DNA of 64,000 nt from Lytechinus pictus. Taxonomy: Eukaryota. Positions 1 through 64,000 of the stretch are shown in pieces (positions within the stretch are counted from its first letter, which is position 1; the number at the start of each line of letters is the position of its first letter). The position numbers were made by a program, and so were the translations under genes. The DNA lies in NCBI RefSeq assembly GCF_037042905.1, contig NC_087251.1, positions 8,620,001-8,684,000 of the forward strand. Reading direction: 5' to 3'. The notes under the pieces were generated by a model that saw nothing but the letters and a program-made list of their open reading frames with translations, had not been told where the DNA came from and ran no database searches.

Positions 1-202
1 TTTAATTGAAAATGAGTTGATTTTTCATTATCCATTCAAGTTAACTGTGTTAGGTGTTCTTTAACTTTGTTGATTATGGTAAGATATCACAAATAATATA
101 GTGTAAACCAATCTTCTGTTCTTAGACCCATGTCACTTTAATGCAAGCAGCATTGTTGCTAATGTTCTCTAAATTCATGTTTAATTCTAATAACCCTTAC
201 AG

Positions 203-329
203 GAATGTTTGGGCATTATCAGGCAAGACTGGTACCCATTTACATCATTGGCCTGTGTACGTTGGAAGCAGACTTGTATCAAATATTGTAATCACCAGTC
301 TCATAAAGTCATCTCGACATCCAGTTGTG
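203..329 (+). CDS. DEX1: DEX1-like FG-GAP repeat membrane protein, internal exon (gene starts upstream of window)
   Basis: AG at 201-202, GTAAGT at 330; encodes (G)NVWALSGKTGTHLHHWPVYVGSRLVSNIVITSLIKSSRHPVV, resembling the plant DEX1 segment GNIYVLSGKDG...PYRTHGRVMNQ as recalled. Confidence 0.85.
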
Positions 330-1495
330 GTAAGTGTTTGGATTAATTCCTATTCTCTACCTCACTGCTTTATGAAATTCAGTACTTTGTCTGAAAATTG
401 TCAATGAGATTGTATATTTACAAACTTAAACAGAGAAATGAGCAGACTTGTATAAATCTACACAAGTTTTATGCTCCCCCCAAGACAAAAAATAGATTGG
501 GCTTTAATTGTTGCACCTGTACACCTGTCTCCATATGGAAGAGTATCGGACAGATTTCATTGCTTATGGTTTATCACAGTGAAATATGTGTCTAGTTTTG
601 ATAATGGATTAGATTGGATTGGATAATTCACAATTCTGGTAGAAAGGTACTTTGTACCAGTAGCATGCGTTCATTAACAGGAATTAAAAGGTTATTGTAA
701 CAGAAATAATAGTTTATGAACAAATACAATGAGTCTTAACTCACAGATTGTCACATGATCGTCTTGTGGTGGTTTTTGTTGTCTGTCTCGTAGATAATTA
801 TATTGACCTTTCTCTGTCTGTATATCCTTGTTTTCAGTTGTAATTAATTAAAACATTAGTTTCCAACACTGCCAATTCAATTTTTTTCAACTTAACAGAC
901 ACTTGTTTTAGAAAATAGTCATCAATGAATCTTCACAATAGAAACTACTATGAAGTATGGAATGTTGTGAGATTTTGATCTGAAAATACAAGGAATGACT
1001 TTAAAACTTTTGCAATTTGTTTTCTTTAGAAACGTTTTAAGATATTGATCATGCCTACACGGAAGCAATGTTAGCACCCTTGAGTAAAAGATATTTAGAA
1101 GGAAATAAAGAGAGTTGTGGTTCTAGTGAATTACTGTATAAAAAAAAAATTGTGGTTTAAGCCATATTCTTGTTATTTCTCATGTCTGGTTTCAATTATT
1201 GTTCTTGAAGTCTAGATATATAAGTGTGGGAAATGAGTGTTTTTTAATGAGAATGAAAGAATTTTAGTCAAGTTTCTGTGACTCGTGATGTATGTGTGCT
1301 ATAAGAGTAATTCTGTATTTGCATGTTTTAAGGGATGCTATTGTAAATTATTAATAAGGTGATAATTTAAATAATTCCAAGAAGTTAACTGTGTTTTATC
1401 TTGATAATAATTTGCCACATTACATAATGATTTATTTTAAGCACATTACATAAAACTCAAAATGGGGAAAAAATTGCTTCCTTGCTTAGAATTGA

Positions 1496-2450
1496 TTTTT
1501 GTCTCACCTGCATAGCAGAGTGAGACTATAGGCGCCGCTTTTCCGACGGCGGCGACGGCGGCGTCAACACCAAATCTTAACCTGAGGTTAAGTTTTTGAA
1601 ATGACAGCATAACTTAGAAAGTATATGGACCTAGTTCATGAAACTTGGCCATAAGGTTAATCAAGTATTACTGAACATCTTGCCTGAGTTTCATGTCACA
1701 TGACCAAGGTCAAAGGTCATTTAGGGTCAATGAACTTAGACCATGTTGGGGGAATCAACATCAAAATCTTAACCTAAGGTTAAGTTTTTGAAATGTCATC
1801 ATAACTTAGAAAATATATGGACCTAGTTCATGAAACTTATACATAAGGTTAATCAAGTATCACTGAACATCCTGCATGAGTTTCACGTCACATGACCAAG
1901 GTCAAAGGTCATTTAGGGTCAATGAACTTTGGCCGAATTGGGGGTATCTGTTGAATTACCATCATAACTTTGAAAGTTTATGGATCTGATTCATGAAACT
2001 TGGACATAATAGTAATCAAGTATTACTGAACATCCTGTGCAAGTTTCAGGTCACATGATCAAGGTCAAAGGTCATTTAGGGTCAATGAACTTTGGCCAAA
2101 TTGGGGTATTTGTTGAATTACAGCCATAAATTTGAAAGTGTGTTGGTCTAGTTCATAAAACTTGGACATAATAGTAATCAAGTATCACTGAACATCCTGT
2201 GCGAGTTTCAGGTCACATGATCAAGGTCAAAGGTCATGTAAGGTCAAAGAACTTTGGCCACGTTGGGGGTATTTGTTGAATTGCCATCATATCTCTATAA
2301 GTGTATTGGTCTAGTTCATAAAACGTGGAAATAAGAGTAACCAAGTATCACTGAACATCTTGTGCGAGTTATAGTAGTTTTCAAAATCAGCACTGCTGCT
2401 ATATTGAATCGCGTGGTGCAGGTGAGACGGCCAGAGGCATTCCACTTGTT
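1496..2450. mobile_element. Non-autonomous Helentron/HINE-like element with internal tandem repeats (intronic)
   Basis: Subterminal inverted repeats GTCTCACCTGCA (1501) / TGCAGGTGAGAC (2417-2428), a short inner IR near the 5' end, T-rich ends, and about 5 internal units of ~163-192 bp containing CAAGGTCAAAGGTCATTTAGGGTCAATGAACTT. Confidence 0.65.
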
Positions 2451-2557
2451 AAGTATAATTTTCACTTTTTTATTTATTGATCAACATTACATATATTTTT
2501 TTAATGGAACACAGTGATTTTATTGATTAAGAATTTTTTTTCTTCTAATCTATACAG

Positions 2558-2842
2558 ATAACCGTAGGATATGATGGCAACTTGTACATTATATCATCAT
2601 CACATAATGGTGAAGAAGGTCCATGTATTGAGACTATTGCACTTGGTGAAAGTTCACTGACCTCTGTATATATGGCAGACATGATTCCATATATGCCTGG
2701 TGTAGAGATGATAGCTGCCACCACCCATGGTAGTATCATGCTCCTGTCTACCCAAAATCAAGAGATAGATAGCGAGGGTCTGGAAGACCTCACATGGATG
2801 GATACAACAAATGATGACAAATTTGCGTACAAAGAGGCAAAG
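2558..2842 (+). CDS. DEX1: DEX1-like protein, internal exon
   Basis: Pyrimidine tract + TACAG acceptor, GTAAC donor, phase 0/0; ITVGYDGNLYII...CIETIALGESSLTSVYMADM...EMIAATTHGSIMLLST parallels DEX1 VTTSFDGYLYLI...CTDVVDIGETS...DLIVSTMNGNVFCFST. Confidence 0.88.
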
Positions 2843-3001
2843 GTAACGCATGGTTCTTGGCTTGGATATTGTTTTTCATGTAACTTGAATATCTATTATC
2901 ATTCATATATCTCACTATTCTTAAAAACCAAGAAACTTCATATTTAATCTTGAAGATGTCGTTCATATGGTATCCAATCAAAACTTATTCCAATTTGAGT
3001 T

Positions 3002-4030
3002 ATATCATGGACCTATTACAAATGGACATTCAACGAGAGCATTTTATGGCTACCACCTGTTTCCAGCTGTCAAAATTGCTGTCTCACAGTTAACTTTCTC
3101 TTTGCGCTTTTATTACGACGAGCGCCCGGGGCGGTTGTTTACTCAATCCCTTCTCGGACATTGACAGTCACCGCCCGATCTCTGGCCCTCTTTCGACCAG
3201 ATGCGGTCATGTAAGCTCGATTGCTGCGATCAGGGAAAGTCCTTGCATTACCTATAATGCAATGCGCAATTTATTTCCTGTTTTCAATACATTATTTCAC
3301 GCTGTCAATACTGTGCAATTGTCGTCTGATCTTCACAAAAAATCCTAGTAAATTTCACCAATCCTCTGGAATTTTACGCCCAAATGAAAATCAACTTCTG
3401 ACCGAAGGTAAGCGTTACTATCGACATCAATACTGTCCAAAAAAGATGCTTTTTAACGTTTTTCCGCACATTTCTCCGTCGAATTTCAACTGCTTTTTTG
3501 CTGTAGATATATTGATCTGCAAGGTGACGTCAATGCATTTCATGTGAGGTTGTTTGCAATGTACGTAAAAAATATGTTTATGCACGCCTGGGGGGCATTT
3601 CATGAAAGGACTTGTCGGACGTTTTATCCGACAAGTCCCATTTTATATGACAAGTCCCATTTTATCCGACAGTTACCATAGGAACAGTGCCCCTCAGCCA
3701 ATCAAAATCATGGAAAGATGTCAGATCTGACAACTTGTCGGATGAAAATATTGATGAAACGCTCCCCTGTTTTCTTGTTTCTGCAATCATTTTCATAGCG
3801 TTAACGTTCGCTGCTGTGCGTTGCTTTTGATAAAGTGAACGAACAACATCGCAATGGGTAGGAGCAGCGTACAATTGATTTCCGCTGTCCGTCAGTGATA
3901 GCGTGTTTTACGACCGGCTTGATGGGCGTCAGCTGCCAGCGCTCTGTTTATAAAAGGATTAGCGGTGACGGTCTTTGGCCGAATGGTGGGGATTCGTTGA
4001 ATGTCCATTTGTGATAGGTCCATGGTTATA
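3002..4030. mobile_element. TIR non-autonomous DNA element (~1 kb) hosting a nested MITE
   Basis: ~30-bp inverted repeats CATGGACCTATTACAAATGGACATTCAACGA (~3006) and TCGTTGAATGTCCATTTGTGATAGGTCCATG (ending ~4024), with TATA-like flanks. Confidence 0.7.
3591..3766. mobile_element. PIF/Harbinger-type MITE nested in the element above
   Basis: Imperfect TIR GGGGGCATTTCATGAA / TTGATGAAACGCTCCC, CTG on both sides (3-bp CWG TSD), internal TCCGACAAG / CTTGTCGGA repeats. Confidence 0.65.
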
Positions 4031-4462
4031 TTAAACAAAAAAAGTGTCAATACAGTTGCTCTCGCATAACATACAGTTGTACAAAAGCAGAAGAGTTTTA
4101 TCAAATCTTAATCTTTTCTGAAAGTGATTGAAGAGGGAGATGGGTAATTATACAACTTGATTATTATACAGGAAATGCCATACTGAAATTAACCCAAGCA
4201 GGTATGTAATGTACAAGTGTGGTGTAATGTACATGGCTATAATGAAGATATGTACTTGAAATCAATGAATGAATTTCTTAACCACAATTGGTAAACAAGG
4301 AGGAATGTTGTGAATTTCTCTTGGTTTGAAAACACCAGTTCTAAAATGCAGGACTTGTGACACAAAATGAGCTGTACACATTTTTAGGTGTTATGAATAA
4401 ATAATCAAATGAAAAGAGAAAGAAAGAAGTATATTCATTCATTATTTACATTAAGTTATTAA

Positions 4463-5036
4463 AGGACAAGTCCACCCAAACAAAATGTCGATTTGAATAA
4501 AAAGAGAAAAATCCAACGAGCATAACACTGAAAATTTCATCAAAATCGGATGTAAAATAAAAAGTTATGACATTTATAACTTTCGCTTAATTTCACATAA
4601 TAGTTATATGCACATCTCGGTCGGTATGCAAATGAGGGAGCTGATGACATCACTCACTTTTTCTTTTGTATTTTATCATATGAAATATGATATATTCTAA
4701 TTTTCTCCTCATTGTCCCTGAACATGTGGAATTACCATTGTTTGACATTATATGGTTCAGTCAAGTTGGTCCTTATTGTCATATCTGTAAAAATTGAAAT
4801 ATTGTATAATTCAAACAATAAAAAACAAAAGAAATAGTGAGTGAGGGACATCATCGATTCTCTCATTTGCATGTGACTAAATTATGCATATAACTATTTT
4901 GAGAAAAATAAGCGAAACTTTAAAATGTCATAACTTTCTTATTTTACATCTGATATTGATGAAATTTTCAGCAATATGCTTTTCTGATTTTTCTCTGTAG
5001 ATTCAAATCAACACTTTTATGAGGTGGACTTGACCT
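4463..5036. mobile_element. Kolobok-type (TTAA) palindromic MITE, copy 1
   Basis: TTAA|AGGACAAGTCCACC ... GGTGGACTTGACCT|TCAA with long imperfect inverted arms; same family as 54366-54960. Confidence 0.75.
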
Positions 5037-5101
5037 TCAAATTAAGGAAGACATAATTGATTAATTGATAATGAATCTTTAAACCCATTTCTTTATTTTA
5101 G

Positions 5102-5224
5102 TATGGTGCATTTGTGAGGAGAGAGACTAAGCAGAAATCTTACATCAGTGGTACAAGTTTCATCATAGATTTTCACATCGAAGATGACAACAAATCAAGT
5201 GGAGATAATTCATATACAATTCAG
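5102..5224 (+). CDS. DEX1: DEX1-like protein, internal exon
   Basis: TTTTAG acceptor, CAG|GTAATT donor, 123 nt, phase 0/0; YGAFVRRETKQKSYISGTSFIIDFHIEDDNKSSGDNSYTIQ. Confidence 0.85.
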
Positions 5225-5707
5225 GTAATTTAATATTTTAGCATTAAATACGGTAGATCATTGATTTGTTAGGGTAAATGTAATGTTTCTAAGGGGAGAC
5301 AATGAGATAATTGATAAAATCTATTCTTACTTTGTTGACACATTCACTTCATATTGATATTTTGAGATACCAATTCTCAAATCTTTTAATCAAATATGAA
5401 AATACTTTGAGGATATTTCTCCCTCTTGTACATTTTGAAAATACTCTTGCAAATTGAATATGAAAGTGTTAAGTGTCTTTATGGTTTCTCTGCTGATATC
5501 TTGTATTTATCAATCCTTTAGATTTGCGGATAATGAATCCTTGTCCCCCCCAAAAAAAAAAAAAAAAAAAAAAAAAAAAACAGTGAATGGCACTTAAGTT
5601 TCATTGTACAAAAAAAAGAAAGAGATGTGGACATTTTAAAATATTATGTTAGACATGAAAATGAATTTGTGATAATGTTGTAACCATGATTTATCTTTAT
5701 TTTGTAG

Positions 5708-5868
5708 GTTTTTGCTGGTTCAATTTGCCTTCATCCTGGTACAACCTATTCTAAGCCTGGTTTATATTCCCTCGATGTAGCAACACCTAATCATCCTACT
5801 ACAGTACTAGTTGAAATTCATTTGATCAACCAACATGGTCACATCTTTGTTGACTCATTCCCTGTGAG
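5708..5868 (+). CDS. DEX1: DEX1-like protein, internal exon (C-terminal beta-rich domain)
   Basis: TTTGTAG acceptor, AG|GTAGGA donor, phase 0/2; YSKPGLYSLDVATP...VLVEIHLINQHGHIFVDSFPV parallels DEX1 YDRPGKYRIKLPT...VMVEMADKNGLHFSDEFSL. Confidence 0.87.
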
Positions 5869-6067
5869 GTAGGATTGTCATTTTCAGATTATGTCTGTAA
5901 AATGGGAGAGTCATATACTAGAAAGTGTGTTTTGGTAGTCCCAATATGTAACCTATTCATGCTGATTTAATCAATTTAAATTGGAATATCCAGAGTGATT
6001 TAATTTTGTCAAGCCTTAAAGTATAGTCCTTGTTTCAGTCTTAAACAGGCTGTTATTTTTCTCTTAA

Positions 6068-6491
6068 GCCCAGCGCACACTGTGCAGTGTGATTGCATTA
6101 AGATCTGATTGCAACAGAATCACAGTGTGTGTACCAACCTGCAACACACTGCAATTGTTGCAGAAGAATAAGAGACCTAAATCTCAGACATTAGACATGT
6201 CAAATCTTCTTGTGATTCTTCTGCGACTATGATAATTTGAGCAAATCAGATTTGCCGTAGACGACGTCACAACCAATTTGCTGGGCTGCGCTACTGCAGC
6301 GCAGACAATGTACGCGTAAAAGAGGAGGTGCCATGTCAATAGAATACATCTCAATGGTGCCATGGAGATGCAGCATGTTGCAGAGCTGTTGCAATGTGTG
6401 TGCTGGCCTGTGATGCAATTGCAGTGAAAGGGATTTGCAACGTGTAGCAATCTGATCATAGTGCATGCGCATCGCATAATGTGTGCTGGGC
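6068..6491. mobile_element. MITE
   Basis: TIR GCCCAGCGCACACTGTGC / GCATAATGTGTGCTGGGC, flanked by TTAA on both sides. Confidence 0.7.
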
Positions 6492-6962
6492 TTAAGATTC
6501 CACAATTTTCTGAGGTTAGAAATCTATTGCGTGCACAATGTCTGTTATAGCACTTCACCAAGGACCTCTTATTAAGTCTCTTTTACATATTTGTGCAAAA
6601 TAGAACACTGGCAAATTTGGTTTTCTTTTTGCTTGAGGTACTCAAATAAAAAAGAAACTAAATTTGACTTTGAACACATGGATTAATATATGAAGTTGGC
6701 ATTAATTCTTATACCAAGCAACCATGAAAGAATTCTTCATTCAGCAAGTGCAGTCAAACTAGTTTATGTGAAAAAGGGTGAAAGGAGACAAAGTATGTTG
6801 TTTTCAAGTTTGTTATGACATCATAAGACTAAAAGCTCACTTACAAAAATAAGCAAGAAATCTTTTCCTATCATGATTTTTATAACTGTCATTCCACTCT
6901 TCTTGTTTATGTTCATCAATATTGATTTTGTTTTTCTTCCACTTTGCAACTCTTCAATTTAG

Positions 6963-7101
6963 TTTTAATACCAAGGTTACTGATGACATCCAATGGTTAC
7001 TGGTGATTCCAACCATTGCCATGGCAATTCTTCTTCTCATCCTCTATGGATATCCAGAAGTAGATCTTCTTCCAACATCTCATACATCTAAGGAGAGGTA
7101 A
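6963..7101 (+). CDS. DEX1: DEX1-like protein, terminal coding exon with C-terminal transmembrane helix
   Basis: TTTAG acceptor, phase 2 matches the previous exon; SFNTKVTDDIQWLLVIPTIAMAILLLILYGYPEVDLLPTSHTSKER then TAA at 7099-7101; parallels DEX1 KWLLVLPMLGMFGLLMIL. Confidence 0.88.
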
Positions 7102-7755
7102 CAGTCAAGTCTACCTAGTATAAGCTGATGTCATTGTATGATTATCTAGTACATTGTGGGTTTATTGAGAAGGGTTCTGAAATATACTGTACCAGATGAA
7201 ATCTTTTTATGAAGATGAAATGAAGAATTTTCAGATAAAGATATATGTTAAGTTTACATATGTTTTTGTCCAGTATGGCTAATAGTGTGATTTGGATAAA
7301 TTAATAATATTGAAGTAAGTAAAATATATAGTACATTATACAAAAAATTATCCTTGAATTCCTTGAATAAATGACACAAGTAAATAATGCGGGAAAATGA
7401 AGCCTTGCAACACAAAAACGCAACTATTGATTTTTACAATTTATTTTGTGATTGATTGTCCATAATGATTATTGCAATCAATTTTAGATATCAATCCTCC
7501 ATTCAGGTGCCAAGCTTGTGCGTTTGTTGGTCTTGGTTTCCTCCAAATGAATACATAACAAGAAACTAGCATTATCAGCAGTGCTCTCAACATAGTTTGT
7601 GATATCTTAACAAACACTTGCTGTTTATTGCAAGAAGTAATTATCAGGCACCGATAGTAAATAGCTTGAACTGGTTGAATGGGTTATTCATTTATAACAA
7701 TATTCTGGGAATGTTTAATGTAGTTTGAAATCAGAATTCCCATACTAGGGATTTA

Positions 7756-10700
7756 TTGGAAATGATGAATAGTAAGATTATCTCAAATTAGGTTGATAAG
7801 TTTGATACCACAAGAATCCTTGACCTTGGAAATGATGATAAGTAAGATTATCTCAAATTAGGTTGATAAGTTTGATACCACTAGAATCCTTGACCTTGGA
7901 AATGATGATAAGTAAGATTATCTCAAATTAGGTTGATAAGTTTGATACCACAAGAATCCTTGACCTTGGAAATGATGATAAGTAAGATTATCTCAAATTA
8001 GGTTGATAAGTTTGATACCACTAGAATCCTTGACCTTGGAAATGATGATAAGTAAGATTATCTCAAATTAGGTTGATAAGTTTGATACCACAAGAATCCT
8101 TGACCTTGGAAATGATGATAAGTAAGATTATCTCAAATTAGGTTGATAAGTTTGATACCACTAGAATCCTTGACCTTGGAAATGATGATAAGTAAGATTA
8201 TCTCAAATTAGGTTGATAAGTTTGATACCACTAGAATCCTTGACCTTGGAAATGATGATAAGTAAGATTATCTCAAATTAGGTTGATAAGTTTGATACCA
8301 CTAGAATCCTTGACCTTGGAAATGATGATAAGTAAGATTATCTCAAATTAGGTTGATAAGTTTGATACCACTAGAATCCTTGACCTTGGAAATGATGAAT
8401 AGTAAGATTATCTCAAATTAGGTTGATAAGTTTGATACCACTAGAATCCTTGACCTTGGAAATGATGATAAGTAAGATTATCTCAAATTAGGTTGATAAG
8501 TTTGATACCACAAGAATCCTTGACCTTGGAAATGATGATAAGTAAGATTATCTCAAATTAGGTTGATAAGTTTGATACCACTAGAATCCTTGACCTTGGA
8601 AATGATGATAAGTAAGATTATCTCAAATTAGGTTGATAAGTTTGATACCACTAGAATCCTTGACCTTGGAAATGATGAATAGTAAGATTATCTCAAATTA
8701 GGTTGATAAGTTTGATACCACTAGAATCCTTGACCTTGGAAATGATGATAAGTAAGATTATCTCAAATTAGGTTGATAAGTTTGATACCACTAGAATCCT
8801 TGACCTTGGAAATGATGAGAAGTAAGATTATCTCAAATTAGGTTGATAAGTTTGATACCACTAGAATCCTTGACCTTGGAAATGATGATAAGTAAGATTA
8901 TCTCAAATTAGGTTGATAAGTTTGATACCACTAGAATCCTTGACCTTGGAAATGATGATAAGTAAGATTATCTCAAATTAGGTTGATAAGTTTGATACCA
9001 CTAGAATCCTTGACCTTGGAAATGATGATAAGTAAGATTATCTCAAAGTAGGTTGATAAGTTTGATACCACTAGAATCCTTGACCTTGGAAATGATGATA
9101 AGTAAGATTATCTCAAATTAGGTTGATAAGTTTGATACCACAAGAATCCTTGACCTTGGAAATGATGATAAGTAAGATTATCTCAAATTAGGTTGATAAG
9201 TTTGATACCACTAGAATCCTTGACCTTGGAAATGATGATAAGTAAGATTATCTCAAATTAGGTTGATAAGTTTGATACCACAAGAATCCTTGACCTTGGA
9301 AATGATGATAAGTAAGATTATCTCAAATTAGGTTGATAAGTTTGATACCACAAGAATCCTTGACCTTGGAAATGATGATAAGTAAGATTATCTCAAATTA
9401 GGTTGATAAGTTTGATACCACTAGAATCCTTGACCTTGGAAATGATGATAAGTAAGATTATCTCAAATTAGGTTGATAAGTTTGATACCACAAGAATCCT
9501 TGACCTTGGAAATGATGATAAGTAAGATTATCTCAAATTAGGTTGATAAGTTTGATACCACTAGAATCCTTGACCTTGGAAATGATGATAAGTAAGATTA
9601 TCTCAAATTAGGTTGATAAGTTTGATACCACTAGAATCCTTGACCTTGGAAATGATGATAAGTAAGATTATCTCAAATTAGGTTGATAAGTTTGATACCA
9701 CAAGAATCCTTGACCTTGGAAATGATGATAAGTAAGATTATCTCAAATTAGGTTGATAAGTTTGATACCACTAGAATCCTTGACCTTGGAAATGATGATA
9801 AGTAAGATTATCTCAAATTAGGTTGATAAGTTTGAGACCACAAGAATCCTTGACCTTGGAAATGATGATAAGTAAGATTATCTCAAATTAGGTTGATAAG
9901 TTTGATACCACTAGAATCCTTGACCTTGGAAATGATAATAGTAAGATTATCTCAAATTAGGTTGATAAGTTTGATACCACTAGAATCCTTGACCTTGGAA
10001 ATGATGATAAGTAAGATTATCTCAAATTAGGTTGATAAGTTTGATACCACAAGAATCCTTGACCTTGGAAATGATGATAAGTAAGATTATCTCAAATTAG
10101 GTTGATAAGTTTGATACCACTAGAATCCTTGACCTTGGAAATGATGATAAGTAAGATTATCTCAAATTAGGTTGATAAGTTTGATACCACTAGAATCCTT
10201 GACCTTGGAAATGATGATAAGTAAGATTATCTCAAATTAGGTTGATAAGTTTGATACCACTAGAATCCTTGACCTTGGAAATGATGAATAGTAAGATTAT
10301 CTCAAATTAGGTTGATAAGTTTGATACCACTAGAATCCTTGACCTTGGAAATGATGATAAGTAAGATTATCTCAAATTAGGTTGATAAGTTTGATACCAC
10401 TAGAATCCTTGACCTTGGAAATGATGATAAGTAAGATTATCTCAAATTAGGTTGATAAGTTTGATACCACTAGAATCCTTGACCTTGGAAATGATGATAA
10501 GTAAGATTATCTCAAATTAGGTTGATAAGTTTGATACCACTAGAATCCTTGACCTTGGAAATGATGAATAGTAAGATTATCTCAAATTAGGTTGATAAGT
10601 TTGATACCACTAGAATCCTTGACCTTGGAAATGATGATAAGTAAGATTATCTCAAATTAGGTTGATAAGTTTGATACCACTAGAATCCTTGACCTTGGAA

Positions 10701-10918
10701 ATGATGATAAGTAAGATTATCTCAAATTAGGTTGATAAGTTTGATACCACTAGAATCCTTGACCTTGGAAATGATGATAAGTAAGATTATCTCAAATTAG
10801 GTTGATAAGTTTGATACCACTAGAATCCTTGACCTTGGAAATGGTGATAAGTAAGATTATCTCAAATTAGGTTGATAAGTTTGATACCACTAGAATCCTT
10901 GACCTTGGAAATGGTGAT
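7756..10918. repeat. 70-bp tandem satellite, ~45 near-identical copies
   Basis: Unit TTTGATACCAC(T/A)AGAATCCTTGACCTTGGAAATGATGATAAGTAAGATTATCTCAAATTAGGTTGATAAG repeated head-to-tail; few variants and one 1-bp deletion near 9935. Confidence 0.97.
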
Positions 10919-12898
10919 TTAGCTGCAAAATTATGATTCTAGGTTATTTAAGAGCTGAGATATTATTGAAAACCCTATTTTTGGTGACTATTTTGTAAAA
11001 CCCAAGATGTCGGCCATGTAGGGATGCAAATGTAAACATTGTTGTTCTGATTCCTATTTACAATAAGGTGTCCAAAAATGTAGTTTTCAATTTATATATA
11101 AACAAATCCAGCAGATAACGTAGTGAAACCTACTATATCCTGGTGTAGACTCTGAGTAAAGTAAATGAGAACAGTATTATATTTATTGTACTGCATTAAT
11201 ACCCATGAAGTATGGATTTTGCAATTTTTAATATAATTGAATATTTTATACATTTTTTGTTTGATGTTGAGTGCAATGTATTTTGAAATAAAAATTGCAA
11301 TTTTGTAAAAAGGACTTTGTTTGTTTTATTTGAAAGCCTGATTTGTGTGATAACACATTTATTCAAGTTAACAACTCCCCCCCCCCAAAAAAAAAAAACC
11401 CCTCAGTTATAGAAAGAAATCAAATACAAATGTATGACATAATTTCTTAATATAGTTTGTGTGTGTTGTTTTGGGATTGTATGGTATAAAAAAAGAAAGA
11501 GAATATGAATAGTTTGGAATAATTATACCAGCCCTTCATTCTCACTTGTGGATTCCTCTAATTGCAGGTATAATACAGAAGATTGGCCTCTACAATAAGT
11601 CACTTTTATTTGTAGTGTTTGTTCTCTGTTTATATTGAATTGCTTCATTGCAATGCAACCGTCATGTTTTCCCTTCTGAATTAATTAAGATGGTTAATAT
11701 ATCATTTTGAAATATTCTAATTCTGCTTCCCTCATTGCTGTATTGGTGGTATTCTAACCTTTTTTTATCGCACTGGTTTTATTTTGATAAGTTTGTATGG
11801 ATATGGTATGAGTCTGTGGATGTATTTGCGTGAAGTTGCATGTGTGTTATATTTGTTGATGGGGGATGTCAGATTGTGTGATGTTGGAGAAAATTGATTA
11901 AGGGTTGTGATATTACTTGACTTTACTGTTTTGCAGTGCAGTCTTGGAGAAAAGTTTATCACTAGTGAACAATCAATTTCAGTAAAATCCTGAGCATAGG
12001 TGTGAAGAAAGAATGTAATTTTTCTGCTTCAAGATATCAATTTATGAACCCATAACCCGTGCTGTGCGGCAAGTCAAATGTTATTCCATTGTTCTCAATC
12101 ATGGCTTATCCAATCCCACTTCAAATCATACTTGCGCCATCTGTAGTCGAAAGCATGTGAACTACCGATACGAACCTCGTAATACCACCGTTTCCTGTGC
12201 ACACGATAAGCGAACAAAGCTTATTGATATTTTCAGAGTTCTTACACAATTATTAATTAATTTGTTACACACAGTATTCCCTCCAATCAATAATAATACC
12301 CGTATAATACTAAATAGAGTTGATATATCAAAACCTTATAGTTAGATTATTAATTTTCAGCACAAAGTTCCCGGGGTTTACCTTAATAAAATGGTGAATA
12401 TGGGTGAGGACAACTTTACTCCAATCATACCAGTATATTAAATTATGTGGTATTCCGTGAATGATAATTGGAGATACCATCCATGTACTTTTATATTTTC
12501 AATCATTCTATCTCGAGTAAAACCCGGGGAAAATCTTTACAATCAGTCGTCGACAAGTTCAAACGCCAATTAAATGATATAACCGCGGGATATCTTATCG
12601 GCCGTGCCCCGAATCATTAATGCCGCCATCTCTTGATCAAAATATCCACAATTCCCCAACCAGAAATCTTACTAACTCATGAAAGTTTTGGGAATTAAAA
12701 ACTTTCCTACTGCAGTTCATTTGTTTCTGGAATACCCACTTTCGTTATTACAGACTTGTTAGTCATTGTATATTTTCTTCTGATCCGTTGTCAATGCGTA
12801 GTAAGGAGTAGTATCATTCTTTTTTGGAATTTTTTTCAACATTTCTTTAAATTTACTTGAGAGCCATTAAAGATCGTGGTAATATTTTCAGTTGATAG

Positions 12899-13540
12899 TA
12901 CCTAGTTCCCACACCCACGATTTGCGCCACGATCCAAATAGTGGTTTTACTCGTGGAGCAATCGTAGTGATCTTATCAGATCATATTAGATCAGTCGTGC
13001 AGAGCTGCCAAGTAGTACGAATTTTCCGTGTTTATTTTTTTTACAAAATCGAAATTTATTGAGAAAAATCATCTCTATGTGTCTCTATTTCATAAAACGT
13101 ACACAAATATGGTTATTAGATCAATGTAATTTCAGGTAACTTGTTTTTTTTCAATCATTTTGTAAAAACCAGGGTGAGATATACACAAGTTTCAATGTTT
13201 TTTTTTTTTTTCATCTGCAAGAGCAGTGCACATTTTAGCTTGCATGCAGCTTTAGCGCCGTGATGGGCGAGTGCGCCAAGCATTTTATTATGTCATACAC
13301 TTTTTTGGGGAAAAATACAAAATATTTATCTCACACGGTAAAAATACTGATTTTTTTGTCAAAATACTGATTTTGGGGGATAAGAATACTGAAAATGCAA
13401 AATATACAACTTGGCAGCTCTGGTCGTGGCAATCGTATTGATCGTAGAAGAATTTTGAATGGTTAAAAAACTTTCGCGATCAGTTACGAAAGGAAAATCA
13501 TTGCTTTCTCAAAAGATCGCAAGACAGTGTGAACGAGGTA
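12899..13540. mobile_element. Harbinger-like MITE interrupted by a second insertion
   Basis: Ends TACCTAGTTCCCACAC / GTGTGAACGAGGTA; internal ATCGT/ACGAT repeats; a related copy lies at ~18006-18218. Confidence 0.55.
13000..13422. mobile_element. Nested TIR element with 6-bp target duplication
   Basis: TIR CAGAGCTGCCAAGT / ACTTGGCAGCTCTG; GTCGTG at 12994-12999 and 13423-13428. Confidence 0.75.
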
Positions 13541-14979
13541 TTAACCAAGTTGGTTGTACTTTTCATTAAACCACTCATGTATCTGTATATCCAATTCCTC
13601 TTGGCTTATATATTAATTTGCCTTATCAAATCGTGTTGCCTTAATCCTTTGTCCGATTTTACTATGAATCAAAAGAGGGCTTTAAAATTGAAACCTTATG
13701 AGAAATATTATAATCATACCAAGATTAAAAAAAAAAAAAAAAATCTAGCTCATTACAATCCGCTTTTCAAGGCTTTGGGTTGGACTACTGAAAATCTATG
13801 CTGTCAAACTTTTTCAAAAATATAAGCAGATGCATTCTTCAAAGGTAAATGGTTGTGGTGAATACGCGATGCCATATTGGTGCAATTGCGGTGAATGTTT
13901 GAATAACGAAAAACCAAAGAATCTTTTGTTAACGAGCAAATATTTCATGAAAAGAAACATAGCGCAGAGGATAATCATTGAAAAGGGACGATATTTAAAA
14001 AAAGACTTATTCCTTTTTCTTTCTCTTTGGGTATGAGTTGACTTACCTTTTATGTTCCTGTCATCTTGATGGATTTTCAAAATGGGCTGAAAACGATGGA
14101 AGAAGATTTGCGATGTAACAACCTGTTAGTAATCTGCTTGGATTACAAGATGATAATCTATATCACAAAGAACTTAGGGGTCTCGATGTGTAAAGAAAGC
14201 TACATCTTGCCATTTTAACCACTTTCACCTAAACCGTTAAGACCTGAACAATCTCTTATAACCATGAATACTACTACTATGATCTTTAAATCTTCTCTAC
14301 TGGTGTCACGAGGGTTTCTTCTTTGTTGTAGAGTGCCATCTTGGAAAAGACGAAGAGACAAAAGATGCAGCTAGTAAGCCCCCTCCTCTCCTGCCCACGC
14401 GCTTGCTGTTATGCTTTCACAAAAACAAAATCATAAATTGAATTAGAAATAAAAATGAGGTAAAGTGATACGATAGAGTTGCAAAATGTGCCTTATCATC
14501 ATATTTCATTTTGTTTCCGAGTGTATTCTCCAAGCACCATTCGCTTCACAGTGGCGCACTGGTAAGGGTTTCAATAGGCTGCTCCTCCCGTTACAAAAGT
14601 AGTAAATTATGGATAAATCATTTTTGTATTTTTACTTTTCTTTTAAACATAATATATTTCATCGACATTTATATTGACATCTAAATGCTTTGACTTTGTC
14701 ACACGCCAGATTTCTTTTGCTCGCGCGCTTTGCTCACATGCAAATTTTCCGGAACAACGCACCGTATCAACAACTCAGTCTTCCTTACCGCCCCCCTCAT
14801 ACGCCACTCCCCCCCCCCATCTTGCTTGCTCTGTTCCAGACGTTGACTATCAACATTCACCATCTACACCTGGCTGTGATTGAATGGCAACGTGCTGTCA
14901 TTCTCGTTACTATGGACGAGCCAAATTGTCTTTTTTTTCCAGTGATGATCATTTCATATATCTTCTATAAGATGTAATC

Positions 14980-15365
14980 AAAGATGGAGCGATATCACTT
15001 CCGTATGATTACAACCATCACCGTTTCAAGAACAATTACAACGACAAACAAATACTACATTCCTATTCCTCCTGAGTCATGATACATCTTTATTGTCATA
15101 GCTCATTCCCTTCATGATTTGAATTATTTATCATTTCTTACTTGTAACATCATTGCAGTATTTTTAGTATTATTAATTCACTGTTTTATAGATTTTCACT
15201 GTTTCAGTTATTTTCATTTTCATGTGAGGTGAATGGGTACATGGCAGGATTAATTTCTTGAATGCACACTGAGCACTGGAAGGCAGCTCGAGGTTGAAAT
15301 TAGTCTCGGAATATATTATTTCTATATAGATAGATGACCCTATATAAATGCCTATTATTATTGTT
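14980..15365 (+). mobile_element. Degenerate L2-like LINE 3' end
   Basis: GAGCACTGGAAGGCAGCTC...CTATATAAATGCCTATTATTATT tail resembling L2 3' ends. Confidence 0.35.
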
Positions 15366-15792
15366 GTTTTGGTTGTTTCTTGATTTTTTCGTTAAAAAAT
15401 TAACACGTGTAGCTGGAGACTTCAGAACTAAGAGAAAGTGATTGTAACGCTTACATTTAAAATAATACATTGGATATCAAAAGCGCCTATATAACACTTG
15501 CGCGTGCATATCCTATTTTTTGTTTCCATATAACCGTGACCATTTTGAGTTTTCTTTTAGGAGAATATCTAAATGAACATTTTTATCTGGTGTTTTCTGT
15601 CATCTAAACTCAAAACTTTCCTTTCATAAAATGCCTTCCAATTGAGCCTTCACTAATGAGAATGGGTCGCTGGCCTGCAAATAGGCAACCAATCAGGCCT
15701 TGAAAGAAAGAAGATGCAAAGCCGGAAATCTTACCATTTGTTTTCTCCTGAAAAAACAACAACAAGGAATTAAACGCATTTTCAACTGAGCC

Positions 15793-16674
15793 CAAAGGCG
15801 TCGATCCTGGGGGGGGGGGGGGCAGGGGGGGCGATCGCCCCACCAATGAAAATATTTGGGGGCAAACATATCGTTTTGCCCCCCCCCCCAATAATTCTGC
15901 ATACATGTGCAAAAAGAAAATAAGATTGTAATGTTACACAGAAATCAGCAAGCGAGATCGAGATAAAAAACCTGTTCTTTATTTAAAATCGTGCTCAAAA
16001 TGTCCGCTTTTCAGATTGGAATATAAAAAATTTCAGCTCGCGCTTCGCGCTTGCATCATTTTGTAATAAAACCCCATACTTTTCATGATTAAATAGGTGA
16101 ATAGAATGTCCCGTTTTCAGTTCTTAACCTCAAAAGAACTCCCGCTTCGATTTGCAATAATCTTTTGTTGGATATATATCTTGTTCTTTATTAAAAACGA
16201 TTAAACTCAATTTTTTCAGGTCGAAATATCAAAATTTTCAGCTCGCGCTTCGTGCTCGCATCTATTGTTGTTTTAGATATACCCATCTTAATCTTTAGTA
16301 CCAAAAATACTTAGAATATCAAGCTTTCAGGTCAGAATATAAAGAAATTTCAGCTCGCTCTAGGGACTCGCATTATCTGTTTATGTATCCTCATGAGTTA
16401 CTACAAACAGTCCTAAACAGGTACCTTTTCAGGTTTTCAGGTCAATATACTAAAAAAATTCAGCTCGCGCTTCGCGCTCGCATTAATTTGATGATTATTT
16501 TGTTGGTGAGATATGTGTCTCTTTCATATATTATGTGAGACATATATGTTTACGTATATATATATATAGGCATAAGTGTGTGTGTGTTTGTTTTGTGTGA
16601 TCGAGCGCCTTTTGGACGTTGATTCATGATTTTGCCCCCCCCCCCCCAATCTGAAAAATGGATCGACGCCCCTG
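15793..16674. mobile_element. hAT-type MITE with internal repeats
   Basis: TIR CAAAGGCGTCGATCC / GGATCGACGCCCCTG; 8-bp TSD ACTGAGCC / GCTGAGCC; four internal TTCAGCTCGCGCTTCGCGCTCGCAT-like motifs. Confidence 0.8.
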
Positions 16675-16790
16675 GCTGAGCCTATGGTTAACATATCAAC
16701 TTTGCGTCCTTAACGATGCAGATTCACTAAAGTATCTTATCAGCTGGTACTTCGCTACTATCACAAGAGCTTGTAATTTCTATGCATTTA

Positions 16791-17040
16791 AGAAGATTAA
16801 CACCAAATGAACTTCACTGGTTGCTAACTAAATCTGAACCAGCATAACTTCCATGATATAAGAAGATTTGGGTCTCTTGATTTCAATCGTGGCAAGCAAA
16901 TCTGAACAACCTCCAAAATTAAGAAGATTTTAGTGTTATGAATTTAACTTGCCACCAATCCCATACAAGTACTTCCATAAAAGAAGATTTTAAGTATTAT
17001 AATCTTACTGGTCCCCAATACCATGCAAGCTAACTCCTTT
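16791..17040. repeat. Degenerate ~60-70 bp tandem repeat (4 units)
   Basis: AGAAGATT recurs at 16791, 16861, 16922 and 16982, with shared downstream pieces (AAATCTGAAC, ACTTCCAT, CCAAT..CAT.CAAG). Confidence 0.55.
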
Positions 17041-17078
17041 AAACAGTGCGAAGAAGAGAGCTATAATTTAACCACCTT

Positions 17079-17209
17079 TTATCCATTTTTGTTCATATAA
17101 TATCTGAGCAGCTGGTAGGCAGGTGTGGAGTGGTTTTCACGCCGCTCGTAGTGGCCGAGGATGATGGCGTCGTGGGGGTCGACTCGTAGACAGAGTGCTA
17201 TCAGCCACA
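17079..17209 (-). CDS. Candidate small secreted peptide precursor, exon 2 (terminal)
   Basis: GC-rich island; branch-point-like ACTAAC followed by TCTTTGGCAG acceptor; phase 1 joins exon 1; (L)WLIALCLRVDPHDAIILGHYERRENHSTPAYQLLRYYMNKNG then TAA. Confidence 0.5.
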
Positions 17210-18455
17210 CTGCCAAAGATCACTGTTAGTTGAAGAAGAATGGTTTAGATGAATGCGAAATTAATATCAATGAGAGTAATGACATTGATATGATTGTGAT
17301 TATGATGATGATGACAATGGTTAGAATGATGACGATGATTGTGCTTATGATGGTGATTATAATAATAATAAAAATAATAAGATTCTTGCCACTCATATAT
17401 GAATTTAATGGTTATTTAATATGTACAATTTAAAAAAGTAGATCTCTAATGCCATGTATCACTAAAGCCATGTATACATGGTATACATATTTGTAATTTG
17501 TATGTTTTATTTCGATGCGGCACTTCATTCCAGTTATGTATACATATTTTAAACGATCTGCCTTACAATGGTTCTAAGTTTGAGTGTTCACATTTTCACT
17601 TACTCACACACACACCCACGCCCACACACACCCACGCCCACACACCCCCACCCGCCCTCACACACACACTATCTCTCTCTCTCTTCTCTCTATCTTTCTC
17701 TATCGTCACTATAGCTCTTCCTCCTGTTCTCTTTCTTCTTTTATTCTCTTTCTCAATCTCAGTTCTCTTTCTCACTTCCTACCGAGCTTCTCCCTGGTTG
17801 GTCAGTATTCTCTGTTATTTGGCAGCATTTATTTTAAATATTATTCAATTATTTGTTTGTCGTGATGAAGATGCATGTCATGATTTTAGACATGCGTCTC
17901 CACCATGATAAACAACATTTCTATTTGTTGTTTTTATCGTTTCTTAAGAAGTAAATTTCTTGTGATTTTTTTAATTTTTATTGCATATTGAAGTGTTTTA
18001 TGTGATACCTAGTATCGAGTGTCACAATTCGTGCAACGATTGAAACTGTGATCTAAAATTGTTGAATAATCATATTGATCGTGGCAGATCTTACCAGATC
18101 TTGAAGTCGGTCATGGCAATCGTTGTGATTGCAGAGAAAAAATTTAGACGGCTCAAATGTTTTCCGATCAGCTACGAAATATCAATCGTAACGGATGCAC
18201 AACAGTGGGAAAGAGGCATAATGGGTTAAATTCGGCTTGTTGGCCTTCAATAATGATACAATAAACCGACTTATGAGTGCATAAATAAATAAATAATAAA
18301 TAAATAAATGGATGAATGACTGAATGAATAAATTAATTAATTAATAAACGAATGAATGAATGAATAAATAATAATGAAGAAGAAGAAGATGATGATGATG
18401 ATGATGCTGCTGATGATGATATTAATAATATTGACAATGATAATGATAATGATAT

Positions 18456-18595
18456 AATATTGACTGGCCTGAGGGGAACATCAAATATATTGCCCGCAAT
18501 AGAACCATATTGCCCTCGTCTAAAGACTCGGGTCAATATCAGTGATTCTATTGCGGGCAATATATTCAATGTTCCCCCCAAGGCCAGTCAATATA
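18456..18595. mobile_element. Palindromic hairpin MITE (~140 bp)
   Basis: ATATTGACTGGCCT..GGGGAACAT..AATATATTGCCCGCAATAGAA mirrored by TTCTATTGCGGGCAATATATT..ATGTTCCCC..AGGCCAGTCAATAT. Confidence 0.75.
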
Positions 18596-20801
18596 TAATT
18601 ATAATTACATCGATATATTGTTATAACATGATGATAACAATAATGGTAAGTATAGTTGTATAATTTTAATACGACAAAGATGTTAATGATAACTTATGAT
18701 ATTGAGAATAGTGTACAGAAATAAGTGTACAGAATGGTTATATTTTATCTAACACCGTCTTACAAAATCGTTCGATTGTGAAAGTTTTCACTTTCAAATC
18801 TTAGGAATGATAAAAGAATAAATAATAGACAACAAAGAAAAGAAATGTAAAAGGGAGAAGAATTAAGGGGAGCGAAAATTAAAAGTAAGAACATTTCAAA
18901 CACGAAGTGGAAAAAAGTTGGCCTAAACCATGTAGACAGGAAAGAAGAAACTAATAAATCTTATTAAGTTTGTATCGGACAGCTTCAAGTAGATGGAGGC
19001 GTTCAGTCAGCATGTGATGTTTGCTACTACTCAAGTTAGTATGAGATCCAGCCCTACTTTTGTTTATTTTCTCTTCACCATCTTCGTATTTTCATCACTT
19101 CTCAGCGATCTAAGTGCTTGCAGCCAATTGTAAGTTAGCGAGCTTGCACACAACCACTGGCATTCTTTAATATATTCATTGATGTCCGAAGCGAGAGTAC
19201 AATCATCAAAGAAAGAAGATCGAAAAAGGGATATTTCAAAATGACTCTGCTTCTCATCACATCATTGTACTTTGATGTTGCCATGGGAACGACATGATAG
19301 ACAAGTGTCACACCCTCTATCTTGTGGAGATGTGAAGTTTCTAAGGAGATAGCTAACATGTAACCAGTTTCTTGCCCTCGAGGAATATAGCAAACGATAT
19401 TTCTATGATTTGTAGGCTTTAAAAAAACGAAAAAGAAATATGAAAGTAAGAGAAAGGCAGAGAGAGGGGCGGGGGTGCAAAAGAAAGGGGTTATGATGAC
19501 TTAGATTTTAAATTTGAATCAAATCATTCTTTGTGCTTTCGGCTATAATTTATTATCGAACAAAGCATTCACGCCCAATTAGAATTAAACACATTATTAT
19601 ATGACTTCACATAATACTTAACATCTCAAGTAATCTCGTTTATTGAAAAAAAAAACATCAATATCAAACAACAATAATTTTGTTTAAATTCTAATCTCAT
19701 CAATACAATTATATAAAGAAACTGTCATGAATGCACTATTGGTAGATAATGAGAAAAATAAAGTGAGAGTGACCTATGTGACCCTCGTATCATGCAACAT
19801 GTAGTGTGAGTCACTAAATAAATTTGAAGTAAAAGGTCTGACACCCCTTCATCTCGGCCTCCGCAGGGGGTATAAGTAGCTCGTTAAGTGGATGCTAAGT
19901 GCGAGCAATACACTTGAACATCAACTGTCACATGTAATTATCTCTTTTGTTCTTTTCGATCCAAGCAAGTAACATCTCTATGTGGGATCGTGCCCATAAC
20001 AATCCATGCATTCTACTCAGTCTGATTCTCTTCCCCCTTCCCCCGTTCTGTATACCGGGGTAAGTAGCACTGGAATAAAGTCGGTTATCATCTCAAATTT
20101 TAAAAATCTAAACGAACTTAAAAAACACATATTGGCCTTATTCTCCTAATTTGTGTGATGTTTTTACTTCAATCCATATACATGTCCATGTCGGGTTTCA
20201 TTTGAGCATTATAATCGCTGTTATAAAAGTTCCATCAATGATTAGGGGAATATTGCAGCATTCATTTCATTTGATAGATTAGTTTTATTGGTAAATAAAT
20301 ACACATTCATGGAAAATACGACGAACGCGTCTGAAAATAAATCGTTTATATTTATCTCTAGAAAAATTATGCTAAATGAAAAGAAAGATGCCGCATACCG
20401 GATCTGACACGTGCGAGGAGTTTTGTGACTCATACGTAGGTATGGTAAGAATAAAAATGAAAACGATTGATGTAACTCGCAAACATTTCTCAAGAAAGAA
20501 AGAAATTCGCAAGGGATACATAGGGGTTCGGGATTCATGGGATTATTAAGAAAAGGTCAAATTGTCCAATCGGCTGAATTATTCCAAGAAATTTGATGCA
20601 AAGGACTACATTGAAAACAATTTAAGAACTAGACCTACCCCTTAGAGATAGAGACATGAGAGAGGGGGTGGTGTATGAGACGGGGTTCGGTGGAGGGCTT
20701 CAGTTACCCCATGGGCACCGCCAGAGTACTTTGTTCTGTGCAAGATTACATAAAGGTGGGGGGGGGGTTTAATGATAAATAAGTACCCGCATACTGAATA
20801 A

Positions 20802-21471
20802 TACCCCTTTCATATTGCGCCTTTCACCGGCGAAGTTCGCCAGCGAAGGGGAAAGTGTCCAGTATGAAAGGTACACAGGAGAACTTCACCGGTGAAGTTC
20901 GCCGGTGAACTTCTCCACCTCTAGAGGTGGAGAACTTCGCCGGCGAAACTGTTTCACCGGCGAAGTTCGCCGGTGAAAAGGCCAGTATGAAAGCAAACCG
21001 GAGAACTTTTCCTCTTTAATGACGTCAGATGTCAATTTTTTTCTCTCCCGAAGTCCCCTGCACCGAGATTCCGCGCGCGATCGTTGCAAGCTCAGCTGAA
21101 TGCTATGGCCAAGTAGATACCCTCGAACATTTTTTTTTTTTACTAACAATATTTATTAAAAAGCACTTTTTACATGTATAAAATGCGCTAAGATATAAAA
21201 ACAAGGTGATATTGTTTGTTTTTATTGTAATACTTCCAAAATATGTTGTAATTATTTTTTTTGATACCTTTTTGTAATAGGTAAGAAGTAATGTTTACAA
21301 TTTTCTTTCGTTTGTTCTGCAATCGCCCGTTGACTTTCGCCGGGGAAGAAAATAATGTCAGTGCGAAAGGGTACATTTTTTTCTTCGCCGGGGAAGTGAG
21401 GAATGCGAGGCGGAGAAGTTCGCCGGCGAAGTTCGCCGGTGAAAAATGAAGAGGGCAGTATGAAAGGGGTA
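20802..21471. mobile_element. PIF/Harbinger-type MITE
   Basis: TIR TACCCCTTTCATA / TATGAAAGGGGTA, TAA TSD, many internal CCGGCGAAGTTCGCCGG palindromes. Confidence 0.8.
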
Positions 21472-23670
21472 TAAGATAGCGACCAAGTCAGTTCTATTCC
21501 TACATTTTGTTCTATCCTATTTCTGTCTATTGTTCTCCGTTTCTTTATTTTCTTTTCTTTTTTTCACTCCGTGTGCCCGCCCTCAAAAGACCACGGGAAA
21601 CACCAATCCTCGTTGAATAAATAACGTGATAGTAAAAAATTATATATTAAGTGACTCAAACAACAGTGTACAATTTACATAGTTTGTCCCAACTTTTCTG
21701 ACATAGCAAGAAATAATACTCATTAATAGTATCTTGGACGCAGTTTGCAATATACAAATAAATCCATGTATACTTTGATTGTGACCAGGGCACAAACATC
21801 GAACCAACCGCATCAATCCGTAACTCCCCACTTTATAATAATCATATTTCTTAGACATTCTAAGATCTTGCTTAAGGTACACTTAACCAACAAGTTAAAT
21901 GGTCGAAATAGTATAATTTTAAAAAGATATCTAGGGGAGACGAGTCAGCTCCGAGTGAGAAATTTAGCTTTGATGGCGTCACCTTGAGGAGATAAGTGGT
22001 GAAAAGGCGCGAGTTGGTAATGATCGCATGCTAACCACACTCAATGTTTAAGTACTTCCGACGGTATTTTGTAGGCCAGCAGGGCAAGAAAGAGGCCAAA
22101 CAATCGTATATCTTACTTGTTTGTTAAACTTCGCTTTGGATAGCCGCTCGTGTCACTTATCCCCTGTTGTCGGTTAATTATGAGCCATTTCTCTGTGTAT
22201 CGATCTTTAATACCACGCCTTTCTCGCTGTTTCCCCTCGCTCAGACAATAGATAAGGACTATTTACCAATAATAGAGACAATCACAATAGTGCCAAAGAC
22301 AGGAAACAACAAACAGGTGTCATCTTATTATATCCCCTGAATAAAAAACTAAAAAGTATAGCTTTTGGAAACGTGAATGAAAGTAAAATACGCACAGGTG
22401 TGCTGATAATTGAAAAATCTAGTCCAATGGTTTTATCGACGATGAAACCATTTTTTAACAATTTTATTGACTGGATCTCCTCCAACGACATCACTGTGCC
22501 TCCACAAAACAGTAATTTAACATCAGATTGCTGTTACATACGTAAGACAATAATTTATAAATCATGAATAATTATATATTATGATATTTCTTCTTGGTAC
22601 ATAGTACGACCAATGTGCTGAAGCTCATTGGTCCGACCATTTTGAGATTCCAGCCCAAATTCAGTAAGACCAATATACTCATTAATAAAATGTGTAAAGA
22701 TACTCGAATCCAGTACAAGTGCATTAGAAGGCGGTAAGAAAGACAAATCATCAGAGAGCTCACAACGATTGTAAAGGGGTTCCCTCTTCCCCTCAATCCC
22801 GACAAGTAAATAAAAAAAAAATAGAAGGGAGAATTAGTCATCGGGCAACTTCTATTAGGATTTTCCCCCTGTATACCTCGTGTTTACTTTGTGACTGTAC
22901 TTTCTTTCTCTTTACAATAAACCATAAATTGAAATGGGGAGCTACTGTTTGGAAAACAGACCAGTTTTAAGCTTTATCTGTGGTTCTTTTTAAATACTAC
23001 TTCGCACTTTCTCTTCTTCATAGAGGGGTTAAGGCCCTACCTGCCACCATTGACTGGTAGGATTTAACATTTGAGTGACCTGGTGTCATTGACTTAATGT
23101 GGGAGATGATACATTGGAAATTTGACCTGGATGAACTTTCTTTCGAATGTAATTTGATGGGGCATAATTATGACAAGTTGCTTCTCACAATTATCTCACT
23201 GCTTTTTTGTGACATTTATCGGTGTATTTTTTTTATACTTCGTAGCAGTTCCTTTATTTCCAATAACATATCATTCTACTCTGATCATCTTCGACTTTCG
23301 CTATAATAGTTTCCCATAAATATTTGTTGTGCATGTGCCTTTCAAATAGGACGGTCACCTTTTAGATGTCACAACAAATTCCAAAACAGTACCCATCCAA
23401 AAATAACTGATATCGCCTAGTTACAAAAAGTCCGATAGCAAATCTATATTGCCCATTACCTGGTGTCGTCCTTGAGGCATTGTTCATACCCATTTTGATC
23501 TCCTTTTGCCCTTTCTTGAGCCGTGACTACATTAAGTCTTAATCGGTGCATGGCTAATCCGAACCTCTTGCAAAATACTAAATTATTAATGATGTGTTTA
23601 TCAGAGCAGTGTGATGTACCCCCAGGTAGACCTGAGGCCCAATCACACTCTCAGGAAGTCAGACTCTTAC

Positions 23671-23692
23671 AAAAGACCGCCCGCGGTCCCAT
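23671..23692 (-). CDS. Candidate small secreted peptide precursor, exon 1 coding part
   Basis: Good Kozak ATT-ATG-G; MGPRAVF plus 1 nt, then GTAAGA donor; lies ~235 nt downstream of an Inr-like TCAGT and a CCAAT-box promoter. Confidence 0.45.
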
Positions 23693-23919
23693 AATAGTAC
23701 CCCTGTGTTCAACGACAAGAGTTCGTGTTGTCCGGTGAGCTATTTTGTCATGTTACTGGTTCTGGGATCAGATAGAATGAAAGAGTTGGATCGATCGGGT
23801 GTTGGATGGGGTAACAGCCCAGAAAAGGGGAAACAATCGGCCAAGTTGTAAACAAGATTCAAGCTTTTGTGTTTGATTGTCTTTGGAATGTCAGCCGAGT
23901 TCGATCCGTTTGATTTGGG

Positions 23920-24055
23920 AGCGCGACTGATCAACTTTCCTCGACGAAAACAACTTCTCAAGAAATGCCCTAGTCACGTGACGTATCGACACAACCCTGT
24001 CAGGTAGCATTGGACCAATCAGCGAAGAAGAATCAAAGTGATCCACCAATAGAGT
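23920..24055 (-). promoter_or_regulatory. Putative Pol II promoter
   Basis: Inr-like TCAGT on the minus strand (~23926-23930), GTCACGTGAC E-box overlapping TGACGT (~23972-23983), ATTGGACCAAT double CCAAT (24009-24019), further CCAAT at ~24045. Confidence 0.55.
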
Positions 24056-25315
24056 ACATCTATAGATACAATGTACGGCAAATAAAATTATAAGAGTTAA
24101 TTAAAAGTTTTTGTTTTAACTCCACCTGGAATTTCCCAGTACCCCTTTCCTTGGTCTATGACCTTCATTCCACCCCCATCTCAATATAATTATCTTTATC
24201 GTAATGTGCATTTGTTAAGATATCGATGTATTGATTAGGATTTCTTTATTGAGTTATATCCATGAGACTTGTTTATGCGATGTTGAATGAAGACCATGAA
24301 AGCTGCTTGTTTGTGCATACTGAGCATAAAAGACCCTGAACAAAAGTTGTTTATGCGTTAAGTAAATTTTCGACAATTTTTCTTTTCACTTCTTTTATTC
24401 TTTTGTTTTCTTCATGTACTCTTCTTTATTTAGAATATGAAAAATATAAATCTTGCATACTTCCATGTCAGTTTTTTACAAAACAAAAATTAAAATGTAA
24501 TCAATCCAGACTTGCAATCATTGTAAAAACAAACAAACATAAATGTACGTTATTTGTAGATTTTTTTGGAGATTATTAAAGCGATAATGGAAGCTACATT
24601 TTATAAACAATGAACAGATGCTACATTTTATAAACAATGAACAGATATGCATGTATTTTAATGGTATAAAAAATCAATAAAATGAGTGTCTTCTATTTCA
24701 TTCTGTGAATGTTTATGAACTGAAGAGCAGACAAATCGACAAGGAAATCAGAATAGTAACCCTTCGGACGAAAGGATTAATACCTTTGGGGTTTTGAATT
24801 CTTCATCGCATTTGCCCAATTTGTTTCCTTGTTGTAATAGAATTAAAACATTAACATTCCACAATAATATTGATTGATCTTGGCAAAACAAGTACTTTTC
24901 AAAAGCTTGCTGTATAAACGAACCATTCTTTATTTTCACGTCACATCAAAATCTAAACAAGTTCTCTAATAACAATCAAATGTTTCCGCATTCTCATGGT
25001 TTTTGGGAAACAGGGCCTAGGGTAAGCGTTTGCAGAAATAAAGAATTGTTATATGAATCACGGGATTTGATAGCACTCTGACTGAAACACACATGTATAT
25101 GGTACAGGAAGCTGCTTCACAACTGAGATGAAACACTGACACAATATACGAGGGGAAAGGAAGGTGGGCCGATTTTTTTTTTGGTCATTACATGTGCGCC
25201 CAATGCGAGAGGACAGTGGAAATTAGATATATTAGGGTTAATTTTGTCACGCTACGCCTCATGAATATTCATGGCACGAAACGTTATGATATATCGTGAT
25301 TTCCGACCCTCCGAT

Positions 25316-25417
25316 CAACTCGATTGGTGTGACTCAATCAGTAACACAATGGTGCATTCGATTTCTTGGATGCAGGTTCGAGACTCGCCTAGAACGAGTT
25401 GTCAAATACATATTTTT
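25316..25417 (+). ncRNA. Candidate Pol III small RNA (vault-RNA-like or tRNA-derived)
   Basis: A-box-like TGACTCAATCAGT (25330-25342), B-box GGTTCGAGACTC (25375-25386), terminal stem CAACTCG/CGAGTTG, T5 at 25413-25417, upstream TATA-like GATATATC. Confidence 0.3.
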
Positions 25418-25606
25418 GAGTTAAAAATTGAGGCAAGACTCTGAGAAAATAAAAGCCCAAGATTTTGTAATCTGATTCAAAGCCTCTTAAACACATATTC
25501 TATTCCCACTGCCCTCTCGCGTCGGATGCACAAGTACTGATGAAAAAAAAAACTCGTGGGCGGAGGAGGGATTGGCGGTGACCTCCTGAAACGACTTCTC
25601 AGTTAT

Positions 25607-25752
25607 AATCTCAGTCACATTTGCTCTACGGCGGCCGTACGGAGAGTCGAAAATATCCGTTTTCAGCATAATAGGTGGTTTGAATAAAAATGAATAAATC
25701 GGCTGTATTCGACTCGCCGTACGGCCGCCGTAGAGCAAATATGACTGAGGTA
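25607..25752. mobile_element. Short fold-back MITE
   Basis: Arms CTCAGTCACATTTGCTCTACGGCGGCCGTACGG / CCGTACGGCCGCCGTAGAGCAAATATGACTGAG. Confidence 0.75.
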
Positions 25753-27571
25753 TTAACTCATAATGCAGTGCCTTGTAATTCAACAGAACAAAATATGATA
25801 ATTTCAACAAGAATCTGGCCACCTGATAGAAATTCGATTAATTGCTCTTCAGACAAAGAAAGAATTCTTACCGAATTTGAGTAGATTATGGGTTGAACTA
25901 TACGAACCGTTTATTCGTTTACTATGGAGCGGGGTGCTAATACCCCCTCCCGCTCCCAATGGCCAAATATGTTTATAATATTATAGGCAACCGTATAGGA
26001 CAGCGAGGGAGCGAAGCAACGAGCTGCAGTGTTTGTAGGTACCATAGAAAATATATTTCTTATGAATTTTCACAAAACCACAATGACACCGTTATTATTG
26101 ACAAAAATATTAGAACCTCTTAAAAAAAATACCTGATGGGATCATGATTGTAATCCAGATATTCTCAAATGAAAAAGTGATGCAAAGGAGCTACCCGTTA
26201 GAGCAGTAAAAAAAAATCGTGCATTTACTCTGCATGTGAATGAGAACGCGAAAATAACATTTTTCCTATTTCTTTTCATCTATTTAGCGTGTTTACATCG
26301 CGGACATCCGGAACATCATTCTGTCCTCTATGTCCCATGAATAACTGTCCGTATTCTTTGTATTTTGCCATACATTTTTATTTTGTTTTGTTTCATTAAC
26401 AATAATGCATTGCAAATGTTATGAAGAACACTACATCACAGTAATAATATGCAAACAGTATAGTTATGCAGACACATCATTTTCTTTGATCCCTCCTTTT
26501 GAAATACAAATTTTTCAGAGATTTGCGGAAGAATCTTCTTTCACACCCCTGTTAGATCTGTCTGAGGTACACTCAAGTGCGTATGTTGTAATTATCTTGT
26601 TCATTAACATTGGCAGTCAGGCGAAACTAGAGAGTTTTCAATGAAATGGGTGATTCCCACGGAGAGCCAACACTTGTGACAATATTCTTTTCAACAAGTT
26701 CAACAAAAGATGCTCGCTCGTCACAAGAAAGAGGAAAGAATACATGACCGAACAGCCACCAGTGAACCCTATCATAAGATCTGTAATGACAATATTGAAG
26801 TTTGAAGTAGAAACACAGCAAAGCCGATTCTGAGGTTTGAGGTCTTAACAAGGATTACTGCTGGTAACGATGTTATATTGTTTTCTACGACCTACTGAGA
26901 TTTCCGCTTTGATTTTTATCCTCTCTTAAAAACAAAATCTTCTTGGAGTATCCGCATCCTTTAGTAGCATTGCACGAGTGTGTCAGTAAATACGGAAAGA
27001 TACTTACATCCCTGTACAACAAGCTCAAATTCTTGTAAGAGTAAGTTGGTCAAGAGATGAAGTGTGTTTTTAAAGTGTTGAACAATGCGTGGACTGCAGA
27101 TATGATGGAGAACGTGCAGCATTCATGATATATCGAGAAAAGGATGATGCGGACTGAAAACAATGAATAGTGAAATTAATGCTCAAAAGAGATGTATGTG
27201 GGTATATAGGCCATGGTTGAGGAAATGGAATGAAAGATAGAGGGGGAGAGATCAGTTGTTGAAGAGGGAGAGAGAAAGAGTGAGATAGAGAGAATGAAAG
27301 GGAGGGATGGGGGAGGGGGGAGAGGGGAGGGGTGAAAAGAGAAAGAGAATAGAGAAACGATAGAAAGGGAAATTGAGAAAATTTAAAAAGTAAATTGACC
27401 CGTCTCCACACTATTTGGAAACTCCTCAATATTGAAAGCGGAATGAGTAGGTTCATCCAACCCCCCCCCCCGAAAGTCTGGATCTTTGTTTATATATTAA
27501 AAAATCCTTCTGGACTATACATTCTATCATTCCTTTACTTAGTTTGATGACGCATCGTTATGTGCTAAAAT

Positions 27572-28051
27572 AGATGGTTTCAGACCGCCTCGAAGTTCGC
27601 CAGTTCCAGGTATTCTCTGATCGGGAAATTTACCCCGATCAGAAAATACCAGGTATTTTGGCGGTCTGAAAGCAAACTACGCGTAATATCCCCGAAAGAA
27701 AATACCCGATAAATAGTAGGTACTTGGCGAAATTACGAGAACTTTCGCGGGGATTTTTCCAAGGTCGTGGGTATTTTGGCGGTCTGAAAGCAAATTACGG
27801 GAACTTTTAGCCCAGCGTGTCGTTGGGTGCGGCGCCGTGCATGGGTTGCTGCTGGGCTAGTGATTTTGAATTTCGCGCCTTGCTGCTTATCAGACCATAC
27901 TGCGCATGCTCGTAACTTCAGGAACTTATCCCGAAGGGTATATGTTTCAGGGCGGTGTGAATGCAGGAATAATTAATGGGTATTTTTCAGCCTAAAAAAG
28001 TTCTCGTAATTTAACGGGGATTCTTGTGATCGAGGCGGTTTGAAACCACCT
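27572..28051. mobile_element. MITE (Harbinger-like)
   Basis: TIR AGATGGTTTCAGACCGCCTCGA / TCGAGGCGGTTTGAAACCACCT; internal GGTATTTTGGCGGTCTGAAAGCAAA duplication. Confidence 0.75.
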
Positions 28052-31000
28052 ATTGGGACATGCTGATGCATTGTAAATTACATCATATACATTCAAATTT
28101 GAATTATATTTTTGATTAATATTAACACTCACCACCCCCCCCCCCCTTTGGGGTAAATTTTTTTATTAAAGAACATAATATACAGTATTTTTATTTAAGT
28201 ATTTTTTGGAAAGCCTTTACGTTTTAATTCAGTTTTTCATCGTCGTGGTAACTTAATGAAATGACTAGGTTTTAAGAAGGCGTTAGCTCCTGCGAAGGAG
28301 CTTTCCCACGATTTAAATTGTGTTTTTACATGGCTTCACTCCTTTCGAGGTTTTTTTTACGGATAAATTTTTGCTGGTGAGTCATAACCTGAGCTTTTAG
28401 ACAGTTAGATATTGGATTCGGATAATACTCTTACATGCTCTAGTTAAAGTATGAACATTAATCTTATTCTCAAACACAGCGATATGACAGATTTTGCGAG
28501 AATGTACTTAATCACATACTTGCATACATCTGTTATATATCAAGGGATGAGCATCTAAATGAAATTCCATTTTAAGGTTTCATTCAAACTCATTTCAGTT
28601 TGCTTTATCAGTAACGGTGCCAGTCTCGAGAACGTTTTTTTTTCTTCATACATGCATCACCTTTTAGTGTTATCCATGCACGCCCAGATTTGAGATTTGC
28701 CTATTTTCATGACTTTAAAGATACCATAAACTACTGTGCGCATCTTTTCTTTTTCAATCCGTGTATAGAAACAAAACTACCATACTTAACCCAAACAATG
28801 CTTTTATTCCTTTTAGTCATGGGATAGAATGAAGATGCATTTTCCCTATTTCTTTTCTTTGTAACTGTAGTCTCGCCCCAGGCTGTGTTCACTGCTAAAA
28901 TCACTTGAGTAGAGCTTGCTTTAGAAAACGTATTGATAGAAGACAAGAAGAAACAGAATTATACATGTGAGGGGTCTTGCGTATAGATTCACTTCAAAAG
29001 GAAGTCATATGAATGACATATACACAGAATCCTAGAATTAGGATTACATCTTTACAAATGTAGAGTCTTAATTCAGCAAAATTATTCATTCGAAATCCAC
29101 TCAGCTTTTTACCAGAAAGGATGAGGAATTAGAAACGCGGATAATGAATACAACCAGACATCATGAGTGTGTGATTTGTAGAAATTATCCTCCATCAAAA
29201 CTTAGCATTTCATGTTGAAAAACGCAGTGAGTATAAAGAGAAGAGATTATTAGGGCCTACTCTACAAGAATTTTAATGACACTTGTTTGCAACCACTACA
29301 AAGATATAACTGAAACATAATTAAATTATCCACTTTTACAAGATCTTTCCCAGTTGAAATGACCTTCATCTGTCCACCCTTTCATTAAAACAATTCGACA
29401 AGATTCTCTTATAAAAGATATTTAAATCATCGTCAAATACTGTAGCCAAATATCAAGAGTTTTGCTCCTCACCTCTGAATCCAATTTCTCATCAGTTATT
29501 AATTAAAAGGAAAGGGATGAGGGATGAAACAAAATTAACTAAAAATTAGGTTTATCTAGATTTTTTTTTCACTGACATTATTTCAGATTATTTTTCATCT
29601 TCATGTATTCCGTTCGTCTATTTCTGTTTGTCATATTCTATATGACAAATGAAAATATATTCTTATCTATTCTATTTTTATTTTGTCATGTTTTTGTATT
29701 CTTTGATTTGTTAGCAACAAGCAGATTGTATCGAGTAAAATTTGGTATCTTTGCATCACTATACCGTGGATCGTGAGCCAATCATTTCTGTTATTCATTC
29801 TTCGAAAGAAAGGAAATGCCAGATAACTTACCTGATAACAGATCCACATCTCCTTCCATTAAAATCAAATCTTATAAATGCTAAGTTATAGCACAACCAG
29901 TCTCAAACTAACCCAATTCGTTTAGATTTGATTGTTCCCGGTTATCTAATAATTGGCCCCGGTCTTCAGTTGCAGCAATATAATCCTTTAGAAAAAAAAA
30001 CTTGCCGCCCTTTTTCTTTTGTGACAGCTATGTAATTTCCACGATTCTGCTGTAATTTCTACCCAATCCCCCTCGCTTTTTCTCCATTTATCTCACTCTC
30101 TCCCTTCGCTCTCTTTCCCTCCCTCTCTATCTTCCCCAAACCTTCCTGTCTCCGTATATAGTATTTTCCTTTTTTTTCGATTTTCTTTCTCACTCACTTT
30201 TTGTTTTAATCTCCTTCCATATTTGCTTCTCCATCCATCTATCCATCCATCCATTTCTCTCTTTCATCCACGTCAATATTTTTCTCTCAGGGGCTTATGA
30301 TTTTTTTCTAATATGTAATGGTATACATCTTCCATGCATTCTATTTAAGAATCTATGGGCTTGGGGCCTTCTCACTCTTGAGTATTATTTATCCACAGGT
30401 GGGAAATAAACCCGAATGAAACTCATTTCATATCTATAGACGCTATTAAGATTTGGCATTGATTCACAAGAATATCCACTCAATCTCCAGTCAGTATATA
30501 AATACAGTAACCATGGTAACGTATTAAACTTTGTCCAAAAGAAGAAATATGTTACAAGGACATTATAGTGTTTGCGAGGAAGGAGGCAAACTCATCAACA
30601 TAAGGGCACACTTGAAAATATAAGAGCATCATTATTGTATTTGAGATGCAAAAATAGACATATAAACACTTTAATTATTGATGAAGATTTGTATATATAT
30701 ATATATATATGTGCATATGAGAAAGTATAATTCAATTGTCATGTTCATTTCTTTGTAAAGTAGTTACACTGACATATCTTTATTTCTTCCTTTCTCACTG
30801 TAAGTTCGCTAAGAGCGAATTTCGGAAATATCCATTTATTTCAAATGAAGTATTAATGTTACGATGGAGATTTCAATTAACTAAAATATGAATTCAGATG
30901 GTGTGTTTGAATGAAGAAAAAATATATACATCGCAGGAGAAAGTGAATGAAACAAAGACATGAAAGTAGAAAAGATGTGAATGAGTGATACATTGTCAAA

Positions 31001-32920
31001 CGATTAGTCTTTTACTTTCATGCCATCAAGTTAATCCTATATTATGAATTGAATCAACAGTTTCAGTAGTTGTCCCCACTCAAAATATAACACCTTTTTA
31101 ATGTATGCAGTCACATGAGCCTAGGGACACAAATTTAACGGTCGTTTGGCTTTTAATGGCGCCTCTCTCTAAAGAAGTAGTCAGACATTAGATGATTGAA
31201 CTGCGTTATACACCACCACTTCTCCACCAAAGAATCCCTTTCAGTTACTCTGATTCCAATCTTAAATGATTCTTTTATAGATTTTGGAATCACTACCAGT
31301 TCCTTAGGACACAGGAGATTACTATTTACCTCCATCAAACTTTCCATCTTGGCCTTATATACGGATCTCCTTCGTATATCTCCAATGTGAATGGTATATT
31401 GTTAGCATACTTTAGGGGTTTAGAATTTAGACGAGTAAGAAGAAACCCATGGGTTTAGGGTCGTTTCTTCCCAATGCAGTAATCCAGTTCAAATAACCCA
31501 AGGAAATTTCAACAAAACTGGAATTATGTTTGCAAACTTTATTTCGATGTTACGTAATATATAACAATGTCTGTAGAAGGTTAGGATGGGCAATTAAGAA
31601 AAGGAACGAGTACTGCAACTTTGACCATAGTAGGGTCCATGCTTTGACAGTGAATACATCTAAATTAGGAGACTCTCTGGAAAATATTCATGATTTTGAA
31701 GAAGGGAGAATAAATACGTTTTGTTTGCCGCGTAAGATGAAATATCAAGAATTGAAAGGAATAAATAACTAGCCTCTTGAAAGAATTGTATGAAGTTTGA
31801 TTGAACCTACCGAAAATGAATTGTTTGTCATATACTTTGAATCTCCTTTGAATGTACAGTCCAACTTTAAAACAATTCTCATCAACTGACGCATAGCGTG
31901 CGGCGTTGGTTTGTTTTAGGTAAAAGGTATTCATGTATTTTCCAGAAATTGCAGTAAACATAGCAAAGAAAATATGTAAACAAAATAACGATGTCTTTCC
32001 ATCTTCATACTTTTCTTTGCATTTGTTGTTATAATCATCTTTCTTATTCCTATGATGATGATGATGATCATCATCACCACCACCACCACCACCACTATAT
32101 AATATTAATTGTTGTTATTATCATATAATTTGATATGATGATGATAAAATAAAATTGATTGCAATAATATGAAAATGATTATTAATTTAACTCATTTCAC
32201 TATTGTTCATCATCATTGTCATGATCATTTCCATACCACTTAGATGGCATCTTAAAAACTTTGGACTGATTCTTTTGGGTATACTTTCTTTAAACATGAC
32301 TTCTTTGGACAACGTACTAGTATGTAATATTCCAAGTGCGATGTTTCAATTTCTAATTGATTAAAGATGTTAAGGTATGTTCATTTCATAAATTACGATG
32401 ATGTAAAAGTTGACGAACAATTTGAAAGGATGACGTCATGGTAACAGCGTCTCTGATGACATTCTTGTTTTTCGAGACGACTAATTATATTGATTAGATT
32501 CGTCAGAGCTTTGACATTTGATTTCTTTAAGTTGCCTCAAAAAGAACATACTGAATCACAAAGCAGAAAATTTGTGCATTCTTTAGAACAATGGACGAGC
32601 ATGATGGAGCGAGAAGAAACATAGGAAGGACGACATTCTTTTACACAATGAAAAAACAGATAACATATATTTAACCTCCCCACAAAACAATGATTACAAG
32701 ACAACACACAACTGACTCTGATGCACTAAAAATGAAAATGGACTGCTTCGAAAAATCTTATTTTGGAACCTTTCTTATATAAAGCGAGATCCAACTCAAA
32801 TAGAAGGTTTATTTGATGAGAAACAAAAAAAAAAGTTGGCAAAAGATTGAACAAAATCAGACGAACAATAAGAGGCTTACAAATCTTGAAAAGTTGGAGA
32901 GAAAAGTTTAAAAAGTTGTA

Positions 32921-35900
32921 ATGGTTCTCTTGACATGCTTGAGGTTCAGTGATCTTAGTTTAATCCATTTCAATTCAAGAAGCATGTATAAGAATTTTGA
33001 TACAATTCATGATTTCATATGCGAACTAAATTGTCAATTTTCTGTGTACGGATTTAGCGAGACTTGGATACATGAGCGAACACCCTTATCGTTATTTCAT
33101 ATTAATAATTATACTCTTTTTCATAGTGATAGATTGAAAAGCAAAGGTGGCGGTGTTGCGATGTTTATACATAATACTTTCAATGTTATTGAGAGACAAG
33201 ATCTTCATTTATCTCTCAACCTTTGTGAATCTCTCTTTATTGAGATAAGTATACCTAAACATAAAAATATCATAGTTGCTGTCATATATAGAGACCCGCA
33301 TACAAACATTTATGATTTCAATATAGCTCTGAACGAATGTTTACGTACAATAACAAATGAAAGTAAAGAAACCTATAATGGGAGACTTTAACATTAATTT
33401 AATGAATTCTTTAACTGTAAATTATATGAATGACTTTGTAAATATTGTTTACGATAACTCTTTTCGCCCCCTAATCAATAGACCCACTCGAATCAATAAC
33501 TCATCGATGACTCTCATTGATAATATTTTTACAAATGTGTGTGATAAGAATGTTAAAGCTGGTATCCTATATAATGACATCACTGACCATTTACCCGTTT
33601 TTTTCTATGACTGAAAATAAACGCATTGAGAATGCTTTTAGATCACATCAGTCAAATTATTCTATGAAATGTATAACTTCTACAACTATCAATGCTTTGA
33701 AAAAAGAGCTCTCTGAGATTAGTTGGACTGATGTATTATTATTTGACGATGTTGACTTTGCTTATGAACGATTCTTGTATAAATTCAATGAAGCTGTAGA
33801 TAAAAAGTGTCAAAAGAAATGTCGTAAAAAGAAATATGTTCCAAGGAAACCTTGGGTATCTCCTTCTATTCTAAGATGTATTAATAAGAAAAATAGACTC
33901 TATATATGCTTTTCACACTGCACTTTTTTTCCTTAACCCCAGGAAATTGGTGGGGCTAAGGGGGGGGTCTTAGCCCCACCAATTTCCCGGGGTTAAGCTT
34001 AGCCCACTTCGTTTTCACACTACGTTTTAGCAAAGTGGGCTAGCACGGTAAATAGTACGGTACTATCTGGCCCTGCAAAAAAGCAGGGTTAGCCGGCTTT
34101 ATTGCTAGCACCACAATTGCGGTGCTAAGAGATGCAGTGTGAAACGAAACAGGGCTTAGCAAAAGTGGGGCTAAGCATTAGCCAATCACAGAAGTCGAAA
34201 TTGCACGTTAATCGCGCTCTGTATGGTAAAATCATCACTATGTATGACCTGTGTGATTGCCCAGGGTTAAGGCGTTAACCCCGACTAAGCAAATAGTACG
34301 GGGTTAAGAAAGACAGTGTGAATATAAAAAAAGATAGTATAGGGTTAAGGATAGTCCGGGGTTAAGGACAGTATGGGGTTAAGGAAATGCAGTGTGAAAA
34401 GCATATATAAGATATTTTGTATTAAACGTGATGTTCAATCGCATACTAAATTCAAAAGATATCGTAATATCTTAAATAATACACTAAAGCTTGCCCGTAA
34501 GCAATATTATTGCGAATTATTACAAGCAAATAAAAATAATCTTTCTAAGGTATGGAAAATTTTAAACAACTTAATTGGCAAGGGCAAAAAGTCTGATTTC
34601 CCCTCATTCTTCATAAAAGATGGGAATAAAATAGATAGAGATGAAGACATTGTTGAAGAGTTTAATACATATTTTTCTAATATTGCTTTATTAGCTCGTT
34701 CAAAGTTGGACAAATCAGTCATTTCTAAATTTACTTCATATTTAAAAAATCCTTGTAGTAAATCGTTATTTTTAAATCCAACAAATGCTAATGAAATAAT
34801 AGATATTGTAACTAAGCTCAAAAGTAATAATAGTACAGGTTTTGATGATGTTTGTACTAATTTAATCAAAAAGGTAATCCAACTTATAGCTGATCCACTA
34901 GTTCATATCATAAACTTGTCTTTTTGTTCCGGTAAAGTCCCTAACAAAATGAAGATAGGTAAAATAATCCCTGTACACAAAAAAGGTGATAAACATCTCT
35001 TTTCGAATTACAGACCAATAATTTTACTACCTTGTTTTTCGAAAATATTGGAAAAGATTGTATACAATAGAACACTTTGTTATTTAAACAAAAACGAATT
35101 ACTAAATAATGCCCAATATGGTTTCAGACCAGGACACTCATGTGAACATGCTCTTATTGATTTACATAATGTACTTATTATCTCCTTTGAAAATAATCTA
35201 CACTCTTTTGGCATTTTCCTTCTTTCCAAAGCATTTCCAAAGCATTCGACGCTATTGATCATAAAATTCTTCTGTATAAATTAAAACATTTTGGTATTCG
35301 GGGCATAGCATGGGATTGGTTTTTTAGTTACTTAAACGATATATATCAATTCACCTTTTTTAATAACTGTCAATCTTCTTATTCTAAAGTTCAATGCGGA
35401 GTACCGCAAGGTTCAATATTGGGGCTACTTTTATTCATTTTGTATGTCAATGATTTATGTTATGTATCTTCTTTTTTTCGCTTTATACTTTTCGCAGATG
35501 ACACTAATATAATTTCTTCACATAGTAATTTTAATGAACTTTTAAATGAAACTAAGAAAGAGTTATGCAAAGTGACAGACTGGTTTGGAGCCAATAAATT
35601 AATAATAAATTATGATAAAACCAATGTTATGTATTTTTGTAAGCCAAACATTTCGTGTAATATATCTGCTGTTAAATTAAAACTAGGTTCGACAATCCTG
35701 AATGTAACTAAAACAGTCAAATTTCTAGGTATAATTTTAGATGATAAATTAACTTTTACTAATCATTGTTTACATATTTGTAACAAAATATCCAAAAGTG
35801 TAGGAATACTGTGTAAATTGAAATCCATATTACCTGAAAAGAATTTAATTATGCTATACAACTCTTTGATTCTACCTTATATTCAATATTGCAACATAAC

Positions 35901-36324
35901 ATGGGCCAGTGTTGGAATAACTAAATTGGATTGTATCCACAAACTCCAGAAAAAAGCACTACGCATTTGCACCAATTCTCCATATCTGACACCATCAGGG
36001 CCATTATTTTTTAGATTAAAAACAATGACAGTCTACGATATTCATAAATTTAAGATTGCTACACTTATGCACGCAGTTAGATATAGATATGCTCCTATTA
36101 ATATCATCGATCTTTTTCAATATAACTACGACTTTCACCGATACAATACTCGCTCTGCTAATAGCTTTCATTACCCTATAACAGCTTCAACCTTAATTCT
36201 GAACTCTTTTAAGTTTACCGGACCACGAATCTGGAATCATCTCAATGTATGCCTTTTTTCATGTTCAAATGTTTCTTCGTTTAAATGCAAACTAAAAAAG
36301 ATCATTATTAGTACCTATTCCTAA
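32921..36324 (+). pseudogene. Disrupted LINE ORF2 (endonuclease-reverse transcriptase)
   Basis: ORF pieces 32921-33391, 33357-33614, 33517-33936, 34373-35284 and 35419-36324 are colinear parts of one ORF2, broken by frameshifts (~33370, ~33605, ~35230) and a MITE. Confidence 0.88.
33905..34405. mobile_element. MITE inserted in LINE ORF2
   Basis: TIR TATGCTTTTCACACTGCA / TGCAGTGTGAAAAGCATA; removing it with one TATA restores NKKNRLYKIFCIKR. Confidence 0.85.
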
Positions 36325-37970
36325 TTTGAATTCAAACTCACCTCATTTATATATGTAATATTGTTGTTAATGAATGAACCATGATGATGGATGTTCGGGT
36401 GTGCTTTTGTGAGTGATGATGACGATGTTTCTCGGTGGATGTGTCTGTGTGTGAATGAGCATGTTTCGCTTCCCCCCCCCCTTCATCTGATGTGTACATA
36501 TATTAATTACTGTATTCTTTGGAGGCTTCTTATTTTCAAGTGTAAACTTTTTGTTGCCCTCCTTTTCTTGTAATTATATTTCTATATACGAATGTACAAT
36601 TTGATGATGTTTTATTATTATCAAGAATAAATTGAATTTGAATTGAATTGAATTGAATTGAATTCTTAAGATCAAGGTCGCAAAATGGTTATTGTATTGA
36701 TAACTTTTGTTGTAAATTACGAGCTTTGAAAGGACTATAATGCTTTAATGTCATCTAAGAGTATGGATTAATTTGTGATCAAGCATATGTGATGCTGTTC
36801 AAAACATGAAAAGAATGTCACGGTTTGTTACATTACATCAATGTGTTTTTCGAAAAGATGTTTACCACTTTCACTTTCCCGTGAATGAAATAAAAGAACC
36901 TTCTCATTTAATGTATTGGAATGGAAGGTCATTGAAGTTCGATTTTAAAGTTCTATTTCAAGAAGCCCCCCTTCCCTCTTTTACTTTACAAATGCCTCAT
37001 CACAATGTTCTTTTATCTTTGCTATGTTTGCAATACCACAAAAGAATGCATCACAACATTGCCAATCTATAAAACACGATAACTATGGAATGTCGCCCTC
37101 AATCTATCTTTCTCTTATTTCAGGCCATGATCTAAAATTGTTCCAGAAAGTAGTAACCACAATTCCATCACTTAATTAAATAGTGACTATTGTATGATGT
37201 TTTATTTTATGCGTAATTGTTTCAAGACTCTTTATTGATGTGTGTTTCTGAATAAATAAATTCATTTTGATGCGTATTATCCCGCCCATAACCGCCACAA
37301 CCCATACAGATCAAACTCGCCACATGATGATGCATTCGTTTGTCATTCTTATTCCGATGATGTAAATCATTCATCTTAATGTTATCTTGATTCAAGGGTA
37401 GATTAAAATTACTACTCCTTAATGCTTGATAATTGATTGTAATTTCAAATGTGTTGTCATTATGACATCCTGAAATTTATGTACAAAGTGCAAGAAGTGG
37501 GAGGCTAAGTAAATGAAACGTATGCAAAACAATACCAAATGAGGTAGGTATAATTTCCATAAGTAGAACAAACTATGGGTGGGGGTAGTTGTACCCCGAT
37601 ATGGGAAGTTTAACCTGATGTCAATTTGATTTTAATAAACGCAGTGAAATGAATTCACTTATGCGTTCAATAAAAATGATACACATTTGAAATAAAAAAT
37701 GTTCAATCATCAGTAATGACACTTATTATGTAATAATATAGGGCATATGCTTGCTTAATACGTCACAAAATCGATACTTAAAAATGCATAACATGTTTTT
37801 CTCAGTTGGATTTTTGCTAAATATTTATTAATAATTGTCTCATTTTTCTAACTTCATTTTAGGATGAATCGCACAAATGTGCTATGAAACTTTTTTTTTA
37901 CAATTATTTATCATAAATGCTTTTAACTCATTCCTTGACCTTACAATTTTTTGTGAAAAGTAATGAAATT

Positions 37971-37997
37971 TAATCAATCAATCAATCAATCAATCAG

Positions 37998-38054
<57 letters not shown>

Positions 38055-38080
38055 TAATCAATCAATCAATCCTCAATCAT
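37971..38080. repeat. (CAAT)n microsatellite
   Basis: About 25 AATC units. Confidence 0.9.
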
Positions 38081-39298
38081 TAAAAAAAAATCGCTGTAGG
38101 AAGTTAAACAACAACTAATTAATCAATTCGCATTTTTATTCACATAATATCCAACTCCATGTTCTTATCAATTACTGCTTTTTTATCTATGCTCTACCCT
38201 TCCTACTTTTTCCATCATTTCTTTTAAATCTCACCTTCTCATTTCCTTCTCCTTCATTTGTATTCTCGATCTTTTCTATCTCTTTTTCTTTTGTTTCACT
38301 ACTTTATAATACGTTCTCCCATTTTCCTTAGATGCGCTCATCCGTCTTGATAACTTGCTTTCAAAAGTCATTAAGCTTCTCGTATTATGTCTCTTTCGCG
38401 CTATAAACGTACACCTGGATGGACGGGGATGGATTAGATCTGAAAGTAGGATGATCTCTTAATCGAAAGGTATTACACAAAGTTTGACAATGAACTTTAA
38501 TGAAGATTAAATGCATAGAAAACACCATGTTTACCACCTGGTTGATGTGTTCTTGATGATATACCAATCAGACAGTATTATGATGGACAAGAGGCGCCAG
38601 CAGGACGGCTATCACATCACATGTCAGGTGTGTACAGGTGGGGTTGGGGGAGGGGTGAGTGAATGATAGATGATGGAGAGAGAACAACAGAAGGGTAACT
38701 GATGGAATTAGAAGGATCTTTTTTAACAGGAAGTACAAGGGAAAAAAAAAACATAATTCAAAACACTGCATTTAGACGGCTGAAACATCCTGAATGTATA
38801 CACATTTACATAGACATAATAAGTCTACATACATACACACCTTACAAAAGTCAACCTTACAATCGGGGAAAGCACAGACAGCAGTGTCCAACATGGACAT
38901 AACACACGGGACATTTTTTAAATGAAATGATAGAATCATGTTATGTGGGGTTTTGTTTTTTTAGGGGGGGGGGAAGAAGGGGGAGGATGAGTGTGGGTGT
39001 GTGTGTGTGTCAAACAGGTGTTGTTTCATTTATTTGAAGTGTATGTACGAGCGCGAGCGTGTGTGAAAGAGGAACTTTGGAGATAGGTGAGTGCGCGATG
39101 ATTTGTCTCCGTGTTATTTTTTTTAAAGGAGCCTGGTATTCTTGATTACGAGTTTTGTCTTATTTTTTTTTTGAATAATGATTAACACACTTGATGGTGA
39201 TCGATTTATGCTGAATACTACTGATAACCAAAAGCTAAGAGAGAAGAAACGGAAGAATACATTGCCATTTTCTTGTACTTTTCTCTTTCTTTCTTTCT

Positions 39299-39360
39299 CT
39301 GCGCCTTGGGCACTCTGCCGAGTGGATTTGGCGCATTACAAATCACATAAATATTATTAT
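39299..39360 (+). mobile_element. SINE/L2-type 3' tail fragment
   Basis: GCGCCTTGGGCAC...GTGGATTTGGCGCATTACAAAT...TATTATTAT. Confidence 0.4.
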
Positions 39361-41001
39361 TTTCAAACACAAGCTTACATTTCCGTTCCTTTGCATAAAA
39401 TGCTTGTACTCCCTACATACATTTCCACACTATTTTTCAAGGAGTACATTATAAGCCATACTACTAAGTTCCTGGACACACAACAAAATTGATGTTTAGT
39501 TTGTAGCTATGAAGTAAAATAGGATGCGATTATTTTCTCTGGTTGGATCTCATCAAACACTTAAAATGGCGTCAGTCAAACCTTTCTCGTCAGGTGAGGG
39601 CGAGGGGCCAAGCCTTTTACCGCTCTCCTCTTTTCAACCTTTCATTCACAAATTCAATTTTGTTTCCGTCTTTTTCTTATAAAGGTGCGCTTATCCCCCA
39701 ATTAACCACTGCATTGCCCGAACGTGTAAGGTAATTAAGAACTCCATTCAAACACAACCGTGTTTTAATCTAAAGCTGATGTATTAAACGATTTTCTTGA
39801 ACGAGAGGGCAAAATAGTCTCTTTAATTATTCATCGCAGGTATTATCCCATCCCATCCCCCATCTTGGCTTGACATTATCCTTGAAGGGATTAAAACCGA
39901 TCGGATATGGATTAACATAAGCTTATTGAATGTGGTCAAGTTTAAGTTCACCTGAAACTCCCTACTAAGGAGAAAGTGAAAAGGAGAGAGATGAAGACAA
40001 TTGAAGCATTACTAAACCATGTATTGTACTCTCTCATCCTCATCACCATTTTGTAATTAACAGCGTGTGAACCAGAATAACAGACCAATAGAGAAATAGA
40101 TTAGCAGCAATGGCTTCTTTTGTCTCCCAAACTTTTTTAGTTCACTTTTGATACGCTATGTTGATGTGATTTGCAAGGAAGTGTTATTCTATTTGTCGGG
40201 TGATCAATGCTTGCTAATAAAAGAATACAAGTGGATGAGAGATTAAGAGAGAGTGCGATTAAGAAAAAAATGTTCACGGCAAAGTGTCGATTGTGAACCT
40301 GACCCACTTGTTTTCGTGTTTTTAATGCTTTCTTTATCTTTCATTCATCACGTTATCACAAGTTTTTAATCAGACCCTTCATACAGGATTAAAGCAAGGA
40401 GATATCACTCTCCTTGATTAAAGCTACTTGACACTTTGGATGAAACACGTGAGAAAGCTCGAGTACGATGCTAAGAAGATGTCACTTCGATCGTTTTTTA
40501 GAACCAGTATATTTTGATAGGATAAGCTTAGGTTATTCATTTCGTGTAATCACTCAATCAAGCTTGAAAGGAAAACTCTCAAATAACTTATTGAAGATGT
40601 TAATTCGGTATTGATAGCCAATTAAGCTGTCTAGAAAATGGAAGCACTTTTTTTTACTCTCACACATCTTCCATTAGCACGGACGAAAAAAAAAATTGCG
40701 TCTCACACATTTATTTTCATACACACCGATTTTTTTTTATATGACCTTATAAAATTACATTTGTTATTCGATAAACTGAATTGCATATACTTCTAATTTT
40801 GTAAAAGCTATTGGCCTTATCTTTGGAGTAGCATTTTTCTTTATTTGAGCTCTGAAGACCCTGAAGTGGCATCGTTTAAAAGAAGGCGACGATGAATTGG
40901 AACGATAAGGAAATGATATATTATGCTTAAAAATTTGATTGAATTTAATAGTCTGATGATAAAACATTCCTCAAACCTCACTTTTCTTTTGACAACAGAA
41001 G

Positions 41002-41640
41002 TTGATTGATTGATTGATTGATTTTATTCGTCAAGAATATCACAGGTGATTACAATAAAATTGAAGAATACCTTGACAGGATAGCCCACGAAAGCCGAAA
41101 GACTTATTTCCAATGGGTTCTATTGTTAGTATAAAACATTAAACATACATTACAACGACAAGTACTGGAATATGGTTAAAAAAATAAATATCCATCAGTC
41201 AAATAATTTGCAAATACCTGAAGCAAACAATAATCTACCTAATATAAAACAAGAATTATATTTTATCATACCCTACATTATCTACAATACTAAAAACCAA
41301 TTGTACAAAAATGTGTGAATTTTACTGGTAATACTGTTCTCGAGTAGATTCAGTTTTAGGTGCTTCTTTAATGCAATCTTAAAGTGAGGAAATTTTTAAC
41401 TGCTTTTACTTGATTAGGAAGAGAATTCCAAAATTGGATGCCATTAAAATAAAAAGTGTTCCCTATAGGTCTTTCACGTTTTGGTAATACAAAATTAAAA
41501 TTACTATTTCGAGTATCGTACCTATGAATATTTGATACACGGGTGAAATTATTTGCTATATAATGATCTAATGTATCCAAATATAATATCTTATGCACGT
41601 GGTGTAATACTAATTGTTTAGATCTTTGAGTTACTCTGTA
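41002..41640 (-). mobile_element. 5'-truncated LINE (L2/CR1-like) 3' fragment
   Basis: Minus ORF 41368-41598 (HRYDTRNS...TFYFNGIQFWNSLP) is an ORF2 C-terminus like that of the LINE at ~36130-36240; AATAAA and (CAAT)n tail at ~41002-41028. Confidence 0.75.
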
Positions 41641-42649
41641 TATTTCTGTAAATATCTATGATAGTTTTCTAATTCAGAATATTATCTTACGATTGCATGA
41701 TCACAGTGAAACTTGTTGACCGTTTTCGCATCTTCCATCATTTCGAGAAATAAAACAACAACAAAATAGCGAAATAACATGGATAAACAGTTGTCTTGAT
41801 CTGTTGTATCGAAGCGGAATATTGGGGGAAAGTCCAAAAGAGGGTAAAGTTTAGAAGTACTTTGGCTTGTTAGACATCTTGTCATTGACTGATTTCACCT
41901 GGCAACCATTAGAGAGAGAGCAATCCTCCCTTGAGATGATTGGTGCTTCGATTGTTTGCTAACCGTGTTCCTTTTGGTCCTAGCCGCCCTTATGAAACCC
42001 CACACCAAGATACTATATACATGGACCCAAAAAACCCAAAGCTGCCCGCTGAGTTAAAGGATAGGACTCATCAGAAAGTTTTAGAAACCAATGAACAAAA
42101 AAATTGTAACTTTCGAATCATCCCTGACGTGGAACCATTCCCTATTAAGATCATATGTCCGGTCTAAGAGATGGAATATTGCTTTTTTAATTAAATCAAA
42201 TTAGAAATAAACTTTCAAAAACAATTAGGGTTAACGTTTCATCTATCATCCATGTTATATACATGACGTCCGTACTCGAACTGTTAAGACTGAGTCGGAG
42301 GTGACATCAGTGATGAAAGAGTAGGCATAAGTGTGAATATAAGTTTCAGTTTAAGTATAAGCAGGTATAAGTATAAGTAGGCCAATAACTATACTTTTAG
42401 GTATAAACAAGTAAATAATAAGTGTTTAAGTAAATTATAAGTTGAAGTAAATTTAAGTACATAAAATTAGGTACAAATATGGGGACAAATTCCTTTAGAT
42501 ATATTTTCCGAACTAACATTTCCTCTTGTTTCAACTTGTGTTCTAACGTAATATTTCAAATCAAGCAGTTGTAAAATGCAATTGTCATTTTAAAAGTATG
42601 GTACAAATATTATTGTTATTGTTATTATTATAATTATCAATAGTATTAT

Positions 42650-42712
42650 TAGAAGTAGTAGTAGTAGTAGTAGTAGTATAAGTAGTAATAGAAGTAGAAG
42701 TGGTAGTAGTAA

Positions 42713-42750
<38 letters not shown>
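42650..42750. repeat. (TAG)n microsatellite
   Basis: Run of AGT triplets. Confidence 0.9.
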
Positions 42751-45299
42751 AGTAGATATCTGAATATACGAGAAGTATCGTCAATAATTATAAGCAGTTG
42801 TAGTAGTATAGTTAAAGACAAGATGAAAACAAACTATAAATTTTAACTAGTATCATAATTGAATGATTTTTCAAAATTGCATTAAGCAAATGGTCACAAA
42901 CACTTGCGTGTGACCAGTAACACTTTTACTTAAATATATAACTTATAATAACCACTTACAATAATTGATGATTGTTGTAATAAATCAGAGTTACAATATT
43001 GGAAACTTTGTTCATGTGCAATGGATATTGTATCAAAACTGTTAATGATAAAGTTTACTTGAATATCAACTGGAATCGACTGAACTATTTTTTTAAAGTA
43101 ATAATTACATGTTGCTTTACAAAAAATATCTATTCTCGAATGACTAACAAGTTGCTATTATGTTTCTTTATTAAGTATGTATACCATTCTTGAAATTACT
43201 TATTGTAAAAACTCTAAATGAGAGACATATATTGTTAGAATAAGATGAAGACCACCGTGTTCACATGTTTTTTAACGATTTTTTTAGATGTAAAATATGG
43301 GGTCCTTTCACCATTGTCTATCGACAAAAAAAAAGAGAAAATAAAACCCAGCAGAAAATATGTCTTCGGAAATACATCCACGGATCCAATCGCGCTGTTT
43401 TTAGCTTCTGACAATCCGATAAGTTGGGAATTTTCCGGGTTAGACCTTTAATCCTTCTCCAGAGAAATCACTTTTCCTCGCCGCCTTAGAAGAGAACAAC
43501 TCGATCAGATCCCTCTAAAATTGGGAAATCCTGTATCGCTTACAGTAAATAAAAGCTGGCAGAGTTGAAGAAAGGACTTGGATTTGAAGAACATCAATAA
43601 GATATAAGTTTCAAAATAAAAATCGCGTGCGATAATGTTTTCTTCTGCTATACGCAGTTGTGTATTCGAAGGAGTAACCAGGGACAAAAAAAAACTTTAC
43701 CACATTGAGAACATTGCATACATTTCGCTCTTTCCATCCATTGTCAGTGGTGTGCAAACATAAAGATACTTCCCAAAATGGTCGATGTATTAGTGTAAAA
43801 TATGAATAGTTTTTAATGACTCCTCATAAGGATAGTAAAATTCAAATTGACAAAGAATTTGAATTAAATGCATGTTAAGTACATAATATACATGATAATA
43901 ATTCCAAGAATGAACTAATCAATAAAGTTTTTTTTAATCATTTTTTTATGTTTTAAAGTGTTGGTATAGATCTGCAAAAGTAGTGCATAGGATGTCATTT
44001 ACTATATATATAGGCTACATCGCACAATGATACCTTGAGAAAAATCAACTAAGTTTAAATATGAATGTTGTAATCAGAATGAAATCACCAAAATAGCCGT
44101 AAAAAAACAGATTAATATGCAACAAATTTATATTCAGTAGACAGGTAGAGGATTCGTTAGTTCATATCATCATGACATCAAATCGGCGGCAAATCGAATC
44201 GATGTCTCTGACAAATGTAATTATTACAGTACTCTAACATCATGAACATATTTTTGCCCACCCCAGCACACGACACGGCGAACCGTTTCCCAAAGAACTA
44301 TGCCGTCCATCGTTGAATGATGCATGTTTTTCTTGAATTTTATCTCCAATTACCAACAGATTGACGTACACACTGCGGGAGGCACAGAAATATGAAATAT
44401 CAACATCACCAAATATTCTTCTTAAATTTCTTCCATATTATTCATGGTTGTTAAAAACGGTGGTGACTTTTTTATTGAAATAAATCCTCTAGATATACGA
44501 CACGGCATGAAGATGGCTAATTGTTCAAAGAAATGTGATATTCAAAAAGACACAATGTCTTAATACAACATTGGTCTGTTTTAAGCATCATTATTACATT
44601 AAAAATGTCTTTATTTACCTTTATAATCTGAAACTTATGTTTACAAAAGAGCTGATTTTCCAAGCAAAATTACTGTAAATAATCGACAAACCCTTTTTTT
44701 TCTGTCGTACGCCCGTGTTTGGGTCTTTTCATGGTTCTTTGGAGCTTGTTTACTGTAAATATCTCACTTTTCTTTCCAATAAAATATATCGACAAACTTG
44801 TTTCTTTAAAAATTAGTGCAAACAACTTTCCACTTCATCTGACAAAGGTGAAATTCGATTGAAAAACGAATATGTCGGAAAGTGATGAAAAGAAATAATC
44901 TTTTGGTGTAAAGTTTTATCGATACGGATTTGCATTATTTTCTCGTTCACTTTTTGCCGTTGGCTCTAGAAAAAGTGTCGATTCGCCAAAATATTTGATA
45001 AACATCGAATACATCGATATACTCCTAGAAAAGAAAAGCAGCGGTATTTTGCCTCGAGCAAAACTTTCCAACTGAGACCACAGTCGTTATTTTTTTTTCT
45101 TTTCGCGCTCTCTCTTCCGACACTTTCTCTCAAATCGAGTAATCCTATTGTTATCTTTCTTGTTTTGTCTATCACCAAACAACAAAATGTTGTAAACTGA
45201 TTCCTCTTCACATTTAAAATAAAACAACGACAATATATTTCTTCATAAAACTGTATCAATATATTAGCCAGAATTTACAATAAAAACATTGATAACGCC

Positions 45300-45512
45300 A
45301 AATCGTAAAACCAATTCTTGGGTAGAAAGGGAACATGCATGTTTGCTGGTTTTTTTTTTACCTCATATTGGGCTAAATGCATATTTTAAGGGTAAATTTT
45401 AACGCAACATTGCGTAAAATTTACAAAATATTTGGTATATTTTTACCCAACCAACATGCATGTTCTCATTTTACCCAATATCCCAATATTGGGCAAACTT
45501 TTTTTTAGAGCA
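45300..45512. mobile_element. Degenerate palindromic EnSpm-type MITE
   Basis: Inverted TTGGGTAGAAAGGGAACATGCATGTT / AACATGCATGTTCTCATTTTACCCAA; right end TTTTTTAGAG. Confidence 0.4.
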
Positions 45513-48500
45513 TGTAGAGTGAAAGGAGTTCAGTGCATAAAACAAAAATACTTATTACAAACTTTGTGTTATCATATAATTATACCTATAGGCTATACAA
45601 AATCTTACATTTCTGACTATATATCAAAATATAATTTGATACATCAAAGCCTTAAAAAATATGAAATTGTGTATGTAATGACTTATACTCTTCTTCTAAA
45701 CGAAATTATAATCAGGTTTATTATGATCCTTTATCGTAAATATAAGTTTTATTGATTATAACCGTCGTAATTATAAAATATGACAGATATTATGATTTTC
45801 ATTTCACACCATGGACCTTTTATTCGTTTTACACGGTCTTTATATTTGACAGCTTTTAGATCATCATAGTGTTCAACAATCTACTTGCATCTAGCATGCT
45901 TTAACTTTTTAATGTGAACCAGCCCATTTTATGGCCATCTTCTTCATCTTGGAAATTAGGAAATATTTTCAGATGTCTACCTTGTTGTCTGATCCGACAT
46001 GAAACAATCAATGCCCTATAGCATTCCATACATTCCATCGTTTCAAACTAGGTATAACAACATTCAATAGTTGATCGATATTACATGTAACTGAACAATA
46101 GAGAATAATGGATGGGTGAAAATCATGCCCGCTAGAGGGGATGGGATTTCTTCACTAGGATTGCCCCCGGCCATATATAGATTTCCTGGAGGCGAAGTTG
46201 GCGTAAACAAGTCTTTGTTCGCCAACCAATTTTATTGATGAGGGATATGGATGGTAATAGCATCTTAGAACATCCCCTAGACCCAGCTCCAAAATTTCAA
46301 CATAGAATAAAAAAATTATGAGTAACTAAACAAGGTTATTCCTGACACTCGCGTTATAGATGAGGGCCTTGGGAAAAACCCGAGACACCCCCCCCCCAAA
46401 AAAAATGAAACAATGAAAAATGAGAAATATGAGAAAATAATGGAAAGGAAATTAAAAAGTACGAATTGTGATAACATTTTTCTTGTCAAAATCTATCATT
46501 TCAAAAAGATTATAATTTTTGCTCACTCGCTGCCCCATATGCAGTGTTTGAACCCCCCAAATCTTTGGCTCATTTCACCACCGGTTGCAATAGATTAGGG
46601 ACCAACATCTAAATAGAAAAACTAATATGCTTAATAAAATATGTATAATCCCGTTAAAACGAAAGGGCATTTTCCAAGTAGATGATGTATTTTAGTGTAG
46701 TGCCTAAAACATTGATTAAAAAGGTTCTTTTTTCGATAATTGTATTTTCCTGAAAACATTTTCAAGATATATTTGCTGTTTCTAGCACTCATCTCTTCAA
46801 ATTTCATACAATTTCAATTTCTTTAAAATCAACATAGACTTTTATAATGTAATCCATTCCCTAAAGCCTATGAGTTTTGTTAAATCTAAAGATGATTTAA
46901 TGTCAGACATTAAATAATGATAATAAAAAATGGAACGCTAAATCTGTTCAACTGGAAATTCAAATTTTCACAAAAAATCAATGGAATATGGAAAGAAAAA
47001 TAATGTAAATGACCAAATGACCGAAGATTAAAATGATAATGATATTCCAACATAATTTACAATATCTTCGCCAAAGATTTAGATAAATAAGCCTATACGA
47101 TTGTCGTAAGTGGAGTCTGGTGGACCTCTCCATTTACGTACAGCTAAATATTGGAAGTAGATTTACAGAATAACAAAAACAACAAAATTTTCCCCTTAGC
47201 TTATTACTATTATCAACATTCAGAACATGCATCAATTCCACCAAACGAATGAATAATCTTTCTTTGATACAAAGTTCATGTATTTATCAACCATTATATT
47301 TGATTTGGTTATAAAGGCATTGATTTCTATTATGTCTTGAAACAAACAAAAATTTCGGTATAAATCAAACTATATTTTATATTCTTACTTCCTACCATCA
47401 ATAGCTTCCTGGATTTATATTTCGATAAGTATTCATTTATTGGTAGTATACTGTCACGGTGGTATCTTCTAAATGTTTGTTTTTTATCGCGTTCTTTCCT
47501 TATCTCACATTGGATTCATTGCACAGGTAATGATTTATTTTGAGAATATTCGGTGACAAGTTTACCCTAGCGGTGAAATAACCACCATTCCATTCTGTTT
47601 TCACACCTATGAAAATAGGCTATCCTCTGGACGAAGCCTTTCTATATCACTCTCAAAAGGGTATGGGTAAGAGAGGAACACCTCAAGCGCCGAAACTAAA
47701 CAAGCTCTAAGAATTACTGTTCAGTCAGTACCTCATTGCCTCATGCAGACATTCTCATAAAAGTATAGATGGAATACATTTATAATTTACTACAGTGCAA
47801 AACATTTTTAAATATAAAAAAGGAGAGATCGAACCCTCAACCCTTAACCACCACCATCACCACCACCTGTAGGGAATGTCCAAATCAATTAAAAGTAGCG
47901 CACCCGTCTATAGCAACACCTTCCCGACCCCCGCCCGCTGGGTATCCATTCCCTCCGGTGGTTTGGCGTCTCAGATGTCTACCACTTATATCACGTGATC
48001 ATATGATAGGCATATGGCGCCGTCTGTCAAACGGACGACAAAGGCACGCCGCACTTAAACATGTTTTGAGTAGAAACATGCATCAGATTTGATCCTCAGA
48101 AGGAGATGGGTTCATTCTCGAATCCAGGTGTGACCAATGTTTACACTCATCGTAGGGTTGGATGTGTTTTGGTAACCTTCCCAAGCGGCATTCGCGTGAG
48201 GCTCTCCGCCGAGATTTCCGGGTCGGGCTACCCTCAAACTCGCACCTAATCGGTCAGCTCTCACCTGGTCACCCATTGAGTGAATGGTGGAAACTGGAAG
48301 ACATTGAGAGATAAGTGTACCCACTGCTGTGAAGCATTTGTTTGTTCAATAACAGAGCAGAAAATGCTACTGAAAAGGATGGTTAAGACTTTTGAATAAT
48401 AGGAATCAACATTATATAGTCATGAAAAACAAAGAGGTAACATAAGAGCTCTGTTGTCATGCAATAAATACTTATAGGAATCCTATTTGCTCCTTGATAA

Positions 48501-51500
48501 ATTTGACGCTGATCTCAACCACTTATTATGAAATCCTGTAACATGAGTCTAAAAAAAGTTAGTAAGAGACCTCTCTGATAACGACGATGATGATATTATT
48601 AACATGATTAATACAAGTCATACTTCTGCTAGCTTAAACCACCACCACCACTAACAACAACATGTATCTTCCTCTTCTTCTTATAATGATGAATTCAACA
48701 TTCTGATGTAAAGCACATTAAAATTTTATAAAGTTTTGTTTAGTACAACTGGAAATCATCACCATCACACTAAACATACACACAAAGAACCATGCAGCTG
48801 AGTTATGTCTTAGTTATCCTCGCAAGTACTGATGAATAAAAAAAAATGATCGCTTATTAATATGAGGACGGCACATTGTGTTTTGATGAAAAGTGAATGA
48901 GATAATAGTTTCCTGGGGAAAAGTAAATAATTCAAAACATAAATTGATTTCATAGCAGGGAATCTCGTATATCTCACTGAACTTCTGCTCATCACTTAGC
49001 GATGATGTGTATCAAGCTGTGTTAAATATTTGAAAGCTTTTTCGACGTTTACTGGGCCATGTTGATGGTTTAATTGCTTTGTTTATATTTCTATGAATTT
49101 GGCGGGAAGTTATTCACAAAGATGCAAGGTTTTATTTCTAATTCTGTTTGGCGGCAATAGTGTCTCCTCAGTGAAAGTCGATCGCTATTGTACCAATTCA
49201 CTTTTATGATATTCCAAGAACGAATTATTATCAATTCGTATTTTGGATCTATTAAAATTATAGATTTTTGTTTCTATTTATTTCAATAACATTGTGCAAC
49301 GATTTTTTTTTGCCATGCACTGATAATATAGTAAGTATCCTGAACAACGGCGTTATGTATGGTGATGAGTTCACAGTCAGGAGAATATTCGAACAAAACG
49401 AATCTAGATCACCAATAAGATTATCATGTATAGGGCCAAACCAATCGGCTCATATTAACCATTTGTATAATGCTCTTCTGTACCAGAAGGGTAAAAGCGA
49501 TTTCAAAAGAATAGACGTAATCGGAAAATCGTTTTGTTCCAGACTTCTGTCACGCATCTCTTATCCTCCATCATTACTCTTCAAGTTTCTATTGTTCCTC
49601 TGTACTATCCTCTCATCCTTACTACTCCACCACACCGAACAGATTTTGTGATCGATGTTTCTCTTTGTTTTTCCTTGTTTCTCAAACACAACCACCACCA
49701 GTCCTATCCCAGATTTACCTCTACTCTTCCCTCTCCAAATAATTCCTTATATCTTTTCGCTTTGTTACCTAACACAGCTCCTGCTATTTAGAAAGCTTAC
49801 CATTGTAGCTTTCAAGGATTTGCTGAAGTTTGCTCTACGCAACGGTTCTCCATGAATACCCGAGCTCGTTATTAGCTCTTACATATTTTGTAGGATTGGT
49901 AGCAGGTGACAAATACATGCAAATCGGATAGATTTTAGATTTGGAGGGATGAGAACAGATGGATTACGAAGATGAGCAACCAAATGCTAAAGCAAAGCTT
50001 CTTAAAATCAGTGTAAAACATTGTAAGTCGACCGTGATTATAAATCATTCCTTTCATTGTATGATTAACAAATAAAGATAAAGAAGAGTACACCGATACA
50101 ATGCATTATGGGGTATTTCAAGAAAAATTAAAGAACGAAAAAAGCGGGAAAATGAGGGGCTGCTTAATTTTGTTCTTATTTCGTATAATGTATTGTTAGT
50201 TTCACAGAAATTTGCGCCATCTAAAACGTGGGAAAAGTCTATGATGTGCGTGATATTGCTTAATTGCGTGCAAAACATAATTTGATCACAAACTCATAAA
50301 GTCATTATGAAGAATATGTTTTGATTTTCTGAATAATATTTCGAATCATCCTGGTGATGTTGCAGGCAGGCAATCACTTTGGGTATTCCAAGAATAAAAA
50401 AAAGGTTCTTATGTCACAAACATGATTTATAATTATACTCCCTATAAATATTTCGACGTTATTATTGTCCCATCAGAGTGATGTAGCGAGTTTTATTGGT
50501 CAGACTGAAATTCGCTTGTTGGTCTAGTCATGATTTACATTTGCATATTTATTAATGAAATAAAACACGAAACATTATCTAGTTTCATCAATGTCATCAG
50601 AACAAAATCGACAAATTGGTTACAAACATTGTAAATGGAATCAGGCAGTGAAATACAGCATGCCTATATGGTGCTATCACGTGCGATTGGCAAAAGTAAC
50701 ACATTAAGTATTGAATTAGGGTATGATACACATAATTGCAAACTATAAAAAAATAGAGTAGAGTAAACTTAAGTACCTATACCATTTTTGTAGTTTGTGC
50801 TGACTGACATTTTTCAACTATCTGTTTGTAAATGTTAGCAAAGACGTCATAATGACGCCATTTCAGTTGAAATTGACACACTCATTGCGCTAGGGAGGGT
50901 GAACCATATACGTTTGTACACAATAAACCTAGTTTGCTCACCGTTATTGTCCTATAACTTGGTGAAAAAAATAACTCAGGTTTCCTGGAAATATTTTTAT
51001 TTGAGTGCACGTACACCTATGTAGATGAAGAAAACTTTGAAGAATTAGAATGTGTCTTATTAAAATAAATATATATATCGATGTGAACAGGGGATTACAC
51101 AACGATTCTAATTTAAAACAACAAAACAGATATTCACTGTTCATTGGGATCGATGATACAGTTCAATACAATTCCATATTACAAATAAAGTGGAAATGTG
51201 TAGAGTATATCACGTGTTATAGCTATAACCTCACTCAATTTTTACATTATTGTCAATTACTGTCACACGCCATAAGTACATTAAAATAGAATCATATGAA
51301 AAAAAAAATAATTTTGTAGATGTTTTAGAAATAAACATTTTCTATTTTGTAACTAATGTGACCAATATAAAACAACATAGAAAAGAGCATATAAGGGTAT
51401 GGGTTTATTACTCATCAAACAAAAAGCGGGTTTTGATAATTTTGTGTCAGTTATAACCACGGATCATGATTGGTTTTGTTTTTAATGGAGCCAATGATTT

Positions 51501-52489
51501 CATACTTAACCTTCTAAAGGGTTAACGGGAAATGATTCGTCTTCATTTCCTTTACGGCCTGATTTTCCCTTCATTTATAGCTTCCCCGTCCCCCTTTTCT
51601 CTTATCTTCCCATCCCCTTCCCGTACCACTCATTAACCTTCTTTTGTTCTAGAAAACGTTTCCCCTCTCATCACGACTTCCCGTCTACTCTTATCATTTT
51701 CATGTCTCTGCTATCACTCGTAAATGTCATATAAGCGTGAAATTAAGCAGATTTGTTACCTAAATAATAATAGTTATCCGTTACTCGTCTAGGAAGGGAC
51801 ACGTTCTGTTTATTGGTCTCCTTTTTGCATGTCACTGAACTCGTCTATAGACAGGGAGAGGAGACTCCTTATTGTTGGTATTGCTTTAGGGTTGGCTCTC
51901 ATGGATAAATGTGTTATAATTACCTCGCGTTTGAGTTTTTCCACTTTTCATATTTTGGGAATGTTTGCTTTTGTAATTTTCAGACTTTTTAGCAATATCT
52001 TTCAAATTCCACTCGCAAAAGAAATTAAACATATAACTGTTAAAGTTCTTATTCATGTACATTTCTTTCAAGTCAAATCATGTGGATGTGTGTAATCATT
52101 ATAAAACAATGGATGATTAATTACTAAACTTAGTAATCTGTAGAATCAACATACTTGCGAGATCATTTTCTAGACACTGATACTAAAAAGGTAATCTTCT
52201 ACTTTATGAATGATATAAAAACAAAGTTTTCCTCTCCCTTCACAATGACATAAAGTTCTATATACTCCATAATTTGTTTTTAATTCGACATATATTTTAC
52301 AATAAATTATTATCATGCATATATTTTCAATATGTAAAATATTTAGAGTAAGTAAGACCGAAGGGAGAAGTCAAAATGTCTATCACCCCTCTTTAATGAG
52401 ATAGATGACTGACAGGGATCGCGGCAAACCATCTCGTAGCGCAACCAACATTTATTGCCGTTTTCCGCCTCGCTCTTATATCAAGTGTT

Positions 52490-53170
52490 TGTATTGGACC
52501 AATAGCGTATCATTTTCAAGTAAAGGTGATCCTCGTCGCTTTCTAAAAACCGAGACATTTTCCTCAAAATACTGGCTAATTCATTCAGTATATTTAGCCT
52601 GACTATCGACTGCGTGTCCAGGGTTTCGTTTCTGACGTGAGAATTACCAGAAATTTAGGCCGTTGGCGGTAAACGATTGTCTTGCTCGAGTCGCCCGGAG
52701 GCGAACGATGCCGGGGATAATACGCAGACGACACCGCTCGACACTCGGCTATAAGAGCTATTAATATGGGAAGTGTTAATCACCTCTCCAGAAAGGGCGC
52801 GAAAACGTGAAAGGCCCCAAGTCATCGATAGTCGCTCCTTCTTCATATTGCTGAATGAAATACGTTGACTATATCGACAAGGCAATAAAATACATATCGC
52901 GAAATGGGATGAATGTTTGAATTGAAACATTAAGATGCATGCTGATTGCCGTTGGGTTTCGAAATGATGAAGAAACCGCGAAATGAACTAAGAGTGTGTG
53001 GAAATGGACTCTGACGGCGGCGCTGCGGTCTTCCAAGGCTTGTGGTGCATGATCTAGCGATCTTTTCTGTGAAAGTGTCGAGTCAACACTCGATTTACAT
53101 CTGTAATTATGCCGGGAGTGAAATGATACGGGCCCTTAACCCCAATATGTGAGAGTAATAGAGGGTAAGC
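52490..53170 (+). promoter_or_regulatory. Putative promoter and CpG-rich non-coding first exon
   Basis: ATTGGACCAAT (52493-52503), Inr-like TCAGT (~52584), CpG-rich stretch with only short ORFs, donor-like GG|GTAAGC (~53165); direction uncertain. Confidence 0.3.
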
Positions 53171-54365
53171 GAGCCTCGCCTCTGCATCTATTAGCCCGAT
53201 ATTTCAGACCACTCTTCAGTCGAATGTGATACACACTTAAGAGCTGCGTGCACTGTAACATCCCGAGTCAACGAGAAGGATTACGATCACCGCTATACGT
53301 GATCGATACAACCATGGCGAAACCGACTTTGCTCGATGTCATCTTATTAAGATGTTAAAGTAGTAACCCATTTCAGAAAAAGGAAGTTAAGGAGAAGAGA
53401 AAGCAGAAGAGTGGAGAACACAGCTCTCTAGTTGAATCCTACATAATCATTAGTTATAGGAGAGAAAAAAGGCTACTTACAGACGAGAGAGAGCTGATGA
53501 AAGTATCACTCTAAAAAAAACCTCTTCATTTTTTAATAGAATCTATTCAGATTTGAATAGAAAACCTCTTCCGAGGGACACTTACAAGGTTCTCTTCAAA
53601 ATGAAGAGGAAAATCTATTCAAATAAATGAATATGTATTCTATTCAAAGTTAAATAGTTTTCCTATTCAAGAATGAATAGAATCCTATTAAAAATGAATA
53701 GAATCAGTTTCATCCTCTTGTTAAATTGGAATATACCCTATTCAAAGTTAAATAGTATTCCTATTCAAGAATGAGTAGTCTTTCTATTCAAGAATGAATA
53801 GAATCCTGTTCAAAATGAATAGAATCATTGTCATACACACATAAAGAAAACAGGAGAATCATCAGTGTTAGCTTTCACATATAACACATTTTATTGCAAC
53901 ACCAAATTCAGGAATTGGTAACATTAACAATATAAAAAACATAACAAATTATAGAAAGGTATATTACATAAGTAAAAACAAAAGAAAGTCACATATTCAC
54001 TATCAAGACATGATCTATGAACATTATGTTTATTATGTAGTGTAAGACAATAATTCCTGCACAGTAGTCATGGGATGATAAGTTGAAGTTATCCAATTTT
54101 AAAAAGTTTTTTTCTGTAAATGATAAAACTTCAAGCATCCCCCCCCTCAGGTTCATTTCTATATTCCAATAGACATCCTGATAGCATACATGTAAGAACA
54201 TGCAGCTCAGATTTTTAAAATTGAACACCATGTTGACCAATGCCTTTAAGCCATTGTAAAGCTTTCTCATAGTAAGAATTGTTTCCACAAAAATAGGGTT
54301 TGCAATTCTCGAGCTACATCTGGTATACAAAGCATTCACAGCTCTAGGTTAACATCTCCTTTTAA

Positions 54366-54960
54366 AGGGCAAGTCGACCCCAACAAAAAGTTCATTTGAA
54401 TCAAAAGAAAAAAAATTAAACAAGCATAACGCTGAAAATTTCATCAAAATCAGATTTGAAATAAGAAAGTTATGAAATTTTAAAGTTTGCTTAATTTCAC
54501 AAAACAGTTATATGCACATCCTGGTCAGCATGGACCGATGACGTCACCCACTCACTATTTCTTTTGTATTTTATTATATGAAATATAGAATATTTTCAAA
54601 TTTTGTAGTTTTGTCAATAAGGGAGCTCTTTGTTTAATTGCAGTATGTTGCAGAAGTGGATTCCCCACATGTAGGAAGGAGTCAAGCCCTTTTAAAACTT
54701 GTAATATAGAAACAAATTACGATATTTCATATTTCATATAATAAAAATACAAAAGAAATAGCGAGTGGATGACCACATCAGTTCCCTCATTTGCATACTG
54801 ACCAGGATGTGCATATAACTGTTTTGTGAAATTATGCGAAACTTTAAAATGTCATAACTATCTTATTTTAAATCCAATGTTGATGAAATTTTCAGCGTTA
54901 TGCTGGTTTGATATTTCTCTTTTTATTCAAATCATCTTTTTGTTGTGGTGGACTTGCCCT
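54366..54960. mobile_element. Kolobok-type (TTAA) palindromic MITE, copy 2
   Basis: TTAA|AGGGCAAGTCGACC ... GGTGGACTTGCCCT|TTAA. Confidence 0.8.
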
Positions 54961-56536
54961 TTAAGGACAAAGGAATAGGTTGTATAAAGTTACATGCTTG
55001 AGATTAGCTAAAACCAGATTTTGCATTTTTTAAATGTTAAAATGATAAATTTTAATGTTAAAATTTTAACATTTTTTAAATGTTAAAATGTTAAAAGTTT
55101 GAGATATTTTTTCTGAGGCGGCGACAAAATCGAACGGTTTCTCTGGTTTGAGTCCTGATTTACTGGCATTCCCTGCATTTTTAAAAGTGTCTTTAAATTT
55201 AGAATTTATGGTTTCTCTTTGGTGTGAGCAATACAAACTTTCAATTGCCATCCTGAGAAATTTGTAATCTACTTCTCATGAAGAACCCATCCAGGGTTGT
55301 TTGATTTAAATCATGTCGATTTAAATCATGATTTAAATCATGTGAGTTTTTCAAAAAAAATCACTGATTTGGCCTGAATATGAATATCAATGTCATTTTT
55401 AGGTTTTCAGATAATTTGCTTTAAGATGCATATCTCATTTTTCTAAAAAAAAAGAGGTGATATTTTGAGACAGCGCATAAAACATGCTAAATTTTTGTTT
55501 TGGTTGCCCTACCTCCTTAAAAATACAACTTGAATGACTTACCCACTTGACTTCACAAGTAGGGGTTTGGGTGCAAGAACATTATTGCACAAGAAAATTG
55601 TTGACATTTGTGATTGATTTTCACCCTTAATTCACTGAACTTGACCAATCTGAAAAAAAAAAATCTGTATCTATACATCTGTACAACAATTTCAAGCAAT
55701 ATTGTGAGATTTTTAGAAAACAAAAATTTCTTTTGAACTTGCCAGTTATGAGAATGGTCCAATACTCGCTTCTTTAATACTTCCAGCCCAATTTTCAAAT
55801 GAAAACAAGTTTTGTCTACTTATGCTGGTAAACAAAACTTGTTACTTTTGGTTGCATTCTTTCTTTAAATGTTGGCATTTGCACAATGTGCTTGCCTCCA
55901 CATTTCTCTCTGTTATTTCATGTTATTTACCTATTTATGATAAATACTTCTAAAGCTACAAAAACCCTAACACATATATACAACCCAGTAGGCTACGCAC
56001 TTTAACCTCTTTACCTTGTTTCTATATATAGGCTGTTATTGCTGGCACTGAGGTACCGCTGTCTTTTCCCTGCCCAGTAAAAAATCCCAAACATGTTGGC
56101 ACTGACAAGCATCAGTTTTTAAAAGATAAATCACATAAATGTGCTGCGAAAAGATATGCCTTCCTACACTTTTTATAATCTTATATCCGAGTAGATATTC
56201 ATACGTAGTGATATTTAACATAATACGAAGTTTGAACTTCAACACTAGTTAATAAGTTTTACGCTAATCTTCTGCAGACAGAGGTGCTGTGATACCTGTC
56301 TACAACTGGTATGACATCATACAAAAAACAATATGTACATCTTTTCAATTTTCTTTTACCCAAGGGGCCAGGTGGAGCAACATTGTAATGTTTTCATGAT
56401 GTAATCTTTTATGATGTTATACCAGATGAGGTTGCCGTTTTTAGACAGGTATCACTGCGCTAATATGTTGGACTAGTGAAAATGTTCCAGGTGAGCGTAG
56501 TACTTATGTAGTACTTGTTGAAGTTTAAACTTTCAT

Positions 56537-56727
56537 CAGGCTTTTTCATTTGAGGCGTACAAGTTCGATAGCACACCTAAAATAGTCTTGAGGTGTGCGA
56601 TTTTCAGCACACCTAAATTTGGTAAAATTATACACAGTTAGATACAAAATGCACACCTACAGCATACCTGAATATATTGAGAAGTAGTGTTTGTAGCACA
56701 ACATTCATTTCTCAAAAGAAAAAGCCT
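56537..56727. mobile_element. hAT-type MITE
   Basis: TIR AGGCTTTTTCATTTGAG / CTCAAAAGAAAAAGCCT; ACTTTCAT 8-bp duplication on both sides. Confidence 0.7.
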
Positions 56728-57104
56728 ACTTTCATATCATTCTTCTACTTTGTTTTCTACAAGACGCGTTACTGCTGGCATTGAGGTACCTCTGCCTTTC
56801 CCCTGCCACAGTGTGTATACATTCGTTTGCAATTAAGAAATCCCAAACATTATGGCACTGAAATTGAAATTAGACAAATCAATGCACTCCTACTTTGATG
56901 TTGGTTGTAATTGCTGTCTGGTTAAGAAAGTATCAACAAATCACTAACTGTGAGTGCATGGATTTGTCTTCACAAATGATGCAAGTTATTTACCTATCAA
57001 AGATTACCACTTCTTAAAGCTACAAAAATCAGAACACTATAGGTACATCCATTAGGCTTAAATACACCAATTCACCTAAATGTGTTGTACAAACATATGC
57101 CTCC

Positions 57105-57431
57105 CTAAACTTCTTTTACCTTGTTTTCTAGATAGGTTTTGAGAAGTGTTACTGCTGGAACTGAGGTACCTCTACCTTTCACCTGCCCAAGTTTGTAAAC
57201 ATTCTTCTGCAGAAAGTCCCAAACATGTTGACATTGCCAAGCATAATCCATATCAAGGATATACACTAGTTTCATGCATATATCAATTCCTTTCAGGAGA
57301 CTTGTACATGGGATGGTGCTATTTTCCACAACAACAAACACTTGTTCTGGTTTGTCAATTTCACCTTGAATTAACACAAACGGTTGTGTTTGAGTCTTCT
57401 GGTCCAAGAAGCCTGGTATGTTTGTACCAAT
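57105..57431 (-). CDS. SAMD3-like (EnSpm-associated) uncharacterised protein, terminal exon
   Basis: TGCAG acceptor, phase 0; IGTNIPGFL...QPFVLIQG...VFVVVE...SLLKGIDICMKLVYILDMDYAWQCQHVWDFLQKNVY...KEV then stop; matches the family C-terminal pattern QP...V.Y...W.FLQ..VY. Confidence 0.82.
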   Translation of the reverse strand: MGTNIPGFLDQKTQTQPFVLIQGEIDKPEQVFVVVENSTIPCTSLLKGIDICMKLVYILDMDYAWQCQHVWDFLQKNVYKLGQVKGRGTSVPAVTLLKTYLENKVKEV

Positions 57432-57778
57432 CTGCATATGAAATACAAATAAAATTGGTGACAAGTGAGATAGCAGAACCATCCACAAATGAAGGAGGGA
57501 ATATTTAGTGCATCATTTCAATCTTAGTAAAACAGGCAAATGTAGTGAGGGTTGTGAAGCGGAGGGCTATACTGAATGCCAGACTAAGTTCTGATAAATG
57601 CAGGGAAATACAGCCAGCAGCTATACATGCCAATATTCGTTGAACTCAATTCTCACTGAAACATATTTTCCTCCAGAACAGTTTTCAAAGAAATTTTTTT
57701 TTAAATTAATTTCTCAGGTTTTTTAGTAATCACTACGGAACAGTACTATCATTTGTAATGTACGTCCATCCATTATGA

Positions 57779-58019
57779 CAGGCGCGGATACGGGGGGGGG
57801 GGGGGGGGGCGAGCGGGGGAAAAAAGGGAGTGATAACCTTTTTTTTTTTCTTGTAAGATTTCAAAAAGGAGTAATAAAGACTTTTTTTTTTGCTTGTCAG
57901 ATTTCAAAAAGGAGTGATAAGCTTTTTCTTTCTTTTTTTTTTGCTTGTCAGGTTTCAAATTATTGTCAGAAAATTTTCCCAGTTTGAACCCCCCCCCAGA
58001 AATCCTGGATCCGCGCCTG
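57779..58019. mobile_element. hAT-type MITE (intronic)
   Basis: TIR CAGGCGCGGAT / ATCCGCGCCTG; TSD CATTATGA / CGTTATGA. Confidence 0.8.
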
Positions 58020-58946
58020 CGTTATGAGACGATATATGACAGGCAAAACAATTAATTCTATCTTTTATTCTCATTCTCAGTCACAAATTTGAGTAATTTT
58101 CAAACCAAAGATGATGTCAACACCCCCCCCAAAAAAAACAACATTTTTATTGAAAAATGTACACCCCCATTCAAACATACAATATTCCAAACCAAGTAGA
58201 GCAGTTCGCGTTTAGTTATAATGTGTAGCTTCACTGTGTTGACCGCTAAATGCACTGTCATATATTGTCTCATAATGGATAGCTTCATATTCCTATTAGG
58301 ATTACAAACGCACTCATTTACTAGGAATAATAATTAAGGCTGATTTACAGAGCAAAACCTTTTCAAACATTGACAGGTTGACACCAGCCTTAAAACTGAT
58401 TATTTTTTCTGTGAAGATTCAAAATAAACACGTCTGTTTGCAGATTTTTCTGACGGATCCACGTTTTCAAATGTCAAATTTTGGGGGTTAAAAAAGACGA
58501 AAATTCACCCACACACACACACTATGCGTCTCAGACGTGTAAATACCCTTGCTGCCACAATTGCTTAGTTTTTGTGTCATATAGCTGATTTAACTGACTC
58601 AAACTTATAGAGCACTATAGCGGGCTTGTCAAATTATTTAAATTTTACTATAAAAAATTCCATCCAGAAAGGAGTTTACTGCAGTTTCTTTCACAAAATG
58701 TCATATTTTTGTCTAGGCTTTCATGGAGTCATAGGAGTGCCCCAGATATACTGTAGGAGAGCAATTTCTACTTTTTGCCCAGGTGCTACAACCCTTTGCA
58801 ATGAGCCACTGTGTGTTTTATGTAATATCACTAAAATAATCTCAGTCCTGTCCTTTTAATAGCAGGCTCTGGGTATTTGTTTAATTTCTGCTTGATCTGT
58901 CTGAAACAGTGTGTGCCAAATAGTAAAAATAAAATTTGTTCCTCAC

Positions 58947-59080
58947 CTCTTTGCGCTGCACGAATGCCTTGCGGGCTTCATCCATCGTTGAAGAACCACT
59001 TCTCCCTTTTGCCCCTTTCTTCTTTCCCGGTGGAAACAGCATAGGCAACACCTGCAGAGATAAGTTTACCTCCTGTTCAT
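58947..59080 (-). CDS. SAMD3-like protein, internal exon
   Basis: TTTCAG acceptor, GAG|GTGAGG donor, phase 1/0; (D)EQEVNLSLQVLPMLFPPGKKKGAKGRSGSSTMDEARKAFVQRKE. Confidence 0.82.
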
Positions 59081-60567
59081 CTGAAACATAGGAGACAAGA
59101 TACAACTACATTTGTAAGTTTCTAAATTATAGTTCTTCCAAATGTTTATTTTCTCTCAAACTCACATCAAAGTCACATCTGTACAAGAACAATTTATGCC
59201 GCAGCATAGCAAGAGTAAATTGCTCATCAACCAGTTATGGGAGCGTGTTGTGAATCAAACAAGTGCATATGAAAGCGCGTACAGACGCCGCAAACGTGAC
59301 ATGATAGCAACGGCAAAAACACCTGCAGAGAAGTAAACTCCAGGACAGACTAAGATTAATTTGTGCTCATTTTATCACATCTAACCTGAGATTAAAGTTA
59401 AGTACAGATGTGCAGCCCGAACACCCAAAATTTCCAACAACCACCCTTTGATGAGTAAACCTAAGAAGATGCAAATTTGCAACCCATGTGTTAACCATTT
59501 ACTTTTGTTGCTTTTGGAAGGGGCCTTTTTAAAACTAATCAGTGTTTTTTAATACCAAGTAAATTGGAATGCAAATAAGTACTTTTTGACAATATATCGG
59601 TAAACCAAAGAAAAATTCCTCAAAAATTAATATGTACACCAATTTTTAAAAAAGGGGCCATAGGTAAACAAGAGAGGCCAAAAAGGACCCTATTCGGGCC
59701 ACACATCCCCGTACCCACCCTTTTACTAAGACCCCCTTCCCAGCATCAAACACGGGCTTTGTCCTCCATTCATATCACACAATTTCAAATTGGAGATAAA
59801 GAGGTGGTTATCAAATACGACTCAACACCAGTGAATGAGACTATAATATCATTGGTTATATTATAGTCTTAGGTGGGTGAGAATGATGTTGGCAGAGGTC
59901 AAATTAGAGTTATCTTGAAATAGCAAATTTTTTACAAAAATTTTCATCCTTCAATACTAAAATCACTGTACATGTCAGTAGCATAAATTTAAGATCCCAA
60001 TATTGGCGTAGAGATGATAAAAATCGATCTGCATGTCAAATTTTGATGAAAATGACTTTAAAAAAGATTTTGTTGTTGCTAATTAATTCAGATTTTGTTC
60101 TGACAAACTTTTGCATTTCAATTTGCAAATATTATGTCCTACATGTACAATGAACTTACTGAACCTTGCAACTTACATGAACATGATCTGTAATCTTGTA
60201 TTGAAAGCAATTAATGTATTTATGCTCTCCTGAACATTTCACTTTTTTGTTGAGATATAAGGCTTTTATCATCTCAGCAATGATATGATGAAGGAAGCAA
60301 GTTTTCGTACGACAAAGTAAATGAATTAATAATAATATTCATATTTAAAAGAAACAAATACTTTTCCAGACATATTTGTAGTTTATTACTATTACTGCAA
60401 ATTGTAAAAAATGTTGATATAGTTCACATCGCTCTAATTAATTAACATTAACATTAATCCCACTTACTGAAATGGGACAATCATAGTCTGAATTATCAGG
60501 TTTTCACCAAGCTATTATAATACATACATGTAGAATGGATTTCAAATTGCATATTCACTACTGTAGG

Positions 60568-60711
60568 CAGGGCCTTAGTTAGAATTTTGGAGTTGCCCCT
60601 CATTTTTGAAAGAGTGCCTGTCCAAAATGGGCTGAATTTGTATAAAATGTTCATTACTTGCCCGTCAAAAAGGGAAGTTACCTGTCAAAGTGACGGGCAT
60701 GGCATGGCCTG
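60568..60711. mobile_element. hAT-type MITE (intronic)
   Basis: Perfect 8-bp TSD ACTGTAGG; ends CAGGGCC / GGCCTG. Confidence 0.7.
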
Positions 60712-60762
60712 ACTGTAGGTTTGAAAGAAGAGTGAAGCTGTTAGACATAAGCACCATTTTAC

Positions 60763-60910
60763 CTGTTTCAACAGCACCTTTGAAGTTAAGGTATAGCCTC
60801 CAATCCACCTGCTTTTCAGCATAGTTCAGGACATGTCTGCAAAATTTCGGCCATGTGAGGAATAACTTATCTGCTGATTGTGGGAAAAGAATTCGGAAAT
60901 CCTGGTCAAC
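60763..60910 (-). CDS. SAMD3-like protein, internal exon
   Basis: TACAG acceptor, G|GTAAAA donor, phase 0/1; VDQDFRILFPQSADKLFLTWPKFCRHVLNYAEKQVDWRLYLNFKGAVET. Confidence 0.82.
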
Positions 60911-61386
60911 CTGTATAAAGACAAAGTTAAAATCGAATAGTTTTATGTTTTGTCATTAGTATAAAGAAAACCTGTTTTGTACATTCTATTTGCTCTATTA
61001 AAGTGGAAACTACAAGAATTACATATACATAAAATTGAATAATTTACTAAGCTGACTGGTCAAAAAATGGCTCTGCAAAAAATTTGAACGCAGGGAGCTA
61101 AAAAGTGTATAAGTTGTGAACTGTGAGAGCTGTGATATTTTGCCACCCTATGTAGACACCCCTATTTTTTTCACATCACATTACAGAACTGTGCCATCGT
61201 CTTAGAAATGCAAGCTGGCCTGAAGGAAAAACCTGAAAATGTGAATGAATCTGGGCTTTTAAAAGCCTTCAAAACGGGCTGAAATTAGATAAAAGTGCAA
61301 GATCAAGCTGGAAATCATAAATTAAAAAAGCAGGAATTACTGCAAAAGCAGGAAGACTTTACTAGTCAGTACCATTGAAAACTTAC

Positions 61387-61571
61387 CATTCCTTCTGTGT
61401 CAATTAAACGTGGAAACAACAGTAAAAGCTCTTGCACAGGTTTGTCCTTATTGTCTCTAATGTAGCCTGCCCTCGCCTTACAGGTATCCCTCATCCATGA
61501 TCGAACTTGTTGCCTTGGCTCTTTGTGGTCCTGAAGCCACTTTATTTTTGCATCTACTTCCTCATCTCTAT
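61387..61571 (-). CDS. SAMD3-like protein, internal exon
   Basis: TTTAG acceptor, ATG|GTAAGT donor, phase 1/0; (D)RDEEVDAKIKWLQDHKEPRQQVRSWMRDTCKARAGYIRDNKDKPVQELLLLFPRLIDTEGM. Confidence 0.82.
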
Positions 61572-62455
61572 CTAAATATGCAAATAAATTCAGGGAGTTA
61601 ATGCATTATGCCTTTTTAGTTTATTTATAAGTCATGACAGTCACAAGCAAATGTTCCATTTCACCTGATGACAGTAAAAAATTAACACAAGAAATAAAAC
61701 ATGTGGGCAGGCTGTGACAATTGGTTGCCTGATTGCCCTGGGCAATCATTTTTTGGTTTGGGCAACAATGATTAATATCAAATCGTAAGTTAGCTTGCAT
61801 CAATGTTATCACTTAAGTTACACACATCCAAAAATTATACATGTCTTAAATAGTTACAAACCATAAACATATTCTGACTTTGGCTTTGCACAGACCGTTT
61901 TGTTATGCGGCTTGTTAGCAAGGTCAAGCAGTTTTAAGGCCAAGCTTGCCTGACCAGGCAATCAAGTGAAGAAAAAATCGTCGCAGCCTGCATGATGCAC
62001 GCTCAACCCCCAGGCTCATACACTGTAATGTGCATGGTGCTGAATAGATGAAGCATGTGAAGCCTTAAAGCACTAGGAGTTTATTTGTTAAGATGTCAAG
62101 AATTAACCACTTCCCTGAATATTTCTTGACTGATTTCACTATTTTGTACAAACAAAAAGGGTACAGAAAAAAAGGAAGGAACTTGTGGCGCAGATCTCCA
62201 AAATATCATTCAGATCGATACGAAAAATTGCCTCATTTTCGTTACAGCGCAACTAATTTGTATATTCAGATGTCGCTTGAATGTGTCAGCATGATTGCTT
62301 AAACCCACTTTTTAAAAGACACTATACACATGCATGGGTATTATTTGAGACTAATTCTGTGTATGCTTCCCTGGCAGACACAAATACCCCTATTAGATCT
62401 CCATGACCAATTAACTAAGGTTATGTAATGTTCAGTTGTTATATTTCTTCCTTAC

Positions 62456-62624
62456 CTGACGACAGATCCAGGTCTTCTGTATTAGGCAAGTTTGCTTGCA
62501 CTTTCTTGTTGCTTTCTTTTGGCGTTCTGGCAGGATCACGATATCTGACGTTCCTTAGCCGCATTTCAATGTAACCTGATGAATCTTTTGTTTTGTTTTG
62601 GCTTGCTGGAGTGAACCAGGTCAA
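62456..62624 (-). CDS. SAMD3-like protein, internal exon
   Basis: Pyrimidine tract + AAG acceptor, G|GTAAGG donor, phase 0/1; LTWFTPASQNKTKDSSGYIEMRLRNVRYRDPARTPKESNKKVQANLPNTEDLDLSS. Confidence 0.8.
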
Positions 62625-63048
62625 CTTTAAAGTAAAAGAGTAAAAAAAGTAAAACAAAACTATTGAATTTTAGAAGTAGAGATCACTGTTCATAAGAATT
62701 TGTATTACCCTTTGGGGTAACTGTACGGTCAATCAGATTTACCTTAATAAAGGCTTGCCCAATCTGAGACAATAACCTTTCAATGATTTAAGCATTTAGA
62801 CTTTCAGTTGTATCAAGTTTCATCCACTTTTGTCTGGTTGAGTAAATAATAACCTGCTGCAGATAACGTGTTCAGGGGGTCATTTAGCATTAGCTGATAT
62901 TAAGTATAAACAATGGTTATCTTGGTCATCATGAGCCTAAAGTCAATGATGAACATGGCTTGTAAATGGGTGATCCTATCTTTAACAAGTAACAATGTTA
63001 CACACAATTTATCTAGCCATGAACTAACATAATGAACTCAAAACTTAC

Positions 63049-63133
63049 GTAAGCATCATGATCATCATTGTCCAACGCAGGAAACTGGGTAACAATGCAT
63101 TTTGCCATTGCCAATTTTTGCTCTGTTTTAGGC
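63049..63133 (-). CDS. SAMD3-like protein, internal exon (gene begins beyond window end)
   Basis: TTTTTCTAAAG acceptor, TAC|GTAAGT donor, phase 2/0; PKTEQKLAMAKCIVTQFPALDNDDHDAY; a compatible upstream donor TG|GTAAGC sits at ~63993-64000. Confidence 0.8.
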
Positions 63134-64000
63134 CTTTAGAAAAATGAAAATTGAATGTTTAAGAATATTGTTTTAAAAGGCTATATATATTAGAGATTAA
63201 ATGCAATTCTTTGCAGGGAATAAATTACCTAGTATCGCATCGCAATTTGCTTTGCTTTTTTGCAGGGCTGCTACACAAAATTTACTTTGTGTCACAATTT
63301 TTTTTCCATGGGATTGTACATAATTTGTTTTAAATATTTTCCCATCTCCAAAAATTTCTAATCAAATCTGGGAAGCAAAATTATTCCCTGCTTTGAATTG
63401 TAGTCTGATGAACTTCTGCTTCATCGGTGATCTGCTTTGAGAATATCCTTTATATAGCAAAATTTTGATCCACCCATTTTCTGATTTTAGTAATTCCAAA
63501 CTCCCATCCTTTAATAAAGCAGACAAACAGTGCAAGGTGTATGTATCACACCAAACTATTTCCAAGCACCTGCATAATACACATGTAATGTCAGCTCATT
63601 GCATGTATTTGTTATGTAAATGTGATAAACAATTCAAAAGCTGTGTTTAAATATCAACACACAAGTTTCAATTATGCCATGAAAATGTAAAAAAATATAA
63701 ATTTATGTGAAATTTGTTAGATAAGATTACATGTATACAATTTTTATACCAAGTGTCTGGTTATTTCTGGTATGCAATGCACCAGTTAAGTTGATAATTA
63801 ACTTTTGTGTCATCTACAAGAGAAAGGGATTGCTTTTGAAATGGTATGTATGTGTCTGTGGTCAAACTTTTAATCCTTGACATCTATTTGATCACTGGAG
63901 TCAATTGGTAAGGCAAATAAGCAAATAAACTACCACATAGTATAGCACATCTAAATACGCTAGCATTTCCTTTTTCTGCTCATAGGATTTTAGCTTACCA

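What the first reader, a model, noticed from the sequence alone, without database searches (positions are those of the whole stretch)
17079..24055. Hidden two-exon micro-gene encoding a 50-aa secreted, possibly amidated peptide precursor
Seen: on the minus strand a CCAAT/E-box promoter and Inr lead to a Kozak ATG (23692) and a GTAAGA donor after 22 nt. About 6.5 kb further on is an isolated GC-rich exon with ACTAAC upstream of a TTGGCAG acceptor. The join is in frame: MGPRAVFLWLIALCLRVDPHDAIILGHYERRENHSTPAYQLLRYYMNKNG*. Established: a basic n-region, hydrophobic core (AVFLWLIALCL), dibasic RR site and terminal Gly are hallmarks of neuropeptide/peptide-hormone precursors (prohormone convertase cleavage, PAM amidation). 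Inference: possible products are IILGHYE and ENHSTPAYQLLRYYMNKN-amide. It is too short for the ORF track and I do not recognise it. The signal cleavage site (after HDA) is not ideal.
Basis: partly seen in the sequence, partly recalled or inferred. Interest (0 to 1): 0.78.

Follow-up and report, generated by a model that had tools for sequence, protein, structure and literature searches.

The report
Orphan sea-urchin peptide precursor candidate
This stretch of a probable sea-urchin genome likely holds a small spliced gene, with no relative found and no RNA support yet, predicted to make a 50-residue secreted precursor that would release an amidated 18-residue peptide; small exon-like pieces downstream suggest the gene is longer than the two exons first described.

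Summary
The promoter motifs, ATG, splice sites and in-frame 50-aa join are present as stated. Exon 2 looks coding: 12 C-ending codons in a row, reached by 1 of 20,000 shuffles. The proposed first exon is the best of 18 possible in-frame joins.

The gene probably has more than two exons. A donor lies 3 nt behind the stop, followed by two strong small exons (15,747-15,735; 14,086-14,047). One A fewer in an A5 run just before the stop would give a 93-aa precursor with a KRRK site.

Nothing external confirms the gene. No reads lie on exon 1 in 4 runs or on exon 2 in 4 runs. No homologue, family or literature match was found. The signal cleavage after HDA breaks the -3 rule, so ILGHYE-type products are unsupported. 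The scan has not noted this sequence on other DNA.

Verdict: likely a real small orphan gene. The amidated-neuropeptide reading is plausible but untested (about 0.35).

The parts
23973..24019 (-). TATA-less promoter-like cluster: ATTGG/CCAAT pair, CRE-like ACGTCA overlapping a palindromic E-box (GTCACGTGAC)
   Evidence: 2 of 8 CACGTG sites in the window have a CCAAT within 60 nt; the 10-nt palindrome occurs once
23671..23930 (-). Candidate exon 1 (start inferred from the Inr-like TCAGTC at 23,930): 5' UTR with a 3-codon upstream ORF at 23,751, then the main ATG at 23,692 and 22 coding nt, ending in a phase-1 donor
   Evidence: depth 0 in bin 23,673-24,339 in 4 of 4 runs
17210..23670 (-). Candidate intron 1 (6,461 nt, GT-AG); CTAAC branch A at 17,226; competing AG at 17,224-17,223
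17076..17209 (-). Candidate exon 2 (134 nt): residues 8-50, stop TAA at 17,081-17,079, donor AAG|GT at 17,075
   Evidence: 0 reads or contigs in 4 of 4 runs
17148..17183 (-). Run of 12 codons all ending in C (VDPHDAIILGHY)
   Evidence: C at third positions is 20 of 42 in exon 2 against 0.18-0.20 in three DEX1 exons
17084..17090 (-). A5 run and a second ATG (17,086; A at -3, G at +4) in the -1 frame, 5 nt before the stop; it opens a 45-codon ORF through exons 3-5
16730..17060 (-). Degenerate array of 4-5 units of about 60-70 nt with the core AATCTTCTT; start of intron 2, or 3' UTR if exon 2 is terminal
   Evidence: 4 copies of one 9-mer reached by 1 of 2,000 shuffles
15735..15747 (-). Candidate exon 3, a 13-nt microexon with a long T tract and a GTAAGA donor
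   Evidence: only 5 of 3,340 minus-strand AG sites score as high as its acceptor
14047..14086 (-). Candidate exon 4 (40 nt): TACTAAC branch point 40 nt upstream, pyrimidine tract, AAG|GTAAGT donor
   Evidence: best-scoring acceptor-donor pair listed on the minus strand (15.1; DEX1 exons 7.6-11.3)
11780..12194 (-). Candidate last exon (acceptor at 12,194; AATAAA at 11,783 and further down); the least certain part
   Evidence: near-zero depth

Best explanation
This is likely a real, cell-restricted small gene whose spliced mRNA would encode a 50-residue prepropeptide predicted to enter the secretory pathway, be cut at its Arg-Arg site and lose its terminal Gly, giving the amidated 18-mer ENHSTPAYQLLRYYMNKN. 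Shown directly: the motifs, the open frame and the splice-like sites. Inferred: transcription from the CCAAT/CRE/E-box promoter; splicing of exon 1 to 17,209; further splicing from 17,075 through two tiny non-coding exons (13 and 40 nt) to a last exon, which leaves the stop 56 nt before the last junction; signal cleavage after Cys14 or Gly26 rather than Ala22; convertase cleavage; PAM amidation; action as a helical ligand.
For: Exon 2 shows codon bias in this frame. Among 18 in-frame ATG-donor joins from 61 GTRAG donors upstream, this one alone has a full Kozak context plus E-box, CRE and CCAAT within 500 nt, and it has the highest hydrophobic core. The core is completed only across the splice, at a phase-1 intron; phase-1 introns are enriched near signal cleavage sites (PMC1626468, abstract). 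0 of 206 random ORFs carry all four hallmarks. Exon 4 also has an AG hidden right behind an ACTAAC branch point, an internal precedent for skipping the upstream AG. ESM recognition is 2584, above the 2300 reached by 9 in 100 shuffles, against 1359 for a downstream frame; the tool says this does not show a gene is real. A single-sequence AlphaFold model gives a helix over the last 13 residues, at low confidence (mean pLDDT 63). Sea-cucumber precursors range from 39 aa, and only 20 of 44 were in the genome annotation (PMC6586643, passage read).
Against: Depth is 0 on exon 1 in 3 raw RNA runs (about 25% of each read; one study) and 1 contig set. Nothing lies on exon 2 in 1 raw run and 3 contig sets. 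The positive control is thin: 2-8 reads at 11,058, in the presumed DEX1 3' UTR. No homologue at 23-76 or 77-2000 aa. The one hit among 1.84 billion representatives is a repeat protein with no BLAST alignment. The donor and acceptor are mediocre by a rough matrix, and the competing AG scores higher. The signal would be only 14 aa, or carry several charged residues before Gly26. Several introns behind a stop are unusual (own knowledge), and 56 nt sits at the edge of the 50-55-nt decay rule (rule named in abstract snippet 10.64898/2026.06.26.734884).
Confidence: 0.35

Rival explanations
1. The same gene, but the stop comes from a one-base assembly error or a null allele in the A5 run. The true product would be a five-exon, about 93-aa precursor with RR at 30 and KRRK at 51, with no terminal-Gly amide at this place.
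For: The -1 frame is open from 17,086 through exons 3, 4 and 5, and it is the only open frame of exon 4. The only zone where the frames can be joined contains the A5 run. One A fewer gives 93 aa with KRRK followed by Gln. Exons 3 and 4 are unusually strong: 2 pairs at or above 12.9, against 3 of 300 shuffles. 70-190 aa is the usual precursor size (PMC6586643).
Against: An indel at one given place is a rare event (own estimate, a few percent). Exons 3-5 show no clear C-ending bias (by eye). No longer homologue was found. A 40-nt stretch is open in a given frame about half the time by chance.
Confidence: 0.2
2. A non-coding or decayed transcript: the exons are real, or once were, but the 50-aa frame yields no functional peptide (a lncRNA with an incidental ORF, or a dying precursor gene).
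For: No expression was seen and no relative was found. Read straight through exons 1-5, the frame has two stops within about 100 codons, as a decaying ORF would. The hallmarks are individually common: dibasic site in 62 of 206 and basic n-region in 91 of 206 random ORFs.
Against: The 12-codon C run, the Kozak context, and a hydrophobic core that is completed in frame across a 6.5-kb intron.
Confidence: 0.2
3. A real 50-aa microprotein that is membrane-anchored, or secreted uncut, rather than a prohormone; the RR and terminal Gly are incidental.
For: The hydrophobic stretch (residues 5-15) is flanked by Arg on both sides and lacks a good cleavage site at the usual distance. The model is helical throughout, at low confidence.
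Against: 11 residues is short for a stable anchor (own knowledge). A Gly right before the stop occurs in only 6 of 206 random ORFs.
Confidence: 0.15
4. Exon 2 is coding but belongs to a transcript with another first exon, or an extra exon in intron 1, so the N-terminus and signal differ.
For: 17 other in-frame joins exist upstream; the one at 29,831 has the strongest donor of the region, CCAAT and CRE nearby, and a similar hydrophobic core (2.75 against 2.9). The donor at 23,670 has a weak exon side (TTT).
Against: None of the others has a full Kozak context or an E-box, and the 29,831 product begins with acidic residues. No strong open internal exon was listed between 23,670 and 17,210.
Confidence: 0.1

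Closest known systems
Minimal echinoderm peptide precursors: Apostichopus japonicus stichopin precursor (39 aa), Ajnp14LP (51 aa), AjGLRFALP (62 aa) (PMC6586643, passages read)
   Same: Very short precursor of signal peptide plus one or two peptides; such genes are often missed by annotation
   Different: Ajnp14LP has six cysteines and AjGLRFALP two; this product has none after the signal. No shared motif: 0 hits for six short motifs in 3 supplementary files.
Secretin/VIP/GHRH (class B GPCR) peptides (recalled resemblance)
   Same: D-A-I, then Tyr and Arg at similar spacing, a helical C-terminal half, and an Asn-Gly end
   Different: Lacks the conserved Phe6-Thr7 and the N-terminal His/Tyr (recalled); RR would cut the peptide in two; no Pfam family at E up to 1.
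NPY/NPF and TIP39/PTH peptides (recalled resemblance)
   Same: An L-R-x-Y-M-N helix resembles the NPY C-terminal helix; L-x-x-Y-M-x-K resembles TIP39
   Different: No RY- or RF-amide end, no polyproline N-terminus, no Pfam or PDB sequence hit.

Membership tests
Neuropeptide / peptide-hormone precursor | Cleavable N-terminal signal peptide | tested here: inconclusive
   Basic n-region and an 11-residue core (mean KD 2.9; 4 of 206 random ORFs reach it); -3/-1 sites only at 12, 14 and 26; no SignalP available
Neuropeptide / peptide-hormone precursor | Basic convertase site bounding the peptide | tested here: met
   RR at residues 30-31; sequence only, and common by chance (62 of 206)
Neuropeptide / peptide-hormone precursor | C-terminal Gly as amide donor | tested here: inconclusive
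   Gly before TAA in this assembly, but it depends on the length of the A5 run, which no read covered
Neuropeptide / peptide-hormone precursor | Spliced transcript in neurons or endocrine cells | tested here: inconclusive
   0 reads on exons 1 and 2 in the runs laid; tissues unknown; positive control thin
Neuropeptide / peptide-hormone precursor | Mature peptide conserved in related species | tested here: inconclusive
   No homologue in protein collections; no echinoid genomes or transcriptomes could be searched by tBLASTn
Neuropeptide / peptide-hormone precursor | Processed peptide detected; receptor activated | not testable with these tools
   needs mass spectrometry and receptor assays
Secretin/VIP/glucagon family | Match to the family profile; His/Tyr1 and Phe6 (recalled) | tested here: not met
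   0 Pfam families at E up to 1 for the exon-2 peptide; Ile-Leu where Phe-Thr is expected
NPY/NPF/PrRP family | C-terminal RY- or RF-amide | tested here: not met
   The product ends Asn-Lys-Asn-Gly; no Pfam or PDB hit
Described ophiuroid, holothurian and crinoid precursors | Shared peptide motif | tested here: not met
   No relevant hit in supplements of PMC5627052 (6 readable files; 2 unrelated ERRE), PMC6586643, PMC11868395 (1, only 2,205 characters), PMC9793003; exact short words only. The S. purpuratus list in PMC6209648 could not be read.

The most novel reading that the evidence does not exclude
This is the founding member of an undescribed echinoderm peptide family whose mRNA makes two outputs. 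One is a 50-aa Gly-stop precursor of an amidated helical 18-mer. The other is a 45-codon ORF that starts 5 nt before that stop (AUG-nn-UAA overlap) and runs through a 13-nt microexon and a 40-nt exon; it would be made by reinitiation, or fused into a 93-aa precursor by slippage on the A run.
Probability: 0.07. Interest if true: 0.75.

Novelty: new member of a known kind. Interest (0 to 1): 0.38.

Why it matters
If real, it adds an unannotated orphan peptide gene to the sea-urchin repertoire (38 precursor genes counted in S. purpuratus, PMC6209648 abstract) and a candidate ligand for orphan receptors. The gene model given here (five exons, an A-run beside the stop) makes it testable by one RT-PCR and one mass-spectrometry target. 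As it stands it is a sequence-only candidate of an ordinary kind.

Tried and rejected
Genome and runs: no whole genome is held, so paralogues elsewhere could not be sought. The run search listed no RNA holder on record; this is no evidence either way. In one search repeats swamped the tables (15 joints shown, 142 hidden); none shown joins any candidate exon. One X1 contig covers 23,248-23,621 (depth 6, 97% alike) and ends by an AATAAA and an A run on the minus strand. It could be primed pre-mRNA from the exon-1 promoter, but pieces of similar depth lie elsewhere (29,000-29,165), so I do not count it.

Homology: P0002 was rejected as a repeat artefact. ESM Atlas hits at 0.87 are below the usable level. 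Rfam gave 0 matches at gathering score and only sub-threshold matches in 16,500-24,200. A degenerate 10-codon pattern found 0 matches in metagenome contigs; viral and prokaryote contigs were not scanned. The Trp-rich frame of the last exon found nothing in Pfam, PDB, longer proteins or the Atlas.

Other leads: a YQL-x-RY echo at 16,749 is at chance level (tblastn E 7). The acceptor-like site at 14,339 has no good donor nearby. No fold search was run because the model is low-confidence.

Literature: a full-text search for four 7-letter motifs gave 0 papers; supplements are not covered by that search. For some searches I saw listings and abstract starts only, apart from the papers cited as read. 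PMC8683087 passages gave nothing relevant.

Full report
Setting. The window is AT-rich animal DNA, about 34% GC. Earlier notes of the scan call the genome a sea urchin (not checked independently). At the left, a plus-strand gene has exons at 2,558-2,842, 5,102-5,224 and 5,708-5,868. The third matches the DEX1 beta-sandwich (PF23722, E 1.4e-9), the second matches weakly, and the frame ends near 7,130. The candidate lies on the opposite strand and converges on it. No whole genome is held.

Observation. The join gives the stated 50-aa product, and the upstream AG gives 35 aa in another frame. The promoter-like cluster has ATTGG/CCAAT, a CRE-like word and the window's only GTCACGTGAC.

Is exon 2 coding? 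Only one frame is open across it. In that frame 12 consecutive codons end in C, and 20 of 42 do overall. Outside simple repeats this is the longest such run in the window. 1 of 20,000 base shuffles and 0 of 5,000 dinucleotide shuffles reach it, and three DEX1 exons have 18-20% C at third positions. Two caveats apply: I chose the statistic after seeing the run, and a general periodicity score puts the exon only in the top 10%. I rate coding origin at about 0.8.

Is exon 1 the partner? Upstream there are 61 GTRAG donors on the minus strand, giving 18 in-frame ATG joins. The intron is phase 1 and splits the hydrophobic core; phase-1 introns are over-represented around signal cleavage sites (PMC1626468, abstract). 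Against this, a rough matrix (frequencies recalled) puts the donor at the 81st percentile and the acceptor at the 70th, while the competing AG is at the 97th. That AG lies 3 nt from a CTAAC branch A, and candidate exon 4 has the same hidden AG behind TACTAAC. But weaker branch words 27-48 nt upstream could still serve the competing AG.

A donor lies 3 nt behind the stop (17,075; 95th percentile). Downstream are a 13-nt microexon (15,747-15,735) and a 40-nt exon (14,086-14,047) with TACTAAC, a pyrimidine tract and AAG|GTAAGT. They score 13.0 and 15.1, against 7.6-11.3 for the DEX1 exons. Two such pairs arise in 3 of 300 shuffles of the interval; 14 control segments and the opposite strand had 0 or 1. 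A possible last exon starts at 12,194. With these exons the stop lies 56 nt before the last junction. A second ATG in good context at 17,086 opens a 45-codon frame through exons 3-5. One A fewer in the A5 run at 17,090-17,086 would fuse both frames into 93 aa, with RR at 30 and KRRK at 51.

Hallmarks. Among 206 random ATG ORFs of 35-80 aa in the window, 4 reach the observed hydrophobicity, 62 have a dibasic site, 6 end in Gly and none has all four features. The -3/-1 rule allows cuts after residue 12, 14 or 26, not after Ala22, so IILGHYE is unsupported. The RR-to-Gly piece is an 18-mer of 2240.08 Da as the amide. A single-sequence AlphaFold model (mean pLDDT 63) makes its last 13 residues helical.

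External evidence. On 11,000-30,999, three raw RNA runs (one study, about a quarter of each read) and one contig set gave depth 0 over the exon-1 bin. The three raw runs gave 0 over the exon-4 bin, and nearly all laid reads were repeats. On 16,700-17,285, one raw run and three contig sets gave nothing. The control is thin: the raw runs have 2-8 reads at 11,058. The contig set has a deep piece ending near 11,312, 25 nt behind a plus-strand AATAAA, which I infer to be the DEX1 3' end. This speaks against broad expression but does not test a few neurons. Protein searches found nothing at 23-76 aa or 77-2000 aa. They found one repeat artefact among 1.84 billion representatives and no Pfam or PDB match. 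Full-text and supplement searches found no motif match; the S. purpuratus supplement of PMC6209648 and six .ai files of PMC5627052 could not be read and may bear on this. The scan has no look-alike on other DNA. Absence from annotation is weak evidence: 20 of 44 sea-cucumber precursors were annotated, and sizes start at 39 aa (PMC6586643, passages read).

Mechanism and odds. Most likely (0.35) this is a cell-restricted gene for a minimal prepropeptide, secreted, cut at RR and amidated at the terminal Gly, with tiny non-coding exons behind the stop. Rivals are a 93-aa precursor broken here by a one-base error or null allele (0.2), a non-coding or decayed transcript (0.2), an uncut microprotein (0.15) and another first exon (0.1). 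All processing steps are inference from established prohormone biology (convertases, carboxypeptidase E, PAM; own knowledge).

Comparison and verdict. It would work like the minimal echinoderm precursors, but it belongs to no described family tested here. Resemblances to VIP/GHRH, NPY and TIP39 are recalled, partial, and not backed by any profile hit. If real it is a new member of a known kind. Interest is moderate (0.38): a well-formed orphan candidate with a sharper and easily testable gene model, but with no transcript, orthologue or peptide behind it.

Noticed in passing
window 2,558-7,130 (+): DEX1-like gene (PF23722); its 3' end is inferred near 11,312 from a deep X1 contig and an AATAAA at 11,287
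   Followed up: partly
window 7,756-10,918: 45 copies of a 70-bp unit, 98% alike; it would lie inside the DEX1 3' UTR if that gene ends near 11,312
   Followed up: no
window 16,730-17,060 (-): Degenerate array of about 60-nt units with a UCUU-rich core right behind exon 2; a decayed minisatellite or a splicing-regulatory cluster; the same 9-mer stands in the exon-4 acceptor at 14,108
   Followed up: partly
window 23,248-23,621: X1 contig (depth 6) in intron 1, ending at a minus-strand AATAAA (23,258) and an A run; possible intronic polyadenylation or internal priming
   Followed up: partly
window 32,912-36,324 (+): Broken LINE-type element with a reverse-transcriptase match (PF00078, E 1.3e-18)
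   Followed up: no
window 20,800-21,500: GC-rich palindromic repeat (core CACCGGCGAACTTCGCCGGTG), MITE-like, with many reads from other copies
   Followed up: no
window 38,546-39,730 (+): Exon-like GC peaks with donors, including an ATG in good context near 39,566 followed by a GTGAGG donor; a possible further small gene
   Followed up: no
window 47,850-48,370: Promoter-like GC island with CACGTG at 47,992 and a strong minus-strand donor at 48,264
   Followed up: no
window 57,100-62,605 (-): Spliced exons at 62,605-62,456, 60,910 and 59,080-58,947, probably of the CACTA element's helper gene noted by earlier findings
   Followed up: no
window 14,300-14,900: GC-rich regulatory-looking stretch with ATGCAAAT and a YY1-like CAAGATGGC (labels recalled); also exon-like sites on both strands near 14,332-14,339
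   Followed up: partly
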